Program-made: the position numbers and the translations under genes | The notes under the pieces: generated by a model | What the model saw: the letters and a program-made list of their open reading frames with translations, nothing else | Database searches by the model: none | Told to the model about the DNA's origin: nothing | Source: Alphaproteobacteria bacterium | GTDB lineage: Bacteria; Pseudomonadota; Alphaproteobacteria; Rs-D84 | Direction of reading: 5' to 3' | Assembly: GCA_017463185.1 (NCBI GenBank) | Contig: JAFTPS010000003.1 | Coordinates: 27,113 to 91,112, forward strand | DNA: 64,000 nucleotides | Part shown: positions 1-64,000 of the stretch, in pieces | Layout of the letters: every line of letters begins with the position of its first letter | Position numbering within the stretch: position 1 is the first letter of the stretch

Positions 1-1
1 A

Positions 2-802
2 AACATTTACAATAAATACGCGGGACGCGACACGCGATTCAAAATCATACGCCAGGAAAATTCTGGGCCCGCCAATGCGCGTAATCGCGGCTTAGGTATG
101 GCGCGTGGCGAATATGTACATTTTCACGATTGTGATGATTTTGTGGAACTGGATTATTATGAAAAAATGGTTGTGGCAATAAATCAAAGTGAGGCCGATA
201 TTATCTGTGGCGAGGTCAATGAACCAGGATATATGTTCCCAGATTTTAATCGTGTGCAAATCCTGGCGACATTAGAGGATAAAATCATAGTCCCCAAGGC
301 ACATTTGTTTCATGTTGTTTGGCGGTATGTGTATCGTCGTGAATTTTTAAGTGAACATAAATTACAATATCCCACCAATATGTTTATTGGCGAGGATACT
401 ATGTTTATGATGCGTACAACATACTATGCCAGGACAATTGCCACCGCCCCTGGTGCGGTTTATCACTGTGTCAGCGTGCCGACATCGCTGGGTAAAAATG
501 CCGGCAAAATTATGCGCGGACGCGCCAATGGTGATGCGCGTGAACACAGTGAATATGCCAAATTTATGGAACAAAGTGGTATGGCCCAGATTTTGAATCA
601 AATAAACCGCGGCAAAATTGTGGGGCGTACACGATATGAATTTCTGAAAATTCCATTTTTTATGAAAAAGTACTATTCCAATGGCGATATAAAATATTAT
701 GTACTGAATATTCCGCTGTTTATGCGGCGTCAGACGCACAATCGTATCCAGATTTTTATCTGTGGCATTTATGTGTTCCGAAAGTACACCCGCGGCGTAT
801 AA
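2..802 (+). CDS. glycosyltransferase family 2 protein (N-terminus cut by window edge)
   Basis: Frame open from nt 2; translation ...RFKIIRQENSGPANARNRGLGMARGEYVHFHDCDDF... shows GT2-type nucleotide-binding signature and DCDD (DxD-like); track ORF 98..802 is only the part after an internal ATG. Confidence 0.6.
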   Translation, partial: NIYNKYAGRDTRFKIIRQENSGPANARNRGLGMARGEYVHFHDCDDFVELDYYEKMVVAINQSEADIICGEVNEPGYMFPDFNRVQILATLEDKIIVPKAHLFHVVWRYVYRREFLSEHKLQYPTNMFIGEDTMFMMRTTYYARTIATAPGAVYHCVSVPTSLGKNAGKIMRGRANGDAREHSEYAKFMEQSGMAQILNQINRGKIVGRTRYEFLKIPFFMKKYYSNGDIKYYVLNIPLFMRRQTHNRIQIFICGIYVFRKYTRGV

Positions 803-831
803 GAATCCTGCGTATGCAGGATTCTTATACA

Positions 832-1611
832 TTATTCATAATAGCAATCGCCGTCGCTTATATCAAAATATCCAGTTTGGTCCTTGGCCGATGTCCCGTC
901 GGGCAGATAGCAATCGGCACTGGTTGTTTTGCTATATCCATTTGTTGTGGCAACGGCTGACGTAATCTCGCCCAGAGCTGAACAAGAAGTGCAATCCAGT
1001 AATGCGTAGTATGTTGATTCTGTTTGCACCAGGCCAGCGGCACTGTAAAAACCTGTGTTGCAGGTTGCCAAAGTTGTACCGTGATAATCGCAGATGCCGT
1101 CGGTGTTGCAACTTTTGTTGCGCCCTCCAAACAAAATTCCGGAATTATTTTGGTCTGCGGTCCAGCCTTCGCTGCCCGAACAAGTGGAACAACATTCAAT
1201 CTGTTCAAAATTTGTGATATTAAATGTTGTGCCTGATGCCTGGTACGGGTCAAAGTCTGTTGATATGTTCATATTACATAGTGTTGAATCCGCAAAAATT
1301 ATTTCCTGACACGGCGTCGTGCTGGTGAAACACAGTATTACACCATATTGAGGCTCGGACATATAATCATAAATGTCAAAAGCCCCACAAATTGGATAAT
1401 CGGTATATGGTGATGTAAAAGCAAGCAAGTCTGAACGGCAAACCGAGTATTCATTACAGCCTATTTTACCCCGATAACCGGAACTGCACATAGTTGTTTC
1501 GGCGCTGGACAATTCAGTGCTGGCACATGTTTTATAAAACATAACCGTTTGGTCCGCGCCCGCCACAAATGGCATGCCCAGGAACCCCGCGATTAGTAAA
1601 TATTTTTTCAT
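832..1611 (-). CDS. secreted cysteine-rich protein (signal peptide MKKYLLIAGFLGMPFVAGA)
   Basis: 259-aa ORF, N-terminal signal peptide, many Cys/Thr/Ser; RBS aaggagg 6 nt upstream; preceded by conserved leader element shared with two other Cys-rich protein genes. Confidence 0.5.
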   Translation of the reverse strand: MKKYLLIAGFLGMPFVAGADQTVMFYKTCASTELSSAETTMCSSGYRGKIGCNEYSVCRSDLLAFTSPYTDYPICGAFDIYDYMSEPQYGVILCFTSTTPCQEIIFADSTLCNMNISTDFDPYQASGTTFNITNFEQIECCSTCSGSEGWTADQNNSGILFGGRNKSCNTDGICDYHGTTLATCNTGFYSAAGLVQTESTYYALLDCTSCSALGEITSAVATTNGYSKTTSADCYLPDGTSAKDQTGYFDISDGDCYYE

Positions 1612-1760
1612 TCTTAAACCTCCTTTTCATTTTTTTGAATGAAAAAACCGTCGCAGAATTTAGACGGTTGGAGGTTCAGAACAATGATAAGATTGTATGG
1701 TGTATTCAGTATATTCCACCATCCTCCAACCATTTGTGGCTGGAAGTTATTTTTATTGCG
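1612..1760 (-). promoter_or_regulatory. conserved structured 5' leader (copy L1) with intrinsic-terminator hairpin upstream of Cys-rich secreted protein gene
   Basis: Sense (minus) strand: helix arm ggttggagg ... ~50 nt with conserved gaatatactgaata ... aacctccaacc, then hairpin ccgtctaaattctgcgacgg + tttttt 25 nt before RBS; same architecture at 27160-27365 and 33266-33470 with compensatory base changes. Confidence 0.45.
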
Positions 1761-2041
1761 AAGTGTTTATCGCAATACTTATCAGAGGTTCTGACACCCC
1801 GAAATAGCAATACGCCATTTCAAATAAAATGGTAGCATTATGGGGTATTAAAGTAAAGGCAAAAAAAACGCCGGGATTCAGATTGACAGCGGAATACAAC
1901 CCTAGTATAATATGCCTAATCCAAACCACCAATTGGATTAGGCATAAAAACACATTTGAAAACCTCAGGTTTCTGGGAGAAAACGACAAAATAAAAACCG
2001 CCGAATGCAAACGGTGGTTTAACTGACAAAAGGGGACGGCT

Positions 2042-2917
2042 ATGAAAAAGGTTGCGATATTGTATATAGCGCTGGGGCGTTATATTGTTTTTTGGAAAGA
2101 TTTTTTTGAATCGTGCCAGGCGAATTTATCCCCTTGTGAAAAGCATTATTTTATATGGACGGATAATACGGATTTTGATTACAGCGACATCCCCAATGTC
2201 ACGGTTATCCCCGCCCAGAAACGCGGCTGGCCGTATGATACACTGTTGCGGTTTGAAATGTTTTTGGGAATGGAAAAAGAATTAAAAAAATTTGATTACA
2301 TATATTTCTTTAATGCGAATTTTCAATTTGTTGCACCGGTGGATTTGGCGGAAATTACCCCGCGCGAATGGCATGACGGCCTGGTCGCGGGCAGTCATCC
2401 GGGACGCCGCGGCGATGTGCTGGCCGGTAATCCGGATTTGTTTGGCTATGAACGCCGTCCAGAATCAACCGCGTATGTCCCATTTGGCAAAGGCAAAGAT
2501 TATGTTTGTGGCGCATTTAATGGCGGAACAAGTGCAGCTTTCCTGACTATGTGTCAGGTGTTGGCGAAAAATGTCCAGATTGATTTGAAAAACGGCATTG
2601 TTGCGCGTGTGGACGATGAAAGTCATCTGAACGCGTATTTGATTGATAAAAAGTATTTATTGTGTGGGCGTGCCTATGGTTTCCCAGAAGGCAAGTTAAA
2701 GCACGTGAATCGTGTTGAAATGCCAATGATAAAGATTATTTCCCGGCACAAGGAAAGTCCAAAATATGGCGGTGTAAAATGGCTGCGTGGTCAGACAGAT
2801 AAAAAGATGCCCAACAATGCGTTTACGCGAAATATTATGCGACCGTTGTGCCACGGGGTCGCGCTGTTTATACCGATAAAAAAATATCGGTCACGGGTGC
2901 GCGGGTATTTTGGGTAA
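2042..2917 (+). CDS. glycosyltransferase family 6 (ABO/alpha-1,3-Gal(NAc)-transferase-like), bacterial NxN variant
   Basis: Strong similarity to ABO transferase blocks: FWKDFFES..., FGYERRPESTAYVPFGKGKDYVCGAFNGGT (cf. FTYERRPQSQAYIP..GGFFGGS), VDDESHLNAYLI (cf. WHDESHLNKYLL); DXD position reads FFNANF (NAN), as in metal-independent bacterial GT6. Confidence 0.75.
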   Translation: MKKVAILYIALGRYIVFWKDFFESCQANLSPCEKHYFIWTDNTDFDYSDIPNVTVIPAQKRGWPYDTLLRFEMFLGMEKELKKFDYIYFFNANFQFVAPVDLAEITPREWHDGLVAGSHPGRRGDVLAGNPDLFGYERRPESTAYVPFGKGKDYVCGAFNGGTSAAFLTMCQVLAKNVQIDLKNGIVARVDDESHLNAYLIDKKYLLCGRAYGFPEGKLKHVNRVEMPMIKIISRHKESPKYGGVKWLRGQTDKKMPNNAFTRNIMRPLCHGVALFIPIKKYRSRVRGYFG

Positions 2918-2957
2918 AGACCTTGACTTTTAATGGTTTTGTACATACCATATAGGT

Positions 2958-3767
2958 ATGACAAATAATAAAATGAATACTTTTTATCAGGATGCGATTA
3001 GAAGTCGCCGTGGCGATGCGACTAATATTCGCGAACCACGAATCCGTGGCTCTCAGCGCAATGTTTTGTTTGCAGATACGCCCGACGGTGCGCGTGTGTT
3101 TAAGTTCAGTTCGCCCGAATTAGTGGTCAAGGACGAAAAAATCAGTAATCAGTATAAAATGGCGGGGATTCCTGTGCCGAATATAACATCGCATCAGTAT
3201 CGTGGTCTGTCGTTTGAGGAATATCCGATAATCCCCGGTCGCACTTTGTACGAGGCTATTGGTGACGGCATCGGCGCCGATGATATTCGTCGCATTTATC
3301 GTCAGATTTTAGATAATTTTGCTAAAATGGCGCGGGTGCGGGCTGGGAGCCTGCCCCATGAAAATATCAATTTGGCGCACTATGTGGCGCGTGAGAATGT
3401 ATCAACGGCGAATAATCGCACGTTGGGCAATGTGATATGGATGCTGGTTTATCTGATGAACCTAGGTGCGGACAAGAATATAGGCCTGTTCCATTTTGAT
3501 ATCACACCCAAAAATGTGATTATATCGGACGACGGGCATTTGGCGGGCTTTATTGACATAGAAACGGTTGGCATTTGCAATAAAAACTTTGCGTTTGGGA
3601 TGATGGCGGCCAAGTATCAGCAACTGGGGTTTGATATAAATGAATTGGTTGATTACTATGAAAATATCACAGGCGACAAACTGAACCGCACACGGATTGC
3701 CACGATAAGCAATCTGAGCAATGCGGGCAAGGCATTTCTGTGGAAAAACGCACAGCGAAAGAGATAA
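2958..3767 (+). CDS. protein-kinase-like fold phosphotransferase (APH/choline-kinase-like)
   Basis: Brenner-type catalytic motif HFDITPKNVIISDDGHLAGFIDIE (HxDxxxxN...D); located in glycan locus next to GT6. Confidence 0.5.
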   Translation: MTNNKMNTFYQDAIRSRRGDATNIREPRIRGSQRNVLFADTPDGARVFKFSSPELVVKDEKISNQYKMAGIPVPNITSHQYRGLSFEEYPIIPGRTLYEAIGDGIGADDIRRIYRQILDNFAKMARVRAGSLPHENINLAHYVARENVSTANNRTLGNVIWMLVYLMNLGADKNIGLFHFDITPKNVIISDDGHLAGFIDIETVGICNKNFAFGMMAAKYQQLGFDINELVDYYENITGDKLNRTRIATISNLSNAGKAFLWKNAQRKR

Positions 3768-3906
3768 AATGTGGGGAATTTTTGTAAAAAAGTCCTTTGC
3801 CACCGATGGGGCAGGAAAAATCCCGCATTGCGGGATTGGTTGTTTTTGCTTAAATGCCATAAGGTCACTTGCTTTTTGTTGGCAAATAATTATAATAGTG
3901 TGCATT

Positions 3907-3983
3907 GCACCCGTGGCTTAACTGGATAGAGCATCGCCCTCCGAAGGCGGGGATTGCGCGTTCGAATCGCGCCGGGTGCGCCA
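3907..3983 (+). tRNA. tRNA-Arg (anticodon CCG)
   Basis: 77 nt cloverleaf: acceptor GCACCCG/CGGGTGC, anticodon stem TCGCC/GGCGG with loop CTCCGAA, T-arm GCGCG-TTCGAAT-CGCGC, discriminator G + encoded CCA. Confidence 0.8.
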
Positions 3984-4016
3984 TACTTCGCCAAGGCTTC
4001 GTATGGCGCGGCCACA
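3984..4016. repeat. conserved tRNA 3'-flank motif (acttcgc..gcttcgtatggcgcRgccaca), second copy at 38817-38859 after tRNA-Gly
   Basis: tacttcgccaaggcttcgtatggcgcggccaca after tRNA-Arg vs cacttcgcgtctgcgacgcttcgtatggcgcagccaca after tRNA-Gly. Confidence 0.4.
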
Positions 4017-4130
4017 ATCAGACCTTGATTTTTAGGGTGATTTATGGTATAATATTGACCGTGGATGCAGACAGACTGCGTCCGTTTTTTTATTTAAACA
4101 ACTGGTGACATAATGAAAAGGATTTTTTAT

Positions 4131-4628
4131 ATGTCACGACAAATTCAAATACGACGCGGAACAACCAGTGAACATGAAACATTTACCGGTGCAATTGGTG
4201 AAATCACAATGGATACGGATGCCAAGACCCTGCGGGTGCACGACGGGGAAACGGTGGGTGGCGTGCCGTTGGCGCGCGCCGACAGTGTGCCGGATATGAG
4301 TGGTGCGGACTATGTTGTTGCCTGGCAATCGCCAAGTGCAGAAAATAACTATACCTGGTATCGTAAATATAAATCCGGCTGGGTTGAACAAGGGGGATAT
4401 ACAAACAGCAGTACGGTCACCCTGCCCCTGGCTATGGCGGATACGCAATACAATATCCAGATTACCGGTGATGCAAAGTCAACCAATAACAATGTGTACA
4501 TTTTTGGGTGTCAAAGTCGTACGACAACCGGCTTTTCTATGCTGGGGAATGTTGTAAACGGCAGCAGCCAATCGTCAACCGCCAATGGCGCACAACGCTA
4601 TTGGTTTGTGTGTGGGTTTTCCGCATAA
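4131..4628 (+). CDS. phage tail-fibre-like protein with Mtd-N-like N-terminal domain
   Basis: N-terminus MSRQIQIRRGTTSEHETFTGAIGEITMDTDAKTLRVHDGETVGGVPLA closely matches the conserved N-terminal domain of Bordetella phage Mtd-type receptor-binding proteins (..QFRGGTTAQHATFTGAAREITVDTDKNTVVVHDGATAGGFPLA..); RBS aaagga before ATG 4131 (track start 4113 also possible). Confidence 0.5.
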   Translation: MSRQIQIRRGTTSEHETFTGAIGEITMDTDAKTLRVHDGETVGGVPLARADSVPDMSGADYVVAWQSPSAENNYTWYRKYKSGWVEQGGYTNSSTVTLPLAMADTQYNIQITGDAKSTNNNVYIFGCQSRTTTGFSMLGNVVNGSSQSSTANGAQRYWFVCGFSA

Positions 4629-4653
4629 AACTGGGCTTTCTTAGCCCAGTTTT
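4627..4653. terminator. bidirectional intrinsic terminator
   Basis: aaaactgggctttcttagcccagtttt between convergent genes. Confidence 0.6.
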
Positions 4654-6379
4654 ATCGTGTCGCGAATCCATTTTCGTCGCGCGGTGGAATTTTGAATAGT
4701 TGTCCCAGTTTGTGTTGTGTGGCATTATCGTCGGGCGCATAGACTAAATTTCCAGCCGTGGGAGAAAAAGTTAATTCACCAAATACTAATTTACCGTCTT
4801 TTGTTTCATAAAAATCAACACGAACAAAATCAAACGGTTCTGCCAGTTTTTCTGTAATTTCTATTAATTCGTTTAGAAAATCTGGACGTTCTATATCTGT
4901 TGAAATAATTCCCGCTATTCCATAATCAGACTGATTAAAGTCTAAATCAGACCAGTCGCGCGATTTTGTTTTTATCCGAATGTTATTGTGGCCATCCTGA
5001 TAACAGTTTAGGACTATAAATTCAACGCGCCCACCAAAACACCACATTTTATATTCAATATCTGTGCGAATGTCCACCATTTCACGGGCAATTACACGGG
5101 GTGGAATATATCTGTATTGCATTTCACAAAATAGTTCAGAATGATTATATAATAACCATTCTTTAACGGTTTGTTTTAGTTCCTGGGGAGAGAATTTTGT
5201 TTTATCAAAAACAAGTAAGTTTTGTCCGCTGCCCGCATTATAAGTAAGGACAAAAGATTGTGGTAATTTATCCAGTATAAACTCATCGCTGTTTTTATAG
5301 GTCGCATATAATTTTGGCAAATATTTATCACCAATTTTATCACAAACATATTTACGAACGGCCAGTTTGTCCGCACATTGTATTTTTAATGGTGTAACAT
5401 CAAACATACTGGCCCATATAACTTTGTCGCGAAATGTAGTTAGTTCCTCGGTCGGTAATTTGCCGGTGCGTTCATAAAAACGGTCGCGCAACAATATTGG
5501 CAACCGGTCCGCGCCGCAATAACGAACAATTTGTTGTCGGGACAGTGTATCAGAATAAACGATTGTTTGTTTCGTTGTCTGACGTCTTTTATAACTTAGT
5601 ATTTTTATACCGCAAAAGTATATATGGCGGCGACCATTTGGACAACGTTCTTTGTAAAATATTTTCATTGGAACCTTCCTGTGTTTGGTAATTTTATCTT
5701 GATTATGTGTTGCGATATATTGTAATTCAAAATCGCCGTTTGTTCTGTGTTCGCCCGGTGTTGGATACAGTGGGATTGTTTGCACCCCATATTTCCATGC
5801 GGCATAGTTATATGATAATTGGTCGCGCTTTGAATAGTTTTTTACCATATGCCACCATAAATTTAATGTTGATATGATTTCATTATGACGACGGAACATT
5901 ATATTTGTTTCACTCAGACCGTTGTTTTCAGGATATCCGTCGCGATGTAATTTTTTCATTTCGCGATTTACTATGTTTTTATGGTCTATGTGCAGGCGTT
6001 TTATTGTTTCTGCCTCGGCATAAATACAGTTGCGTTCAGGATGCATAGGAATTGCAATTTTAGTATTGTTTGCAATTAGTTTATTCGCTATATCAAATAT
6101 ATGATTGTTCAGGATTGATACATTTCCGTCCATCCATAAACTAATATCATATTCGGGAAACAGTATATGAGCATTGATTTTGTGCCAACGTGCGTTTTTA
6201 ACATTGCCATATTTATGACGCGCCAATTGGCGCACGACATATGGTCCAACATGTCCACACCGTATTAATTCGTGATTATCGGTGAACAGCACATAATCCC
6301 ACGATGGGTCAATGTATTTGTGTGTTGGCACGCTATCGTATCCGCCGGTAATACAAGTGTAGCATACTTTTTTGGTCAT
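4652..6379 (-). CDS. two-domain polysaccharide biosynthesis protein: N-terminal DUF616-type glycosyltransferase + C-terminal TupA-like ATP-grasp
   Basis: N-term CYTCITGGYD.. typical of DUF616/capsule GT family; C-term block (..KMWCFGGRVEFIVLNCYQDGHNNIRIKTKSRDWSDLDF..) resembles TupA-like ATP-grasp (teichuronopeptide-type amidoligase); 1-nt overlap with next gene. Confidence 0.5.
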   Translation of the reverse strand: MTKKVCYTCITGGYDSVPTHKYIDPSWDYVLFTDNHELIRCGHVGPYVVRQLARHKYGNVKNARWHKINAHILFPEYDISLWMDGNVSILNNHIFDIANKLIANNTKIAIPMHPERNCIYAEAETIKRLHIDHKNIVNREMKKLHRDGYPENNGLSETNIMFRRHNEIISTLNLWWHMVKNYSKRDQLSYNYAAWKYGVQTIPLYPTPGEHRTNGDFELQYIATHNQDKITKHRKVPMKIFYKERCPNGRRHIYFCGIKILSYKRRQTTKQTIVYSDTLSRQQIVRYCGADRLPILLRDRFYERTGKLPTEELTTFRDKVIWASMFDVTPLKIQCADKLAVRKYVCDKIGDKYLPKLYATYKNSDEFILDKLPQSFVLTYNAGSGQNLLVFDKTKFSPQELKQTVKEWLLYNHSELFCEMQYRYIPPRVIAREMVDIRTDIEYKMWCFGGRVEFIVLNCYQDGHNNIRIKTKSRDWSDLDFNQSDYGIAGIISTDIERPDFLNELIEITEKLAEPFDFVRVDFYETKDGKLVFGELTFSPTAGNLVYAPDDNATQHKLGQLFKIPPRDENGFATR

Positions 6380-7311
6380 TATATATTTTCTGCCTTTCGG
6401 AAAGATATTTTCAAAACAGGTATTTTATCAAAGATATAGGCTTTATAATTTTGAACAGAACGCAGGTTTTGATGATATATAGTACACAATGGAATTGATA
6501 AAAATGTAAAGCGAAAACATTTCTTATAATCAAAGCGTCGTGGGCTGTTATCCAGTGTAATATTATAACGATTGGCATTTGCAAAAACGGCATTTAGAAA
6601 ATCTGTATTTTGTGCATATGGAATTAGGTATTGGGTACCCTTTATGCGGCCTAAAGATGCTTTTTTAATGAAAGGAATTCCCTTTTTTAATGTTTCTAGT
6701 GGGTTGGCATAAATGATAAATCCAGCATCATTGCAACGGCTGTCTGAGTATGCGTATGATTTATAGCCGCGCTGTATTATAATACGCGATAGACGTATTT
6801 CGTATTTAAGAACAATGTTATCCTTGTCGTCTTGACGTTTTATATCGTTCATAAAATCATCAAAGAAATTTGATTGAAATATTTTTTGTGAGATTCCAAC
6901 AAACCAAGACTGAATATGTAATGGGATTATTTCGTCCGAATTACTGACCATACCAGTAAAATCCACGCCGCGGGATTCCAGGTCTTTTAATATTGGGCTT
7001 ATGTCATACAGTGGCCCCAGGACGGAATCATTTACCAAATACACCCAATCATAGTTTTCCAATATTTTGTTATCGCGGGCGTATTGATATGCGCGCTTGT
7101 ATGAACCAAAGTCATATTCCCCGTGGCGCGTCGCGGCGGCGTACAGCACATTTGGAATGCTTTTTATCTTGGCCAACTCGTTATCCGTTGTGTCGTTGTC
7201 CATTACAACAACTAAATCGCCCAGTCTTGATAATTCGCCCAGATAATATGTTAGCGTATCATCAACTGTGCCGTCGCGATCGTATGCAGCAAACAAAAAC
7301 AGACGTTTCAT
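6379..7311 (-). CDS. rhamnan-synthesis protein F (RgpF)-like glycosyltransferase
   Basis: N-term LFLFAAYDRDGTVDD...VVVMDNDTTD and overall pattern resemble RgpF family (PF05045-like); operonic with previous gene. Confidence 0.45.
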   Translation of the reverse strand: MKRLFLFAAYDRDGTVDDTLTYYLGELSRLGDLVVVMDNDTTDNELAKIKSIPNVLYAAATRHGEYDFGSYKRAYQYARDNKILENYDWVYLVNDSVLGPLYDISPILKDLESRGVDFTGMVSNSDEIIPLHIQSWFVGISQKIFQSNFFDDFMNDIKRQDDKDNIVLKYEIRLSRIIIQRGYKSYAYSDSRCNDAGFIIYANPLETLKKGIPFIKKASLGRIKGTQYLIPYAQNTDFLNAVFANANRYNITLDNSPRRFDYKKCFRFTFLSIPLCTIYHQNLRSVQNYKAYIFDKIPVLKISFRKAENI

Positions 7312-7460
7312 AATCCATTGCCCTTTTTGTACTAAATCGGGTGGGGTTCAAACAACTGGTGACGTTTTTACATCTGTGTGCGGTTGCACCGCCCCACCCG
7401 CGTGAAATTTAAAACCCCAGGGAATAAAATAAAACGCCACCTGATGTATATCCAAGGTGG

Positions 7461-7548
7461 CCGGGAAGTTAAGACTATCATACAAGCGAAATGACACCAC
7501 CGACCTTTGGAACGGAGTGTTCCTGTGGTATAATCGGTGGCTTCCCGG
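7461..7548. ncRNA. candidate structured RNA element, copy 1 of tandem pair
   Basis: gCCGGGAAGtt...gaaatgac-CCACCGA-...cggagtg..cctgtNgtat..-TCGGTGG-CTTCCCGGc; two nested helices; same architecture 234 nt downstream with compensatory substitutions. Confidence 0.35.
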
Positions 7549-7694
7549 CAAATAAAAAGCCGAGTTATAAAGAAATCGCTTGTAAGAGAGCCGTCTTACT
7601 GGCCCCGAACCCTATCCCTAAGGCTCGGCACAGATATTACAGGATAAATTTCATATTTTCAAGACATAAAAATAGTCGCCAATTAAAAAGGCGA

Positions 7695-7777
7695 CCGGGA
7701 AGTTAAGAAAATCACACGCTGAAATGACCCCACGGGCTTTCGGAGTGGGCCCTGTTGTATGGCCCGTGGCTTCCCGG
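7695..7777. ncRNA. candidate structured RNA element, copy 2 of tandem pair
   Basis: aCCGGGAAGtt...gaaatgac-CCACGGGC-...cggagtg..cctgtNgtat-GCCCGTGG-CTTCCCGGt; inner helix differs from copy 1 but stays complementary (covariation); closing pair g-c in copy 1 becomes a-t. Confidence 0.35.
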
Positions 7778-7971
7778 TGAATCCCGAGAACACTGACGCG
7801 CAAGGTGGTGCGCGTCACAACGTGTGGACTTTCTTACGGTCCAAACCCACATTTTACAATGCGGTTCAATCTGATGTTACACAATTGATTGGCTAATCGC
7901 AAGTCATAAATTGAACTTGCGGGATGTAATCTGTTCGGATACACTGAGTCCATAAAAGGAGATAAGAGCCC

Positions 7972-8427
7972 ATGCATAAGATTATGACTTTTTCCATGGT
8001 GTTGGGGTTATGTGCCTGTAACAGTGTTTATATGAAACCAAATTCGTTGGATGCTGGACACGTGGTTTATGCGGACCGTGGCGGGTATTCTATGCGCCGC
8101 AGTATCAAGGAAACAATGGAAAATCGTGGCTATCGCGTTGTTGTTGGGCGTGCCACTGTAAACGAGAATGCAACGGACGAGAGTATTAGCGTTGATATAG
8201 ATAAAAATATTATACCTGTTGATGTAAAATATGTAATCAAGGTCAATGAACGCAATGAGAAGTTCCGGCCGATTTGGTGTGTGTTTAATGGTTTCTGGTG
8301 GTGGAATTTTAATGTTTCAATCGCAAATCAGGAAACTGGTGACGAAATTGTGTCTTGGCGTGGACGCGGATGCGCGAACAGTTCTGTGCGTTTGTTGAAC
8401 AGGATACTGGATAAAGTCGAAAAATAA
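7972..8427 (+). CDS. lipoprotein (lipobox LGLCAC)
   Basis: Signal peptide + Cys lipobox; RBS aaaggaga; followed by intrinsic terminator. Confidence 0.55.
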   Translation: MHKIMTFSMVLGLCACNSVYMKPNSLDAGHVVYADRGGYSMRRSIKETMENRGYRVVVGRATVNENATDESISVDIDKNIIPVDVKYVIKVNERNEKFRPIWCVFNGFWWWNFNVSIANQETGDEIVSWRGRGCANSSVRLLNRILDKVEK

Positions 8428-8452
8428 AAATCCCCCAAACGGGGATTTTTTA
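8426..8452. terminator. bidirectional intrinsic terminator
   Basis: aaaaatcccccaaacggggatttttt. Confidence 0.65.
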
Positions 8453-8674
8453 ACGACGACGATATCCGTTATACTGGGCGGTGTTGCTGGAACGCTTAGA
8501 TAAATAGCGCGCTGCAATCAATAACAACCATTCCAATGATAAACCCGCCAACCCCAATAATGTCTGGGGAACAGTTTCCATCCAAAACAGAACATATACC
8601 AATTGAGCAATGAAAGAGATGTACAAAATACCAAATACGCCTGTAAAGAATACTTTTTTCACTTTTCCGAACAT
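8450..8674 (-). CDS. small membrane protein (two predicted TM helices)
   Basis: 74 aa, hydrophobic segments GVFGILYISFIAQLVYVLFW and LLGLAGLSLEWLLLIAA; RBS aaggaaagg. Confidence 0.4.
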   Translation of the reverse strand: MFGKVKKVFFTGVFGILYISFIAQLVYVLFWMETVPQTLLGLAGLSLEWLLLIAARYLSKRSSNTAQYNGYRRR

Positions 8675-9089
8675 TTTGCCTTTCCTTTGTATTATAAAAA
8701 ATTAAATGCCGGGTTTTCTGGTGCCAGGTCCCCGGCCGACCCCGCAATCGCTAAAGCGAATGTGGTCAACAATTGCCAACCATATTCAAAGCCATATTAG
8801 GCAGCCATTGCAAGGCGAACATTGTCGTTCGCAGCGATTCTATCGCCATTCAGTTTTTAGTTAGTGTTTTACGACAACCATGTCGGATTCAATCTTTTGC
8901 CTTTATTTCGCCTGTCGAATCTATGTCAGCCCCATTTGCAAATATGACATCAATCATATCAGTAAATGGTGGAGCTGTGGGGTACCGCCCCCCAGTCCAA
9001 AACGATTATTCCACAAAGACTTCAGAATCATCACCGTTTACACGGCCGTATTATTATAGGCTTTTGGACTGGAAATTGCAAGTTTTTAA

Positions 9090-10611
<1,522 letters not shown>

Positions 10612-10681
10612 TTTTTTGCTTTTTTGCCAATTGTCTGCTAAGATTTTTCCAGAAACAAAAATCATAAAGGAGAACTATACA

Positions 10682-11305
10682 ATGGTATCATTAAAAGGTA
10701 CACAGACAGAAAAAAATCTGTTGATTGCATTTGCTGGTGAATCCCAGGCGCGTAACCGCTATTGCTTTTATGCGTCTCAGGCAAAAAAGGAAGGGTATCA
10801 GGCGATTTCTAAAATCTTTTTGGAAACAGCAGAACAGGAAAAAGAACACGCATCCCGTTTGTTTAAATTTCTGGAAGGTGGCGATTTGGAAATTACAGCA
10901 TCTTTTCCAGCGGGCAAAATTGGTAATACTTTGGAAAATCTGAATGCCGCCGCATATGGCGAACACGAAGAAAATACCGATATGTATCCAAAATTTGCAC
11001 AAATTGCCGCCCAGGAAGGTTTTCCGGCAATTGCAGAAATTCTGAAAAACATCGGCTATGCGGAACGCTATCACGAATCTCGTTTCCGTGCATTGATTGA
11101 AGCAATTGAAAATGGTACTTTGTTCAAACAGGACAAAATCGTTATGTGGCGTTGCACAAACTGTGGTATGTGGCATATTGGGACCGAGGCCCCGAAAGTA
11201 TGCCCGGCGTGCCTGCACGAACAAGGGTATTTCATCAGCGAAGGCACTACATCCCGTTGCGACACGAACGAAGGTTTCTGTGAATATAGTGTGATTGATG
11301 AATAA
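10682..11305 (+). CDS. rbr: rubrerythrin (ferritin-like diiron domain + C-terminal rubredoxin-like CxxC..CxxC)
   Basis: MVSLKGTQTEKNLLIAFAGESQARNRY..EQEKEHA...YGEHEE...WRCTNCGMWHIGTEAPKVCPAC; RBS aaaggaga before 10682. Confidence 0.85.
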   Translation: MVSLKGTQTEKNLLIAFAGESQARNRYCFYASQAKKEGYQAISKIFLETAEQEKEHASRLFKFLEGGDLEITASFPAGKIGNTLENLNAAAYGEHEENTDMYPKFAQIAAQEGFPAIAEILKNIGYAERYHESRFRALIEAIENGTLFKQDKIVMWRCTNCGMWHIGTEAPKVCPACLHEQGYFISEGTTSRCDTNEGFCEYSVIDE

Positions 11306-11314
11306 AAAAACACA

Positions 11315-11340
11315 AACGCCCAATTGGGCGTTTATTTCTT
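11315..11340 (+). terminator. intrinsic terminator
   Basis: aaacgcccaattgggcgtttatttcttt. Confidence 0.6.
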
Positions 11341-11397
11341 TACTGTTTTTTAGGTTTTCATAAACCTTGAATATTTTATAAAACGTATTATATTTAT

Positions 11398-13161
11398 TTG
11401 GCAATGAAACAATATATTTTACCTCTTCGTGATTTGGTGGTGCATCCGGGGCTGACTGTGCCGGTGTACATTGATAATCCTGTGTCTGTATCGTGCCTGA
11501 AAGGGGCCGCGGCGGCGGACCGCCGTATTGTCTTGGTGCCACAGCACAGTTGGACCTATCCGACCACGCCCGACGACATTTACAATGTTGGCACGGTTGG
11601 CGACATTATCCAAGTTTTGCACATGCCCGATGGGGCGGTACATGCAATTGTTTGCACAACCGCGGCGGTCACGCTGGGGAATATAGAAGTGACAGATGGC
11701 CTGTTTACGGCGGACGCCACACCAATTGAAATTGCGACCGATGAAACCGCGCCGGAAACAATTGCGTTGCGTGATATGATTGCGGAAAATGTCCAGGCCA
11801 TGTCGTCGGTGCGTAAATTCAAAATGGATAAATTGCGCAGTGTGGTAAATAACTATCCCCTGCCCGCGTTTGTGGATTCTGTGGTTCAAATGATGGACAT
11901 TGATACCGATAATGCATTAAAGATTTTATGCGCGCCGTCATGGCGGGACAAATTGATTCTGTTGTTGGAACAGATTAAATTGATGGGTGAAACCGCTAAA
12001 ATAGAAGATTCTATAAATCGTCGTATTCACCAGCAAATGGAAAACGGCCGACGCGAAGCTATTTTACAGGAAAAAATGCGTGCCCTGCAAAAGGAAATGG
12101 GTGAAGACAGCGAGGAAATGGATTCCGAAAATATTCGCAAGCGGATTGTAAAATCGTCTATGCCGACCGAGGCCAAAGAAAAAGCAATGAGCGAATGGAA
12201 GCGTATGCGGTCGTTGTCGCCTATGTCAAATGAGGGCGGATTATTAAAAACATATTTAGACGAATTGTTGGCTATGCCATGGGGTAAAATGGACACAATT
12301 CCAATTGATTTGAATGTGGCGCGAAATGTTTTAGATTCCGAGCATTCCGGAATGACTGGCGTTAAAGAACGAATTTTGGAACACATTGCCGTTATGAAAA
12401 AAACTGGCGGCAACCAGGGCAGTATTTTATGTTTTGTTGGCGCACCGGGTGTGGGTAAGACTTCGCTGGGTAAATCAATTGCTGCGGCGTTGGGACGCAA
12501 GTATCAGCGAATTTCCCTGGGCGGTATTTCTGACGAGGCGCATTTCCGTGGTCATCGCAAGACCTATATTGGCGCACAGACTGGGCGTATTATGGATGCG
12601 TTAAAGCGTTGCAAAACAAACAATCCCGTGATTGTTCTGGATGAAATTGATAAAATGGGCCGCGATTGGCGTGGCGACCCGGAAAGTGCCCTGTTGGAAA
12701 TTCTGGACCCAGAACAGAACAAGACTTTCCGCGACCATTATTTAGAGGTGGATTTTGACCTGTCCAATGTGTTGTTTATTGCGACTGCAAACAGTCTGAA
12801 TTTATCCAATGCATTAAAGGACCGTATGGAAATTATTGAAATTCCGGGCTATTCAATTGATGATAAGGTTAAAATTGCACGTGAACATCTGATTGCGCGG
12901 GCAGCCCGTGATACTGGGTGGAATCCGGATGATATTGTAATCTTTGACGATGCAATTCGTCATATAATTCAAAACTATACATCCGAACAGGGGGTGCGTG
13001 AATTGCAACGTGAACTGACCGCGATTTTGCGTCGTGCATTGCTGGAAAACGATTGTGCGGATGTACGGACTGAATTTACCCCGGCCAAGATTGATGAATT
13101 GTTGTCGGTGCGTAAATCGGCCGGATTTTCCAAGAAAATTGGCTTTGGGGTACGGTTATGA
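11398..13161 (+). CDS. Lon-like ATPase: Lon N-domain + AAA+ module, no S16 protease domain
   Basis: LPLRDLVVHPGLTVPVYI (Lon N), Walker A GAPGVGKTSLGKSIA, Walker B VIVLDEIDKM, sensor/arginine finger regions align with E. coli Lon 1-585; ORF stops (..KIGFGVRL*) exactly where the protease domain would start and tsaB begins 4 nt earlier. Confidence 0.7.
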   Translation: MAMKQYILPLRDLVVHPGLTVPVYIDNPVSVSCLKGAAAADRRIVLVPQHSWTYPTTPDDIYNVGTVGDIIQVLHMPDGAVHAIVCTTAAVTLGNIEVTDGLFTADATPIEIATDETAPETIALRDMIAENVQAMSSVRKFKMDKLRSVVNNYPLPAFVDSVVQMMDIDTDNALKILCAPSWRDKLILLLEQIKLMGETAKIEDSINRRIHQQMENGRREAILQEKMRALQKEMGEDSEEMDSENIRKRIVKSSMPTEAKEKAMSEWKRMRSLSPMSNEGGLLKTYLDELLAMPWGKMDTIPIDLNVARNVLDSEHSGMTGVKERILEHIAVMKKTGGNQGSILCFVGAPGVGKTSLGKSIAAALGRKYQRISLGGISDEAHFRGHRKTYIGAQTGRIMDALKRCKTNNPVIVLDEIDKMGRDWRGDPESALLEILDPEQNKTFRDHYLEVDFDLSNVLFIATANSLNLSNALKDRMEIIEIPGYSIDDKVKIAREHLIARAARDTGWNPDDIVIFDDAIRHIIQNYTSEQGVRELQRELTAILRRALLENDCADVRTEFTPAKIDELLSVRKSAGFSKKIGFGVRL

Positions 13162-13700
13162 TTTTGCTGATAAATACATCTGGGGGAAATTTAGAATTTG
13201 TATTGGGCAATAAATACAAATCGGTTACTGTGGAAAAACAGTCAATCGCCCTGCCCGCTGAGTGCGAAAAATTCATTGATGAGTGTGGCGTAAAGTGGTC
13301 CGATTTACGGGCAATCGGTGTGGTTGTTGGTCCGGGCAGTTTTACAGGGATACGTTTGGGCATCGCGTATGCTAAGGGTTTGGCAATGGGATTGAATATT
13401 CCCATTGTGGGGATTAGTGCATTTGATTTGTATCTGGCCGAGACACCAGATGCGTTTGTAGCAATAGAATCGGGACGCGGTGACTTCTTTGTTGGGGCGG
13501 CGGATTTTGCGCCGTGTACTATGGGAATTGATGAATTGGAAACTAAACAGATGGAATGGCCCCGCACCGTCGGTCATCGGCCATTTGATTTGAAATTAGG
13601 CGTGCAAATAGTGGAACAAAAAATTGCCGCTGGTGATATAGCACCCGCGGTGCCAATGTATCTGCGCCCCAGTTATGCAGAAGAAAATAAAGGTAAATAA
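13158..13700 (+). CDS. tsaB: tRNA threonylcarbamoyladenosine biosynthesis protein TsaB
   Basis: ..AIGVVVGPGSFTGIRLGIAYAKGLA.. TsaB/YeaZ signature. Confidence 0.7.
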   Translation: MILLINTSGGNLEFVLGNKYKSVTVEKQSIALPAECEKFIDECGVKWSDLRAIGVVVGPGSFTGIRLGIAYAKGLAMGLNIPIVGISAFDLYLAETPDAFVAIESGRGDFFVGAADFAPCTMGIDELETKQMEWPRTVGHRPFDLKLGVQIVEQKIAAGDIAPAVPMYLRPSYAEENKGK

Positions 13701-13701
13701 T

Positions 13702-14013
13702 ATGACAAATATGTTTAAGAAATTCTTTTTGCCAGAATATCAACTGCAAGTTTTGGATACAATAAAAAAGTATACAATATATTGTACAGGGAATAATGAA
13801 TTTACAATCAGTGACAAAGGGGTATATATTTCCGTTGTGCGTATGGAAACCACAAATTCGCGTCATCCAATTCTTATCAGATTGTATATGAACGATTTTA
13901 ATAATGGTTCAGCGATTCCAATTGATACATACGAACATAATACAGAATTTGCCAATATGGTATATAATAAAATGTTAAATACATACAAAAAGAATAATCG
14001 CCGTGCTAGATAA
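13702..14013 (+). CDS. hypothetical protein
   Basis: 104-aa ORF between tsaB and rimI, Asn/Lys-rich, no known motif. Confidence 0.3.
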   Translation: MTNMFKKFFLPEYQLQVLDTIKKYTIYCTGNNEFTISDKGVYISVVRMETTNSRHPILIRLYMNDFNNGSAIPIDTYEHNTEFANMVYNKMLNTYKKNNRRAR

Positions 14014-14389
14014 TCTGGCAAATCTTCATAAACTTTGTTTCCCGGACAAGCCCTGGGCGGCGGAAGAGTTCGCGGATTTAAAAAAATCTGGATGTGAAAT
14101 TATCGCCAGTCAGAATGGCTTTATTGTTTATCGCGCTGTTGCTGATGAAGCAGAAATAATTACCATAGGGGTTCATCCAGAGGCTCGGCGGGGCGGAATT
14201 GCGGTCGCAATGCTTGGGATTATGGAAGCGGACTTGAAAAAACAGGGTGTGAAACATATATTTCTTGAGGTGGCGGCGGACAATTCGCCGGCCCGTGCGC
14301 TGTACGAACAGAATGGGTTTGTAAAAATTGGCGTGCGCCCAAAATATTATGACGGCATAGATGCCGTTATGATGAGGAAAGATATATGA
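14003..14389 (+). CDS. rimI: ribosomal-protein-alanine N-acetyltransferase (GNAT)
   Basis: GNAT motifs ..ITIGVHPEARRGGIAVAML.. and ..NSPARALYEQNGF..; classic tsaB-rimI adjacency. Confidence 0.65.
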   Translation: MLDNLANLHKLCFPDKPWAAEEFADLKKSGCEIIASQNGFIVYRAVADEAEIITIGVHPEARRGGIAVAMLGIMEADLKKQGVKHIFLEVAADNSPARALYEQNGFVKIGVRPKYYDGIDAVMMRKDI

Positions 14390-15468
14390 ACATAAAATAT
14401 ATTCCCAGCTCAGCCGGCGTTATCAAGGCTGTGGCACGTACAGATGAAAATATTTATGGCACGCAAGAGGTGGATAAAATCGTCCCGGGTGTTCCGGCGA
14501 TTGTTGTACTGGGTGGGGAATTGACCTATGTCCCGAGATTTGCTAATCATTATATAAAACAGATAAAACGTGTGTTGGCGGAAAATAATGTTAGCGGAAC
14601 AGATATATACTCGGTCTTTTATGAATTCGGGTCACGTGATGCGGCGTTGGAACGCATTCAAATGTTTCAAGCGGCACGACACAAAGTACAAAATTCAAAT
14701 CGTCCAGCAGATGTTGTTGCCTGCAAGATGCAACATATGCAGTCTACCGAGCCAACCGCAAATTATATAAAGCAATTGTATAAAGCTTTAATTCATCCAA
14801 TACTAGTATTGGACACCGCAGGTGTCCAACCGAATGTGGTGGCAACATTACAAAATGCATCAAAGTTGCGATTTTATTGCCATTCGCACGGCGCAGCTGT
14901 GGCACGAATGCTGGGCAATCTGATGCGAGACGAAATGTTAAATATGGGGTTCAAAGCATCTGATATAAAACAAATACAGCAAAGTATTGTGGTTATTCAG
15001 CACGGTCCAATTGTACCACTAGAATATCCGTATTTTACAACATTATCATTTATGTCGGCTTCGGATACCCGAATGAACTTTCATAACGCTTTTTCAAAAT
15101 ATGCATCAGAAAACAGCGAAAATATATACCCCAGTTATTTTCCCCAAGCGGGGGCGCATTTGTTTGTTGCGGGACAAATAAGCCGGAATTTTGGGAACGA
15201 ACACGATAATATCGGATTGGCAAAAGAAGAATTTCAAACCCTGACCGATGATGGCCGCATTATATTTGCCGCAGAAAGAAATGCGATTACAAACGCTGTA
15301 AAAACGGCTATTGCGGGTGTAAAAGTGCCATCTGTACGTGAATTAGTCAGTGGCCCAGGGGTTGATTTTAATGAACTGGTTTGTAATGGCGAATGGTTTT
15401 ATAAATTGATGATGACGGAACTTAAACAGTTGCGTCAACAAAATCTAAAACACGTGAATCAAAAATAA
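14386..15468 (+). CDS. hypothetical protein (possible alpha/beta-hydrolase-like CHSHG elbow)
   Basis: 360-aa ORF overlapping rimI stop by 4 nt; no firm family assignment. Confidence 0.35.
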   Translation: MNIKYIPSSAGVIKAVARTDENIYGTQEVDKIVPGVPAIVVLGGELTYVPRFANHYIKQIKRVLAENNVSGTDIYSVFYEFGSRDAALERIQMFQAARHKVQNSNRPADVVACKMQHMQSTEPTANYIKQLYKALIHPILVLDTAGVQPNVVATLQNASKLRFYCHSHGAAVARMLGNLMRDEMLNMGFKASDIKQIQQSIVVIQHGPIVPLEYPYFTTLSFMSASDTRMNFHNAFSKYASENSENIYPSYFPQAGAHLFVAGQISRNFGNEHDNIGLAKEEFQTLTDDGRIIFAAERNAITNAVKTAIAGVKVPSVRELVSGPGVDFNELVCNGEWFYKLMMTELKQLRQQNLKHVNQK

Positions 15469-16696
15469 CATCGCGTGGGCGCAGTGGTGCGGCTATGTGC
15501 ATATCCGATGCACGACGGGTACGCGACAGGGCCACGTATGTTTGACCGTGGGCGAACGCCCCACGTGAAATATCCACCACAACCGCATCCAGGGTTTTGC
15601 CCTGGGCCTTGTGTATGGTCATTGCATAACCTAAACTTAGCGGGAATTGTTTGTATGAACCGACCTCTGATTCCACCAGGCGGTCGTTTTCATCGCGCGA
15701 GTATTCTATCTTTTCCCATTTATCGGGCTTTACGGAAACCAATTCACGCGAATCCGACAATAATTGTACCACAATTTCACGCGCCCCCAGGCTTTTTATT
15801 ATTCCCATTGAGCCATTATGCCATTTATCGCCATTTTTTACAAAAACAACCAATGCGCCAACTTTTAATGTCAGGCTTAGTGGTGCGGGGACATCGCGTT
15901 CAGAAAAATTACCCGACAAGACACCATTGTATATAACCTCGGGCTCTGGAATCTGGGCCAGTCGCGATGCATTTATACGTTCGGCCACGGCACGAAACGG
16001 CGTGATAAGAACCGCGTTCGCGCGACGGGCCGCGTCATCTATGCGGCACGTATTGAAAAAATCCAGTGCGCCCGCATCATTTCCCCGCAATCGCACCAAA
16101 TTTTCCAACAGTGGCCCATCATTCTGGCGATAAACCAAATCAAAATTGTATTTTATAAAATCCGCGCGTTTGTACGCATTGCTGTCAAAAAAATATGCGT
16201 TTGGATGTCCGTATTCAGATGTATAGTACTGGGTTGCTTCGCGTGTGATAACGGGTGGCAATTGGAACAAATCACCAATTGCAACAATTTGGATTCCGCC
16301 AAACGGTTCATTGTTGCGTCGCGCCTGACGGGCCAGTATATCAATCGCATCCAGCAAATCAGGCGCAACCATTGATATTTCATCAATAATTAAAACATCG
16401 GTTGCATTCAGGATATTGCGGGTTTTAGCCTTTAATTTCAAAAATTCGGGCAGGATAAAATCACGCGGTTGAATCTGGAACAACGAATGAATCGTCTGTC
16501 CCCCTACATTCAGGGCCGAAACCGCCGTCGGGCAAGCACAAACTATGCGTTTTTTTGATGCTGCTTTCAGGTAATTTACAAATGTAGACTTTCCCGTTCC
16601 CGCCGGCCCCAGAATCAACAGATTTGAATTTGTGCGTTCCACGGCGTTAAACGCCGCCATTTGTGTTTCGCTTAAAATTTGGACCAATTCGCTCAT
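15422..16696 (-). CDS. Pif1/RecD-family ATP-dependent DNA helicase
   Basis: Walker A LILGPAGTGKST, Walker B LIIDEISMV, GDLFQLPPV motif; start MSELVQIL at 16696 chosen because longer track ORF would run through the tRNA-Met gene. Confidence 0.7.
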   Translation of the reverse strand: MSELVQILSETQMAAFNAVERTNSNLLILGPAGTGKSTFVNYLKAASKKRIVCACPTAVSALNVGGQTIHSLFQIQPRDFILPEFLKLKAKTRNILNATDVLIIDEISMVAPDLLDAIDILARQARRNNEPFGGIQIVAIGDLFQLPPVITREATQYYTSEYGHPNAYFFDSNAYKRADFIKYNFDLVYRQNDGPLLENLVRLRGNDAGALDFFNTCRIDDAARRANAVLITPFRAVAERINASRLAQIPEPEVIYNGVLSGNFSERDVPAPLSLTLKVGALVVFVKNGDKWHNGSMGIIKSLGAREIVVQLLSDSRELVSVKPDKWEKIEYSRDENDRLVESEVGSYKQFPLSLGYAMTIHKAQGKTLDAVVVDISRGAFAHGQTYVALSRTRRASDMHIAAPLRPRDVIFDSRVLDFVDATV

Positions 16697-16782
16697 AAAA
16701 TCTATGATTACATAAAAAGTTGATAAAGATAATAAAAAATTATCTTGCACGAAAATATAAAAGTATATATAATGTGCGCCGT

Positions 16783-16858
16783 GGGTTAGTAGCTCAGTGG
16801 TTAGAGCGGAGCGCTCATAACGCTTTGGTCGTGGGTTCAAGTCCTACCTAACCCACCA
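16783..16858 (+). tRNA. tRNA-Met (anticodon CAT; elongator or Ile-lysidine type)
   Basis: GGGTTAG...CTAACCC acceptor, anticodon stem AGCG/CGCT with loop CTCATAA, T-loop GGTTCAAGTCC, CCA encoded. Confidence 0.8.
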
Positions 16859-16863
16859 AGATT

Positions 16864-16893
16864 AAAAATCCGTCCCCTGGGCGGTTTTTTATT
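16864..16893 (+). terminator. intrinsic terminator after tRNA-Met
   Basis: aaaaatccgtcccctgggcggtttttt. Confidence 0.55.
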
Positions 16894-17026
16894 TATAAAT
16901 CCCGTATAGCCACTTATTTTTCTGTGTATGTTCATAAAAATACATGATTGATAAATATTCATATTATTTTTCCCTTGCGTAGGGTGCGGTAAATTTTCTA
17001 CCATTATTTACAAAAGAGAGGAAGTC

Positions 17027-20000
17027 ATGGAAAAAAAGCGCAGTTTCCTGGGATTTTTGGCAAGTTTATTTTTGGTATTTTTTACCGCCAATGCGTTCGC
17101 GGCGGGCTATTCGTGTCCTACATATAAGTTGTACACATCGTGTAGCGAGAATTATTTCTTGGCTGATACCGATGTGTCTGACAGTGCTACTTCGGCGGGA
17201 AATGCATGTTCGGCCTGTCCTGGAAATTCTACAAACACTGTTTCAACTGCGACATCCTGTACCTGTAAAACGGGGTATAGTGTTGGCGGTGCAACCACAA
17301 CGACTGGTACGGCGTGTTCGGCCAATACATACACCGTTACTTATAACAGTAACAAGCCAAGTGGTGCTTCTGGCACAATTAGTGGCAGCACAGCGAACAG
17401 CACTCATACATATGGCACGGCCAAGGCATTGACAACAAACGGGTACAGTTTGACCGGGTGGACGTTTGCAGGCTGGAATACCAAGGCGGACGGTACAGGT
17501 ACATCTTATGCAAATGGCGCAAGTGTAACGAACCTGACCAGTACTTATAATGGAACGGTCACGCTGTATGCGAAATGGACTGTGAATACATTGACCATAA
17601 ACTATAACACCAGCAGTGCAACCAGTGGTACGCCATCTGTGTCACAACAGACATGTTCTTATGACGGAGCATGTACAGCGGCAACCCAGGGTACTATGGT
17701 TAAAACCAAGATGGTGTTCCTTGGTTGGACCAAGACATCTGGTGGAACAACCGTTGATTATGCGGCGGATGCATCTATCAAGAACATAATCAGCAGTGGT
17801 TCAATAACACTGTATGCAGTGTGGAAAACGCCGACATGTTCTGCGACCAAGGGTACTGCGACGTTAAAGAGTGTAACCAACAACACGCCAGTGTGTACTA
17901 TTACCTGTTCTACTGGGTACACTCAGGGCGGTGGCACGAATGCAACTGGGACGTTTGAAGTAAACGGTTCTGCCGGTGCAACCAGTGCAAGTGGCACATG
18001 TAAAGCGATTACATTTACAGTTGCATACACCAAAGACCCAAGTTCTGCAACGGGTACGGTTCCAAGTAATCAGACATGTACGTATGATGGCACATGTACT
18101 GCGGCGACGAATCCATTCTCTCATACGGGCTATATGTTTAACAAGTGGTCTTGTACCGCCAGCAGTGGCAGTTGCGCCGCCAGCACATATGCATCGGGTG
18201 ATAGTCTGAAAAATGCAACATCTGTTGCAGGTGCGACGATTACTCTGAAATCTACTTGGGATGCGAACACCATTACCCTGAACTGGGCAAATGGCGGACA
18301 TGGTACAGCGCCGACCAGTCCCGCATCGTGTAAGTATGACAGCACATTCACCATGCCGGCCGCGATGACCGCAACGGGTTATACATTTAATAAGTGGTCT
18401 GTGAATGGCAAAACGTTCAATGCGGGTACAACCGGTGTTGCGTGTACCAGTGCCAATCTGGGGGTAAGCAGTGGAGCCGTCACAATTACAGGTACCTGGA
18501 CCGCAAACAACTATTCCATTAGCCTGGACAATGCAAGCGCGACAAATAATGGGACAGCGACCATTTACACCACATATAAAACAAATGTGTATTTGGACGA
18601 CGCGCGCAGCAAGGCTATGACAGCATCCGCGAATGCTATCACAGAACCGACGCGCGCGTACACGGTCACATATGATGGCAATGGTGGTTCGGTGTCCGCA
18701 ACCAGTGCGACGGCAACATATACATTCAATGGTTATTACAATACGTCCAGCAATGGCACACAATACATTAACTCAAACGGGAATATCACATCCGATGGTT
18801 TGAACGCAGCTAAGGATGTGGATGATAATACAACAACCTGGTACGCACAATGGACCAGTAAATCTGTGACATTGCCAACACCGACCAGAACGGGCTATAC
18901 ATTTAAAGGCTGGGCAGAATCCTCAACCGCGACCGGTGGAGATACGGGTTCATATACCCCGACCAAGAATGTCACATTATATGCAATCTGGTCGCAGAAT
19001 ACCTATGCTGTCGCCTATTCCTGTGGTGATGGAGCTGGGACCGCCCCCAGTTCCACGACCGCGACATATGACAACTCATTTACACCGGCGGCTAACACAT
19101 GCACACGCAGTGGATATAACTTTGCCGGATGGACGGTAAGTGGCACAAGTGATACCAAGACCGCAGGTTCGGCATTTACTTGGACATATACTGAGGGCAA
19201 AACATTTACCGCCAAATGGACAGCCGAGGGCGAGGCGGAAATCAACTATGTCACAAATGGTGGCACAATCAATGGTTCGTACATGGCGGCGTGTAATGTT
19301 GAAACAGCAACATTTAGTTTGCCGACAGATGTCACAAAACCGGGTTATACATTTAATGGATGGTACACCGCATCCACTGGTGGGACCAAGGTGACAAGTG
19401 TTGTAAAGGGCACATGCACATCCGCGCTGACATACTATGCACAATGGACCGCATGCGACAGCACAACCGCGGGTGCTTGTAATTGTACCAGCAGTCAATA
19501 TCCAGACAATGGGACATGTACAAATTGTTCGCACAGCTGTGCCAGCGTCACTGGATATACACTGGGTACATATAATGTATGTGAGGCGGAAACGGATTTA
19601 TGGTGTTATCGCAATTGTACAACCACTGATATTCCAAATTCTACCGGTGTGTCTGGGATTGTTACTAAGGGCGGAAAAATTTTATGTGCAGCAACGACGT
19701 GTGCAGATGATTTCTATATATCAGGCAGTGGCTGTCAGTCATGTCCAGAAAATGCGACATGCGGGGGCGAAGCCGAATGGTCATGTGATGAGGGATATAA
19801 AAAGACCGCCAATGGCCTGGGGTGTGAACCAAATACATACACCGTCACATTGAATGCGAATGGTGGTACGGGTGGGACTGCGTCCGTCACGGCAACTTAT
19901 AACAGCCTGTTGCAAACGGCGACTATGCCAGAGCGCGACAACTATAACTTCCTGGGGTACTATGATACGGATGCAACCACGGGTGGCAATCAGTATTATG

Positions 20001-23000
20001 ACGAGAGTGGTAAGCCGGTAAAGGCATGGACCACGGCGGCAAATGGCACATTGTATGCGCGTTGGGAATTGGGTGTATTTCCATGCACCGCGGGCAAAGC
20101 AGCCGACGGAACAACATGTACGCCGGGATATTACTGTCCGGGTGGAGATGTGACCGCGGGCAATGAATCCAGCGAAACCGCAGGATGTGAAATCAAATGT
20201 CCAAGTGCATCGGGCAAAACGATTAGTTCTGTTTCCGGCGCGACACTGAAAACCCAGTGTACAGCCGCGGGGGATGTAGATATTACAAATGAATCCACGA
20301 CAGTTGTGTCGGGGCGTGGTACCGAAACATGTAGTTGGAACGAAAGTACGGACTCATATTCACTCTCTTGCAATATCGTGCCGACATACTGCCAGGGTGG
20401 ATATTACAGACCGGCTGCGAACTCGCCATTCTGTAATGAGGTTGGCTATGGCTATTATCGTGGCGATAGCGAAGCCGTGACAACACGCAATGCGTGTTCG
20501 GCCCTGTCGGGTGCGTCGGGCGCGACAACATCAACCACGACATCCAGTGCGGCAACAGCATGTTTTAATATGTGTTTGCAGACGGTGACCACAGATGGCA
20601 ACGGGGTATTAAATCCGGTCAATGAAAACGAATTTTATAATGCAACGACCAAGACTATTGCGGCCTGCTCTTATACACTAAGTTGTAATACTGGGTATCG
20701 GGCGGCAAGTGATACAACATGCGAACCAGATGTTTTTGCGATTACACTGGACCACAATGGTGGCACGGGCAGCGTGAATACAATATATCTGAAATATAAC
20801 ACCGGATGGTATTCGGACAGCAATGCCACCAGCAAAATTACCAAGGTCACTTTGCCGACCCTGGCGGGCCAGACATGTTCGGGATATTTAAGTGGCAGCA
20901 CCGTTGTGATTGGTTCTACGGGTAATTTGACAACGAATTACACATTATTCTCGGACGACGCCACAATTAAAGCATCGTATGCCGATAATCCGTCAATCTC
21001 ATGTGCGGCGGGAACATATTATGCCGGTACGGGGACATCATGTACCAACTGTCCGGCGGGCAGTTATTGCGCGGGTGTTGAGGCAATTCAAGACACCGGT
21101 ACGGCCAGTGGTATTGCGACCTGTGAGGCGTTGAATGGCACATATACGGCCGCTGTGGATAAAAATGGTAATAAATTGACGGTGATGATTAGTTCGGCGA
21201 CAAAATCCGATGCGGCGGCGGACTGTTATGCGACAAATGTTGCCTATGCACCCGACCAATACACAGCGGGCAGTCAGACTTGTCAGTATGACGCAGGTAC
21301 TAAATCATATACCGCAAATTGCAGTGCGAAAACCGTTATTACCTGTGCGGGTGGTTATGCCCTGGCCAGCGGAACCGCCACAGTTTGCACGATTGTTGAT
21401 TTGGGATATTACAGCCCGGATAAAGAAACCTCTGCAACACGGTGTCCAGAAAATTCGGATACGGGTACACGCGGCACAACCCAGGAAAAGGGGCGCACCA
21501 GTGCCGAGGCCTGTATAATGGATGACCTGTGGTATGAAAATGATACCAGCGGTCAAAGACGGCAGTGTTTTTATTCGGCCGAGTCGGGCAAATATGACCG
21601 AAACTGTCCACAATCAACGATTGTGACCTGTATCGCGGGGTATTATTACGATGGTGTACAAACTGACAATTGCGTGCCGGTTGGGAATGGGTATTGGAGT
21701 CCGGCTCAATCCGAATGCTCGGGCGAATCCGCGCAGCCAACCGTTGCAGGTTGCTCAACCGAACGCAATTATTGTGGCACAGGTATAGATACCAAGGATG
21801 CCGACGGTAATATCACAAATACCGCGTCCAGCATCACATATTGCGTGGGCCTGTGCGAGGCGGGATATTACTGCGTCCCCGGCGAAGATGCACAAAAATG
21901 CCCCGCCGACTATCCAGACTCTCAGCCCGGCGCAACCAGTATTGATGAGTGTTATGTGGAAGCATCATGTTCGTGTATAGAAGATTCTTCTGTGTGTCCA
22001 GATAATGCTAATAGATGCACATATCGGACTTCTACTGTGACGGGGGTTTATTATTATGCAGACCCAGCCACTTGTGTCGCTAATCCAGAAGACCCAGAAA
22101 GCTCATATTGTCAGATTAACTCTTCATACTGCGCCGATGATTTTTATAGTAGATATTATACTATAACGGGTGAAGAGGTGTCTCGCAGTGAAACGAGTCG
22201 TTTTAGTTCAACCTGTGATAGTTGTTCAACGGTTTCTGCAGATTATCCATATGCATATTCTTATGAAAGCTATAAAGGTGTTAATGGGTGTTGGGCTTAC
22301 TGCGACTTTTACTGTGACGACCCAATTTGTCCACTAGACTCTGAAGGATATTGCGAATATGATAAATATATCATTTCCAAAGAAGGTAAGCTGTATTATC
22401 CGGGCGATGGTGAATGTACCGCGGCTTCCTCTTTGCAAGCAACTTGTTCCGTTACGAAAATTGGCTGTAATACAGGATATGAGTTTAATCCGAATGCCGC
22501 TGATTCAGATAGTATGTGCGAGTTGATTGTTGCTAAGGTCACGTTGAAAGTAAATGGTGGGGATGGGACAGATTCTGTGGTGTACCAGAAGTATGCAACA
22601 GGATGGTATTCAGATGAAGACGCGACAAGTTCTGTTTCCAGGCTTACAACACCAACGCGCACAAACTATTCGTTCTTGGGTTATTCCGCGGACGAAGAAG
22701 GAACAAATATTGTCCTGGCGGCGGATGGCATTTTGCCAGAGCCAGAATTGTTCACAGCCGATACGACATTGTATGCACAGTGGTCGCAGAATCTGGTAAC
22801 CTGTGAAGCGGGCAAGTACTATGATAGTGGCGTGCTGACCGAGTGTGTTGCACCATATTACTGCCCAGGTGAAGGAAATGTGGTTGTTGGTGGTACAGGC
22901 TGCCGTGAAACATGTCCAAATGGCGGGACCATTGATGAAGATGGCGCATCCAGCATCAACAGATGCCACAAGATTATCACGGATTCGTCAAAGAATTTCC

Positions 23001-26000
23001 CGAATGGTACGGCGCAATGGGATTGCTATTACACCAGCGGGACCGGCGATAATGCCCTGTACAGTACAAGTTGCACGGTTGTACCAAGAACCTGTAATCC
23101 TGGGTACTATCACGAGGGTAATAATGCTGTCGGATGTACAGTTGTGGAAGATAAATATTACAGTCCCGCCAATAAGTTGGACAAATATCTGTGTGAAGGT
23201 GGTGACGGGTCGGTACTGCCACGTGATAGCCAGGAAAATTGCTATGTATCCTGTGATTTGACCGCGGCGGATGTGCCACACAGCAAAACCGTGACACCCG
23301 ACAGCGAACAGGCCATGTATTCTGGTAGTGCATATGAAACATGTACATATACATTGACCTGTGACCCAGGATATACTGCGGTACCGGGTGCAAATCCACA
23401 ATGTAAGGCAAATGAATATACAATTACATTGGATAAAAACAAGGGCACGGGCAATATTGCGGACAGTGTACAATGCACATTTGACAGTGGGGCATGCGCC
23501 CTGCCCGCGACAAGTTCGCTGGTACGACCGGGATACAATGTAATTGCCAAGTGGTGTAAAAAGGACGACGGCACCGGTGATTGCTATGGCGCGGGGAACA
23601 CGATTACGGACAACATATCGGCAACGGGTACGGATGTGACGCTGTATGCGGTATGGCAACCGGCAGTATTCAAAATCATACTGAGTGCATCGGATGCAAC
23701 GGCAAATGGCGCACAGGGACCAGTGTATCTGAAATATGCAACGGGTTGGTATTCCGATGAATCGGCAAACACCCCGATAACCAGTTTGGGTACAAACCTG
23801 CCCCAAAAGACGGGATATGAATTTGCGGGCTATAAACTGGGCGACATTAGTATCATTGACGCAAATGGCGCATTGCAGACGAATGAAAATGCATTGAGCG
23901 CAACAACAGTGGATGCAACCGCAACGGCGGTGTGGTCGGCGGGCTTTACATCCTGTGCGGCGGGGACATACTATTCCGGAAATGGCAGTGTATGTTTGAC
24001 CTGTACGGAAAATAACTGGTGCCCAGGTGGCGACAAATTCGCAACCGATTCCGGCACGCCGGATGGACTGAATGCGTGTCCGAATGGCGGTTTGTCGGCG
24101 GGTGGCGAAAGCGCAACCAATGTTGGCGTGTGTTATAAGGAACAGTTGCCTTATACATCGGCCAGCACACACGCGACGGGAACCCAGACATGCTATTATG
24201 GTACAGATGATTATAATGCAAACTGTAAAGACATTGTGGTCACGGCATGTGGGGCGGGATACTATTATGTGTCAGGAACCGATTGCTCAGAGGTTGACGT
24301 AGACCATTATAGTGGCGCGGACGATATGAAACGCTATGCGTGTCCAAACGGTGGTGGCACGGGCAGTCTGACAACGGCCAGCGTGATAACTGAATGCTTT
24401 AAGACGGTTGACTTTACATCCGCGTCGGGCAATGGTACTGGAACCCAGGTATGTACATATACCAGTGGCGAAGGTGCGGATGCCAGATACGCAACCGAAT
24501 GTCGCGAACAGTATGTCAGTCATTGTAAGGGCGGTTATTACAAGACAACCGATGATGCGATTGACTGCGACAAGGTGGGCAAGAATAATTACAGCCCAGA
24601 GGGATCTGTAGCACGTGAGAAATGTCCAGATGGCGGGTTGACCGAATCCGAAACAGCGAATGCACCGACATTCTGTTATAAAACGGATACGCCGTATTCC
24701 AGCGAACACGGTCGGGGTATTCAGTTGTGTTATTACAACGCGGAAACAACCGTGTATGATACCGGGTGCAGCACAATCATAATGCATGAATGCGACGCAG
24801 GGTATTATTGGAAAAATGGCGACAAAGACTGTGAACCAGTTGACTATGGATTCTATGGACCAGTTGCAGATGTAAATAACAGCAACCGTCCAACCACACG
24901 CGATATGTGTCCGGATAACGGACTGACCAAAACAGACACCAGTGCGGATATATCAGAATGCTATCGCACGGATGTGGAATGCACGGTCAACAATGGTGTG
25001 GGTGAAGCGACCTGTAATTATGACGCGGATGCGGGCGCATATTCTGCGGAATGCGGCACATGTGCGGTGACGGGTTGTGGTGAAGGCTATTATTCAACCG
25101 ACGGCACAAACTGTGTTGAATGCCCAGCGGGCAGTATCTGCGACGGTAGCGATGACGATGGCGATGGAATCCCAGATGCCAAGACTTGTGCAAGCCTGAC
25201 CGGTGGTACGCATACCAAGTCTGACAGCGGTATAAGCGATGTAAACTATTGCTATACAGACTGTCCGATTGTTGAGAATGCAAACAGTGTGACGGGACGC
25301 GATTACTATGGCGCGACGGACACTTGCAAGATCAATTCCTGCCGGCCGGGGTATAAGTTGCAGAATTTCCAGTGTGTGGCGTGTGCCGAGGGCGAAATTT
25401 GCGATGGCTCGGTCAAAGACGAAGACGGCGACGGGAACCAGGACGAAGAACCTAAGACCTGTGCCGAATTGACCGGCGGCACGCACACAATGTCAGACGC
25501 AAAATCGGATAGCATAAACGACTGTTATCATATGTGCGAGGCATATGAACTGGATGGTGGCGAGGCCGTGCCAGTCAGTGAACGCGCCCAGTATCCAGAT
25601 GACTGCGAATTTGAAGGCATATCCGATACCGGAAATCCGTGCGATATTGTTGATGGACGCTGCGTTGAAACATCGTGCAATTCAAATTTTGAATTGATAA
25701 ACGGGTCGTGCAAGCCATGTAATCGTGAACACGCAATTACATATAAGCCAACGGGGAACTGTGTTGTGGAATCTTGCGCGACGGGGTATCATCCGAATGG
25801 CCAGGCCTGTGAAGATGATGTTGTGTCGTGCAGTGCACCGAATGCAATATCCGCGACGCGGGTATGGAATACCAAAAAGAACGCGTTTGGCGAATGTATT
25901 ATCACCGAATGCGACGACGGTTATCATTTGGCGGCAAATGCATGCCAGGCCGACGAACAACCGTGCGAGGTTGAACATGGTACCGGTATGCGCGAATGGA

Positions 26001-26326
26001 ACCATAAAACAAATACCTGGGGGGCGTGCATTGCCACCAGTTGCGAACCGGGATATACCAGCGACCGTTCTTTGACCAATGAACTGTCCAAACAGTGCGG
26101 ACGCTGCAACAATATGTACAGCGCGTTGGGAGAACTGGCCGCCAGCAGTTATGTAAGCGAATGTGAAATCGCATCGTGTATGTATCAGGGTGAAAAGTAC
26201 ACATTGGAAAACAATGAATGTATTCTGATATGTGATACGCGCAGCGATGAAACTGGCAGCCAAAAATGGAACGCATCGCGTGGCAAGTGTGAACGAACCT
26301 GTGCGGATGGGTATATTGAGTGGTAA
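17027..26326 (+). CDS. giant secreted surface/adhesin-like protein (3099 aa): signal peptide, Listeria-Bacteroides (Flg_new) repeats, ephrin-receptor/GCC2-like Cys modules, EGF-like Cys-rich C-terminus
   Basis: Signal peptide MEKKRSFLGFLASLFLVFFTANAFA; >10 repeats of ..GYTFxGWNTxxDGTGTxYxxGxxV..LYAxW; recurring CxAGxYYxGxGxxCxxCPxGxYCxG modules; DGDG Ca-binding-like stretches; RBS agagaggaag; terminator follows. Confidence 0.8.
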   Translation: MEKKRSFLGFLASLFLVFFTANAFAAGYSCPTYKLYTSCSENYFLADTDVSDSATSAGNACSACPGNSTNTVSTATSCTCKTGYSVGGATTTTGTACSANTYTVTYNSNKPSGASGTISGSTANSTHTYGTAKALTTNGYSLTGWTFAGWNTKADGTGTSYANGASVTNLTSTYNGTVTLYAKWTVNTLTINYNTSSATSGTPSVSQQTCSYDGACTAATQGTMVKTKMVFLGWTKTSGGTTVDYAADASIKNIISSGSITLYAVWKTPTCSATKGTATLKSVTNNTPVCTITCSTGYTQGGGTNATGTFEVNGSAGATSASGTCKAITFTVAYTKDPSSATGTVPSNQTCTYDGTCTAATNPFSHTGYMFNKWSCTASSGSCAASTYASGDSLKNATSVAGATITLKSTWDANTITLNWANGGHGTAPTSPASCKYDSTFTMPAAMTATGYTFNKWSVNGKTFNAGTTGVACTSANLGVSSGAVTITGTWTANNYSISLDNASATNNGTATIYTTYKTNVYLDDARSKAMTASANAITEPTRAYTVTYDGNGGSVSATSATATYTFNGYYNTSSNGTQYINSNGNITSDGLNAAKDVDDNTTTWYAQWTSKSVTLPTPTRTGYTFKGWAESSTATGGDTGSYTPTKNVTLYAIWSQNTYAVAYSCGDGAGTAPSSTTATYDNSFTPAANTCTRSGYNFAGWTVSGTSDTKTAGSAFTWTYTEGKTFTAKWTAEGEAEINYVTNGGTINGSYMAACNVETATFSLPTDVTKPGYTFNGWYTASTGGTKVTSVVKGTCTSALTYYAQWTACDSTTAGACNCTSSQYPDNGTCTNCSHSCASVTGYTLGTYNVCEAETDLWCYRNCTTTDIPNSTGVSGIVTKGGKILCAATTCADDFYISGSGCQSCPENATCGGEAEWSCDEGYKKTANGLGCEPNTYTVTLNANGGTGGTASVTATYNSLLQTATMPERDNYNFLGYYDTDATTGGNQYYDESGKPVKAWTTAANGTLYARWELGVFPCTAGKAADGTTCTPGYYCPGGDVTAGNESSETAGCEIKCPSASGKTISSVSGATLKTQCTAAGDVDITNESTTVVSGRGTETCSWNESTDSYSLSCNIVPTYCQGGYYRPAANSPFCNEVGYGYYRGDSEAVTTRNACSALSGASGATTSTTTSSAATACFNMCLQTVTTDGNGVLNPVNENEFYNATTKTIAACSYTLSCNTGYRAASDTTCEPDVFAITLDHNGGTGSVNTIYLKYNTGWYSDSNATSKITKVTLPTLAGQTCSGYLSGSTVVIGSTGNLTTNYTLFSDDATIKASYADNPSISCAAGTYYAGTGTSCTNCPAGSYCAGVEAIQDTGTASGIATCEALNGTYTAAVDKNGNKLTVMISSATKSDAAADCYATNVAYAPDQYTAGSQTCQYDAGTKSYTANCSAKTVITCAGGYALASGTATVCTIVDLGYYSPDKETSATRCPENSDTGTRGTTQEKGRTSAEACIMDDLWYENDTSGQRRQCFYSAESGKYDRNCPQSTIVTCIAGYYYDGVQTDNCVPVGNGYWSPAQSECSGESAQPTVAGCSTERNYCGTGIDTKDADGNITNTASSITYCVGLCEAGYYCVPGEDAQKCPADYPDSQPGATSIDECYVEASCSCIEDSSVCPDNANRCTYRTSTVTGVYYYADPATCVANPEDPESSYCQINSSYCADDFYSRYYTITGEEVSRSETSRFSSTCDSCSTVSADYPYAYSYESYKGVNGCWAYCDFYCDDPICPLDSEGYCEYDKYIISKEGKLYYPGDGECTAASSLQATCSVTKIGCNTGYEFNPNAADSDSMCELIVAKVTLKVNGGDGTDSVVYQKYATGWYSDEDATSSVSRLTTPTRTNYSFLGYSADEEGTNIVLAADGILPEPELFTADTTLYAQWSQNLVTCEAGKYYDSGVLTECVAPYYCPGEGNVVVGGTGCRETCPNGGTIDEDGASSINRCHKIITDSSKNFPNGTAQWDCYYTSGTGDNALYSTSCTVVPRTCNPGYYHEGNNAVGCTVVEDKYYSPANKLDKYLCEGGDGSVLPRDSQENCYVSCDLTAADVPHSKTVTPDSEQAMYSGSAYETCTYTLTCDPGYTAVPGANPQCKANEYTITLDKNKGTGNIADSVQCTFDSGACALPATSSLVRPGYNVIAKWCKKDDGTGDCYGAGNTITDNISATGTDVTLYAVWQPAVFKIILSASDATANGAQGPVYLKYATGWYSDESANTPITSLGTNLPQKTGYEFAGYKLGDISIIDANGALQTNENALSATTVDATATAVWSAGFTSCAAGTYYSGNGSVCLTCTENNWCPGGDKFATDSGTPDGLNACPNGGLSAGGESATNVGVCYKEQLPYTSASTHATGTQTCYYGTDDYNANCKDIVVTACGAGYYYVSGTDCSEVDVDHYSGADDMKRYACPNGGGTGSLTTASVITECFKTVDFTSASGNGTGTQVCTYTSGEGADARYATECREQYVSHCKGGYYKTTDDAIDCDKVGKNNYSPEGSVAREKCPDGGLTESETANAPTFCYKTDTPYSSEHGRGIQLCYYNAETTVYDTGCSTIIMHECDAGYYWKNGDKDCEPVDYGFYGPVADVNNSNRPTTRDMCPDNGLTKTDTSADISECYRTDVECTVNNGVGEATCNYDADAGAYSAECGTCAVTGCGEGYYSTDGTNCVECPAGSICDGSDDDGDGIPDAKTCASLTGGTHTKSDSGISDVNYCYTDCPIVENANSVTGRDYYGATDTCKINSCRPGYKLQNFQCVACAEGEICDGSVKDEDGDGNQDEEPKTCAELTGGTHTMSDAKSDSINDCYHMCEAYELDGGEAVPVSERAQYPDDCEFEGISDTGNPCDIVDGRCVETSCNSNFELINGSCKPCNREHAITYKPTGNCVVESCATGYHPNGQACEDDVVSCSAPNAISATRVWNTKKNAFGECIITECDDGYHLAANACQADEQPCEVEHGTGMREWNHKTNTWGACIATSCEPGYTSDRSLTNELSKQCGRCNNMYSALGELAASSYVSECEIASCMYQGEKYTLENNECILICDTRSDETGSQKWNASRGKCERTCADGYIEW

Positions 26327-26354
26327 AAAAATCCCGCCAATGGCGGGATTTTTA
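26327..26354 (+). terminator. intrinsic terminator of giant gene
   Basis: aaaaaatcccgccaatggcgggattttt. Confidence 0.7.
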
Positions 26355-26502
26355 TCGTCATTCGTCACTCGTCATTCGTATCTTTGTCATTGCGAGCGAA
26401 TGCGCCTGCCACACGAAGCTTTAGCGTAGTGTGGTGGCAATCCAGTAAATAGAATCATTATTATTTATAATTTTTCGTCAGAAAAATTGTCATTCCTGCG
26501 TA

Positions 26503-26547
26503 GGCGGTAATGACAAAAACGCAATGCGTTTTTGTAAAAAAAACACC
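26503..26547. repeat. dispersed hairpin-containing repeat (ggtaatgacaaaaaYgcaatgcRtttttgtaaaaaa), second copy 59682-59719
   Basis: Near-identical ~40-nt sequence at two intergenic sites, each adjacent to additional palindromes. Confidence 0.5.
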
Positions 26548-26583
26548 CCCTCCCGGGGGCGGGTAAAATCCGCATGGATGAGT

Positions 26584-27159
26584 TTAATTGCTATAATAGC
26601 AATTACTGGTGAATGTGTATGTGCCGGTAGTGTCGGACATAGATGAATTTGCCGGTATATAGCACGATGTGATGGCGGTACTGCCCGCGGCACTGGTGCC
26701 ATAAACGCCACCAGATGATGGGCAACGGGTACAGGTTGTGCCGTCACCATAATATCCCGCGCGACACTGATATTCACAGGCCGGAATTATCAGTTCATCG
26801 TTGCAACGTATTTGTTGCGTGTTTCCATAATCGGTCCAGGTGTTTTCTGGGCACAGATCTGGACAGGTTGGTGTTATTGGTTCTATTGGCGACAATGTTC
26901 TTGTACAGGTGCCGATTGTATAACTTTCGGTGCTGGATATAGTAATGGTTTCCGTGCTGCGGGTATAACCACTGGCACAGGTGTTGCAGTCCGTGTATGT
27001 GGCGGTGCCACAGTTGATAACGCGGTTAACATCACTGCATTCAGTTGTAGAGCCGCCGGTTGATTCAATAAAACACATGATTATGGTATCTAGGGCCCAT
27101 GCATTATGCGACAGACCAATCGCCCCCAAGACGATTGGGATAAAGATTTTTTGATTCAT
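26584..27159 (-). CDS. secreted cysteine-rich protein
   Basis: 191 aa, signal peptide MNQKIFIPIVLGAIGLSHNAWA, Cys/Thr-rich; RBS aggaga; preceded by conserved leader L2. Confidence 0.5.
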   Translation of the reverse strand: MNQKIFIPIVLGAIGLSHNAWALDTIIMCFIESTGGSTTECSDVNRVINCGTATYTDCNTCASGYTRSTETITISSTESYTIGTCTRTLSPIEPITPTCPDLCPENTWTDYGNTQQIRCNDELIIPACEYQCRAGYYGDGTTCTRCPSSGGVYGTSAAGSTAITSCYIPANSSMSDTTGTYTFTSNCYYSN

Positions 27160-27365
27160 TGTTTTCTATCTCCTGTTTTTTTATTTTTCAAATGAAAAAC
27201 CGCTGAAAAAAATTTTCAGGCGGTCAGGAGGTTAGTAACAATCTAACGAATTGCGTGCTTATTCAATATATTCGCAACCCTCCTGACCAGGGGTCAGGAG
27301 ATATTTCGTCGTAATAATAAAAAACAGCGCGTAAAGCGCGCCATAAGCATATATTCCGACGCGTT
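27160..27365 (-). promoter_or_regulatory. conserved structured 5' leader (copy L2) with terminator hairpin
   Basis: Sense strand: ctcctgacc-cct-ggtcaggagg / gttgcgaatatattgaataag... / aacctcctgacc / ccgcctgaaaatttttttcagcgg+ttttt, 35 nt before start codon; near-identical copy L3 and divergent covarying copy L1. Confidence 0.5.
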
Positions 27366-27477
27366 AGCAGAGGTTACTACGCCTCATCAACGGAATCCCC
27401 GTTGACGATATTAGTATATATAAAATCATAACGAGAAACAATAGATTTTTTGTATGCAAATGTGTAATATATAAAAT

Positions 27478-28635
27478 ATGAAAAATTATGATGTGATTAT
27501 TATTGGGGCGGGTGCAGCCGGGCTGAGTGCCGCGGGCACGGCGGTGGCACGTGGACGGCGGGTTGCGGTGCTGGAAATGGGTAATCAAATCGCACGCAAA
27601 GTTATGGTATCCGGTGGTGGGCGGTGCAATTTTACCAATATGGGTGCCACATACGATCGGTACTTTGGTAAAAATCGCGAATTTGTGCGGGGCGCACTAA
27701 GCCGCGTGTCACCACGCGATATTTTGAACTGGGTGGATGCACACGGCATAGAATCAACCGAAAAGTCCCCGGGACAATATTTTACCGCGGATGGTGCAAA
27801 AGGAATTGTTGAAGCTTTGCTGATGGATGCACGTGGCGCAGATATTATTACAAATTGTGTCGTACAAAGCGTGGAAAAATCCGATGATTTTTTTATAATT
27901 CGTACCACGCGTGGTGATTTTTGTTCGCAATCTGTTATTATCGCAACCGGCGGCACATCGTTCCCCAGCCTGGGGGTATCAGATGCAGGAATGCGATTTG
28001 CCAAACAATTTGGACATAAAATTGTCCCAGTTCGCCCCGCTTTGTGTTCATTGGTGGTGTCGGGCTTGCCAGCGACACTGGCGGGTGTGTCATTAAACGC
28101 AGAAATAAAAATTGGCAAAAGTATTGTATCGGATTCGCTTTTGTTCACACATTTTGGGATTGGCGGTCCGGCGGCATATCGTGCATCGCTGTACGATTTA
28201 TCGGGTGGAATTTATATCAATCTGATGCCAGGGGTGGATGTAGCGCAATGGTTGTGCGAACAAAAGCCCATCAATGGCCGTCGTACGGTGGCGAATATCC
28301 TGGGTGGTGCGTTACCCCAAAGTGTAGCTAAATGGATTGTGGGGATGGATTCGCGTCGCATTGCAGATATAAAGAATAATGAACTAAGTCAAATTGCGGG
28401 GCGGGTATCAGATATCTTTATCCCGGGTGATAAAATAAAATTACACGGTCTGGCCGCCGCAGAGGTGGTGCGTGGAGGCGTATCAACGCGCGATGTATCA
28501 TCCAAAACTATGGAATCAAAACTGTGTCCGGGTCTGTTCTTGGCGGGCGAGGTTCTGGACATAGTGGGTGACCTGGGCGGGTTTAATTTACATTGGGCGT
28601 GGGCCAGCGGACGTGTTGCAGGTGCAAACGCGTAA
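27478..28635 (+). CDS. HI0933-family NAD(FAD)-utilising flavoprotein
   Basis: MKNYDVIIIGAGAAGLSAA..VAVLEMGNQIARKVMVSGGGRCNFTN.. typical HI0933/YhiN family. Confidence 0.75.
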   Translation: MKNYDVIIIGAGAAGLSAAGTAVARGRRVAVLEMGNQIARKVMVSGGGRCNFTNMGATYDRYFGKNREFVRGALSRVSPRDILNWVDAHGIESTEKSPGQYFTADGAKGIVEALLMDARGADIITNCVVQSVEKSDDFFIIRTTRGDFCSQSVIIATGGTSFPSLGVSDAGMRFAKQFGHKIVPVRPALCSLVVSGLPATLAGVSLNAEIKIGKSIVSDSLLFTHFGIGGPAAYRASLYDLSGGIYINLMPGVDVAQWLCEQKPINGRRTVANILGGALPQSVAKWIVGMDSRRIADIKNNELSQIAGRVSDIFIPGDKIKLHGLAAAEVVRGGVSTRDVSSKTMESKLCPGLFLAGEVLDIVGDLGGFNLHWAWASGRVAGANA

Positions 28636-28663
28636 AAAAATCATCCCAGTGGGATGATTTTAA
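28634..28663 (+). terminator. intrinsic terminator
   Basis: aaaaaaatcatcccagtgggatgatttta. Confidence 0.6.
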
Positions 28664-28780
28664 AGAACAAATAGCAAAGGCAGAGAGCAGAAATTCGGCT
28701 TATTTATTGGGGTTTTATACCTATGTATTTATAAAAATTCCTTAGGTATCATTGTGGACGATACAAAAAGGGATTTACAT

Positions 28781-29671
28781 ATGAAACAAGAGATTTTTAT
28801 TGCGCGTGATGGTCGTCGCCTGGGGTGCAGTTTATGGGATGATGTTGCACATCCGCGCGGCGTAGTGCAAATTATTCACGGGATGGACGAATATGTAAAT
28901 CGCTATGACAGATTTGCAAAATTTCTGAATAAAAATGGATATATCGTTTTTGGCGATGACCATCGTGGACATGGGCGGACCGCAGGTAATGCCACCAAAG
29001 TTGGCAAGCCTGATGGCGACACTGATATTTTTTCAGCAACAGTTGATGATGAAATAGAAATTCTAAAATTTTTGAAACAAAAATATAAATTACCGGTTCT
29101 GTTATTCGGTCATGGATATGGCAGTTTTATAACCCAGCGAATTATGGAAAATACAAAACTGTGTACGGCGGGGGTGTGTCTGTCGGGTGGTGGACGGTAT
29201 TCGTTGGGTATGCTGTGGATGGGGATAATTGTTGCCTGGGTTGGGATGAAATTATGGGGTGCGAACGCATGTGCACGATTTATTGAATTTTGGTCGCCGG
29301 TACGCGGTAAATTAAAGGCTGCACATAAATTGACGCGCGACCCAGTCCAGGCAAACGTACGTGACACATCTGTTTGGCGTGGGGAATGTTTTGCGTATGG
29401 ATTTTATTATTCTTTGTTCAAAAATCTGATAAAATTAAATCAAGATGCCTGTCCGGAAACGCCGCTGTTGATAATTAGTGGTGGACGCGACATAGTCAAT
29501 CTGAACGGACGGTTGGCGGCATCGCTTTATCGGGCATACGGGGCGCGCGATATGAAAAATCTGACATTTTTAATTTATCCAGAGGCTAAACATGACCTGT
29601 TGTTGGATTTAGATTACCAAGATGTTCAAAATGATATTGTAGAATTTTTTAATCGCGCAATACGGAAATAA
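28781..29671 (+). CDS. alpha/beta-hydrolase fold protein (lysophospholipase/monoglyceride-lipase-like), nucleophile elbow reads GHGYGS
   Basis: VVQIIHGMDEYVNRYDRFAKFLNKNGYIVFGDDHRGHGRT.. and LLFGHGYGSFI (canonical GHSxG has Ser where Gly is found); ATG 28781 with RBS aaggga preferred over GTG 28754. Confidence 0.55.
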   Translation: MKQEIFIARDGRRLGCSLWDDVAHPRGVVQIIHGMDEYVNRYDRFAKFLNKNGYIVFGDDHRGHGRTAGNATKVGKPDGDTDIFSATVDDEIEILKFLKQKYKLPVLLFGHGYGSFITQRIMENTKLCTAGVCLSGGGRYSLGMLWMGIIVAWVGMKLWGANACARFIEFWSPVRGKLKAAHKLTRDPVQANVRDTSVWRGECFAYGFYYSLFKNLIKLNQDACPETPLLIISGGRDIVNLNGRLAASLYRAYGARDMKNLTFLIYPEAKHDLLLDLDYQDVQNDIVEFFNRAIRK

Positions 29672-29696
29672 AAATCCCGCCGGAGGCGGGGAATTA
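29672..29696. terminator. bidirectional intrinsic terminator
   Basis: aaaatcccgccggaggcggggaatt between convergent genes. Confidence 0.6.
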
Positions 29697-30002
29697 TTCC
29701 TCTACTAAAATCATGGTGTTGCCGTCTTCTACTATCATATCGGGGTCATCGGCCGTTGTTTTGCCACCCGTCCAGACATAGTACGAATATTTTGTTTCCG
29801 GTTGGGCCGCAATCTGAATCACGTGGCGGTCCGTTTCCAAGACCAAATCATTTCCGTTTGGTGTATCATACTTTATCACCGCACAATTTTCACCAATACA
29901 TTCATTGCCAGCATCCGCATAGGATGTGGATTCATCAGATGCCGTCCGACAACCCGCCAGAGCCAGCATAACAACCAATAAAGGTAATATAATCTTTTTC
30001 AT
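29694..30002 (-). CDS. small lipoprotein (lipobox LAGC)
   Basis: MKKIILPLLVVMLALAGC signal/lipobox. Confidence 0.5.
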   Translation of the reverse strand: MKKIILPLLVVMLALAGCRTASDESTSYADAGNECIGENCAVIKYDTPNGNDLVLETDRHVIQIAAQPETKYSYYVWTGGKTTADDPDMIVEDGNTMILVEE

Positions 30003-30084
30003 ACCATGTATTATATCACAAAATTCATATGAATAAAAATATATTTTATAGACAGATTTTTATAAGAAAATGTGTCTATTGCCA

Positions 30085-30112
30085 CTTGAAATGCTTTTCT
30101 GTTTAACTATAT
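30085..30112 (+). promoter_or_regulatory. possible heat-shock (sigma-32-like) promoter of dnaK
   Basis: cttgaaa -35-like box, 15-nt spacer, ctatat; -10 match to CCCCATNT is weak. Confidence 0.25.
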
Positions 30113-30145
30113 GGTGGGTAAGCAAAAAATTTTAAGGAGTAAAAA

Positions 30146-32041
30146 ATGGGAAAAGTATTAGGTATTGACCTGGGGACAACCAATTCAGCCATGGCGTTTA
30201 TGGATGGGGCAGACCCCAAAATTATTGAAAATGCCGAGGGTCAGCGTACCACACCGTCGGTCGTTGCACTGACATCGGGTGGCGAACAGTTGGTTGGTAT
30301 TACCGCCAAAAACCAGGCGGTGACTAATCCGGAAAATACAATTTATGAAATCAAGCGTTTGATGGGCTTGCGCTTTGACAGCCCCGCCGTTAAAGAAATC
30401 GCAGCGCGCGTACCATATAAAATCGTGGCGGGCGACAATGGCGACGCATGGGTAGAAATGGATGGCAAGAAATATGCACCGTCCCAGATTTCCGCTATGA
30501 TTTTGGCGAAATTAAAAAAGGACGCGGAAAGCTATTTGGGTGAAACGGTGACGGACGCAGTTATTACCGTGCCGGCGTACTTTAATGATTCCCAGCGTCA
30601 GGCAACCAAAGACGCTGGACGCATTGCGGGCCTGAATGTATTGCGTATTGTGAATGAACCAACGGCCGCTGCGTTGGCGTATGGTTTGGATAAAAACAAA
30701 GACGGCGTTATCGCGGTTTATGACCTGGGGGGTGGGACGTTTGACGTTTCTATTCTGGAAATCATTGATGGCGTGTTTGAGGTAAAATCCACAAATGGTG
30801 ATACCGCATTGGGTGGTTCGGACTTTGATGCACGTATTTTGGATTATCTGATTGCGGAATTCAAATCCCAGACAGGCATTGATTTATCTGGTGACAAATT
30901 AGCCTTGCAACGCTTAAAAGAGGCCGCAGAAAAAGCCAAAATTGAATTGTCGTCTAAGACATCAACTGATATCAACCTGCCCTTCTTGACTGCGGATGCA
31001 ACGGGTCCAAAACACTTTAATACAACATTATCACGCGCAAAGTTGGAATCCCTGGTTGGTGATTTGATTGAACGCACAATTGAACCGTGTAAAAAGGCTT
31101 TGAAAGATGCAGGTCTGGACAAATCACAAATCAACGAAGTTATCCTGGTTGGTGGTCAGACACGTATGCCAAAGGTTGCAGAAATAGTTAAAGAATTCTT
31201 TGGTCGCGAACCGCACAAAGGTGTGAACCCAGATGAAGTTGTTGGTATGGGTGCCGCAATTCAAGGTGGTGTATTAAAGGGCGATGTAAAAGACGTTCTG
31301 TTGTTGGATGTAACCCCACTGTCGCTGGGGATTGAAACTTTGGGTGGCGTGTTCACACGTCTGATTGATCGCAATACTACAATCCCAACCAAGAAATCAC
31401 AGGTGTTCAGTACCGCCGAAGATAATCAATCAGCCGTGACAATTCGTGTATTCCAGGGTGAACGCGATATGGCGGCGGACAACAAACTGTTGGGTCAGTT
31501 TAACCTGGAAGGAATTGCCCCTGCCCCACGTGGAATGCCACAGATTGAAGTTTCGTTTGATATTGACGCAAACGGTATTGTTCACGTATCTGCAAAAGAC
31601 AAAGGCACAGGTAAAGAACAGGCTATTTCAATTAAATCCGACGGCGGTTTGAGTGAAGATGAAATCAAACGTATGGTTGATGAAGCCGCAGCAAATGCCG
31701 AAGCGGATAAAAAGAAACGCGCCCTGGCCGAAGCGAAAAACACAGCTGAAACCGCTATATTCAGCATTGAAAAATCACTGAAAGAACATGGCGATAAAAT
31801 CAGCGAAGATGAAAAGAAAGCCATAGAAGAAGCCAAGCAAGAATTGGCGGACGAATTGGCAAAAGCAGACGCAACGGCAGAAAGCCTGAAAGAAAAAACA
31901 GACGCATTGTCTGAAAAGGCGATGAAGTTGGGCGAAGCGGTTTATAAAGCCGCCCAGGCCGAACAAGCCACCGCACAGGGCGAGTCAGAAAAGAAAAATG
32001 ACGACGGCAGCGTTGATGCAGACTTTTCTGAAAAGAAATAA
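30146..32041 (+). CDS. dnaK: chaperone DnaK (Hsp70)
   Basis: [18 protein letters not shown].., [12 protein letters not shown], full-length Hsp70; RBS aaggag; terminator after stop. Confidence 0.95.
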
Positions 32042-32068
32042 AAAATCCCCGAAAGGGGATTTTTTAAT
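32042..32068 (+). terminator. intrinsic terminator of dnaK
   Basis: aaaaatccccgaaaggggatttttt. Confidence 0.7.
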
Positions 32069-32114
32069 AGTAGCTGTGCAAAGTTCAATTATGGCAGCCA
32101 CTAATAAACAATAA

Positions 32115-32840
32115 CTAATTCCCCATACTGATTGTGGCGAACAAGGCGGTGCGAAATGTGGCGTTGTCCGCAAATTTTGTTGCGCAATTGGTGACACAAT
32201 TTGTATCACAATTTGTGGAAGTTGCAAATGTTGTGGCATATGCCCACTGGGATACGGCTGGCGACATTATTCGGCACCAACAATATAAATTTTCGGTGGC
32301 GGTATCACTTAGTTCAACCGCGAATATACTGTCGCCGACACTGCCGGTGCTGATACCACAATGCGATATACCATTGACCGTGGTGTTGCCCGTTTGTCCA
32401 GACCAATTTATTGTGTTTATAGATGGGGTAATTTTTGTTGTTGTGGCGTCCGGGTCAAGCACACCACACAATTTTAATTCGCTTGTGTGATATGTTGTAT
32501 TATTGTGTTTTATATGAATTGTATCCGTTGCCGTTCCCGCCACCAGATTTGCAAAACATTCTGTATCACCCAGTTTTATGTGTATTGATGGCGTTGTGTA
32601 TTGTTCCCGATAAAGTGATGTTGCGGTGTCTTGGCTTGTGCGTATTACCGTTGCACCAGCGGAACATGCCAAATCCGGCGAGTTTTCCGACGATACAACC
32701 CCCAGCGTTTGATGTGTACATATTGGCGACAGTTCAACCGCAGCATTTCGCGTGATTGCAATTGTCCCAGTTGGACAGATGGCGGCACGCACACCGTCAC
32801 AACAACACAGAACTATTAAAAAACTTAGCGTGCGATACAT
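32115..32840 (-). CDS. secreted cysteine-rich protein
   Basis: 241 aa, signal peptide MYRTLSFLIVLCCCDGVRA; 1-nt overlap with upstream paralog; Cys/Thr-rich. Confidence 0.5.
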   Translation of the reverse strand: MYRTLSFLIVLCCCDGVRAAICPTGTIAITRNAAVELSPICTHQTLGVVSSENSPDLACSAGATVIRTSQDTATSLYREQYTTPSIHIKLGDTECFANLVAGTATDTIHIKHNNTTYHTSELKLCGVLDPDATTTKITPSINTINWSGQTGNTTVNGISHCGISTGSVGDSIFAVELSDTATENLYCWCRIMSPAVSQWAYATTFATSTNCDTNCVTNCATKFADNATFRTALFATISMGN

Positions 32841-33265
32841 TATTCCAACAGGTTATTTAACATTGTTTTGCGAAAAGTTTGGTCCATATCGTTATCAAAT
32901 ATCATTCCGTTGCGACAACCGCGGGCGCAATTTTTTACACACATATTTGCGGACGTGTATGTATAGCGTGCAACCCATTTTGATATTGCTGGCACGGTCA
33001 TTTTACACCAGCAATACAGATTTTTACTGGTTGTACCACTGGTGCTGATATTAGTTGTACTGTCCGTATCGGCGGTGCCGGATGTTGATGCGCATCGGCC
33101 AACTATGTTGACGGTTGTGCCGTCGCAGTCAACGGTACAATCGGATGTACTATAACAATCATCGCTGGTAGTGCATACCGTGGACGCGGCCAATTTTATA
33201 CACTGGGTCAGGGCATGAACATTTGTGCAAAAAAATAAAATTACTGTGAATAAAAAAATTCTCAT
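32840..33265 (-). CDS. secreted cysteine-rich protein
   Basis: Start MRIFLFTVILFFCTNVHA at 33265 (RBS aagggat) preferred over track start 33301 which lies inside the leader; Cys-rich. Confidence 0.45.
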   Translation of the reverse strand: MRIFLFTVILFFCTNVHALTQCIKLAASTVCTTSDDCYSTSDCTVDCDGTTVNIVGRCASTSGTADTDSTTNISTSGTTSKNLYCWCKMTVPAISKWVARYTYTSANMCVKNCARGCRNGMIFDNDMDQTFRKTMLNNLLE

Positions 33266-33470
33266 ATCCCTTATGCCCCTGCCCCCGATTTTGTGCAGCA
33301 AAAGACCGCCGAAAAATTCAGACGGTCAGGAGGTTGGAAACAATTGTTGGAATTGTGTCGCTTATTCAGTATATTCGCAACCCTCCTGACCCCGGGTTCA
33401 GGAGATTTTTACGTCGCAATAATAAAAAATACGCACGGCGTGCGTAATAAGTATATATTCCGACGCCAAC
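33266..33470 (-). promoter_or_regulatory. conserved structured 5' leader (copy L3) with terminator hairpin
   Basis: Sense: ctcctgaacccggggtcaggagg / gttgcgaatatactgaataag... / aacctcctgacc / gaccgtctgaatttttcggcggtc+ttttgc. Confidence 0.5.
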
Positions 33471-33572
33471 AAAGGGTTTCCACACCCCAATACGACAATA
33501 CGTCATATCAAAGTGTATTCTAGCGTATTTTATATTTGTTGGCAAGAGAAAACGCCCATTTGGGCGTTTATA

Positions 33573-34652
33573 TTATTTAGTTTCACCAATATATATACCC
33601 AAATGTGGCGCAACATCCAACAGGGGGTCATCAGGCGACACATAAGCATTAGAGGTCAACAAATCTGGGATTTTTGGGTCACGAACCGTTTCGCCCGCCG
33701 CAACAAAATCCGACAATGCGACGGTTTTACACCCATTGCAATCCAGTGCCGTCATAACATATGTTTCACCATTATCAATTGCATGCAACGCACAATCCGC
33801 CAGGCGCGACGCCAGGATTCGGTCTGCGGCGGTTGTGTCACCAGCACGCTGGGTATGTTCTGGGAACGCGGTGCGATTGACTATACCAGCGGCGGTCAGT
33901 TTGCGTGAAATCATATCCGCAGGTTTCCCCGAGTGGCCTCGCAGGGATATACCCTCTGACACGATAATAACGCCATAGTCTGTTGGTGCATGCTTTATAT
34001 GGCGAACCAATGTGTCTATATCAAATTTAATTTCCGGGATTAAAATTGCCGTGGCCCCGACCGCAACACCGGCATTCAGGGCCAATTGCCCACAATCGCG
34101 CCCCATAGCCTGGACCACGAACCAGCGATGATGACTGCGTGCGGTCAGCATCAGTTGGTCGCAAAATCCGGTCAGTTGTTGCACCGCGGTATCAAATCCG
34201 ATTGTGCGGTCGGTCATAGGCATATCCATATCTATGGTTTTTGGGATACAGACCAATTGCAAATCACGATATGTTTCACGATTGGCCCATGCCAATGACA
34301 GACTGCCATTCCCACCAATCAAAATCAAAGCATCTAAATCCAATGCACGCAATCCACGATATAATTTTTTATTAAATGCCGCAATTCTTCCATTTTCGGC
34401 TGCGGTTTCAAAATTTAATGCACCAGCGTGACCATTGTGCAGAAAACTGCCCGCAAGGCGCGCGTTTTCAATCGGCAATGTATGTTCGTCAAATTCCAGT
34501 ATCCGTGGCGGATTTTCACATAATCCATCCGTCCCGTCCAGGATACCAACAACCGTCCAACCACGCAGTATTGCACCACGCACCACGCGATGAATAACCG
34601 TGTTCAGGCCACTGCAATCGCCACCAGTTGTCATAATTCCTATCTTTTTCAT
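33573..34652 (-). CDS. pfk: 6-phosphofructokinase family (PfkA-like)
   Basis: MKKIGIMTTGGDCSGLNTVI.., ..KTIDMDM.. (TIDxD), MGR motif; note GGNGS where GGDGS is usual. Confidence 0.8.
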   Translation of the reverse strand: MKKIGIMTTGGDCSGLNTVIHRVVRGAILRGWTVVGILDGTDGLCENPPRILEFDEHTLPIENARLAGSFLHNGHAGALNFETAAENGRIAAFNKKLYRGLRALDLDALILIGGNGSLSLAWANRETYRDLQLVCIPKTIDMDMPMTDRTIGFDTAVQQLTGFCDQLMLTARSHHRWFVVQAMGRDCGQLALNAGVAVGATAILIPEIKFDIDTLVRHIKHAPTDYGVIIVSEGISLRGHSGKPADMISRKLTAAGIVNRTAFPEHTQRAGDTTAADRILASRLADCALHAIDNGETYVMTALDCNGCKTVALSDFVAAGETVRDPKIPDLLTSNAYVSPDDPLLDVAPHLGIYIGETK

Positions 34653-34763
34653 ATTCCCCCCGTTTTTTCGTGTAGAATTATATCACAAATAAGTTGACAA
34701 AGAAATATATTTTGGAATAATTTGTCCAAGAAATATTTAATCTTATCCACCGGGGGTTTTAAT

Positions 34764-35906
34764 ATGGTAAAAAAGAATAACTCAAACACAAATATGGGAA
34801 GAACCAAGCGTTCAACCGATGATTTAATCAACGATGCAATTGCGCAACAAAATGATTGGCAGGAAAATCGCCGTGAATACACACGAGGATTTTTGAAGTC
34901 TTTGAATATGTTTGCGCGCAAATCCCCTGAAAATGAATCTGTGGACAAGGCCGAAATTGAAAAGGCGCGCAATCGTCGCACGGGTTTGGTGGCGTATTGG
35001 TTTCCTATTGCATGTGCAATAATTGTTATATTTATTGCAATTTGGGTTGCATTTATTCGCACAAATGCCCAGCCTCGCGTGGTGGTAGTGCCCGCAATCC
35101 CAGCCCCCGTCGTCCAAGAAATCAAACGCGATACAGTTCCGACATTTGATATTGTGCGTATTGAAAAAGACGGAAATATCGTTATTGCAGGTCGTTGGTT
35201 GCCACACCAGAATATATCAATTATGGTAAACAACAAAATTATTGCAACTGAACGCACAGATTACAGTGGCGAATTTGTCTATGCCCCGACCACACCGTTT
35301 GCACCAGGCAACTATACAATAGCCCTGTTGGGAACAGACCCGGAAATCAAATCAGACGATAAAGTTTTTATTTTTGTTTCCGACAAAGGACATGAAAATT
35401 CTATTTCCCTGTTGATGACCAAGGACGGCAGTACATTATTACAGGCCCCAACGATGCTGCACGATGGTGATTTGGTGGTATCAAAAATTGACTATCTGGA
35501 CACAGGGCGCATTGTGGTGACTGGCGATGCATTTCCGCGTCTGCGTGTGTCCATGGCATTGGATGGTAAATATATGGGTTTTGCGCGTGTTTCCGACCAT
35601 CGCCATTTTGGTTTGGGTGCGGATGTGGGCGAACTGGAATCGGGACGCGAATATGAATTGGCGGTACGTCTGCACGACGGGGATGGCCACGCGGTTGCAA
35701 CCGTAAAACATAATTTCGTTATGCCGGAAATGACGGGCGATGACGATACATTCTATACCGTGCGTCGCGGCGATTGCCTGTGGATTATTGCGCGCAATTT
35801 CCTGCGCCGTGGGGTATTATTCAGCATTATTGCCGAACGCAATAATATTGAAAATCCTGATCTGATTTACCCGAAACAATTATTGCAAATTCCAACAAAA
35901 AAATAA
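34764..35906 (+). CDS. membrane-anchored LysM domain protein
   Basis: N-terminal TM helix (WFPIACAIIVIFIAIWVAFI), C-terminal LysM (YTVRRGDCLWIIARNF...YPKQLLQIP); ATG 34764 with GGGGG RBS. Confidence 0.6.
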   Translation: MVKKNNSNTNMGRTKRSTDDLINDAIAQQNDWQENRREYTRGFLKSLNMFARKSPENESVDKAEIEKARNRRTGLVAYWFPIACAIIVIFIAIWVAFIRTNAQPRVVVVPAIPAPVVQEIKRDTVPTFDIVRIEKDGNIVIAGRWLPHQNISIMVNNKIIATERTDYSGEFVYAPTTPFAPGNYTIALLGTDPEIKSDDKVFIFVSDKGHENSISLLMTKDGSTLLQAPTMLHDGDLVVSKIDYLDTGRIVVTGDAFPRLRVSMALDGKYMGFARVSDHRHFGLGADVGELESGREYELAVRLHDGDGHAVATVKHNFVMPEMTGDDDTFYTVRRGDCLWIIARNFLRRGVLFSIIAERNNIENPDLIYPKQLLQIPTKK

Positions 35907-36745
35907 TGAATACGGATAAAATTAGTTTTGCTTTAAAAATTACCAATTGGTGCAATATGAATTGTACCCATTGCAGCGAATACAGCAATGCGCAAATTGC
36001 ACCAAATATTATGCCCTTGGACAAAGTTGAAAAATACATCGGGGAATTTAATGCAATACCAATGGACAAATGGGAATATATGGTCTTTACTGGGGGCGAG
36101 GCCATGGCCCCCTATTACCACAAACAGACAGAATATATTCCAAAGTGTTTAGATTTCGCCGGACAATTAAAAATGGCACCATTTATCAAGACAAATGGTG
36201 CGTGGGGCATCAATGATACGATGCGAACAAAAATTCTGCGTGATTGTGCGGGCGCGGCATACAGGAACGACATTTTATCATCATTGGATATATCGGTTGA
36301 TGAATTTCATAACAACACCAAAGCGGTTGTAAAAATTATCAATGATGTTGTACGCAGTGATTATCTGGCCCCAGCGGTACGGATATCATTGGTTGGACTA
36401 AACACTCGTAAATCACGAGTTGATTTTGCTAATCTAATAGAAACATTGCGTCAAACCGGATTAAAGGTTGAATGGCGTCAAGACGGTTTGTTGGTCGTCA
36501 CTGTACCTGGGGTTAGAGGTGTACGATTGTACTATGACTTGTGGACGAATGTCGCCAATGTAGGACGAGCAAAAGACAATGCACTGGGGACATATACCCC
36601 AAATGGTCAACCAGATTTTCAAACGGGACATTGTTTCCAGATTGATAATAACGACATTGCAACATTGAATTATTATCATCGCACCCCGGTCAATAACCGC
36701 CCGGTATTTGATGTTGTAAAAGAATTAGTCACAAAGACCAAATAG
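35906..36745 (+). CDS. radical SAM domain protein
   Basis: CNMNCTHC = CxxxCxxC cluster motif at N-terminus; 1-nt overlap with LysM gene. Confidence 0.55.
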   Translation: MNTDKISFALKITNWCNMNCTHCSEYSNAQIAPNIMPLDKVEKYIGEFNAIPMDKWEYMVFTGGEAMAPYYHKQTEYIPKCLDFAGQLKMAPFIKTNGAWGINDTMRTKILRDCAGAAYRNDILSSLDISVDEFHNNTKAVVKIINDVVRSDYLAPAVRISLVGLNTRKSRVDFANLIETLRQTGLKVEWRQDGLLVVTVPGVRGVRLYYDLWTNVANVGRAKDNALGTYTPNGQPDFQTGHCFQIDNNDIATLNYYHRTPVNNRPVFDVVKELVTKTK

Positions 36746-36753
36746 TTTTTATT

Positions 36754-37323
36754 ATGGACACAGAAAATCAAATTGATAAAGGCACAACACTGCAACAGCG
36801 TAACGCTGAATATTATGCACACAACAAGCAAACTATTATTCAACGTTCTAAAAATTACTATCAGAAAAACAAACAACTATTGCGCCCCAAACGCAGAACA
36901 TACGAGAAAAATTATCGCGAAAAACACAAAGATTATATCAAACAAAGAAAACATATCTGGGATACAGAAAACGCACAAGCCTGCAAGGAATATGCCGCAA
37001 AACGGTATCGCATAGTAAAGGAAATGACGCAACGGGCCGCGTTCGTATGTCCCAGTTTTGTATTCCTGAGTCAAGTACGCAAAACAAGTATAGAAACATA
37101 TAAATTGGCCTATGGGCAAAACGAACGTGTGATTCCTAAAATCGCAAAACTATGCCCTGCTTTGGAAAAAATGAGTCCTGGCATATGCCCGTTGGTTCGG
37201 CGCGACTTTGAAACAGTGGAACAAATGACAGAAGTTTGCCCAATGAAACGAGCGTTTTTAATTCCGCGGGCTGCGGATGCTATCACACAATGTGCCAGAA
37301 CTTTGCGTGAACAAATGCGTTAA
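36754..37323 (+). CDS. hypothetical basic protein
   Basis: 189-aa ORF, Lys/Arg-rich N-half, Cys pairs in C-half; third gene of LysM-rSAM cluster. Confidence 0.35.
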   Translation: MDTENQIDKGTTLQQRNAEYYAHNKQTIIQRSKNYYQKNKQLLRPKRRTYEKNYREKHKDYIKQRKHIWDTENAQACKEYAAKRYRIVKEMTQRAAFVCPSFVFLSQVRKTSIETYKLAYGQNERVIPKIAKLCPALEKMSPGICPLVRRDFETVEQMTEVCPMKRAFLIPRAADAITQCARTLREQMR

Positions 37324-37352
37324 AAATCCCACCATTTGGTGGGATTTTTTCT
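37324..37352. terminator. bidirectional intrinsic terminator
   Basis: aaaaatcccaccatttggtgggatttttt. Confidence 0.65.
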
Positions 37353-38604
37353 AATACCAGCCACGTAATTTCATTGCGGTGGCTACGCGTTTTATAGAGT
37401 GCATATAGGCAGCTTCACGCATAGAAACATTGTATTCACATTTGATTTTATAAATGGCATCAAACGCGTCACGCATTGCACGGTCTTCTTTGGTGGCTAC
37501 CTCGGCCTCGTCCCAGTAATAGCCATAACGATTCTGGACCCATTCAAAATACGAAACCGTGACCCCGCCCGCATTTGCCAAAATATCTGGCACAATGGTG
37601 ACGCCACGTTCGCTTAGTATTTTTTCACCGTCCAGTGTTGTTGGACCGTTTGCCCCCTCTACCACCAGATTGGTTTTAATCAATGGCGCAGTATCTTTGT
37701 TGATTGTGTTTTCCATAGCGCACGGACACAATACATCTACATCCAATCCCCAGAACTGGTCCGTGGTAATTTCTGTTGCGGATGGATATCCTTTGATACT
37801 GCCACCGTTTTCTGATTTAAATTTCATCAACGCGTCAATATCCAGGCCATTTTCATTATAAATTGTCGTATTCCATTCGGCAATGGCGACTATTTTTGCG
37901 CCCATATCGGCGGAACATTTTGCGGTGAATGAACCGACATTTCCAAATCCCTGGATTGCGATTTTTGCACCACGCATTTCTTTGCCCATCGTTTTCAGGG
38001 ATTCGCCGATAATAATTGAAATCCCCAGCCCGGTTGCCGGTGTGCGCCCCTGGGACCCCATAAGTTCAACGGGTTTGCCGGTAAAGGTTCCAAATGACTG
38101 TTCGCCAGACAATTTGATGTATTCATCAATAAACCATGCCATAATTTGACCGTTGGTATTTACGTCTGGGGCGGGAACATCCATCTTTTCGCCCAGGATT
38201 GGATAAATCGCATCAACATAACCACGGCACAGGCGTTCTAATTCGCCAGCAGACAAGGTCTTGGGGTCAACGATAATGCCGCCTTTGCCCCCGCCATATG
38301 GGATGCCGGTGACGGCGCATTTGAATGTCATCCAAATAGATAGGGCTGCAACCTCGTCCCGCGATACCATTGGATGGAAACGCACACCACCCTTAGATGG
38401 ACCAATCGCGGTGTTATGCTGGGCGCGAAAGCCCGTAAACACACGGACCGAGCCATCATCCATTTTTACAGGGATGGAAACTTCCAGCATTCTTTGCGGA
38501 TTTTTCAAAATTTCATACACATCGTTTGGCAGCCCCAATCGCTCGCATGCAACCTTTACGCGACTTTGCGCACCAATCAATGGATTTAAGTTTTCATTTG
38601 TCAT
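37351..38604 (-). CDS. gdhA: NAD(P)-dependent glutamate dehydrogenase
   Basis: ..GPSKGGVRFHPMVSRDEV..IPYGGGKGG.. GDH signature; start MTNENLNPL at 38604 with RBS aaggaag (track ORF extends spuriously upstream). Confidence 0.9.
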   Translation of the reverse strand: MTNENLNPLIGAQSRVKVACERLGLPNDVYEILKNPQRMLEVSIPVKMDDGSVRVFTGFRAQHNTAIGPSKGGVRFHPMVSRDEVAALSIWMTFKCAVTGIPYGGGKGGIIVDPKTLSAGELERLCRGYVDAIYPILGEKMDVPAPDVNTNGQIMAWFIDEYIKLSGEQSFGTFTGKPVELMGSQGRTPATGLGISIIIGESLKTMGKEMRGAKIAIQGFGNVGSFTAKCSADMGAKIVAIAEWNTTIYNENGLDIDALMKFKSENGGSIKGYPSATEITTDQFWGLDVDVLCPCAMENTINKDTAPLIKTNLVVEGANGPTTLDGEKILSERGVTIVPDILANAGGVTVSYFEWVQNRYGYYWDEAEVATKEDRAMRDAFDAIYKIKCEYNVSMREAAYMHSIKRVATAMKLRGWY

Positions 38605-38742
38605 AATGTTTTCTTCCTTTTGATATTGGACACTGTTCAATGTACGACCATACGATATAAAAAGCAAGGGGTGGGAAAATAAAAAAGTTTTGTTCTGGAC
38701 AAGTGTGTCAAATTATTATAAAATCACGCCCATATAAGTTCC

Positions 38743-38816
38743 GCGGGCGTGGTATAATGGCAGAACGAAAGCTTCCCAAGCTTTAGACGAGGGTTCGATT
38801 CCCTTCGCCCGCACCA
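38743..38816 (+). tRNA. tRNA-Gly (anticodon CCC)
   Basis: GCGGGCG...CGCCCGC acceptor, anticodon stem AAAGC/GCTTT with loop TTCCCAA, T-loop GGTTCGATTCC, CCA encoded. Confidence 0.8.
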
Positions 38817-38835
38817 CACTTCGCGTCTGCGACGC
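38817..38835. repeat. palindromic direct repeat cacttcgcgtctgcgacgc (left flank of GIY-YIG gene)
   Basis: Repeated at 39168-39185 (cactcgcgtctgcgacgc); core gcgtc-tgc-gacgc is self-complementary. Confidence 0.55.
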
Positions 38836-38916
38836 TTCGTATGGCGCAGCCACAGGGAAAGCTGAGCAGAAACGAGAAGTAGTGCCCTGCGAAGCCTTTG
38901 GCGAAGGGGGGCATAA

Positions 38917-39165
38917 ATGTATTATGTATATTTGATTCAAAGTAAAAACTTTCCAAATCAACGTTATATAGGTTATACAGAAGATTTGAAACAACGACTA
39001 AAAGAACATAATGCAGGAATGTCAACACATACTAAAAAATATGCTCCATGGGACCTGATAACATATGTCGCTTTTTCAAACAAATATGCAGCATTAGATT
39101 TTGAAACTTATTTGAATAAAGGTTCAGGACACGCGTTTGCCAACAAACGTTTATGGACGAAATGA
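38917..39165 (+). CDS. GIY-YIG nuclease superfamily protein (YhbQ/UPF0213-like)
   Basis: MYYVYLIQSKNFPNQRYIGYTEDLKQRLKEHN = canonical GIY-YIG motif; 82 aa. Confidence 0.7.
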   Translation: MYYVYLIQSKNFPNQRYIGYTEDLKQRLKEHNAGMSTHTKKYAPWDLITYVAFSNKYAALDFETYLNKGSGHAFANKRLWTK

Positions 39166-39167
39166 TG

Positions 39168-39185
39168 CACTCGCGTCTGCGACGC
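39168..39185. repeat. second copy of palindromic direct repeat flanking GIY-YIG gene
   Basis: cactcgcgtctgcgacgc; followed by terminator aaacgcccaaacgggcgttttt. Confidence 0.55.
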
Positions 39186-39220
39186 AGCGCAAATACGAAA
39201 CGCCCAAACGGGCGTTTTTG

Positions 39221-39754
39221 TTATATTGTATGCTCGGATTTGGTCTTTGCCATTTGTACGGTTGGCGAAACATCCGATGGCGCGGCCATTTGTGCAACCT
39301 TAGACTGGGCCATTTCCCATTTGCGACGTGGCTCGCCAATAATTTTGTCATAAAATGCATCAACGATAAAATCAAATGCCGGGATGTCTGTTGGTAATTT
39401 TATCGGGGCGATATTGCGCGGGTCGCTGCCACGAATAGCTTTGTCAAACTGACCCTCGGTCAATTGCGCACCATATTCAAAAATCTCACATAATGGGCCG
39501 GCAACATCTGGTCCAACTTCCATACTTTCAAATCCCATTATATTATAGATACGGGCACCCGCCCCTTTTCCATTGTTATAGAAAACTATTTTAGATAATC
39601 CAGACTGTACACGGTAATATGCGCCCTCAGGTTCGTCTGCAACGCGCCGGTCATTTTTATCAATTCGCTCGCCAATTTTTACGATTGCGCGTTTTGATGT
39701 TTCCTGTTTGCGCAACAGCTTCTGTAATTCGTATATTTTATCTATATTTGCCAT
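39221..39754 (-). CDS. hypothetical protein
   Basis: 177-aa ORF with RBS aaagggaaa; no recognisable domain. Confidence 0.35.
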   Translation of the reverse strand: MANIDKIYELQKLLRKQETSKRAIVKIGERIDKNDRRVADEPEGAYYRVQSGLSKIVFYNNGKGAGARIYNIMGFESMEVGPDVAGPLCEIFEYGAQLTEGQFDKAIRGSDPRNIAPIKLPTDIPAFDFIVDAFYDKIIGEPRRKWEMAQSKVAQMAAPSDVSPTVQMAKTKSEHTI

Positions 39755-40069
39755 AGCATATTTCCCTTTTTATACATAATAAAACCGCCATACGGAATCT
39801 GGCGGTCGGGGAGTTGCTAAATCAGTGTATTAGTGATTCTGTCGCTTTCGGGTTGTCCCTGTTGTATAGCAAACAGCTCCCCGACTTATACAAGTCAGGG
39901 ATAAATCACGATACAAAACCATCGGAATGACATCAGATAACGATGCCATTAACAATTTTGCACCGAATACACTGGGCCTAGCACAGCCCCGAACCCATAT
40001 CCCTATGGATTCAATTCATAGTTTATCACTAAATTTCAGAAATGTAAATTGAATATATTGTTTGATGTT

Positions 40070-41155
40070 TTACTCAAACACGCTTTTGACATCTGTCATT
40101 ATATCACCGGCGCGTTTGTCGGATATGCCGACACGATGTGCGACCGCCAACATATCGGCACCTGTGATGTCTATGCCTTTGCCATTTACAGATGTTGTGT
40201 GTTCCCAAATTCCAGGTGTTCGGGTTAAGTCAAAGACAGGGGAAACATGCCAATCACCGTCATCATATAAAAATGCAAAATTTTTGGTGTGGTCATCGGT
40301 ATTGTTTATCCAAATGTTAAACACCATAAGGCGGAACATTTTTTCAACTTCAACCATATTACGGGTTAATTTCGCAGTCAAAGACAATAAATCAGAATAA
40401 TCAACCACAGGTTGTGTATGGTCTGCGTCCAACAGACCTGCTGCAGAAATCATAAAGACTTTATCGCCATTTGGTTTGCGGTCAAAACGCCGAACCCCAA
40501 AGTATTTTCCATTAAACAATCTATGTTCTGGTGTATCTAGGCCCGCTTTGATTGCAGATTCCATAATATTAAATTCTTGGGCACCAATATCTATTGGGTC
40601 TGTTCGGGCAGGAAATTTGATAATCCAATCCATACCATCAACTTTGCGGAATATTTTTGGACGTGTTCCACCGGACGAGCCACCAATACGAAACAATTCT
40701 TCGGTGATTTTATCTTCTGTGGTTATTGCATTGTCTTCAATGATTTTTCTGACCTGAATTGCAATGTCGTCCAGTTCGGAATCTTTGTATTCTGCAATCA
40801 TTTCAGCAGCAGGTTCAAATTCCAATGCCCCAGGCCCATTTTTACCAACGATTGCCAATCTGTCCAATACAGAAATGCTGTTCGGTGCAATTCCACGCCG
40901 CTGTAATTCACGATTTACCAATAATTGTCCCCAACTGTCTGGCAAAGAATCATTAAAAACACCAAACACACCGTCAAATGGATTGCGATTTGCAATAAAT
41001 ACGCGCTTTTCCAATGGTAATTTAAATGGTGATATACTAAAACCATTTTCCAGCCAACCTGCGTCATATTCAAATGCCATAAGGTTATCAGGGGTCAATG
41101 CCAAACGCCCAACCACCATGTCATGATATTTAACCGTCAGAATTTTATTTTGCAT
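40070..41155 (-). CDS. hipA: HipA-family serine/threonine kinase toxin
   Basis: HipA N-domain (..FDGVFGVFNDSLPDSWG..), catalytic NTDDHTKNFAF motif; start MQNKIL at 41155 overlaps hipB stop by 11 nt. Confidence 0.8.
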   Translation of the reverse strand: MQNKILTVKYHDMVVGRLALTPDNLMAFEYDAGWLENGFSISPFKLPLEKRVFIANRNPFDGVFGVFNDSLPDSWGQLLVNRELQRRGIAPNSISVLDRLAIVGKNGPGALEFEPAAEMIAEYKDSELDDIAIQVRKIIEDNAITTEDKITEELFRIGGSSGGTRPKIFRKVDGMDWIIKFPARTDPIDIGAQEFNIMESAIKAGLDTPEHRLFNGKYFGVRRFDRKPNGDKVFMISAAGLLDADHTQPVVDYSDLLSLTAKLTRNMVEVEKMFRLMVFNIWINNTDDHTKNFAFLYDDGDWHVSPVFDLTRTPGIWEHTTSVNGKGIDITGADMLAVAHRVGISDKRAGDIMTDVKSVFE

Positions 41156-41426
41156 GTTCGCCACCGTCCCGTACAACATCAAATATAGACTGATAATTTT
41201 TACGCACAAACAGGTTGTCAAAATCGCCTTCGTATCCCAGCGCCTGCGATAACTTAATCAGTGCAGTTAATGATATTTCCCCGGTTCGTTCAAATCGCTT
41301 GATTGAGCCCAAAGATACCCCAGAACGCTGGACCAATGTCATTTGCGACATCTTGGCGGTGCGTCGAACGGTACGGAACCTGTCTTTTATTCTGGTTTTG
41401 ATAGATAATATATTATCTATATTCAT
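41145..41426 (-). CDS. hipB: HTH XRE-family antitoxin HipB
   Basis: 93-aa Cro/C1-type HTH (..MSQMTLVQRSGVSLGSIKRFERTGE..) immediately upstream of and overlapping hipA. Confidence 0.65.
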   Translation of the reverse strand: MNIDNILSIKTRIKDRFRTVRRTAKMSQMTLVQRSGVSLGSIKRFERTGEISLTALIKLSQALGYEGDFDNLFVRKNYQSIFDVVRDGGEHAK

Positions 41427-41638
41427 TGTTTGTGCCTGTGTTTAGATATTATATTGTCTATAATTATAATGCAGCGTTGTAGATTTTGCAATAAAAAATC
41501 ATACAAAATCGTTTACAAACGACGGAAAACACGATAAATTATAAAAGCGCCAAGCAAAGTGTCAGGCAAACTGATAAAAACTGCTGAAAATCGGGTTGAA
41601 ATGGGCAGAAAAATGCCAAAAATGGCGTAAACACAGTC

Positions 41639-41654
41639 CCCTTCGCCCGCACCA
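41639..41654 (+). repeat. 16-nt duplicate of tRNA-Gly 3' end (cccttcgcccgcacca): candidate attR of tRNA-Gly islet
   Basis: Identical to 38801-38816; 2.8 kb downstream of the tRNA. Confidence 0.5.
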
Positions 41655-41751
41655 AAAATAGAGCCGACCATTGTGGTCGGATTTATTTTTGGGTTGCCTC
41701 AACAAAAATATCCCCGAACGAGTCGCGCCAGCAGCGGGACGGTTTGGATTT

Positions 41752-43092
41752 TTAAAACTTTTGACGCATAGTAAATTCTGCGCTGAATTTATCAAATTCA
41801 CGTTGCCAAATGTTTGAATCGCGATGCGTGTATCCCAATACTATCGTTGGAACAAATCCCCAAATATCAAATTTGTTATTAGACAAAGATACAGAATAGC
41901 GCTGGGTAAAATCGTGTTCTGTTATTTGTGAAAAACGACCATTATGCACAACCCATTTGTCGTCATCGTATGCTGTCCAATAAAAGTATGGTTCGGCATA
42001 TATGTGAAAACCAAAGGGTAATTCCACCCCCAGTCCAACACCAAATCCAGGTTGCCAATATGAATATTCGGGGGCATTTGCAGATTCGCGTAATACACCA
42101 ACGCGCGCCGCGGCATACAATCGCGCATTAAATGAATAAGAAAATCTCAATTGCGATGAATATGTATTACCAGTCAGGAAATCATCATATAAATCGTATG
42201 AATTATTCAAGTATTGCAAGTATAGACCACCAGATAATTTTCGGGTAAAGTCATAGTTCAAATCCAGTTTTGCACCGACCGACCAATTATATCGTTCCCA
42301 ACCATACCAACGACGATTCCAGACACCGGCCAACCAAATATCCCCACGTTTCCATATATATCGCGGGCCCGAACCAACCGACAGGTATAAATCGTCATAA
42401 TCAGAAATATCATAAATATTGCTGTATATAAACGCGTCTGATTTCCATCGCCAATGGTCGGACAGTTTGAATTCATAATTTCCACCCAATGAAAAATTAT
42501 AACCAATTGCAGATTCTGGGGCGCTTAAATCACGACACATTGGTCCAAACATTGTGTTTACACACTCGGTCCCACCAACCGCATTATTTATATTATTATC
42601 TGGTGCAGCACCAAAATTAAACCAAACATTCCAATTTTTATTTTGGCGCACAATCCACCGGTAATAGTTCATTACTTTACGCACATTATCCGGTAAATCC
42701 GCCCCCGCCATAGCCAGTCGCAAATGATAATCCGCCCGATACCATTGTTTTGTGTGCATATAACAAATTGCCAATTCAAAACGGATACGCGCCAAATCAG
42801 GCTGCTCGTCCAATATTTTATGAAATATTTTTATCGCGGTATTATAATCACCACGACGCGCCGCAATTTGCCCAAGTAAAAACCATCGTTCAATTTCCAA
42901 TGCAGGATTACCTGTTTGCGGAACGGTTATCAATATTTGTTCTGCTTTGTCGTAGTTACCAGCGTCTACAAAATTACCCGCCAACTGTATAACCTGAATT
43001 GTATCCAATTGTATGGTTTTTGTATTGTCCGTTTCTGCCCAGACAAAGCCAGGCAGAAACAACAGGCAAAGAATGATAGCCAGACGTTTCAT
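41752..43092 (-). CDS. surface lipoprotein assembly modulator (Slam, DUF560-like): signal peptide + TPR region + C-terminal beta-barrel
   Basis: Signal peptide MKRLAIILCLLFLPGFVWA, TPR-like ~150 aa, aromatic-rich alternating beta-strand region ending ..FTMRQKF (terminal Phe); 3 nt downstream of a GGSGGG-type lipoprotein gene, as in Neisseria SLP-Slam pairs. Confidence 0.6.
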   Translation of the reverse strand: MKRLAIILCLLFLPGFVWAETDNTKTIQLDTIQVIQLAGNFVDAGNYDKAEQILITVPQTGNPALEIERWFLLGQIAARRGDYNTAIKIFHKILDEQPDLARIRFELAICYMHTKQWYRADYHLRLAMAGADLPDNVRKVMNYYRWIVRQNKNWNVWFNFGAAPDNNINNAVGGTECVNTMFGPMCRDLSAPESAIGYNFSLGGNYEFKLSDHWRWKSDAFIYSNIYDISDYDDLYLSVGSGPRYIWKRGDIWLAGVWNRRWYGWERYNWSVGAKLDLNYDFTRKLSGGLYLQYLNNSYDLYDDFLTGNTYSSQLRFSYSFNARLYAAARVGVLRESANAPEYSYWQPGFGVGLGVELPFGFHIYAEPYFYWTAYDDDKWVVHNGRFSQITEHDFTQRYSVSLSNNKFDIWGFVPTIVLGYTHRDSNIWQREFDKFSAEFTMRQKF

Positions 43093-43095
43093 TGA

Positions 43096-44808
43096 TTATC
43101 TGGTTCCACCAAAGCCCAATTCAACATTTATATTACCGTCACCGCCATTGTCATTAGGACGCCAATTTCCATTATCGTTGACCCATTCCCAGTCAGAAGA
43201 ATTATCCAGGCTATAACGCATTGTTGCGGTGGCTTCAGTTGGGGTGTTATTATCCCCATAATATCCAGCAGTAAATGCCATAGTTTCAGAATCCTTGCTG
43301 ATTAGGTTGCCTTGGTTATCAAATTCAGGTACAACATTATTGTCGCTGGTCAACCCAGATGCTGATGTCACAAGTGTAAAATCATATGTTCGCAAGCTGC
43401 CATCGCCATCAACATCAAATGTTTTTGTTACACGGTCATTATCGTTTGTTTTACCATCACCATTTCTGTCACCAAAAACAACCAATTTATTTGTACCATC
43501 TGCGGATTGCACAGCTTGAATTTTATACCAATTGTCTGAAAAATCTGCGGTTAGTGTTTGGGTGCCTGTATTATCAAATACCAATGTAGCATTGGTATCG
43601 GTCATCATATCGTCTGTCAACGGCACATCAATACCATTTCCATTATATGCCAAACCATCGCGATATCTGACATCTGCAAATGCGGTTCCTGTAAATGTTA
43701 TACTGCCATCATTTGCCAATGTTTTCATATCTTCATTTGATATTTTCTTGGACGCATATCCACCAGCAAAAGGAGTAATCATAACACCCCAAGCATCCAA
43801 AAATTCTCGCACTTCCTGTTTACCTGCATCGTTCAATCCTGTTGTGGCAAACGTTGCGTTTTTAAAATCATTTTTCATGATACCAAAATCGGCATATTTC
43901 AGTCCCAGTTGTTTGCCATAACTGATATATTCGTCATACAATTCAAGATTGATGCTGCCACTAGCGTCGGTTATATTTTCTGTGGATACAATATTTGCAT
44001 CTGGATCTTCGTCGTTCATTTGACTCAAAGGAATCATACTTGCTTGGACAAAGATATTTGTATTATCCCGACGCACAATCACACCATCTGTATCATCATC
44101 AACTGGATATTCAGGCGAACCATCGTCATCATATCTCGTAAAACTGACAGAACCATCATCGTTATGAACCAGATAATCTGGATATTCATACGATACAATT
44201 TTACCATTTTTATCAACATTAAACTTGATTCTTTGCATTTGTGATGTGTATAAGTCCACACCATCCAATGTCATAATTTCTGTTCTTTGTTGCAGGTCTG
44301 CCAACGTTTTTTCAAAATTACTTTCCTTGATACGGCGTGCGGTCTCGGTTGCGTCACCACCGACAAAGCAATACATATCATCCATCAGCTTCAATGCAGA
44401 TTTAATTTTGTTTTTATCCAATTTTGATTTGTTGAACATTTCAACAATATCGCTTTCAGATGTTGTGTCTTCAACCAGCCAAGCCGCCAAATCAATCAAT
44501 TCACGCGCTGTGTCATATTCTGTATCCCCTGTTGGGGTTTTAGGCACAAACGCCCCGCGGGTTGTCGCAACACGTGATAAATTTACATCAGCCGCATAAT
44601 CACCCAATTTATGCGCAACATAACGTGCAACCTGATATTCACTGTTTGAAACCATACCTGTAATTTCTGAATTACTGGTCGCAACCGTATCAACAAATGA
44701 AGAGTTTGGAACAACTGGTTTTTCAAGCATCGCTGGGGCAGAACCACCACCTGAACCGCCACAAGCCGCCAATGCCAAAACAGAGGTTAAAAATGCAATT
44801 TTTTTCAT
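43096..44808 (-). CDS. surface lipoprotein (SLP-type; lipobox LAACGGSGGGS)
   Basis: MKKIAFLTSVLALAACGGSGGGSAP: lipobox followed by flexible Gly/Ser linker typical of Slam-dependent surface lipoproteins; 570 aa. Confidence 0.55.
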   Translation of the reverse strand: MKKIAFLTSVLALAACGGSGGGSAPAMLEKPVVPNSSFVDTVATSNSEITGMVSNSEYQVARYVAHKLGDYAADVNLSRVATTRGAFVPKTPTGDTEYDTARELIDLAAWLVEDTTSESDIVEMFNKSKLDKNKIKSALKLMDDMYCFVGGDATETARRIKESNFEKTLADLQQRTEIMTLDGVDLYTSQMQRIKFNVDKNGKIVSYEYPDYLVHNDDGSVSFTRYDDDGSPEYPVDDDTDGVIVRRDNTNIFVQASMIPLSQMNDEDPDANIVSTENITDASGSINLELYDEYISYGKQLGLKYADFGIMKNDFKNATFATTGLNDAGKQEVREFLDAWGVMITPFAGGYASKKISNEDMKTLANDGSITFTGTAFADVRYRDGLAYNGNGIDVPLTDDMMTDTNATLVFDNTGTQTLTADFSDNWYKIQAVQSADGTNKLVVFGDRNGDGKTNDNDRVTKTFDVDGDGSLRTYDFTLVTSASGLTSDNNVVPEFDNQGNLISKDSETMAFTAGYYGDNNTPTEATATMRYSLDNSSDWEWVNDNGNWRPNDNGGDGNINVELGFGGTR

Positions 44809-44940
44809 TTAATATCCTTTCTGGAATATGTTGTGAATGTTTTCACAAAGCAATAATTAAATCAACCGCTTTTGCGCATCTTACCAATGCACCAGGTCCA
44901 TAGAGAAAGAAAAAAACAAAAAACTTTACAAACAGGAAAT

Positions 44941-45003
44941 CCAAACTGCAACACCAACATAAAAATAAAACGCCCGCATGGGGCGTTTGATTTTTGTGGC
45001 GGA
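44941..45003. repeat. 63-nt direct repeat (copy A) = tRNA-Ser 3'-end (8 nt) + 3' flank incl. terminator hairpin; candidate attL
   Basis: caaactgcaacaccaacataaaaataaaacgcccgcatggggcgtttgatttttgtggcggag; 60/63 identical to 56115-56177 which ends inside tRNA-Ser. Confidence 0.6.
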
Positions 45004-45132
45004 GTATGATTTTATTACGAACCCTCGCATACAAATTCCAATTTTACAGGGAATTTACAGGGATTTGTCCACTATAAAACTCTTGTATTTTTCATATAAA
45101 ATCCTATATGCAATAATAAAGGATAAATAGAC

Positions 45133-45810
45133 ATGAATATTGATGACATTATAAACGCATTTTATAAACTGCATGATTATAAGGGAAAATTCAGATTTAA
45201 TACCCCAGAATATATCAGTTTCCATAGGAATCTCACGGATTTTATCTATGAAAACCACCTGGAAGATACTATGTATTGGAAGAAAATATCCGACAATTTA
45301 TTGTATACAGCAACGGAATATATGACACTGCGAGAAGCTGGCATTATATCAAAAAATCTAGAACTTTTACGACGCCATATTTTACAGACTCGAGACGAAC
45401 CTTTCTGGAAGTATATCCATCCTTTGTTATCGCCAATAACACAACCAAAATTCCAAGCACAACAATATGCCGATTGTGTAGAATCTGCATTCAAGGAAAT
45501 TAACTCTAGGTTAAAAGAGTTATATCTTAAATTGCGAAATACGGAACTAGACGGCAGCACCCTAATGAATCATGTATTTTCGCCTAATAACCCGGTGTTA
45601 ACTTTTGAGAACATAGAAACACAGACTGGCAAAGATGTCCAAATTGGATATATGAACATATTTGCTGGCGCAATGACAGGCATAAGAAACCCCAAGGCAC
45701 ACGGAAATCAGATTATATCGAAGGACATGGCTATAAAGCGATTGATTTTTGCTAGTTTATTAATGGACAAAATAGATGAAGCCATATCGTATTCCAACAT
45801 AGAAGAATGA
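45133..45810 (+). CDS. hypothetical protein, possibly TIGR02391/Hypoth_Ymh family (abortive-infection-like)
   Basis: C-terminal ..FAGAMTGIRNPKAHGNQ.. resembles conserved RNxxAHG block of Ymh family; assignment from memory, low certainty. Confidence 0.35.
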   Translation: MNIDDIINAFYKLHDYKGKFRFNTPEYISFHRNLTDFIYENHLEDTMYWKKISDNLLYTATEYMTLREAGIISKNLELLRRHILQTRDEPFWKYIHPLLSPITQPKFQAQQYADCVESAFKEINSRLKELYLKLRNTELDGSTLMNHVFSPNNPVLTFENIETQTGKDVQIGYMNIFAGAMTGIRNPKAHGNQIISKDMAIKRLIFASLLMDKIDEAISYSNIEE

Positions 45811-45908
45811 TTATATCGCAATAAAGCCGATGTGCTATCTGGGAAAAATATTGACTTTCTGGGAATTATCTGGTAACATCTGGGAAAAATTATAAAAAGA
45901 GTATAAAG

Positions 45909-46967
45909 ATGCCAAATAACCGCGATATTATGATTACACCAGAAATACTGAACGGTATTGCCGAGATTGATGCGTTTAATGGTGCGTGGACCGGTGGGGC
46001 GGTAAAACTGTCCGCGGATGAACTGCGTGTTATGCGCAGGGTCGCAACGATTGAATCTGTTGGCTCATCCAATCGCATAGAAGGCAACCGTATGACAGAT
46101 GCAGAGATTGAAGTGCTATTCGCTAATATCAATCGTCAGTCATTTGCCACACGTGATGAGCAGGAAGTTGCAGGCTATTCAGATGTAATCAATACCATAT
46201 TTGAAAACTATGCGTCTATACCGCTTAGCGAGAATTATATTAAGCAGTTGCATAAAATATTATTGAATTACTCTGACAAGGACACCCGCCATCGTGGGGA
46301 ATATAAAAAAGACAGTAATCGTGTTGCCGCTTTTGATGCAAACGGTAATGAAATCGGTTCTATATTCGAAACCGCTATACCATTTGATACTCCACGTCTG
46401 ATGAGCGAAACAGTAAAATGGGTCAATGACGCATTGGCAGACAAGTTCTTTCACCCTATTATTGCTATTGGGGTATTTGTGATACACTTTCTGTCCATCC
46501 ACCCATTTACCGATGGAAACGGGCGTCTGTCACGCGCATTGACTGTTATGCTGATGCTGAAAAGTGGATACACATATATGCCATATGCATCTATGGAATC
46601 TATTATAGAAGCAACCAAGGACGCATACTATCGTGCATTACGCGGCACACAAAAAAACATCTGGGGCGACAAAATCAATTATGAACCTTGGCTGACTTTC
46701 TTTGTTCGTGCCTTGGTTGCACAAAAGCGCCAATTGGAAGATAAAATTGCGAAGGCACGTGGCACAAGTGCCGCAAAATTATCATCTACTCAGAATGAGA
46801 TTCTGAAACTGTTTTATAAAGCACCAGAATTGACCATGTCACAGATTATATCTGCGATGGATAAAAATCCAGAAACCATTCGCAAGGCGGTACAGGCACT
46901 GGTAAAACGAGGACACATATCAAAGCAAGGCACGACCCGTGGCGTGTTTTACACTTTGCATAAATAA
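45909..46967 (+). CDS. fic: Fic/Doc family protein
   Basis: Canonical Fic motif HPFTDGNGRLSRAL; C-terminal winged-helix-like region. Confidence 0.8.
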   Translation: MPNNRDIMITPEILNGIAEIDAFNGAWTGGAVKLSADELRVMRRVATIESVGSSNRIEGNRMTDAEIEVLFANINRQSFATRDEQEVAGYSDVINTIFENYASIPLSENYIKQLHKILLNYSDKDTRHRGEYKKDSNRVAAFDANGNEIGSIFETAIPFDTPRLMSETVKWVNDALADKFFHPIIAIGVFVIHFLSIHPFTDGNGRLSRALTVMLMLKSGYTYMPYASMESIIEATKDAYYRALRGTQKNIWGDKINYEPWLTFFVRALVAQKRQLEDKIAKARGTSAAKLSSTQNEILKLFYKAPELTMSQIISAMDKNPETIRKAVQALVKRGHISKQGTTRGVFYTLHK

Positions 46968-47055
46968 CCCATAGCCCGCTGCAAAAACAGCGGGGATAAT
47001 TTCTATATTCTTTGCGGCCTACGCGGAATGGATTAATCATCTATGAAGAACGTAT

Positions 47056-47883
47056 ACCATAGCTCGCATTTCAAATCGTCTTTGATATAATTATGGCGTC
47101 AACGATTCGCCACAATCGCGCGTTATAGGTTGCTTCTCAAATCGTCTTTGATATAATTACAGTTGTTGAATATATGCCCGGCAAGACGTTATAGGTTGCT
47201 TCTCAAATCGTCTTTGATATAATACATGTGTTTATACATGGTTGCCTCTGCGCGTTATAGGTTGCTTCTCAAATCGTCTTTGATATAATGCAGATAATTA
47301 AAAATAGCAGTTGCAATCAGTTATAGGTTGCTTCTCAAATCGTCTTTGATATAATAAACGTTGACAATGATTTAGGAGTTGGTGCGTTATAGGTTGCTTC
47401 TCAAATCGTCTTTGATATAATTGTCTTGCGACCCAATGCATACGCACCAGCGTTATAGGTTGCTTCTCAAATCGTCTTTGATATAATACAACTTGAATTG
47501 CCGTTACACAGTACATAGTTATAGGTTGCTTCTCAAATCGTCTTTGATATAATAAACGTTGAAAATGATTTAGGAGTTGGGGCGTTATAGGTTGCTTCTC
47601 AAATCGTCTTTGATATAATGCCCGGTTCTTGTCAACCCTAACGCATTCGGTTATAGGTTGCTTCTCAAATCGTCTTTGATATAATGACCATATATCTTTG
47701 ATGCCGAATTGGAAAGTTATAGGTTGCTTCTCAAATCGTCTTTGATATAATAAGGGGCGTGAAGACTATGGAAGATTTGTTGTTATAGGTTGCTTCTCAA
47801 ATCGTCTTTGATATAATCGTGATGTATGTAAATCGCAACGCGGGTGCGTTATAGGTTGCTTCTCAAATCGTCTTTGATATAAT
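47056..47883 (+). CRISPR. CRISPR array, 13 repeats (first degenerate) of 36 nt GTTATAGGTTGCTTCTCAAATCGTCTTTGATATAAT, 30-nt spacers
   Basis: Perfect 66-nt periodicity from 47122; repeats at 47122, 47188, 47254, 47320, 47386, 47452, 47518, 47584, 47650, 47716, 47782, 47848; degenerate repeat 47056-47091 keeps 3' 21 nt; each repeat ends in extended -10 box TGATATAAT. Confidence 0.95.
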
Positions 47884-47987
47884 AGACACACAAAAAAACC
47901 GCTGATATTCTGCGGTTTTTTGTGTCTATACCGTCAAAAAAATACGTCTGTTTTTGATAAATTCTATTGATTCGTTTTATTTTTTTC

Positions 47988-48317
47988 TTAAAACATCAAC
48001 ATCTGTTGCGTGCCGATTTTTTCGGCAACTGGTGGTGAACCAACCAAGAAAAACATATCTGCAAATTGCTTTTCTGTGACAGTTAACACACGAACCGACC
48101 CTGATGGTGGTGCCAAGTGACGCAAACGCTGAACATGCTTGTCAACTGCAGCAGCCCCTTTGACCATGCGAGAATATATAGAGAACTGCATCATATAATA
48201 CCCGTCGTTTAACAAATCGTTTCTGAACCGTGTGGCTGCATGGCGTTCACGCCGTGTACCAACCGGCAAATCAAAAAATACTAGTATTCGCATAAACTTT
48301 TCCCCTGATTGATACAT
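47988..48317 (-). CDS. cas2: CRISPR-associated endoribonuclease Cas2
   Basis: ..MRILVFFDLPVGTRRERHAATRFRNDLLNDGYYMMQFSIYSR.. Cas2 fold; alternative start MRIL at 48293. Confidence 0.8.
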   Translation of the reverse strand: MYQSGEKFMRILVFFDLPVGTRRERHAATRFRNDLLNDGYYMMQFSIYSRMVKGAAAVDKHVQRLRHLAPPSGSVRVLTVTEKQFADMFFLVGSPPVAEKIGTQQMLMF

Positions 48318-48318
48318 A

Positions 48319-49233
48319 TTAGTTATCCGTATTTACAATTTTAGGCGCAGATGTAATACAAGGTAATTTTAAGGCTTGTAAATCCTTGGCCTTGAAAGAT
48401 GACGCAATTGATTCTGAATACAACGGTATCGCATTCATAATAGAATGCCGCATACCATTAAACGTGCAACTGTGCAACAAGACAGATACTAATTGTCGCT
48501 TGATATCCGGCGTCAATTTGTCTGCGTCGCCAAAATCCATATTAAACACAATATAATCCAGAAAAGGACGCCACGGTTCAATCAAATCATCAGCCAGACA
48601 AAAATTATCCAGCTTATTGCAATGATGTATACCATAAAACGGCAACATACCCGCGCCAACAATACTGCGCGCGACACATCCACGCAAAATCGCATAACCA
48701 TAATCCAGCGCATGATTGCGAATATCATTGTCATTACTGCGATTGAAATTTTCCCATAATGCCGACCAATAAATACGCGCAGCAACCCCTTCTAGGTTTT
48801 GAGCGTCGCCTGATTTAACATTATCTGCCAAAATATCTAGCTTTTTATACACAGCATTGTCGCACAGTCGTAATACCGCAGATTGATTGCGAATTTTTTG
48901 CACAACGATATTTTGCCACATACGTTTGCGCAGTGGCTGCGACGTTTCTATCTGAGCCCAGGCAGTTTCTGTGTAGCGTGAATTTTTATGAAACGGAAAG
49001 AACGCGCCATTCGGCATATGCGATGCATCACAGGAAAATACAACAGCGCCGTTTTCCGCCAACGACGACAATAATGTGGACGTTATCTGAATTTGCGGTG
49101 ACTCTAAAATGACGACAGAAATATCTTCTAGTGGGACGTTTTGTGTTTCACCACTGTCTGCCGTCCAGTTTAATTGTTTATTCCTGACACAAATCCGCGA
49201 CGGTTTGGACAGGGTAAGAATGCGCCAAGACAT
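48319..49233 (-). CDS. cas1: CRISPR-associated endonuclease Cas1 (type II)
   Basis: 304 aa, Cas1 conserved residues, between cas9 and cas2. Confidence 0.85.
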   Translation of the reverse strand: MSWRILTLSKPSRICVRNKQLNWTADSGETQNVPLEDISVVILESPQIQITSTLLSSLAENGAVVFSCDASHMPNGAFFPFHKNSRYTETAWAQIETSQPLRKRMWQNIVVQKIRNQSAVLRLCDNAVYKKLDILADNVKSGDAQNLEGVAARIYWSALWENFNRSNDNDIRNHALDYGYAILRGCVARSIVGAGMLPFYGIHHCNKLDNFCLADDLIEPWRPFLDYIVFNMDFGDADKLTPDIKRQLVSVLLHSCTFNGMRHSIMNAIPLYSESIASSFKAKDLQALKLPCITSAPKIVNTDN

Positions 49234-49286
49234 TTGAATGCCCCGTATTTGTATCCTTTCCCCCAGTCCAAATGTTATATAGTGCG

Positions 49287-52208
49287 TTATTTTTTATTTA
49301 CAACTGGCATACGCTTTTCCGGCAATTTTACATCGCGTATCGCCCCCAACACAGTGACAAAGCACTTTTTTATTTCGGTGCACATTCCGACTGATTTTTT
49401 AACAACTTGGATATTTTTATTATCTTGGCGATATAATATAAAATTTGTTCCATGGTCCATTTGGGTTATGTATCCTTCATACTCTTCGTCTGTACGGGTT
49501 TTGATTTTTATATAATCATCTTTGTGCAGGGTGCAGACGAATTCTGCATCGGGGACAATGAATTTTGTATCATCCCCAGACACAGTATCTGATACAAATA
49601 TCGGCACACAGGTGTATTTGCCTGTGTTCGTCCGCCAAATATCAAAACGAAACATATCGCCACGAACAGCGTTGCCAAAACGTATTTTTATACTGCCCTT
49701 GGCCCCCATTGTATTTTTCCCTTTCTTGGTGCGATACGATCTGGGATTTATATAAATCGTTTCGTTATGCGCAGATCCTGTGGCGTTGCAACGTGGTGGA
49801 CGCGAAACTGTAATCATATCCAACGCAGCCAGCACATCATTACGGAAAGTAGGCCATGGCGACTGTATGGCAGTTTTTAATTTTTTATACCATGCTTCGC
49901 CATTTTCGCCTATTAACCTGCCCTTGTTCTCAAACTTGCCAGACAAGGTTGACAGATAACGAACCATTTCTTGGGTAGCGCAAGCAATTACTATGGCATC
50001 TTGGGCATGATGTTTATCAGACTCTTCGCGGTTCTTGCTTAGCCCCCATTGATGACGAAGATAGTCCGTCAACGCCCCCGTACGAACCAGCACACGCATT
50101 TTGCCGTCATTTGTTGTTGACCATTTTATGCCTTGGGTCAAGTACTGGGCTGCAAAACGTGCAATCGTTGCATTGTCGTTCGCATTGCGGGCAATAAAGT
50201 CATTTTGTTCATCGCTGCTTTGTGGCAAATCTGTGTTTGTCAGTTTTCTGAACTTGGCCATATTATGATAACCGCGTGCACGCAGAGTCATTTCATAAAA
50301 CTGATTAGCATCCAAATATTCAGACGGGGTTTTGCTGCCTTTGGCCTGATTACAGGCGCGACAGACCAATACTTTGTTAGATTGCGAATTGTCCAATGAA
50401 CGTGAGTACGGCAAGATATGATCAATTTCATACGCATCCCAATTATTCGCATCAATAGATGCGCCACAATATGGACATTGACAATGCTGCTCCATATACA
50501 GTTTGTATTTTTTGGCATTTTTACCATGTTCTTGAAGCGCCGCTTCGTTCGCGGCACGATTTCGTTCATTTTCTTTTTGTAATAGTGCCAATTCTTTGGG
50601 GGACTTTTTTAATTCACGCCCTATCTCCAAATGAATTCTGTCAGGTGTGCCATAGCGATACACCATCGCATTATAAACACGACGTAATTGTGACAATGTA
50701 CGACGTGCCACAGGCGATGTTAAGCGTTTGCCCAGAACCGACCAATCTATCTGGCGCAACATGCCGTCTGCAACATCATCAGACATATCAATAAAACTAT
50801 CGCCTGTGCTGCGATGGTCCCAATCATTTATTTTGCACGCATCGGCATACGTTTTGCCCGCACGCATTTCTGGGATAAGTTTGTTTAATGCAGACAACGA
50901 TAAATTCAAAAATTCAGACGTACTTAGTTGTGAAATCGCATCTGCGTGTTCAGGCAAGAATTCAGACACTCCTTTTTTTATGCGTCCTGGCGTTTTCTCG
51001 GTCGCCAAAACTTCATATATTTTATCCATCAAAGCGATGTTATTGGTATACGGCAACAAGGTATGATAGCCACTAAACTTGCTAAACACGACTTTTTCAA
51101 CATCTGCAATTTTTGGTTCAACCCAAATTTTTTGTTCTTTGTCGTATTTACGTGAATAATTCAGTGCCTTGAACCGATACTCGTCATCAAATTGTAATAA
51201 TTTACGGACATCCGAATATTTTAAACCTGTTTTCTTTTTGTATAATTCTGCCAAAACTAATTCTATTTGGTCAGGCGTCAAACCGTTTTGATTGCACGTT
51301 GATAACGCCACAAACAACTGGGCAGATGGCGCCCCCTTGGGCGCAACAGGTTCACCGGTAAATTTGCACGCCCCACGCATAGATGCAACAGAACGATATA
51401 ATGGCGAATCTGATTCATTGAACTTGCGCTGACGCGAGGCAATCGGATACCACGCATCAAATACCGCAGTAAAATCATTGCCAAACGTTTTTTGTGCCGC
51501 CAATATCATTCGTGCTTCACGGAAAATTTCAGAACGAGGAATGGAATTTGTATAGGTGGATTCTTCACTTGTTTTTGCCTCGCCCTTTGCGCTGATTTTT
51601 GTGATGGTCTTTTTTTGGTTGCGCATTTGAGCCGGATTTTTTGCATACAAAACCTGACATAATGTTTTGTTGTCGCCCGATTGGCGCAACAAAGCCAGAT
51701 TATCCGCAATACAACCAATCGCCTTTAACTCTTCTTTGGCATCTGGGCTGTCTGTATCCGCTGTTTTAGCCACATCAACAGGATATGTAATATCGTCATA
51801 CCCACGATGCTTGGCCAAATGGTATAAAACACGACCTGTTTCACGTGGTGTTAATTTCCGCTGAAACGCATCAACCGCACGCAAACGCCAGATGTTTATA
51901 TCTGTGTCACGGTTTAGATAAAAATTATTGTGACCGTTTTTCTTGGGCTCTGGAATGTCTATTAAATTTGCAGATCGCAACAATGCACGAATTTGACGCA
52001 TACGCAACGCACGATGACGTAGGCGACGCCGCATACCACGGGCAACACGTCTGTCAGCGGCATTTGTCGCAGCAGTAAAGCAGCGTACGCCACACCCCAA
52101 GATTTTACTGCCCACAAAACCTTGATTTTCGTCTACTGTGTCTGACATTTCTATTGTAGCCCACCCAATACTGGCGACCCCTAAATCAAAACCGAATATT
52201 CTAGCCAT
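49287..52208 (-). CDS. cas9: Cas9, compact type II-C (973 aa)
   Basis: RuvC-I MARIFGFDLGVASIGWATIE; HNH ..YEIDHILPYSRSLDNSQSNKVLVCRACNQAKGS..; arginine-rich bridge helix after RuvC-I. Confidence 0.95.
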   Translation of the reverse strand: MARIFGFDLGVASIGWATIEMSDTVDENQGFVGSKILGCGVRCFTAATNAADRRVARGMRRRLRHRALRMRQIRALLRSANLIDIPEPKKNGHNNFYLNRDTDINIWRLRAVDAFQRKLTPRETGRVLYHLAKHRGYDDITYPVDVAKTADTDSPDAKEELKAIGCIADNLALLRQSGDNKTLCQVLYAKNPAQMRNQKKTITKISAKGEAKTSEESTYTNSIPRSEIFREARMILAAQKTFGNDFTAVFDAWYPIASRQRKFNESDSPLYRSVASMRGACKFTGEPVAPKGAPSAQLFVALSTCNQNGLTPDQIELVLAELYKKKTGLKYSDVRKLLQFDDEYRFKALNYSRKYDKEQKIWVEPKIADVEKVVFSKFSGYHTLLPYTNNIALMDKIYEVLATEKTPGRIKKGVSEFLPEHADAISQLSTSEFLNLSLSALNKLIPEMRAGKTYADACKINDWDHRSTGDSFIDMSDDVADGMLRQIDWSVLGKRLTSPVARRTLSQLRRVYNAMVYRYGTPDRIHLEIGRELKKSPKELALLQKENERNRAANEAALQEHGKNAKKYKLYMEQHCQCPYCGASIDANNWDAYEIDHILPYSRSLDNSQSNKVLVCRACNQAKGSKTPSEYLDANQFYEMTLRARGYHNMAKFRKLTNTDLPQSSDEQNDFIARNANDNATIARFAAQYLTQGIKWSTTNDGKMRVLVRTGALTDYLRHQWGLSKNREESDKHHAQDAIVIACATQEMVRYLSTLSGKFENKGRLIGENGEAWYKKLKTAIQSPWPTFRNDVLAALDMITVSRPPRCNATGSAHNETIYINPRSYRTKKGKNTMGAKGSIKIRFGNAVRGDMFRFDIWRTNTGKYTCVPIFVSDTVSGDDTKFIVPDAEFVCTLHKDDYIKIKTRTDEEYEGYITQMDHGTNFILYRQDNKNIQVVKKSVGMCTEIKKCFVTVLGAIRDVKLPEKRMPVVNKK

Positions 52209-52313
52209 TTATGCCCCCTTGGGTTATGTTATACATTATATAGTGCAAATGTGAATAAATGCAAATTTTATCCGAGACTTGATTTTTATGATTAGTTGGT
52301 TATAATACGGGTA

Positions 52314-52425
52314 TAGAAATCTTTATTCAACGGACGATTTGAGAAGCAACCGTTTATATAATAAAGAATATTTTCTGTGGAGTAACAATTTAAGTATCTC
52401 CGGGGGCTTCGGCCCCGTTTTTATT
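52314..52425 (+). ncRNA. tracrRNA (predicted)
   Basis: Anti-repeat GACGATTTGAGAAGCAACC (52333-52351) is exact reverse complement of repeat nt 7-25; sigma70-like promoter ttgatt-16-tataat at 52279-52306; ends in hairpin ccgggggcttcggccccg + ttttt; divergent from cas9. Confidence 0.6.
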
Positions 52426-52441
52426 AAAAAGGCATAAAAAT

Positions 52442-52906
52442 ATGGCGAAGCTATTTCTGATATGTGGATTTTTGGGTGCGGGCAAAACGACTGTTTCAAA
52501 ACAACTGGCGAAACAATATAACGCAGAATATATGAACGTTGATAGCCATGTGACGCAACTGTTTGCGCGGGACGAATATGAACACAATTGGGAAAAATGT
52601 TTTAGCATAGCAGAAGATGATTTGTGGCAAAAAATTAAACTGTGTGCCCAGTCAGACACTGATGTTGTTTTCGATGTCGGATTTTGGACACGTAAATCGC
52701 GCGACATGGCTAGCGCACGAGCCAGACAAATCGGGATGACGCCAATTGTATATTATGTTTATGCCCCAGACGAAATATTAAAGAAACGTATCGCGCAACG
52801 TTCTGGCCGAATTGCAGAAAATAACATCAAAAACTTTGACACAATCAAACAAATGTTTGAAAACCCCCAAGTAGATGAAGATTTTGTGCAAGTTGATAAT
52901 TTTTAA
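52442..52906 (+). CDS. P-loop kinase (AAA_33/zeta-toxin-like NTPase fold)
   Basis: Walker A LICGFLGAGKTTVSKQLA; 154 aa. Confidence 0.5.
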   Translation: MAKLFLICGFLGAGKTTVSKQLAKQYNAEYMNVDSHVTQLFARDEYEHNWEKCFSIAEDDLWQKIKLCAQSDTDVVFDVGFWTRKSRDMASARARQIGMTPIVYYVYAPDEILKKRIAQRSGRIAENNIKNFDTIKQMFENPQVDEDFVQVDNF

Positions 52907-53106
52907 TACCACACGACGCTTGACCGTTTTTTTGCGGAAATTATTGGCAAGAATCTCTGCGGGATAACTTATCTATTTCTTGAAACAAAACTTTTTGCGG
53001 GCTTACTGTCCATTGTTTTATCTAAGTCAAATTTTGACGGGTACAATGATATTTTATGATTGCATTTAGAAAATTCCATATCAGAATAATAAAAAAGGAC
53101 GAATTA

Positions 53107-53613
53107 TGAGAAAGACACCCCTGCTTGATGACATAACAAATGTTTATTTAGAAAAATTGAAAAAGCTTTATAATGCACCCCCGTTGCTTTTTATACGTTT
53201 ATTGAAACACTAATACAAAAACCACTTGTTGGGCTGACCTTTTCAAACAAGACATAATGTGTAAAATTACCAGAAAGAAAAAATATATCCCGCAATAATT
53301 TGGCATCCGTACTACGAGGTCTTTATCCTGAGCAATCAGGAAACATTGCTAAATCAAGAAACCTTAAAAAAATACATTGATTTAATTACAGATGAGGTCA
53401 TTTTCCACAAATCATCCTTGTTGCCGCAAACAAATATAATATGAAAACCATCTTATCCCAATTGACTGATATTTTGCCGGCAAAAACAGACAGCATGAAC
53501 TATAATCTATCTGTTATTACGGATGCGGAATTTAATCAAGCGTACGCCGCCGCAAAAGGCGCCGCCATTAAAGAGGCATTAACAAAAATCAGCCGTCTAA
53601 AAAAACAAGTTTA
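53107..53613 (+). pseudogene. decayed gene (multiple frameshifts/stops)
   Basis: Four short ORF fragments in different frames (MRKTPLLDDITNVYLEKLKKLYNAPPLL..., ...NNLASVLRGLYPEQ..., ...MKTILSQLTDILPAKTDSMNYNLSVITDAEF...) span a 700-bp stretch with no intact gene. Confidence 0.25.
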
Positions 53614-54303
53614 ATCTTTGTACTTGGGTGGGATTTCAAGATACAGACACTGAAATTTCTCACCAGACACATTAGAAACCATCAAAAAGTCTCGCCATTC
53701 AAAGTCATATGTGTTTTTGATATCTAAGTCAGGACGAGTTTTTTGTATTTCTGCAATTCTTTGTTCGGAGCAGCGATTTGTCGACTTCCATTTTTTCTCG
53801 CCTCGCTCATGCGTACCGCCCTCTATAGAAAAATTTGAGTAAATTGTGTTTTCATGTGCTTTCTTATAATTCGGTGCATTTGTTAAAAAAATACATACGC
53901 CCGCTTCGCACTCGTTCTTCTCTATCAAACATTCGGTTCTATTAATATCTGCCCAAAAGTCATACGCCCCAAAATCGTAAGCACTATGATCTTTTAATAG
54001 CGCACAAGCAAGCTTGCTATCATCATCAATACTTGGCGCATGTTTTATTGATTGCGTTTTGTATTTTAATTCAATTATATATTTTTTACCGTTATCTTTT
54101 ATTAAAATATCCGCATAAATATGATCACCTTTGGTCGTCTTAACTGTATCAGGTTTTTTGATCGGATATTCCAATCTAACATTACCAGGGAACTTTTCTT
54201 CCAGCACCATTGCAAATGAATGTTGAAAATCTGCCTCGGACACAAAAACACGTTTTTCTAAATCGTTAAATGCTTCTTTTATCTTTTTTAATACATCACT
54301 CAT
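53611..54303 (-). CDS. PD-(D/E)xK nuclease-like protein
   Basis: ..YADILIKDNGKKYIIELKYK.. fits D-x(n)-ExK catalytic core. Confidence 0.4.
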   Translation of the reverse strand: MSDVLKKIKEAFNDLEKRVFVSEADFQHSFAMVLEEKFPGNVRLEYPIKKPDTVKTTKGDHIYADILIKDNGKKYIIELKYKTQSIKHAPSIDDDSKLACALLKDHSAYDFGAYDFWADINRTECLIEKNECEAGVCIFLTNAPNYKKAHENTIYSNFSIEGGTHERGEKKWKSTNRCSEQRIAEIQKTRPDLDIKNTYDFEWRDFLMVSNVSGEKFQCLYLEIPPKYKD

Positions 54304-54312
54304 ACCACACCC

Positions 54313-54573
54313 TTATTTCAACAAATCAGCACATTCATGCAGTTTTATCGCATGCTTATAACTGATTTCAAACTTACGCTGAACATCTGTTATGTTTGGT
54401 TCTTTTTCAAGAATATAGCTTATTGCATTTTTTTGCAAGTCTATGTAATCGGCATACTTGGTTGCCAGTCCATCTACTAATTTGGTCACACCGTCTTCTG
54501 AAATATATGCTGGATGAATACGTTCTGGCTGTTGCGATCGTATACTATATACCGCATCACCGTACGACCACAA
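54313..54573 (-). CDS. small hypothetical protein (partner of nuclease-like gene)
   Basis: 86-aa ORF 9 nt upstream of nuclease-like gene. Confidence 0.3.
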   Translation of the reverse strand: MWSYGDAVYSIRSQQPERIHPAYISEDGVTKLVDGLATKYADYIDLQKNAISYILEKEPNITDVQRKFEISYKHAIKLHECADLLK

Positions 54574-55137
54574 AGTTAAAGCATTGGCATCCGCCCCAAG
54601 AATTTTTTTTCAACTCATTTTTTGGCATATCAAATACAAATCGTGTATCAAAGCATGATGCGTGCAGACGGTTTTCGTGAGATGTCCTGGTATCTGTTCC
54701 AGTGGACCGGCAAAATACGCCCAATTGCACCGAAGGAATTGGTCAGTACCTATAACAGCATTTTGAAAGACATCATCCTGAACAGCCAGTCTGGCAAGTA
54801 AGTCATTTTTGGTCTGGGTCGATTTTTCTAATTTAATTTTGCTGAAATACCTGTTAAAGTTGCTTTGTAAGCAAAGCCCCCAATTCAGAACGAGAAAAGG
54901 GAGGTCTGTTTTCGTAGCACCTAGGGTTGAGTAAAACTCCCTTTTGCATCTTTGCTTGCGTTCCTGCGAGAGGGCGAATTCTAATAATACCAGTCATCGC
55001 AGACGGTCACCAAATCTGCTGTCACGAAAGTTATATAACGACAAAGGCATACGTTTTGTTAACCAACACGCATGCTCCAAAGATAAGGTCGGCCCATATT
55101 ACTATGCGACACGGGGGGCTATCTGCCAGCTGCACAG

Positions 55138-55359
55138 GTGGACGAAATAACCATGTCTATTGTAGCCGAATTTCTGGGCAGCGATATGAGCGCCCTGCGC
55201 CATATTTATAAACACCTGTCGCTGGCATATCTGAACCCAGAAGTCGTAAATCATATATTGAGTAATCAATGTCATATATCTGTTCGCGATATGTTGGACA
55301 AGGCATCACGCAGCAATGACTTTGCTGAACGGAAAAGGTTATTTACCGCCTATTTATAA
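55138..55359 (+). pseudogene. possible tyrosine-recombinase C-terminal remnant
   Basis: ..ALRHIYKHLSLAYLNPEVVNHILSNQCHISV.. loosely resembles integrase box II (LRH..A..L...G......LGH) but lacks catalytic Tyr; preceded by ~550 bp without ORFs. Confidence 0.2.
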
Positions 55360-55407
55360 TTGCATTTTATTACCTCGCTTTTTATAATCATATAAAGTGA
55401 GGTTGAT

Positions 55408-55824
55408 ATGAAAATAGCATTTTTGATTTTTCCTTTATTTCTTGTTGCCTGTGCGGAACAATCTTTTATACAGAAGATAAGTGCACCATCAGAAACAATC
55501 CACAATGAAAAGTGTGCAGAGATTCAAAAATATAGAATTTTTCAAGTTATTGATAATGGTTCATTGGCCATGGCTTGCGAAAACACATATGGCATTGAAT
55601 CGTGTATGGGCTTAACTGTGTTTATTCCAAAAGAAAAAGGTAAAATATATTATGACGACATGATTGTCGGACCATCAACTGATAAGTGCATAACCTATGC
55701 TGATGTTTATCGCTATACAACAAATCGTGGTGATACTAAAACAGTTCCAAAAATCAAATTTGAAAACAAAGACATTCCAAACCCCGCTTTTGTAGAATGG
55801 GAAAAAACACAATCTAATCAATAA
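55408..55824 (+). CDS. lipoprotein (lipobox LVAC)
   Basis: MKIAFLIFPLFLVACAEQ signal/lipobox; RBS gaggt. Confidence 0.5.
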   Translation: MKIAFLIFPLFLVACAEQSFIQKISAPSETIHNEKCAEIQKYRIFQVIDNGSLAMACENTYGIESCMGLTVFIPKEKGKIYYDDMIVGPSTDKCITYADVYRYTTNRGDTKTVPKIKFENKDIPNPAFVEWEKTQSNQ

Positions 55825-55982
55825 AATTGCCACGGTGGTTTTGGCCATTGTATGTAAGTGGTGGGGATATTCGGTTATTTGATAACTTCGTTGTACATAC
55901 TGGTAACCTTGCGGGGGAAAAGTGGCGGAAGTGTGGCTAAAAACAAAGCCCCGACAGATATTGTCGGGTTTTTGATTATTTC

Positions 55983-55996
55983 TGGCGGAGACGAAG
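55983..55996. repeat. 14-nt partial copy of tRNA-Ser 3' end (tggcggagacgaag)
   Basis: Identical to 56170-56183; third occurrence of tggcggag with 45001 and the tRNA itself. Confidence 0.4.
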
Positions 55997-56114
55997 TATT
56001 CCCTCGCCCCGCGGATGGCGGGGCTGCGGGGCATTCCTGACGGTTTGACGATGTTTCACTTGTCAAACCTACTCATTGTCGAACCCGGCAATCATAGATT
56101 GCGAACGTTTCGTC

Positions 56115-56177
56115 CACACTGCAACATCAACACAAAAATAAAACGCCCGCATGGGGCGTTTGATTTTTGTGGCGGAG
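56115..56177. repeat. 63-nt direct repeat (copy B) overlapping tRNA-Ser 3' end; candidate attR
   Basis: cacactgcaacatcaacacaaaaataaaacgcccgcatggggcgtttgatttttgtggcggag. Confidence 0.6.
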
Positions 56178-56260
56178 ACGAAGGGATTCGAACCCTTGAT
56201 ACCCTTGCGAGTATACTACATTTCCAATGTAGCGCACTAGACCAACTATGCGACGTCTCC
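56170..56260 (-). tRNA. tRNA-Ser (anticodon GGA)
   Basis: Reverse complement GGAGACG...CTACA-TTGGAAA-TGTAG...long variable arm TATACTCGCAAGGGTATC...AAGGG-TTCGAAT-CCCTT-CGTCTCC-G-CCA (91 nt). Confidence 0.8.
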
Positions 56261-56278
56261 GGGTCTGTTGCTTTATGT

Positions 56279-56650
56279 TTATTCGGTGGCAGTCTCTGCC
56301 GCCTCAGCCGCGGTGATTGTTCCTGGTTCTTCGGTGGACAGGGTGGCTTCCAACTCCGCATCAATTTCACGTAGTAATGGGTCTTCGCTGCCAATTTCCA
56401 GGGATTCTTCGCCCGCGTCGGACACTGGTGCCTCTTTATACGACTGGACAAATTCGTGGCGGATGGCATTCACATCCAATTTACCGCTGGCGATTTCACG
56501 CAGGGCAACAACAGTCAATTTGTCATCGTCTTTATCAACCACAGGTTCGGCACCGCCATTCAAATCACGAACACGCTGAGATGCCAGCATTCCCAGTTCA
56601 TAACGGCTTTCTACGTATGGTAATGTATCAGAATTTGTTGTACGTGCCAT
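56279..56650 (-). CDS. rpoZ: DNA-directed RNA polymerase subunit omega with acidic C-terminal extension
   Basis: MARTTNSDTLPYVESRYELGMLASQRVRDLNGGAEP..KLTVVALREIASGKLD matches RpoZ core; start MARTT at 56650. Confidence 0.8.
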   Translation of the reverse strand: MARTTNSDTLPYVESRYELGMLASQRVRDLNGGAEPVVDKDDDKLTVVALREIASGKLDVNAIRHEFVQSYKEAPVSDAGEESLEIGSEDPLLREIDAELEATLSTEEPGTITAAEAAETATE

Positions 56651-56710
56651 CATTAAATCCTTTGTTGAAATCATTTTTAGTCAGGTTATAATGCCTTATG
56701 GACGGTAAAA

Positions 56711-57958
56711 ATGCAAGCAGAAAATAACAAAAATAATATAAAAACATTATCTTTTGGATGCAGGTTGAACGCGTTAGAGTCTGAAAAGATTAAAAATATG
56801 CTATTCTCGGTAATTGATACGGCTGTTGTTGTCAACACCTGTGCCGTCACGGCCGAGGCGGAACGCCAATCGGGCCAACAGGTACGAAAAATCGCACGCG
56901 AAAATCCAAACGTGCCAATATTTGTGACAGGTTGCGCCGCAACGCGCAATCGGGAACTGTTTTGTGATATTCCGAATACCATAGTGGTGGCAAATTCAGA
57001 CAAAATGAAACTAAGCGCGTATATTGATGGGCTAAATGCCCGCCCCTGCGGAATTGAAAACCCGGAAATCGTGCGTTTTCATCAGGCGGATGAAAAACTG
57101 TCCAAAAAATTTATTCAGATTCAAAATGGCTGCAATCACGACTGTACATATTGTATTACGCGCCTGTTGCGGGGGCGGTCTGAATCATTTGAATACGCAA
57201 ATATTCTTGGTGATGTGCAACAGGCGGTAAAAAACGGATTTTATGAAATTGTTTTAACAGGGGTTGATTTGGCATCGTATGTAAAGCAAATTGATGGCAA
57301 ACCGTTTTTAATATCGGACCTGTGTCGGAAATTGTTGGCGGATGTGCCGGGGATACGGCGGTTGCGTCTGTCGTCGGTGGACCCAGCGGTACCAGACATT
57401 GACCGTGTAATTGATTTAATCCTGGCCGAGTCGCGTATGATGCCACATTTACATTTTTCTATGCAGTCCGGTTCGGACGCCATACTGAAATCAATGCGGC
57501 GGCGACATACGGCACAGCGCGTGTGTGATTTGGTGGCGCGTGGTGCGGGTCGGATTACATTCAGTTGGGATATAATCTGTGGATTTCCAGGGGAAACGGA
57601 TGAATTGTTTAATGAAACACTGCAATTAGTACAAGAAACAAAACCGATAAAAATTCATGCGTTTCCGTTTTCGCCCCGGCCTGGAACCGTGGCAGCAGAT
57701 ATGCCTAATCAGGTCAATCGCGCGATTTCCAAGGAACGCGTACGAATTATCAGTGATATGGCAAATAAAAATCGTGCCGAATTTATGCAGGCGCAAATTG
57801 GAAAAGTCGTTCAAGTGTTAGTAGAAGAAAACAACACCGCCCGCGACCCGCATGACATTGCCGTACGAATTGAGGGGCAACCAATTGCCGCCCGTACAGT
57901 TTGCGATGTAAAACTGATTGACATAAAAGACGATTATTTTATTGGCAATAACTGTTGA
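56711..57958 (+). CDS. mtaB: MiaB/RimO-family radical-SAM methylthiotransferase, MtaB-like
   Basis: UPF0004 N-domain (TLSFGCRLNALESE), radical SAM CNHDCTYC, C-terminal TRAM-like region. Confidence 0.75.
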   Translation: MQAENNKNNIKTLSFGCRLNALESEKIKNMLFSVIDTAVVVNTCAVTAEAERQSGQQVRKIARENPNVPIFVTGCAATRNRELFCDIPNTIVVANSDKMKLSAYIDGLNARPCGIENPEIVRFHQADEKLSKKFIQIQNGCNHDCTYCITRLLRGRSESFEYANILGDVQQAVKNGFYEIVLTGVDLASYVKQIDGKPFLISDLCRKLLADVPGIRRLRLSSVDPAVPDIDRVIDLILAESRMMPHLHFSMQSGSDAILKSMRRRHTAQRVCDLVARGAGRITFSWDIICGFPGETDELFNETLQLVQETKPIKIHAFPFSPRPGTVAADMPNQVNRAISKERVRIISDMANKNRAEFMQAQIGKVVQVLVEENNTARDPHDIAVRIEGQPIAARTVCDVKLIDIKDDYFIGNNC

Positions 57959-58015
57959 CATTTCTTTTTTTTGTATTATATTTAGAGGTGTAAAACATTA
58001 TAAAAGGAGATTAAA

Positions 58016-58387
58016 ATGTTATCATCTAGTAATAAAACAGCAAATAAAAATCTTTTACACGGTTGGGAATTTCATATGTTCGGTAGCCCAGCTGACTTTG
58101 AGAAAGAACAAAACGAAGTAATTAAAAAAATGGAAAAAGCGGCTTCGGCAGAAGAACAAGCACAAATTTGGAATGCTTGGGAAATGCGTGTTAATGGATT
58201 TAAGAAAAAAATGCGCACTCTTTTTATAGGTGCTCCAGCAGCCGTAGTTATATTTGCTGCAGTTTTGGGTTTAGGTGTGACAAATGCAGAACCGATTGCA
58301 ACAGAACGTGCTAAAATAGTAAAAAAGGTATCTAATAGTTTTAATACTATTATGAATAAGGCTAAAACAATGCAATTTACAAGATAA
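58016..58387 (+). CDS. hypothetical membrane protein
   Basis: 123 aa, one TM segment (LFIGAPAAVVIFAAVLGLGV); RBS aaaggag; terminator aaaaaatgcgccactggcgcatttttt follows. Confidence 0.4.
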   Translation: MLSSSNKTANKNLLHGWEFHMFGSPADFEKEQNEVIKKMEKAASAEEQAQIWNAWEMRVNGFKKKMRTLFIGAPAAVVIFAAVLGLGVTNAEPIATERAKIVKKVSNSFNTIMNKAKTMQFTR

Positions 58388-58640
58388 AAGTAAAAAAATG
58401 CGCCACTGGCGCATTTTTTAATGTTCAGTGTTCAGTGTTCAGTTGTAATAGACATAAAAAGTTATTAGTCATTGGTCATTAGGTATTAGTAAAATTAGTT
58501 CTCCTACTGTGGAGGAGTACGGCGAAGCCGGTAGGTGGTCTTTTTTATTTACATATAAATTCTGTGATTATTATCAAAGCCCCCGTCGCTATGCGCCCCC
58601 CTCCACAGGAGGGAAACTTGTACTTGAGCTAAAAAACTTA

Positions 58641-59288
58641 TCATCGTTGGCGGGTGAACACAATATATTCCGGCAGGACTTTGTTTTTTATAAAAAAGTC
58701 TGTGTTGGGCATGCCCCACCATCGCTTGGTACTGTTGAGCATTTCCGGTGCAAATATAAATTCAGCATCCGCCAAAGTTTGCTGATTTACAACCGCGCGC
58801 GCAGTAATGGGGACCGGTGTGGTTGGATTTTTGTCATGAGATTCCGGAATTACCGTATTTGGCGACATATACAAATACCCAGATTTTGTTATTGGCGCGC
58901 GATACCAAGCCGGCGACACACAAAAACCGTTATAGATAACCAAACGATGTTTTTTAGCACAGAAAATATAGAAGGCCTTGCCCTGCATCTGGTCGCATTG
59001 TTCGCGATGCATTCGCACCAGGCAAAACCGCAACGCTGTACATAAATCGCCCATATGCACAACATTGCCACCAAAATATGATGTGCGTGGTTCCAACATA
59101 TCCACCCCCGGTTCCAGTTTTACGGGAGAGCCGTGAAATACCCATTTGTCTTCAAGGCTGTAATTCACCATATCGGCCAAGGAAACTTCACCAAACACTG
59201 GGGCATTGGCTGTGGGTATCGGGGCACAATCAGATATCAGTGTGTTTTTTGTAAAAATCCGACGCAGAAAGTCAAACATAGCAAACAC
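58641..59288 (-). CDS. hypothetical protein embedded in repeat-dense DNA
   Basis: 215-aa ORF flanked on both sides by cattagt/ggttagtg micro-repeats and palindromes; no family recognised. Confidence 0.35.
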   Translation of the reverse strand: MFAMFDFLRRIFTKNTLISDCAPIPTANAPVFGEVSLADMVNYSLEDKWVFHGSPVKLEPGVDMLEPRTSYFGGNVVHMGDLCTALRFCLVRMHREQCDQMQGKAFYIFCAKKHRLVIYNGFCVSPAWYRAPITKSGYLYMSPNTVIPESHDKNPTTPVPITARAVVNQQTLADAEFIFAPEMLNSTKRWWGMPNTDFFIKNKVLPEYIVFTRQR

Positions 59289-59681
59289 AATAGCAAAAAT
59301 TCCCGCCCCGTCAATGGATAATTAGTGGTTAGTGTAAGTGGTTAGTGGTGGAAGGCATTAGTTATTGGTCATTAGTCATTAGTGTATTCTTCTTTATACA
59401 AGGTTTATTATAGCCACCCCTCGGCTCGCGGTACGCTCGCCACTCCCCGCCAAGGGCGGTGAGAATTAAAGGCATAGATTAGTGGTGAGCCGTAAGTGGT
59501 TAGTGGCGGCGGGCATTAGTTATTGGTCATTAGTTATTAGTTGTTAGTGTGTTTTCTTATTGTCATCCCGTGGCTTGACCACGGGACCCAGGTTATAGAA
59601 TCTTTTTTATAGTAATATATATTCCTTATATTATAAATTTTAGGGTCTAAGAAATTTTATAGACCCTATTACCGCGATGGC

Positions 59682-59719
59682 TGGTAATGACAAAAATGCA
59701 ATGCATTTTTGTAAAAAAG
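59682..59719. repeat. second copy of dispersed hairpin repeat (see 26503)
   Basis: ggtaatgacaaaaatgcaatgcatttttgtaaaaaa. Confidence 0.5.
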
Positions 59720-59747
59720 TCAAGGGGCGGTGAGAATTATATGTTAT

Positions 59748-60065
59748 TTATCGCAGACCTTTGGCACGGCAACAGGCCGAGGCCGCAGATTTCCAATCGG
59801 AATATTCCCGGGACGGGTTGCGCAGGTCACGCCAGCCCTGCCAACCGGAACATTTTTTTGCGGTGCCTTGCCCCGAACATTTTGCATAACGGCGCAGGGA
59901 ACAAGTCTGATTTGAAACCTTGCCAGTATCGGTGGTGCATTTTACAACAACATTCTGGTTGCGAGCGTCGTTTTTACCCAGTTCCTTAGACGATAGAACC
60001 TGGTATGCGTTGGCGGACGCAATTGTCGTGATTATCATCAGTGCAGCCAGAAATATTTTCTTCAT
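59748..60065 (-). CDS. small secreted cysteine-containing protein
   Basis: Signal peptide MKKIFLAALMIITTIASANA; RBS aaaggggg. Confidence 0.4.
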   Translation of the reverse strand: MKKIFLAALMIITTIASANAYQVLSSKELGKNDARNQNVVVKCTTDTGKVSNQTCSLRRYAKCSGQGTAKKCSGWQGWRDLRNPSREYSDWKSAASACCRAKGLR

Positions 60066-60128
60066 AATGCCCCCTTTGCGATTTCATTATAATTATAGGG
60101 AAAGAGACCATAAAAAACAATGGGATTT

Positions 60129-61238
60129 TTATCGTGATAGCGGCTCGGTCGTTGGCGTATGGCAACCATTGTCGCGTATTAGGCGGATTCGGTTCATCCA
60201 ACCTTTTAAGAAAACCTTGTTATTGCCACGGTGCGAGACATCTATCATATATTGCTGTTGGTCGTCCATATAATCCCGATGCAGGTCGCCGGGATAGTTT
60301 TCAACCGCACGAACGATTTCATCGTCTATTTTATTACGCTCAGGCAAGTCCAAAACACGACACAGATGGCGAATACCGGTGACGGGGCCCGCCGCCCAGC
60401 CGAACATAAATACATCGCCACGAATCTGGTCCGGCAGACGGTCCAGACCATATGCGGAATAATATTTACGGAAAGCAATATTTTCAGCATCGGCACGGGT
60501 GATATTGCGGACGTCTATCTCTGGGTTATTATTCTGGGAAATGCCATAACAGGTGTATCCACCACTGTCGCTGGGGTGATTGCCACAACCGCCCTCGGTC
60601 CGGAAAGTGGTAATCATAGCCTTTTCAAATGCGGGGTCGCGGGATTCATATTGACCACTGGTTAAAATCTGGTTCACAAAATGCTTACTGCGCTGGGGCG
60701 GTGTACATGGCCCGTCGTGAATACGTACACTGGCCACAACGGGCACCCCAAGCATACTGTATCCCACAACATTAGCCGCCACAGCCGGGGCCGATGGTGC
60801 AGATGGGGCGGTGTGTTCGGTTGGCTGTGTCAGTTGAGCGGGCGTTGGGGTGGATGAACCATTACCAATTGCGACAAGCGACTCCGTCAAGCCCGGGGTT
60901 TGTGGGCATTTTTTATCATCCGTTGGGTATTTATCGCAATATTGCGCATCGGACATTGTAGCTAGGTCGGATTGACGCTGGGCCTCGGCCCGTGAGACAA
61001 GACGGGTTAGATAGGCTTCCTCGGATTCTATGGCCATTGTTTTATATGCAGATGTGCCGGCGTATGGGGCATAGCCATCGCGCTTGGCATCCATACGTTC
61101 AACAAATGAGGTGTCGGATTTATCCGTCGGGAACGCAACTGGTTTTAACAACGACAATGCATCCGCGTCCATAGCAATACCCGAAAGCAATAAAAATAAT
61201 AACGCTTTAATTTTCATTTGTTGTCCACGGTTCATCAT
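60129..61238 (-). CDS. secreted peptidoglycan hydrolase, GH108-family muramidase + PG_binding_3-like C-terminal domain
   Basis: ..TEGGCGNHPSDSGGYTCYGISQNNNPE.. (GH108 EGG...D.GG.T.YGI signature), C-terminal ..NKVFLKGWMNRIRLI..; signal peptide MKIKALLFLLLSGIAMDA. Confidence 0.6.
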   Translation of the reverse strand: MMNRGQQMKIKALLFLLLSGIAMDADALSLLKPVAFPTDKSDTSFVERMDAKRDGYAPYAGTSAYKTMAIESEEAYLTRLVSRAEAQRQSDLATMSDAQYCDKYPTDDKKCPQTPGLTESLVAIGNGSSTPTPAQLTQPTEHTAPSAPSAPAVAANVVGYSMLGVPVVASVRIHDGPCTPPQRSKHFVNQILTSGQYESRDPAFEKAMITTFRTEGGCGNHPSDSGGYTCYGISQNNNPEIDVRNITRADAENIAFRKYYSAYGLDRLPDQIRGDVFMFGWAAGPVTGIRHLCRVLDLPERNKIDDEIVRAVENYPGDLHRDYMDDQQQYMIDVSHRGNNKVFLKGWMNRIRLIRDNGCHTPTTEPLSR

Positions 61239-62877
61239 TCATAATTAAATAGTATAATTCTGGGTTTTCTGTGCCTGGATTACGCAAGACCGGGCGCACA
61301 ACAAAAATATCTACATTACACGGAGAATTCGTATCATTTTGAGCTTCTGATAAATCCTGGTGAAATTTAGCGGCAAAATCCATTGCCTGTAAATAGGCAG
61401 CATCATCGTCGTTTACACTGACCGAATCGCCGGCCCACATCAGCCACATTCCGTGATTTACCACATTTTCTTGGCCCTGTAAATCATCGGCAGACAATAA
61501 CAACAATGGTGCAAAATCAACACCGCTGGTAAATTCACCGGTACTGGTTTCTGTCCAATCATACATACCACCAATAAAGTTTAATGCACCATAGATTGCA
61601 CCACCAGTGGCTTCTAATTTTCCCAACATACCGATATTGTGCATAGTGGAATCAAACAACCAATCCCGTACCCGTGCAGACATTTGTGAACTGCGTGCCA
61701 CTTTCGCACCAGCACGAATTTTTTTGTTTCCTGTTATTGCGGCACGACCAGCCCGCGCCAAGCGCGCAACAATATTTCCACGCTGGGCAGGACGCGCGAT
61801 ACGCATTCCCCGTAACGCACGCCGATATTGATTTAACTCAGAAAAACTTTTAGTTGCATCACGATATTTTTTGACATCTGAATTGGCTTCTAGGGTGCGA
61901 ATGGTATCACGTGTACGTTCCAGTTCACGGGTTTTGTCCGCAATTTTGGTGGCATCTGCAACCTTGTCCAAAGCTTTGATTTCATCAGCCAGACGGGATG
62001 CCGTAGATGTGGCTTTGATATAATCGCGGACAGCATCTATTTTGGACAAATCGCGAATAGTCGTGGTCAGATTTTTTAACACACGTGCCGCACGAGCTGA
62101 TTTTGTAGCCCCAGAAATTACCAGTCCACCACCCATTGTTGCCACAGTAATAACCACATCAAGAGCAATTTCCAAATATGAAATCCACTGTAAGTTGACA
62201 TCACCAGCAACATAATAATCATTGCTGTCATCATCAATATTTACGGTCCGTTTTACCGTATCGTTTATTGTGGTATTGCGGGATACAGCACTGCGATCCG
62301 TACAATTACCACCAGAACCGGACGGGAACAATGAATCAATATTATCGCGTATATAATTTAATGAAATTGTGTTGTTTTTTTGTGGTCCAACAAATTCGTC
62401 CAGTGCACCTGATTCTGTTACCATAATCGCGTACCAAGCAGGTTCAGTATTAGTCCAAATTGCATCGTCGCCCGCGGCACCAATTCGTGGATTATCCCCA
62501 CCCGACGGCAGTGTTCGCTTGCCCGCCAGTGTTAAACGCTGTTTCAAAATCTTGGGCTGGGTTTCATAATTCACAATAATTTCACGCCCCGTAGAAAAGG
62601 TATATTTTATCGGCATAAATTTAATTGTGTCCGTATCAACAGCACCCGCAATTTCGGGACAAGCCAACACCGCCCGCAATGTATCAGGGGACGCAAATGT
62701 ATTATAAATCCAGGATTGTATTTTTGTTTCGTGATCATCAGCACTGACCGCCTGTGCTGTATTTGCCAAAGCATTGGCAAACGCAGCCGTTGCACACTCA
62801 GTGCCATTGGGCAAAATATCCGCCCACCCCACCCCCGGCATCAATAACGCAAATAAGATTAGTATTTTTTTAATCAT
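61207..62877 (-). CDS. large secreted protein with central coiled-coil region
   Basis: Signal peptide MIKKILILFALLMPGVGWA (start 62877); Arg/Ala-rich heptad-like segment ..LADEIKALDKVADATKIADKTRELERTRDTIRTLEAN.. Confidence 0.45.
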   Translation of the reverse strand: MIKKILILFALLMPGVGWADILPNGTECATAAFANALANTAQAVSADDHETKIQSWIYNTFASPDTLRAVLACPEIAGAVDTDTIKFMPIKYTFSTGREIIVNYETQPKILKQRLTLAGKRTLPSGGDNPRIGAAGDDAIWTNTEPAWYAIMVTESGALDEFVGPQKNNTISLNYIRDNIDSLFPSGSGGNCTDRSAVSRNTTINDTVKRTVNIDDDSNDYYVAGDVNLQWISYLEIALDVVITVATMGGGLVISGATKSARAARVLKNLTTTIRDLSKIDAVRDYIKATSTASRLADEIKALDKVADATKIADKTRELERTRDTIRTLEANSDVKKYRDATKSFSELNQYRRALRGMRIARPAQRGNIVARLARAGRAAITGNKKIRAGAKVARSSQMSARVRDWLFDSTMHNIGMLGKLEATGGAIYGALNFIGGMYDWTETSTGEFTSGVDFAPLLLLSADDLQGQENVVNHGMWLMWAGDSVSVNDDDAAYLQAMDFAAKFHQDLSEAQNDTNSPCNVDIFVVRPVLRNPGTENPELYYLIMNDEPWTTNEN

Positions 62878-64000
62878 CAATACGCAATCCGTCAATCAAT
62901 AATCCCGTTGCGCCATTTCCTGTTGGCATCAGGGTGGACGGGTCATACAACGGTGCACCGATATACATATCTATATCGTCTTCGTTCCAATCACAATTAC
63001 CCTTATTCTTTACATCGGATTCTATTTTTGCCTTGGCGGCGGCCCATTTATCATTTGTTGTTATAAAGACATCACCCGCCATTGGCAACCCTGTACTGGG
63101 GATTTCACGCAGGACATAATTATTTTCTTCGTCTATGCACAGGTTCTTGCCGAATATGGGTTTGAAAACCTTGGTATTCAAATCATCGGTGGGACTGCCC
63201 AGGGAATCTTTGGTACAGGATAAATAACAACCCTCGCCCTGGTCTGTGTCGGTGCAATTCATTATCTGTGGATTAAAACCAGATTCCAGAAAACTGTACA
63301 CACTTCCCACAGCACCCGCAACAGCAATAGGTGTAGAAATGGCAAATTTTGTTAAAGCGGTTGCTAATGCTTTGCTGGCGGCGGCCTGTTCAGCGGTCAA
63401 AGCAGCAACGGCGGCATTTAATTCCGCAGTGGCAGCACCCGCGGCCCCAGCAGCCTCGGCGGCGGCGGCTTTTTTGGCCGCGGTACGGGCCGCGGCTTTG
63501 GCCGCTTTGTCATCAATTAAATCCAGGGCTGCTTTACCAGCATCTGACGCAACAGAACCACTGGTTATCCGGGCCTGAATTTCAGTTTTTAACATTTTGT
63601 CCGTGACGCGTTTTGCCCCCGCGCGTTTCAAATCCGCTTTTACTGTCGCGACGGTGGCATTTTTTGCAACAGCCTGGGATGCGGCTTTGAGCGCAGCCTC
63701 AGACGCGGCAACTTTGGCTGCGGCTTCTGTGACGGCTTGTTTTGCTGCTGCCTCGGCTGCAATTTTAGCAGATGTTTTACCGGCAATATCAACCCCCAGT
63801 TTTTTTGCGGTGGCCTCTATTACAGTGGCCTTGATTCCCTTCTTCACACCAATCTTGGTTAAATTTTTCGCCCCTTGAACAACGGCTGTTTTTCCAGCCT
63901 GGACCGCGACGCCACCAGAGCCATATGAAAATACAGCCGCAACAATTGTGGCAACCCATAGGGCGGCATCAATAGCAGCCTGATAGGAACGATTGTTTTC
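62870..64000 (-). CDS. Ala/Lys-rich low-complexity envelope protein, 5' end beyond window
   Basis: Frame stays open upstream of track start (63847 is GTG) to window edge, encoding a TM-like segment ..AALWVATIVAAVFSYGSGGVAV..; N-half AAKxA repeats. Confidence 0.45.
   Translation of the reverse strand, partial: ENNRSYQAAIDAALWVATIVAAVFSYGSGGVAVQAGKTAVVQGAKNLTKIGVKKGIKATVIEATAKKLGVDIAGKTSAKIAAEAAAKQAVTEAAAKVAASEAALKAASQAVAKNATVATVKADLKRAGAKRVTDKMLKTEIQARITSGSVASDAGKAALDLIDDKAAKAAARTAAKKAAAAEAAGAAGAATAELNAAVAALTAEQAAASKALATALTKFAISTPIAVAGAVGSVYSFLESGFNPQIMNCTDTDQGEGCYLSCTKDSLGSPTDDLNTKVFKPIFGKNLCIDEENNYVLREIPSTGLPMAGDVFITTNDKWAAAKAKIESDVKNKGNCDWNEDDIDMYIGAPLYDPSTLMPTGNGATGLLIDGLRIDD

What the first reader, a model, noticed from the sequence alone, without database searches (positions are those of the whole stretch)
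44941..56260. Complete type II-C CRISPR-Cas9 system rides on a putative tRNA-Ser-integrated ~11-kb island bounded by 63-bp direct repeats
A 63-nt sequence occurs twice (44941-45003 and 56115-56177; 60/63 identical). The right copy ends with the last 8 nt of tRNA-Ser(GGA), so the pair is an attL/attR-like duplication of the tRNA 3' end plus flank. A third partial copy of the tRNA end (tggcggagacgaag) lies at 55983. The region between the repeats has no housekeeping genes. It contains a Ymh-like protein, Fic, cas9-cas1-cas2 plus array plus tracrRNA, a P-loop kinase, a PD-(D/E)xK-like nuclease with a small partner, a 700-bp decayed gene and a weak integrase-like remnant near the tRNA. This suggests the whole CRISPR-Cas locus was acquired, and possibly mobilised, as part of a defence island.
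Basis: partly seen in the sequence, partly recalled or inferred. Interest (0 to 1): 0.75.

Follow-up and report, generated by a model that had tools for sequence, protein, structure and literature searches.

The report
Decayed serine-recombinase island carrying CRISPR-Cas9
A complete small Cas9 immune system in an uncultured gut alphaproteobacterium lies inside the worn-out remains of mobile elements that were inserted one after another at the last bases of a serine tRNA gene, most likely by a large serine recombinase; this is an ordinary kind of genomic island, but it shows clearly how a Cas9 cassette gets moved around.

Summary
The repeat is real: 65 nt, 62/65 identical, at 44940-45004 and 56113-56177. 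The right copy ends in the last 8 nt of tRNA-Ser(GGA). The type II-C system between the copies is complete (cas9, cas1, cas2, 12-repeat array, tracrRNA).

The repeat is probably not one att duplication. In about 78 related Candidatus Enterousia-clade species, the 3' end of tRNA-Ser is an integration hot spot. The sequence shared at every junction is only TGGCGGAG. A conserved element arm lies on one side (window 45005-45066) and a terminator "flank" on the other.

Eighteen relatives carry a ~530-aa large serine recombinase (LSR) beside the tRNA. A viral-catalogue contig shows LSR, flank, core and arm contiguous. The window's "decayed gene" (54956-55296) is a remnant of that LSR.

I read the region as two units. 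The first is a 10,978-nt decayed LSR element (45005-55982) whose cargo is Cas9, SoFic and a Ymh protein. The second is a 173-nt cargo-less mini-unit (55997-56169) that supplies the second flank copy.

All sampled same-species contigs that reach far enough carry the island. A sister species shows presence or absence of the homologous Cas9 cassette. Verdict: reader partly right; new member of a known kind; moderate interest.

The parts
44940..44996 (.). Left copy of the 57-nt 'A-flank': a terminator hairpin plus T-rich tract. This is the sequence that follows tRNA-Ser in many relatives, here displaced to the far side of the island.
   Evidence: The same sequence abuts the tRNA in L009, L014, L021, L044 and L032.
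44997..45004 (.). Core copy TGGCGGAG, the complement of the last 8 nt of tRNA-Ser. It marks the far-end junction of the main element.
45005..45066 (.). Far-end arm of the element family: TATGATTTTATTACGAACCC...CATACAAATTCC plus a tandem TTTACAGGGA repeat at 45043-45064.
   Evidence: Conserved next to TGGCGGAG, with different flanks, in L015, L019, L029, L018, L093 (two copies), L042, L078, L115, L116, L119, L120 and L122. Also lies downstream of the LSR genes in IMG/VR contig loci L100 and L102.
45133..45810 (+). Ymh-family (HEPN-like) protein, 225 aa.
   Evidence: PF09509 1e-24; PADLOC PD-Lambda-3_B 1e-10. 93% aa identical in L029 and L120.
45909..46967 (+). Fic protein with a C-terminal winged-helix domain, SoFic-like, 352 aa.
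   Evidence: PF02661; PADLOC SoFic 2e-49. 95% aa identical in L029; a remnant is present in L045.
47055..47883 (+). CRISPR array: 12 repeats of GTTATAGGTTGCTTCTCAAATCGTCTTTGATATAAT with 30-nt spacers, plus a degenerate terminal repeat at 47055-47090. Each repeat ends in TGATATAAT, an extended -10-like motif.
47988..48317 (-). cas2
   Evidence: PF09827.
48319..49233 (-). cas1 (type II, NMENI class)
   Evidence: PF01867; TIGR03639 280 bits.
49287..52208 (-). cas9, 973 aa
   Evidence: HNH and RuvC domains; TIGR01865 549 bits.
52325..52425 (+). tracrRNA (ends approximate): anti-repeat 52333-52351 followed by a terminator hairpin at 52400-52422.
   Evidence: 19-nt perfect complement to the repeat; hairpin sequence.
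52442..52906 (+). P-loop kinase-like protein, 154 aa.
   Evidence: AAA_33 5e-18; weak PADLOC VakA match 2e-9.
53611..54303 (-). 230-aa protein of unknown function. In L094 it is the partner of an FtsK/SpoIIIE-like ATPase.
   Evidence: No family hit. 62% aa identical in L094 next to a 337-aa FtsK-like gene.
54313..54573 (-). 86-aa ORF, a C-terminal remnant of the FtsK/SpoIIIE-like ATPase.
   Evidence: Residues 1-37 match the end of the L094 337-aa gene at 68%; 78% nt identity over window 54496-54657.
54658..54955 (.). Non-coding remnants homologous to the WYL-gene region of L094.
   Evidence: 78-83% nt identity to L094 4231-4643.
54956..55296 (+). Pseudogene remnant of the large serine recombinase. 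Only residues ~269-351 (frameshifted) and 486-521 of the 530-aa protein survive. The catalytic N-terminal domain is gone and about 400 nt are deleted internally.
   Evidence: tblastn with the L005 LSR. 84-87% nt identity to LSR genes of 9 species. The LSR carries PF00239 and PF07508 and matches phrog_95 integrase at 1e-91.
55408..55824 (+). 138-aa ORF of unknown function between the LSR remnant and the element's near end.
   Evidence: 96% aa identical at the same position in L028; no family hit.
55822..55982 (.). 'B-flank', the near end of the LSR element. It contains conserved motifs and a terminator hairpin at 55948-55969.
   Evidence: The same sequence abuts tRNA-Ser in L005, L017, L023, L028, L045, L060, L006, L015 and L019.
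55983..55996 (.). Displaced copy of the last 14 nt of tRNA-Ser. Positions 55983-55990 form the core that closes the main element.
55997..56112 (.). Inner part of mini-unit M: an 83-nt hairpin-rich arm (55997-56079) plus a 33-nt unit with hairpin GCAATC/GATTGC (56080-56112).
   Evidence: Homologues in L009, L018, L025, L027, L029, L033, L035 and L044. Predicted three-way junction with 6 compensatory pairs out of 35.
56113..56169 (.). Right copy of the A-flank, the near end of mini-unit M. It currently serves as the terminator of tRNA-Ser.
56170..56260 (-). tRNA-Ser(GGA), intact. Its last 8 nt are the recombination core.

Best explanation
The region is a stack of at least two integrated units at the 3' end of tRNA-Ser(GGA), in a gut alphaproteobacterium of the Candidatus Enterousia clade.

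Unit E (45005-55982, 10,978 nt) is a decayed member of a family of elements that use a large serine recombinase (LSR). Such a unit reads: far-end arm, cargo, LSR, small ORF, near-end flank. It recombines with the last 8 nt or fewer of tRNA-Ser (core TGGCGGAG / CTCCGCCA). Integration puts the element's own terminator flank behind the tRNA. It pushes the previous flank, plus the 8-nt core, to the far side.

E's cargo is Ymh, a SoFic-like Fic, the complete type II-C CRISPR-Cas9 cassette (tracrRNA to array, 46995-52425), a kinase, and a remnant of an FtsK-like/p230 pair. Its recombinase is now a fragment, so E cannot move by itself.

Unit M (55997-56169, 173 nt) has only a near-end flank and a short arm, with no cargo. 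It lies between the tRNA and E and is bounded by a 14-nt tRNA-end repeat.

The 65-nt repeat exists because M's near end and the older flank displaced by E are two copies of the same conserved flank type.

Shown:
- the junction anatomy;
- conservation of arm and core against varying flanks;
- the LSR remnant;
- recurrence of the LSR beside tRNA-Ser genes;
- arm, core and flank lying contiguous next to LSR genes;
- horizontal spread of the LSR;
- presence or absence of the Cas9 cassette within a sister species.

Inferred:
- that the LSR catalyses these junctions;
- the order of the insertion events;
- that stacking happens because each element's near end recreates a usable target;
- that recombinase-less units are moved in trans or together with a neighbour.

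The CRISPR-Cas system itself presumably works as ordinary Cas9 immunity.
For: 1. Hot spot. tRNA-Ser(GGA)-rpoZ-mtaB is syntenic in about 78 species, while the other side of the tRNA is hypervariable.

2. Recombinase.
- 18 loci carry a ~530-aa protein with Resolvase and Recombinase domains; 17 of them lie 250-2,000 nt from the tRNA.
- One further locus has a different LSR abutting the tRNA.
- No tyrosine integrase recurs among 119 neighbouring gene clusters.
- The LSR matches phrog_95 integrase at 1e-91.

3. Window 54956-55296 is a fragment of that LSR. It has the same orientation and the same order (LSR, small ORF, B-flank) as intact elements.

4. Junctions. The arm next to TGGCGGAG is conserved in the window, L015, L019, L029, L018, L093 (two copies), L042, L078 and five metagenome contigs. 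The sequence on the other side of the core differs between them. In L015 and L019 the other end is the B-flank abutting the tRNA.

5. Both halves belong to one site. In IMG/VR contig 3300029904_000303, two LSR genes are each followed about 0.9 kb downstream by a B-flank-like sequence, then TGGCGGAG, then the arm with the TTTACAGGG repeats. In L078 the arm lies 400 nt from an LSR C-terminal remnant.

6. Target specificity. An LSR 92% identical to that of L005 sits with the same flank and core at tRNA-Ser(CGA) in another genome.

7. Mobility. LSRs are 90-95% aa identical between species whose MtaB is 65-77% identical. Ymh-Fic and p138 show the same pattern.

8. The Cas9 cassette as movable cargo.
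- In L093 (86% nt identical across tracrRNA to array) the cassette plus an Hsp70-like gene is bracketed by two arm-core-flank junctions and contains no recombinase.
- The conspecific genome L010 (98-99% nt identical in shared genes) lacks the cassette.
- L045 has the Fic-to-LSR scaffold with a ParB-methylase where the window has CRISPR-Cas.

9. M-like and other cargo-less mini-units occupy the same position in at least 12 species.
Against: - No intact unit with both ends and a live LSR was seen integrated at a tRNA. Intact units exceed the 10 kb that could be fetched.
- The IMG/VR junctions could be tandem-unit junctions rather than a true attP. Either reading gives the same sequence logic.
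- Canonical LSRs do not recombine attP with attL, so tandem stacking needs a property that is only inferred here.
- The tandem TTTACAGGGA motifs in the arm look like arm-type sites of tyrosine integrases or binding sites of a directionality factor.
- In L093 and L018 the A-type flank is the near end paired with this arm.
- L094 has cas9 (70% aa), p230 (62%) and MtaB (70%) at similar divergence from the window, with CRISPR-Cas also near tRNA-Ser and no att remnants. That is compatible with long residence at this locus.
- All sequences are metagenome assemblies.
Confidence: 0.6

Rival explanations
1. One reading: one 11.1-kb island (45005-56112) was integrated in a single event. Its attachment site shares about 65 bp with the target (the tRNA end plus the downstream terminator), so the two copies are attL and attR. 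The internal tRNA-end copy and the LSR fragment are older material carried inside the island.
For: The repeat is long and 95% identical. In L093 the Cas9 unit has an A-type flank as its near end and the same arm as its far end. L018 has a 330-nt unit with an A-flank near end and this arm at its far end. L042 has an ~80-nt repeat of flank plus core around a 2.7-kb segment.
Against: The same arm abuts four unrelated flanks elsewhere, sharing only 8 nt. The segment contains a complete second junction (B-flank, 14-nt tRNA end, arm) that is typical of stacked units. The only recurrent recombinase is an LSR, a class that does not need or create long repeats. The left copy lacks the 33-nt unit that follows the A-flank in near ends.
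Confidence: 0.2
2. The CRISPR-Cas block is an old chromosomal resident next to tRNA-Ser. It was inherited vertically and surrounded later by element debris. The repeat is a local duplication or gene conversion of a terminator and has nothing to do with acquisition of CRISPR-Cas.
For: L094 has the FtsK-like gene, p230 and cas9-cas1-cas2 near tRNA-Ser. Its divergence from the window (62-92% aa) is similar to that of MtaB (70%) and RpoZ (82%). The island is present in all sampled same-species contigs that reach far enough. The G+C shift is modest.
Against: 78 other species of the clade, several of them closer by MtaB, have no cas9 within 10 kb of the tRNA. The conspecific pair L093/L010 differs by the cassette. 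The cassette lies between an element arm and an LSR remnant whose ends are the two halves of one site.
Confidence: 0.12
3. The junctions are made by a recombinase other than the LSR. Candidates are a tyrosine integrase that uses the TTTACAGGGA repeats as arm-type sites, or a host Xer-type enzyme. In this reading the LSR elements are just one of several families using the same hot spot.
For: The tandem 11-nt repeats lie 40-60 nt from the core. Displaced tRNA fragments of 6-8, 12, 14 and 19 nt indicate more than one crossover position or family. Units in L015, L019 and L093 have no recombinase.
Against: No recurrent tyrosine integrase was found next to the site. The LSR is adjacent to the flank-core-arm junction in the IMG/VR contig and in L078. 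A 92%-identical LSR sits at a second tRNA-Ser gene with the same core.
Confidence: 0.08

Closest known systems
tRNA-gene genomic islands as catalogued by Islander/TIGER (PMC4383910)
   Same: An intact tRNA lies at one end and a displaced 3' fragment at the other. The element restores the gene. Several islands can lie in tandem. Composition is deviant and the cargo is accessory.
   Different: Those islands are described as integrated by tyrosine integrases, usually with a longer segment of identity inside the tRNA. Here the associated recombinase is a large serine recombinase, the shared core is only the last 8 nt or fewer, and the integrase of the window's copy is destroyed.
SCCmec and other staphylococcal cassette chromosome elements (CcrAB/CcrC large serine recombinases); comparison from my own knowledge
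   Same: An LSR inserts at the extreme 3' end of a conserved gene. Composite arrays of several cassettes form, including cassettes without a recombinase. Short repeated integration-site sequences mark each junction. The cargo is adaptive. The LSR here shows domain-level matches to the CcrB, CcrC and XisF models.
   Different: The NCBIfam matches are far below the family cut-offs (121 bits against 900). The target is a tRNA rather than rlmH. The host is an alphaproteobacterium. Intact relatives carry terminase genes and so look like phages or satellites.
Cis-mobilizable elements and accretion-mobilization of streptococcal ICEs (review PMC5704250)
   Same: Units flanked by att sites but lacking recombination genes sit in tandem with autonomous elements that use the same site. 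This offers a route for moving them as composites.
   Different: Those cases involve tyrosine integrases and conjugation. Nothing here has been shown to excise.
Type II-C CRISPR-Cas9 loci of the Neisseria meningitidis / Campylobacter jejuni kind (my own knowledge)
   Same: The locus has cas9-cas1-cas2 only, with a compact 973-aa Cas9, 36-nt repeats and 30-nt spacers. The tracrRNA lies upstream of cas9, and each repeat ends in an extended -10-like motif.
   Different: The Cas9 is at most 46% identical to any named homologue. It lies inside a mobile-element relic.
Defence islands on integrative elements (e.g. pipolins, PMC11551731; E. coli hot spots, PMC10121019)
   Same: Several defence genes are clustered on an integrative platform and exchanged between elements.
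   Different: The platform and host differ, and the cargo includes a full Cas9 system.

Membership tests
tRNA-integrated genomic island | Intact tRNA gene at one boundary | tested here: met
   tRNA-Ser(GGA) 56170-56260; ARAGORN, and Rfam at 59 bits.
tRNA-integrated genomic island | Displaced copy of the tRNA 3' end at the other boundary | tested here: met
   8 nt at 44997-45004 and 14 nt at 55983-55996. The same junction type occurs in 12 or more other loci.
tRNA-integrated genomic island | Functional integrase gene inside the island | tested here: not met
   Only about 120 of 530 codons of an LSR survive, with a frameshift and no catalytic domain. No other recombinase domain was found in the ORFs.
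tRNA-integrated genomic island | Empty site in close relatives | tested here: inconclusive
   All 10 and 13 same-species contigs carry the island where the flank is long enough. An empty-junction pattern was not found in JGI metagenomes. Other species have different content at the site. L014 has only ~300 nt there.
tRNA-integrated genomic island | Deviant base composition | tested here: met
   39.6% against 44.5% G+C, with lower GC3 in most cargo genes. The adjacent 39000-44939 stretch is also low, at 40.4%.
Large-serine-recombinase integrative element | LSR with Resolvase and Recombinase domains encoded next to the attachment site | tested here: met
   Met in relatives. In the window only a remnant is left, at the expected place and in the expected orientation.
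Large-serine-recombinase integrative element | Short common core between element site and target, with no long duplication required | tested here: met
   Only TGGCGG(A/C/T)(G/C) is shared across junctions with different flanks.
Large-serine-recombinase integrative element | Recombination of these sites by the LSR | not testable with these tools
   This needs an integration assay. The evidence here is association only.
Type II-C CRISPR-Cas | cas9, cas1 and cas2 without csn2 or cas4 | tested here: met
   No further cas gene lies between 46995 and 52441.
Type II-C CRISPR-Cas | CRISPR array and a tracrRNA with an anti-repeat | tested here: met
   12 repeats. 19-nt perfect anti-repeat at 52333-52351 followed by a terminator.
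Type II-C CRISPR-Cas | Interference and adaptation activity | not testable with these tools
   Arrays are nearly identical across samples apart from a 3-unit deletion in L086. One spacer pair has no match in IMG/VR.
Cis-mobilizable / accreted tandem elements | att-flanked unit lacking a recombinase, in tandem with other units at the same site | tested here: met
   L093 Cas9 unit between two arm-core-flank junctions. Window units M and E.
Cis-mobilizable / accreted tandem elements | Excision or transfer as a composite | not testable with these tools
   No circular junction data are available.

The most novel reading that the evidence does not exclude
tRNA-Ser genes of these reduced-genome gut alphaproteobacteria host a modular shuttle system. 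Phage- or satellite-like elements supply a large serine recombinase. Each inserted unit recreates a usable target beside the tRNA, so units stack. Recombinase-less cassettes are then exchanged between species in trans or as composites. One such cassette is a complete tracrRNA-cas9-cas1-cas2-array module. This would be a portable Cas9 moved by a serine recombinase.
Probability: 0.3. Interest if true: 0.6.

Novelty: new member of a known kind. Interest (0 to 1): 0.42.

Why it matters
The region gives a resolved example of how a whole Cas9 system sits on exchangeable, att-bounded units in an uncultured, genome-reduced gut lineage. It points to a widespread LSR family (thousands of homologues) with a defined, very short target at the CCA end of tRNA-Ser. 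If confirmed, that enzyme-and-site pair could be of practical interest as an integrase. The stacking behaviour would be unusual for serine recombinases. As a finding about CRISPR biology it is incremental, because defence islands and CRISPR-Cas on mobile elements are well known.

Tried and rejected
- Exact-protein look-up of the 131-aa rpoZ ORF found nothing, because the called gene uses a later start codon (123 aa).
- I first treated the whole 30-56 kb stretch as one 26-kb island, because relatives have orthologues of window genes at 27-30 kb next to the tRNA. I rejected this: 30146-38667 holds DnaK, PFK, GDH and tRNA-Gly, so that side is simply rearranged.
- Rfam found no known RNA family in 54.8-56.3 kb other than the tRNA, at gathering or at permissive thresholds.
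- I looked for a tyrosine integrase next to the site by scanning 119 cluster representatives. None recurs, though a single occurrence cannot be excluded because only the top families are listed.
- A single-protein scan of IMG/VR with the LSR gave one truncated hit. The profile scan was needed.
- I looked for the far-end arm within 10 kb of intact LSR genes in GTDB loci. It was absent except in L078, so intact units are longer than the fetched flanks.
- I tested whether the Fic terminator at 46994 is a hidden unit boundary. L045 and L029 show no core there, so I rejected this.
- Spacer 10 shares 18 nt with rpoZ of relatives, but no locus matches 21 or more of its 30 nt. I treat it as chance.
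- The empty-site junction pattern gave no hit in JGI metagenomes. The species may simply be absent from that collection.

Full report
**Observation.** The window holds a 65-nt direct repeat at 44940-45004 and 56113-56177, 62/65 identical. A 38-nt exact core of it occurs only twice in 64 kb and never in 100 shuffles. tRNA-Ser(GGA) lies at 56170-56260 on the minus strand. The right copy is therefore the last 8 nt of the tRNA plus the 57-nt terminator region behind it. A third copy of the tRNA end, 14 nt long, lies at 55983-55996 behind a different terminator hairpin.

Between the repeats lie:
- Ymh and Fic;
- a 12-repeat CRISPR array;
- cas2, cas1 and a 973-aa cas9;
- a tracrRNA with a 19-nt perfect anti-repeat at 52333-52351;
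- a P-loop kinase;
- 230-aa, 86-aa and 138-aa ORFs.

Independent assemblies of the same species show the same arrangement.

**Organism and neighbourhood.** The flanking mtaB-like gene finds 139 relatives, all metagenome-assembled gut Alphaproteobacteria, many named Candidatus Enterousia. The best is 77% aa identical. The window also has a permuted tmRNA. In about 78 species the order tRNA-Ser(GGA), rpoZ, mtaB is conserved, while the DNA on the other side of the tRNA is different almost everywhere. No cas9 lies within 10 kb of the tRNA in any of those species. The repeat is also not a dispersed terminator: in the window and in the sampled loci of relatives it occurs only at tRNA-Ser-linked junctions.

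**The recombinase.** Clustering the genes next to the tRNA gave one dominant family. It is present in 18 loci, is about 530 aa long, and in all but one locus lies 250-2,000 nt from the tRNA. It carries Resolvase and Recombinase domains, so it is a large serine recombinase (LSR). It matches phage integrase family phrog_95 at 1e-91. A second, unrelated LSR abuts the tRNA in L016. No tyrosine integrase recurs among 119 neighbouring gene clusters.

Window 54956-55296 matches residues 269-351 and 486-521 of this LSR. It has a frameshift, an internal ~400-nt deletion and no N-terminal catalytic domain. The ORFs nearest the tRNA gave no family match.

**Junction anatomy.** Two kinds of sequence follow tRNA-Ser in this clade:
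- The A-flank is the sequence of the 65-nt repeat.
- The B-flank corresponds to window 55822-55982. It abuts the tRNA in L005, L017, L023, L028, L045 and others, and lies just downstream of the LSR and a small ORF.

On the far side, the window's left repeat copy is followed by an arm: TATGATTTTATTACGAACCC...CATACAAATTCC plus two TTTACAGGGA motifs (45005-45066). The same arm, directly after TGGCGGAG, occurs in L015, L019, L029, L018, L093 (twice), L042, L078 and five metagenome contigs. The sequence before TGGCGGAG is unrelated among several of them. This is the signature of site-specific recombination with a core of 8 nt or fewer.

In L015 and L019 the other end of the unit is the B-flank at the tRNA. 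In an IMG/VR contig, two LSR genes 14.7 kb apart are each followed by a B-flank-like sequence, then TGGCGGAG, then the arm. Flank and arm are therefore the two halves of one site beside the LSR, whether that contig is read as a true attP or as a tandem junction. The unit between those two junctions carries ParB-methylase, DUF5681, a large terminase, DUF2924 and the LSR, so it is phage- or satellite-like. In L078 the arm lies 400 nt from an LSR C-terminal remnant. An LSR 92% identical to that of L005 sits with the same flank and core at tRNA-Ser(CGA) in another genome. The target is therefore the shared 3' end of serine tRNAs, not a chromosomal neighbourhood.

**Reading of the window.** Going away from the tRNA, the order is:
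1. A-flank and a 116-nt hairpin-rich segment, together unit M (55997-56169).
2. A 14-nt tRNA end.
3. B-flank, p138 and the LSR remnant.
4. Remnants of a WYL gene and of an FtsK-like ATPase (the 86-aa ORF), then p230 and the kinase.
5. tracrRNA, cas9, cas1, cas2 and the array.
6. Fic, Ymh and the arm.
7. The 8-nt core, a second A-flank, and host genes.

From B-flank to arm (45005-55982) this is the architecture of one LSR unit, here called E. M consists only of a near-end flank and a short arm. M-like or other cargo-less mini-units sit at the same place in at least 12 species, some next to intact LSR elements. On this reading the 65-nt repeat is the coincidence of two copies of the same flank type: one carried by M, and one displaced earlier by E.

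In L093 and L018 an A-type flank is the near end paired with this arm. I give the stacked reading about 0.6 and the single-island reading about 0.2.

**Is the Cas9 cassette cargo?** The evidence points that way:
- Ymh-Fic is 91% nt identical in L029 and 93-96% aa identical in L120. p138 is 96% aa identical in L028. LSRs are 90-95% aa identical between species whose MtaB is 65-77% identical. These modules move between species.
- L045 keeps the Fic-to-LSR scaffold but has a ParB-methylase where the window has 8 kb including CRISPR-Cas.
- The closest cas9 (87% aa; 86% nt from tracrRNA to array) is in L093. There the cassette plus an Hsp70-like gene lies between two arm-core-flank junctions and has no recombinase.
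- L093 is conspecific with GTDB genome L010 (98-99% nt in shared genes), which lacks the cassette. In L093 the cassette lies between two copies of an 18-nt hairpin-containing sequence that is single in L010.
- A 65%-identical cas9 lies in another defence island that also has an LSR.

Against recent transfer into the window's lineage:
- L094 has the FtsK-like gene, p230 and cas9-cas1-cas2 near tRNA-Ser, at a divergence like that of housekeeping genes.
- Every sampled same-species contig that reaches far enough carries the island.
- An empty-site pattern was not found in JGI metagenomes, which may simply lack the species.

**Function and state.** The cargo is defensive: SoFic-like Fic, a Ymh/HEPN-like protein and CRISPR-Cas9. 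G+C is 39.6% against 44.5% for the rest of the window. The element has no working recombinase, so any movement would need an LSR supplied in trans or co-excision with a neighbour. This resembles cis-mobilizable elements (PMC5704250) or recombinase-less SCC cassettes (my own knowledge). Arrays differ between samples only by one 3-unit deletion. That gives no sign of ongoing spacer uptake.

**Comparison and novelty.** This is a tRNA-linked genomic island in the sense of Islander (PMC4383910), but it is associated with a serine rather than a tyrosine recombinase, and it has a very short core at the CCA end. It resembles SCC-type composite arrays in logic, while the LSR is only distantly related to Ccr proteins. 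The CRISPR-Cas part is a normal II-C locus. I rate it a new member of a known kind, with moderate interest. The more novel reading is a serine-recombinase shuttle system in which a complete Cas9 cassette is one exchangeable unit. That reading is plausible but unproven.

Noticed in passing
window 55983-56131 (+): The segment between the displaced 14-nt tRNA end and the tRNA's terminator folds, in 7 species, into a conserved three-way junction. 6 of 35 pairs change on both sides and keep pairing. Invariant G-U pairs favour the plus strand. No Rfam family matches. Its first 14 nt follow the polymorphisms of each species' own tRNA. It could be a small RNA, a protein-binding palindrome set, or just element-end sequence.
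   Followed up: partly
L093 184-9667: Between tRNA-Ser and the first arm-core junction lies a 9.4-kb unit. It carries a leucyl-tRNA synthetase, an aminotransferase, a radical-SAM enzyme, an ATP-grasp enzyme and a glutamine amidotransferase. The conspecific genome L010 lacks it. It may be a biosynthetic island with a self-resistance LeuRS copy.
   Followed up: no
L093 9730-9760 and 15880-15900, compared with L010 9181-9200: The Cas9 cassette in L093 lies between two copies of an ~18-nt hairpin-containing sequence (TTCRCAATCTRTGATT). That sequence is single in the conspecific genome without the cassette. This suggests either insertion with duplication or deletion between repeats.
   Followed up: partly
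window 39000-44939: The stretch left of the island also has low G+C (40.4%) and looks accessory. It holds a HipA kinase with a small upstream ORF, a Slam-family surface-lipoprotein assembly modifier, a 570-aa glycine-rich lipoprotein with no family match, and a GIY-YIG ORF next to tRNA-Gly(CCC). No att-like junction was found there.
   Followed up: partly
window 47356-47385 and 47554-47583: Spacers 5 and 8 are near-duplicates, differing at three positions. One sample (L086) has lost the three units between them, probably by recombination. The shared part has no match in IMG/VR.
   Followed up: partly
L100 and L102 (IMG/VR contig 3300029904_000303): Two LSR units lie in tandem. The 14.8-kb unit carries a large terminase, DUF5681, ParB-methylase and DUF2924. 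That is too small for a complete tailed phage, so it may be a satellite. The next unit starts with a reverse transcriptase.
   Followed up: partly
L123 12885-12974: The same LSR family (92% aa to L005) is integrated at tRNA-Ser(CGA), with the same flank and core. The family therefore uses at least two serine tRNA genes.
   Followed up: partly
window 17027-26326 (+): A 3,099-aa ORF whose orthologues lie next to tRNA-Ser in many relatives. It was not examined further.
   Followed up: no
window 47686-47715: Spacer 10 shares an exact 18-nt stretch with the rpoZ gene of several related species, but no locus matches 21 or more of its 30 nt. Probably chance.
   Followed up: yes
L004 3860-3990: The mini-segment next to tRNA-Ser in this species contains an inverted copy of the tRNA-Ser 3' end that faces the real tRNA across a shared terminator. 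L032, L044, L069 and L010 have another mini-segment type, with a 19-nt tRNA end and a perfect 13-bp hairpin. Several element families appear to use the site.
   Followed up: no

What the first reader, a model, noticed from the sequence alone, without database searches (positions are those of the whole stretch)
47056..52425. Type II-C locus details: promoter-bearing repeats, divergent tracrRNA, near-duplicate spacers
(1) Every 36-nt repeat ends in TTGATATAAT, an extended -10 box (TGnTATAAT). That matches the repeat-embedded crRNA promoters described for Neisseria type II-C systems and implies crRNA transcription on the + strand, opposite to the cas genes, without a classical leader. (2) A predicted tracrRNA (about 52314-52425) has a 19-nt perfect anti-repeat, its own -35/-10 promoter and a terminator. 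It lies upstream of and divergent from cas9, immediately before the kinase gene. (3) Spacers at 47356-47385 and 47554-47583 differ at only 2 of 30 positions (aaacgttgaCaatgatttaggagttggTgc vs ..A..G..). This suggests repeated acquisition against variants of one target or primed-like resampling. (4) The degenerate repeat is at the cas-distal end (47056).
Basis: partly seen in the sequence, partly recalled or inferred. Interest (0 to 1): 0.55.

Follow-up and report, generated by a model that had tools for sequence, protein, structure and literature searches.

The report
Ordinary type II-C CRISPR-Cas9 locus
This is a complete, intact-looking type II-C CRISPR-Cas9 immune locus from an uncultured gut alphaproteobacterium, built like the well-studied Neisseria and Campylobacter systems, so it adds a new member rather than a new kind.

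Summary
All four observations are in the sequence. There are 13 repeats of 36 nt and 12 spacers of 30 nt at 47056-47883. Every repeat ends in TTGATATAAT. The cas-distal repeat is degenerate. Spacers S5 and S8 differ at 2 of 30 positions. A 19-nt perfect anti-repeat lies upstream of cas9 on the opposite strand.

Comparison with relatives supports the core reading.
- 24 of 29 distinct repeats from related type II-C loci end in TGnTAnnnT on the strand opposite cas9. None of 11 more distant loci (L056-L080, mostly Streptococcus) does.
- The anti-repeat sits at the same divergent position in nearly all relatives and co-varies with the repeat. Two downstream hairpins also show compensatory changes.
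- Sister lineages share only the cas-distal spacer, which fits spacer acquisition at the cas-proximal end, as in Neisseria.

One claim needs revision. In every near-identical sister strain that carries both copies, S5 and S8 differ at one position only (28, in the predicted seed). The window's second difference (47563) is a private change that arose inside the array. One strain has deleted exactly the block between the two copies.

One spacer, S6, matches a phage major-head gene at 27 of 30 positions. No transcription data exist.

Side observation: the tracrRNA 5' leader is complementary to the segment just after the anti-repeat in several lineages.

The parts
47056..47883 (+). CRISPR array: 13 repeats of 36 nt and 12 spacers of 30 nt. 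The + strand is the crRNA sense strand.
47056..47091 (+). Degenerate terminal (cas-distal, oldest) repeat. It has 7 mismatches in nt 1-15. Its last 21 nt, including TGATATAAT, are intact. It would supply only the promoter for spacer S1.
   Evidence: L001 and L002 also have degenerate cas-distal repeats that keep TTTGATATAAT.
47149..47157 (+). Example of the extended -10 box TGATATAAT (repeat nt 28-36). It recurs every 66 nt, from 47083-47091 to 47875-47883. A partial -35, TTGCTT, lies at repeat nt 9-14, 16 nt upstream. The predicted crRNA 5' end is about nt 6-8 of the following spacer.
   Evidence: start position by analogy with PMC12477760
47356..47385 (+). Spacer S5, AAACGTTGACAATGATTTAGGAGTTGGTGC. 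It is the older copy of the near-duplicate pair.
47554..47583 (+). Spacer S8, the near-duplicate of S5. The position-28 G is shared by all sister strains that carry this copy. The position-10 A (47563) is private to this window.
47422..47451 (+). Spacer S6. It matches a phage major-head-protein gene in IMG/VR contig L092 at 27 of 30 positions. The mismatches fall at third codon positions.
47884..47927 (.). 44-nt hairpin that folds on both strands, with U-tracts on both. It is a bidirectional terminator between the array and cas2, and the probable flank on the spacer-integration side.
47988..48317 (-). cas2 (109 aa)
   Evidence: TIGR01573
48319..49233 (-). cas1 (304 aa), type II NMENI class
   Evidence: TIGR03639, 280 bits
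49287..52208 (-). cas9 (973 aa), type II-C. The RuvC and HNH catalytic residues lie in invariant columns.
52279..52306 (+). tracrRNA promoter, TTGATT-16-TATAAT. Relatives have cTTGAC-17-TAtAAT at the equivalent place.
52313..52422 (+). Predicted primary tracrRNA, about 110 nt. Leader 52313-52331; anti-repeat 52333-52351; bulge 52352-52356; TATAAT 52357-52362; hairpin H1 52365-52376; hairpin H2 52379-52401; terminator 52403-52422.

Best explanation
The region is a complete type II-C CRISPR-Cas9 adaptive-immunity locus in an uncultured gut alphaproteobacterium. The cas9-cas1-cas2 operon runs on the - strand and ends at a bidirectional terminator hairpin.

The array is read on the + strand, towards the cas genes. 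Each repeat carries an extended -10 promoter (TGATATAAT) at its 3' end. Each spacer is therefore transcribed from the repeat before it, starting about 6-8 nt into the spacer. That would give a guide of about 24 nt followed by the next repeat (inferred).

A tracrRNA of about 110 nt is transcribed divergently from cas9. It pairs with repeat nt 1-25 and carries two Cas9-binding hairpins and a terminator. Its sequence, conservation and co-variation are shown here; its expression is inferred.

New spacers enter at the cas-proximal end and the degenerate cas-distal repeat marks the old end (inferred from spacer sharing between strains). S5 and S8 are most simply two acquisitions of one protospacer. 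The later copy differs at seed position 28, and the window has picked up one further private mutation in it.
For: Gene content:
- Cas9 hits TIGR01865 (549 bits), Cas1 hits cas1_NMENI and Cas2 hits TIGR01573.
- No csn2 or cas4 model matched any of the six ORFs scanned. No large ORF lies between cas2 and the array or between cas9 and the tracrRNA.
- The closest solved structures include the type II-C enzymes Nme (6jdq) and Cje (5x2g) Cas9; my assignment of these entries to organisms rests on my own knowledge.

Repeat promoters:
- 24 of 29 distinct repeats of related loci end in TGnTAnnnT on the anti-cas strand. The base n varies. None of 11 more distant loci (L056-L080, mostly Streptococcus) has it on either strand.

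tracrRNA:
- The anti-repeat is found upstream of and divergent from cas9 in nearly all relatives.
- Mean pairing energy of a repeat with its own anti-repeat is -37.5 kcal/mol, against -18.1 for cross pairs. A lineage's own tracrRNA is the best partner in 11 of 12 lineages.
- For H1 and H2, 92% of cells are paired and 5 of 10 pairs show compensatory changes. 0 of 500 shuffles reach this.
- The promoter and terminator lie on the + strand.
- G:U pairs (repeat G1 with tracrRNA U; AGGG:CCTT in H2) work only in this orientation.

Array boundaries and polarity:
- The hairpin between the array and cas2 folds on both strands (z = -5.9 and -6.7).
- L001 and L002 share only the cas-distal spacer. Sister strains with collapsed arrays keep only S1.

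Target:
- S6 matches a phage major-head gene.

Literature:
- Repeat-embedded promoters and arrays read opposite to cas are published for Neisseria and Campylobacter, and Neisseria crRNAs start at the 6th spacer nt (PMC5965381, PMC3737331, PMC12477760).
Against: There is no transcript evidence of any kind.

The generic sigma-70 scan did not list the repeat promoters, because their -35 matches only 3 of 6 positions.

Conservation of the repeat's 3' end could also reflect Cas1-Cas2 recognition of the repeat ends. GTTATA and TATAAT are partly inverted repeats, so promoter function is not the only possible constraint.

The PAM is unknown. Only one credible protospacer was found. Six other spacers gave nothing in IMG/VR (one search covered S5 and S8), none matched the phage or plasmid collections, and S11's 22-nt match is inconclusive.

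No strain was seen with a newly added spacer, so the acquisition polarity is indirect.
Confidence: 0.85

Rival explanations
1. The array is transcribed on the - strand as a read-through of the cas operon or from a cas-proximal leader, as in type II-A. On this view the TATAAT ends of the repeats are kept only as integrase recognition motifs.
For: The degenerate repeat is at the cas-distal end. Generic CRISPR tools read that as the trailer end of an array transcribed from the cas side, a pitfall noted in PMC3737331. The repeat ends are partly palindromic.
Against: - A strong terminator hairpin lies between cas2 and the array.
- A - strand tracrRNA would have no terminator and would run into cas9.
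- The conserved tracrRNA promoter, hairpins H1 and H2, and the terminator are all on the + strand, with compensatory changes.
- The conserved G1:U pair would become an A:C mismatch in the other orientation.
- TG at -15/-14 is conserved while the base between it and the -10 hexamer varies, and in this lineage TG is not part of the inverted repeat.
Confidence: 0.05
2. S5 and S8 arose by duplication of a repeat-spacer unit inside the array, through recombination or replication slippage, and then diverged. They would not be two acquisitions.
For: The ancestral state differs at only 1 of 30 positions, and a further point change has since arisen in place (47563). So mutation within the array does occur. 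The two 102-nt units do recombine: L083 lacks s5-s6-s7.
Against: Only a single spacer is duplicated. The two copies are separated by two unrelated spacers, whereas unequal recombination normally duplicates a contiguous block. The shared difference lies in the PAM-proximal seed (position 28), where a phage escape mutation would be expected. Repeated uptake of one PAM-flanked site is a simple event.
Confidence: 0.25
3. The locus is a decaying or silent remnant, with no active immunity.
For: Several sister strains have arrays collapsed to one spacer. No protospacer with a perfect match was found.
Against: All three cas ORFs are intact. The catalytic residues are invariant. Twelve repeats are identical. 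The tracrRNA is conserved and co-varies with the repeat. Spacer content differs between lineages.
Confidence: 0.07

Closest known systems
Neisseria meningitidis type II-C CRISPR-Cas9 (Zhang et al. 2013, as summarised in PMC5965381 and PMC12477760)
   Same: A minimal cas9-cas1-cas2 operon and 36-nt repeats. Each repeat ends in an extended -10 box. The array is read opposite to the cas genes. The old, degenerate end is cas-distal, and the integration side is at the crRNA-3' end of the array. The expected guide is about 24 nt from a 30-nt spacer.
   Different: The Cas9 here is shorter (973 aa against 1082 aa for the Nme entries in the PDB) and only distantly related: the match covers residues 4-794, and the C-terminal PAM-interacting part is not matched. 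From my own knowledge, the Nme tracrRNA lies between cas9 and cas1; here it is upstream of and divergent from cas9. The host is an uncultured gut alphaproteobacterium. The PAM is unknown.
Campylobacter jejuni type II-C CRISPR-Cas9 (Dugar et al. 2013, cited in PMC5965381; Chylinski et al. 2013, PMC3737331)
   Same: A compact Cas9 of similar size. Promoters lie inside the repeats and the array is read opposite to cas. From my own knowledge of the Cje guide RNA, its anti-repeat is also followed by ...AAUAAAG... and a short first hairpin.
   Different: The match to the CjCas9 structure 5x2g is weak (E = 1e-49, N-terminal half only). In C. jejuni the main tracrRNA 5' end lies within the anti-repeat (PMC3737331). 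Here a leader of about 19 nt precedes it.
Type II tracrRNA locus architectures (Chylinski et al. 2013, PMC3737331)
   Same: 'Upstream of cas9' is one of the four typical anti-repeat positions. The present tracrRNA passes all four steps of their prediction workflow: an anti-repeat, an intergenic position, repeat pairing, and a promoter plus terminator.
   Different: Nothing essential differs. The lineage (gut Alphaproteobacteria / 'Rickettsiales' MAGs) is not mentioned in the passages of that paper that I read.

Membership tests
Type II-C CRISPR-Cas | The cas operon holds only cas9, cas1 and cas2, with no csn2 or cas4 | tested here: met
   cas9 is at 49287-52208, cas1 at 48319-49233 and cas2 at 47988-48317. 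The array follows directly after a terminator. Upstream of cas9 are only the tracrRNA and an unrelated P-loop kinase.
Type II-C CRISPR-Cas | Cas9 carries RuvC and HNH domains and is most similar to known II-C enzymes | tested here: met
   TIGR01865, 549 bits. D8, H597, N620, H733/H734 and D737 are invariant; the best solved matches include Nme (6jdq) and Cje (5x2g) Cas9. No phylogenetic tree was built.
Type II-C CRISPR-Cas | A tracrRNA with an anti-repeat complementary to the repeat | tested here: met
   A 19-nt perfect core plus 6 bp across a bulge gives -38.8 kcal/mol. It co-varies with the repeat in 11 of 12 lineages.
Processing-independent crRNA biogenesis (Neisseria/Campylobacter type) | A promoter (extended -10) inside every repeat, at its 3' end | tested here: met
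   13 of 13 repeats have it; 24 of 29 related repeats have it, against 0 of 11 in the more distant loci L056-L080. This is sequence evidence only.
Processing-independent crRNA biogenesis (Neisseria/Campylobacter type) | Primary (5'-triphosphate) crRNA 5' ends that map inside the spacers | not testable with these tools
   This needs dRNA-seq or primer extension on this organism or on the cloned locus.
Processing-independent crRNA biogenesis (Neisseria/Campylobacter type) | The array is transcribed opposite to the cas operon | tested here: met
   This is inferred from the strand of the tracrRNA. Its promoter, co-varying hairpins, terminator and G:U pairs are all on the + strand. The terminator between cas2 and the array agrees. 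There are no RNA data.
Processing-independent crRNA biogenesis (Neisseria/Campylobacter type) | RNase III is dispensable for interference | not testable with these tools
   This needs a genetic experiment.
Spacer acquisition at the cas-proximal (crRNA-3') end, as in Neisseria | Variable spacers at the cas-proximal end and shared old spacers at the cas-distal end | tested here: inconclusive
   L001 and L002 share only the cas-distal spacer. Collapsed arrays keep S1. This is consistent with the model, but no strain with a newly added spacer was seen.

The most novel reading that the evidence does not exclude
The primary tracrRNA of this Cas9 lineage may be self-closed. Its leader of about 19 nt pairs with the segment just 3' of the anti-repeat, which includes the 5' arm of the first Cas9-binding hairpin. 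The anti-repeat would then sit in a loop. Pairing with a crRNA repeat would force this helix open and let the Cas9-binding hairpin form. If so, tracrRNA loading onto Cas9 would depend on crRNA supply. That would bear on the recent finding that free Cas9 senses crRNA abundance (PMC12477760). The complementarity recurs with different sequences in several lineages. It could equally be a stabilising 5' stem or a by-product of the overlapping divergent cas9 promoter.
Probability: 0.15. Interest if true: 0.55.

Novelty: new member of a known kind. Interest (0 to 1): 0.22.

Why it matters
The locus adds a compact Cas9 (973 aa) to the type II-C catalogue. It comes with a well-defined repeat, a tracrRNA with a supported secondary structure, and a set of natural relatives from 88% down to 28% identity. 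That is enough to design a single-guide RNA and run a PAM screen.

It also shows that repeat-embedded extended -10 promoters and the divergent tracrRNA upstream of cas9 are properties of a whole clade of Cas9 loci. That clade includes gut Alphaproteobacteria and, by the MAG labels, Campylobacterales, Clostridia and Coriobacteriia. These features are not peculiar to Neisseria and Campylobacter.

The strain series gives a small natural example of array dynamics: a full array, an internal deletion between the near-duplicate spacers, and collapse to one spacer.

None of this changes current understanding.

Tried and rejected
- Rfam scan of 44000-56000 at E <= 1. It found no tracrRNA or CRISPR family. 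The one weak hit, ctRNA_pND324 (E = 0.49, below threshold), is simply the terminator hairpin.
- All 12 spacers against the phage and plasmid collections gave no match.
- S5/S8 in IMG/VR (an exact 27-nt pattern allowing C or A at position 10, then a degenerate pattern) and in JGI metagenomes (the same, 24 nt) gave nothing.
- A pattern with every third position degenerate gave two metagenome hits. One is a eukaryote-like sequence with stop codons and one is an unrelated small ORF. Both are judged chance matches.
- Six 22-nt spacer ends were searched in IMG/VR. Only S6 gave a credible hit. The S11 hit is 22 of 22 followed by 1 of 8, in a 238-kb AT-rich contig, and is left as inconclusive.
- No self-targets with up to 7 mismatches were found in the window. 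No window spacer is shared with the 80 related loci.
- RNAalifold on the raw MAFFT alignment found almost nothing, because the variable loops were misaligned. I replaced it with an anchored alignment and explicit pair counts.
- I considered whether the anti-repeat, read on the cas9 strand, keeps a repeat-type promoter that drives cas9. In the window the corresponding sequence, TGAATAAAG, is not a -10 box. In other lineages an ordinary overlapping divergent promoter is a sufficient explanation. I rejected the idea.
- I looked at the Neisseria scaRNA paper for an equivalent element. Nothing there bears on this locus.


Full report
**What is in the sequence**

The array spans 47056-47883 on the + strand. 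It has 13 repeats of 36 nt at a 66-nt period and 12 spacers of 30 nt. Twelve repeats are identical: GTTATAGGTTGCTTCTCAAATCGTCTTTGATATAAT. The 23-nt repeat core occurs 12 times in the window and never in 100 shuffles.

The first repeat (47056-47091) is the cas-distal one. It has 7 mismatches, all within its first 15 nt. All 13 repeats end in TTGATATAAT, which contains a perfect extended -10 box, TGnTATAAT. A partial -35 (TTGCTT, repeat nt 9-14) lies 16 nt upstream.

A 44-nt hairpin (47884-47927) follows the last repeat directly. It folds strongly on both strands (z = -5.9 and -6.7) and has U-tracts on both.

Three genes follow on the - strand: cas2 (47988-48317), cas1 (48319-49233) and cas9 (49287-52208, 973 aa). 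NCBIfam assigns them to Cas2, type II Cas1 (NMENI) and Cas9 (TIGR01865, 549 bits). There is no csn2 or cas4. The RuvC and HNH catalytic residues lie in invariant columns of the family alignment. The nearest solved structures include the type II-C enzymes Nme (6jdq) and Cje (5x2g) Cas9. Those matches cover only about residues 4-800, so the PAM-interacting end is not matched.

**Source organism**

The best Cas9 relatives are 88% identical and come from goat-gut Alphaproteobacteria MAGs. Next come relatives at 60-73% from human and animal gut 'Alphaproteobacteria/Rickettsiales' MAGs. After that, identity drops to 46% and below.

Contigs with 99.9% identity over 8 kb exist in several ENA and Logan assemblies.

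**The repeat promoters**

I extracted repeats from the related loci. On the strand opposite cas9, 24 of 29 distinct repeats from type II-C-like loci end in TGnTAnnnT, and four more have the -10 hexamer without the TG. None of the 11 distinct repeats from the more distant loci L056-L080 (mostly Streptococcus) has the motif on either strand.

The TG is conserved while the base after it varies among A, G, C and T. That pattern is the signature of an extended -10 element. In this lineage the TG is not part of the terminal inverted repeat (GTTATA/TATAAT). Integrase recognition of the repeat ends therefore does not fully explain the conservation, although it cannot be excluded as a second constraint.

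This arrangement is already published. In N. meningitidis and C. jejuni, crRNAs start from promoters embedded in each repeat (PMC5965381). In Neisseria they start at the 6th nt of each spacer (PMC12477760, Extended Data Fig. 4 legend). In both species the array is read opposite to the cas operon (PMC3737331). Here the same geometry predicts 5' ends about 6-8 nt into each spacer and a guide of about 24 nt. That step is inferred, not shown.

**The tracrRNA**

GACGATTTGAGAAGCAACC at 52333-52351 (+) is a perfect complement of repeat nt 7-25. A 5-nt bulge (GTTTA) follows. Then TATAAT (52357-52362) pairs with repeat nt 1-6, with G1 pairing as G:U. The whole duplex is predicted at -38.8 kcal/mol.

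Upstream lies TTGATT-16-TATAAT (52279-52306), which puts the start near 52313. Downstream lie three elements:
- hairpin H1, AGAA/TTCT (52365-52376);
- hairpin H2, GGAG...CTCC (52379-52401);
- a terminator, GGGGC-UUCG-GCCCC plus T5 (52403-52422).

The comparative evidence is strong:
- An anti-repeat lies at the same place, upstream of and divergent from cas9, in nearly all relatives down to about 28% Cas9 identity. It has a cTTGAC-17-TAtAAT promoter and an invariant TAYAATAA after it.
- It co-varies with the repeat. The mean energy of a repeat with its own anti-repeat is -37.5 kcal/mol, against -18.1 for cross pairs. A lineage's own tracrRNA is the best partner in 11 of 12 lineages.
- H1 and H2 show compensatory changes: AGAA:TTCT / ACTA:TAGT / ACA:TGT, and GGAG:CTCC / GGGG:CCCC / AAGG:CCTT. 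On an anchored alignment of 14 sequences, 92% of cells pair and 5 of 10 pairs change on both sides. 0 of 500 shuffles reach the observed values, and all slid controls score lower.

G:U pairs in the duplex and in H2 fit only the + strand. The terminator between cas2 and the array points the same way. Together these fix the crRNA sense as the + strand.

'Upstream of cas9' is one of the four usual anti-repeat positions (PMC3737331). Rfam has no matching family.

**Polarity of the array**

L001 and L002 are sister lineages with the same flanking Fic gene. They share only the spacer next to their degenerate cas-distal repeat, and their other spacers differ.

Near-identical strains of the window's own species carry three kinds of array:
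- the full 12-spacer array (L081, L082);
- an array that lacks s5-s6-s7 (L083);
- an array collapsed to S1 alone (L084, L086, L087).

The cas-proximal flank is the same kind of hairpin in all close relatives. This fits a cas-distal old end with integration at the cas-proximal end, the end to which PMC12477760 assigns the Neisseria leader. No strain with a newly added spacer was seen, so the polarity remains indirect.

In the window, L001 and L002, the degenerate terminal repeats have lost their tracrRNA-pairing half. All three keep TTTGATATAAT. That is what the S1 crRNA would need from the repeat upstream of it. Plain outer-edge decay of a terminal repeat would look the same.

**The near-duplicate spacers**

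In the window, S5 and S8 differ at positions 10 and 28. In every sister strain that has both copies (L081, L082, L085, L089), the second copy reads AAACGTTGACAATGATTTAGGAGTTGGGGC and differs from S5 at position 28 only. L083 and L088 carry that same form of the copy. L081 has one mismatch to the window in 8,000 nt, and it appears to be this site, 47563.

It does not reflect variation in the target.

The shared T/G difference is 3 nt from the repeat-proximal end of the spacer, which is the predicted PAM-proximal seed. The copy that carries G lies nearer the presumed integration end. This fits re-acquisition of the same protospacer from a seed-escape phage, but that is inference.

The L083 deletion removes exactly the block between the two 102-nt near-identical units. 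This shows that the two units recombine.

No target for S5/S8 was found in any collection. Two hits from a fully degenerate pattern are chance matches.

**Targets**

S6 matches IMG/VR contig L092 at 27 of 30 positions, with 23 contiguous matches at the 3' end. The three mismatches are at spacer positions 1, 4 and 7. Those are third codon positions of a gene that matches the PHROG family phrog_3437, a phage major head protein (E = 1.4e-72). Tail genes lie next to it, and the contig's GC content (about 42%) is close to the host's, which I estimate at about 40%. The 3' flank, GGCGGCAACA, is the only clue to the PAM.

S11 has a 22-nt exact match in a 238-kb AT-rich viral contig, but its first 8 nt are unrelated. 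I leave that match open.

The window contains no self-targets.

**Side observation**

The minimum-free-energy fold of the 113-nt transcript pairs the 5' leader (AUAGAAAUCUUUAUU) with AAUAAAGA....UUUUCUGU. That segment lies just after the anti-repeat and includes both arms of H1.

In other lineages both the leader and this segment differ in sequence but remain complementary. Examples are UAUAUUAGUU:AACUAAUAUA in L013 and AAAAAAUGUUAUUAU:AUAAUAAACAUUUUUU in L014.

- Against shuffled leaders, 8 of 13 lineages reach P <= 0.03.
- Against AT-matched genomic 22-mers, 12 of 13 lie in the best 15%, with P between 0.003 and 0.15. My rough Fisher combination over nine independent groups gives about 4e-5.

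A closed primary tracrRNA that crRNA pairing opens is one possible reading. It is untested, and I give it a low probability.

**Verdict**

The observations are confirmed and the core interpretation is supported. The spacer-pair explanation needs the refinement given above. This is a new member of a well-known kind of system, and nothing in it departs from the Neisseria/Campylobacter model.

Noticed in passing
window 52313-52331 with 52360-52378; also L003, L013, L014, L017, L020 and L021, upstream of cas9: The tracrRNA 5' leader is complementary to the segment just 3' of the anti-repeat, which includes the first hairpin. The MFE fold closes the anti-repeat into a loop. The complementarity recurs with different sequences in other lineages. 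P is 0.003-0.15 against AT-matched genomic background in 12 of 13 lineages.
   Followed up: partly
window 47563 (position 10 of spacer S8): This is a private C-to-A change. It appears to be the single mismatch between the window and sister contig L081 over 8,000 nt. All sister strains carrying this spacer have C here.
   Followed up: yes
L083, L084, L086, L087 (same species, 99-100% identical flanks): The strains show natural array dynamics. L083 lacks exactly s5-s6-s7, a deletion between the near-duplicate repeat-spacer units. L084, L086 and L087 have arrays collapsed to the degenerate repeat, S1 and one repeat.
   Followed up: yes
window 47422-47451 (S6); L092 4136-4165: S6 matches a phage major-head-protein gene (phrog_3437) at 27 of 30 positions. 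The mismatches are at third codon positions. The 3' flank, GGCGGCAACA, is the only clue to the PAM.
   Followed up: partly
window 47752-47781 (S11); L091 3292-3313: There is a 22-nt exact match to a 238-kb AT-rich IMG/VR contig, inside an ORF and in the same reading frame. The first 8 nt of the spacer are unrelated. It could be a chance match or a mosaic homologue.
   Followed up: partly
window 47884-47927: A 44-nt hairpin folds on both strands, and a hairpin of the same kind sits at this position in all close relatives. It acts as a bidirectional terminator and is probably the integration-side flank. It also caused the weak Rfam ctRNA_pND324 hit.
   Followed up: partly
window 45133-45810 and 45909-46967: A TIGR02391-family gene and a Fic-domain gene with a C-terminal winged-helix region lie next to the cas-distal end of the array. 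The Fic gene end is also seen beside the array in L001 and L002, and both genes in L081-L084, L086 and L087. This may be a defence-island neighbourhood.
   Followed up: no
L011, L013, L014, L021 (tracrRNA region upstream of cas9): In these lineages the second tracrRNA hairpin is followed directly by a T-run and seems to serve as the terminator as well, giving a tracrRNA of about 70 nt. The window's lineage also has a 5-nt bulge (GTTTA) in the anti-repeat that the other lineages lack.
   Followed up: no
L008 (contig CAVGNU010000026.1): This contig is labelled Bacteroides fragilis. It carries a Cas9 61% identical to the window's and nearly the same repeat as the alphaproteobacterial MAGs. It is probably mis-binned.
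   Followed up: no
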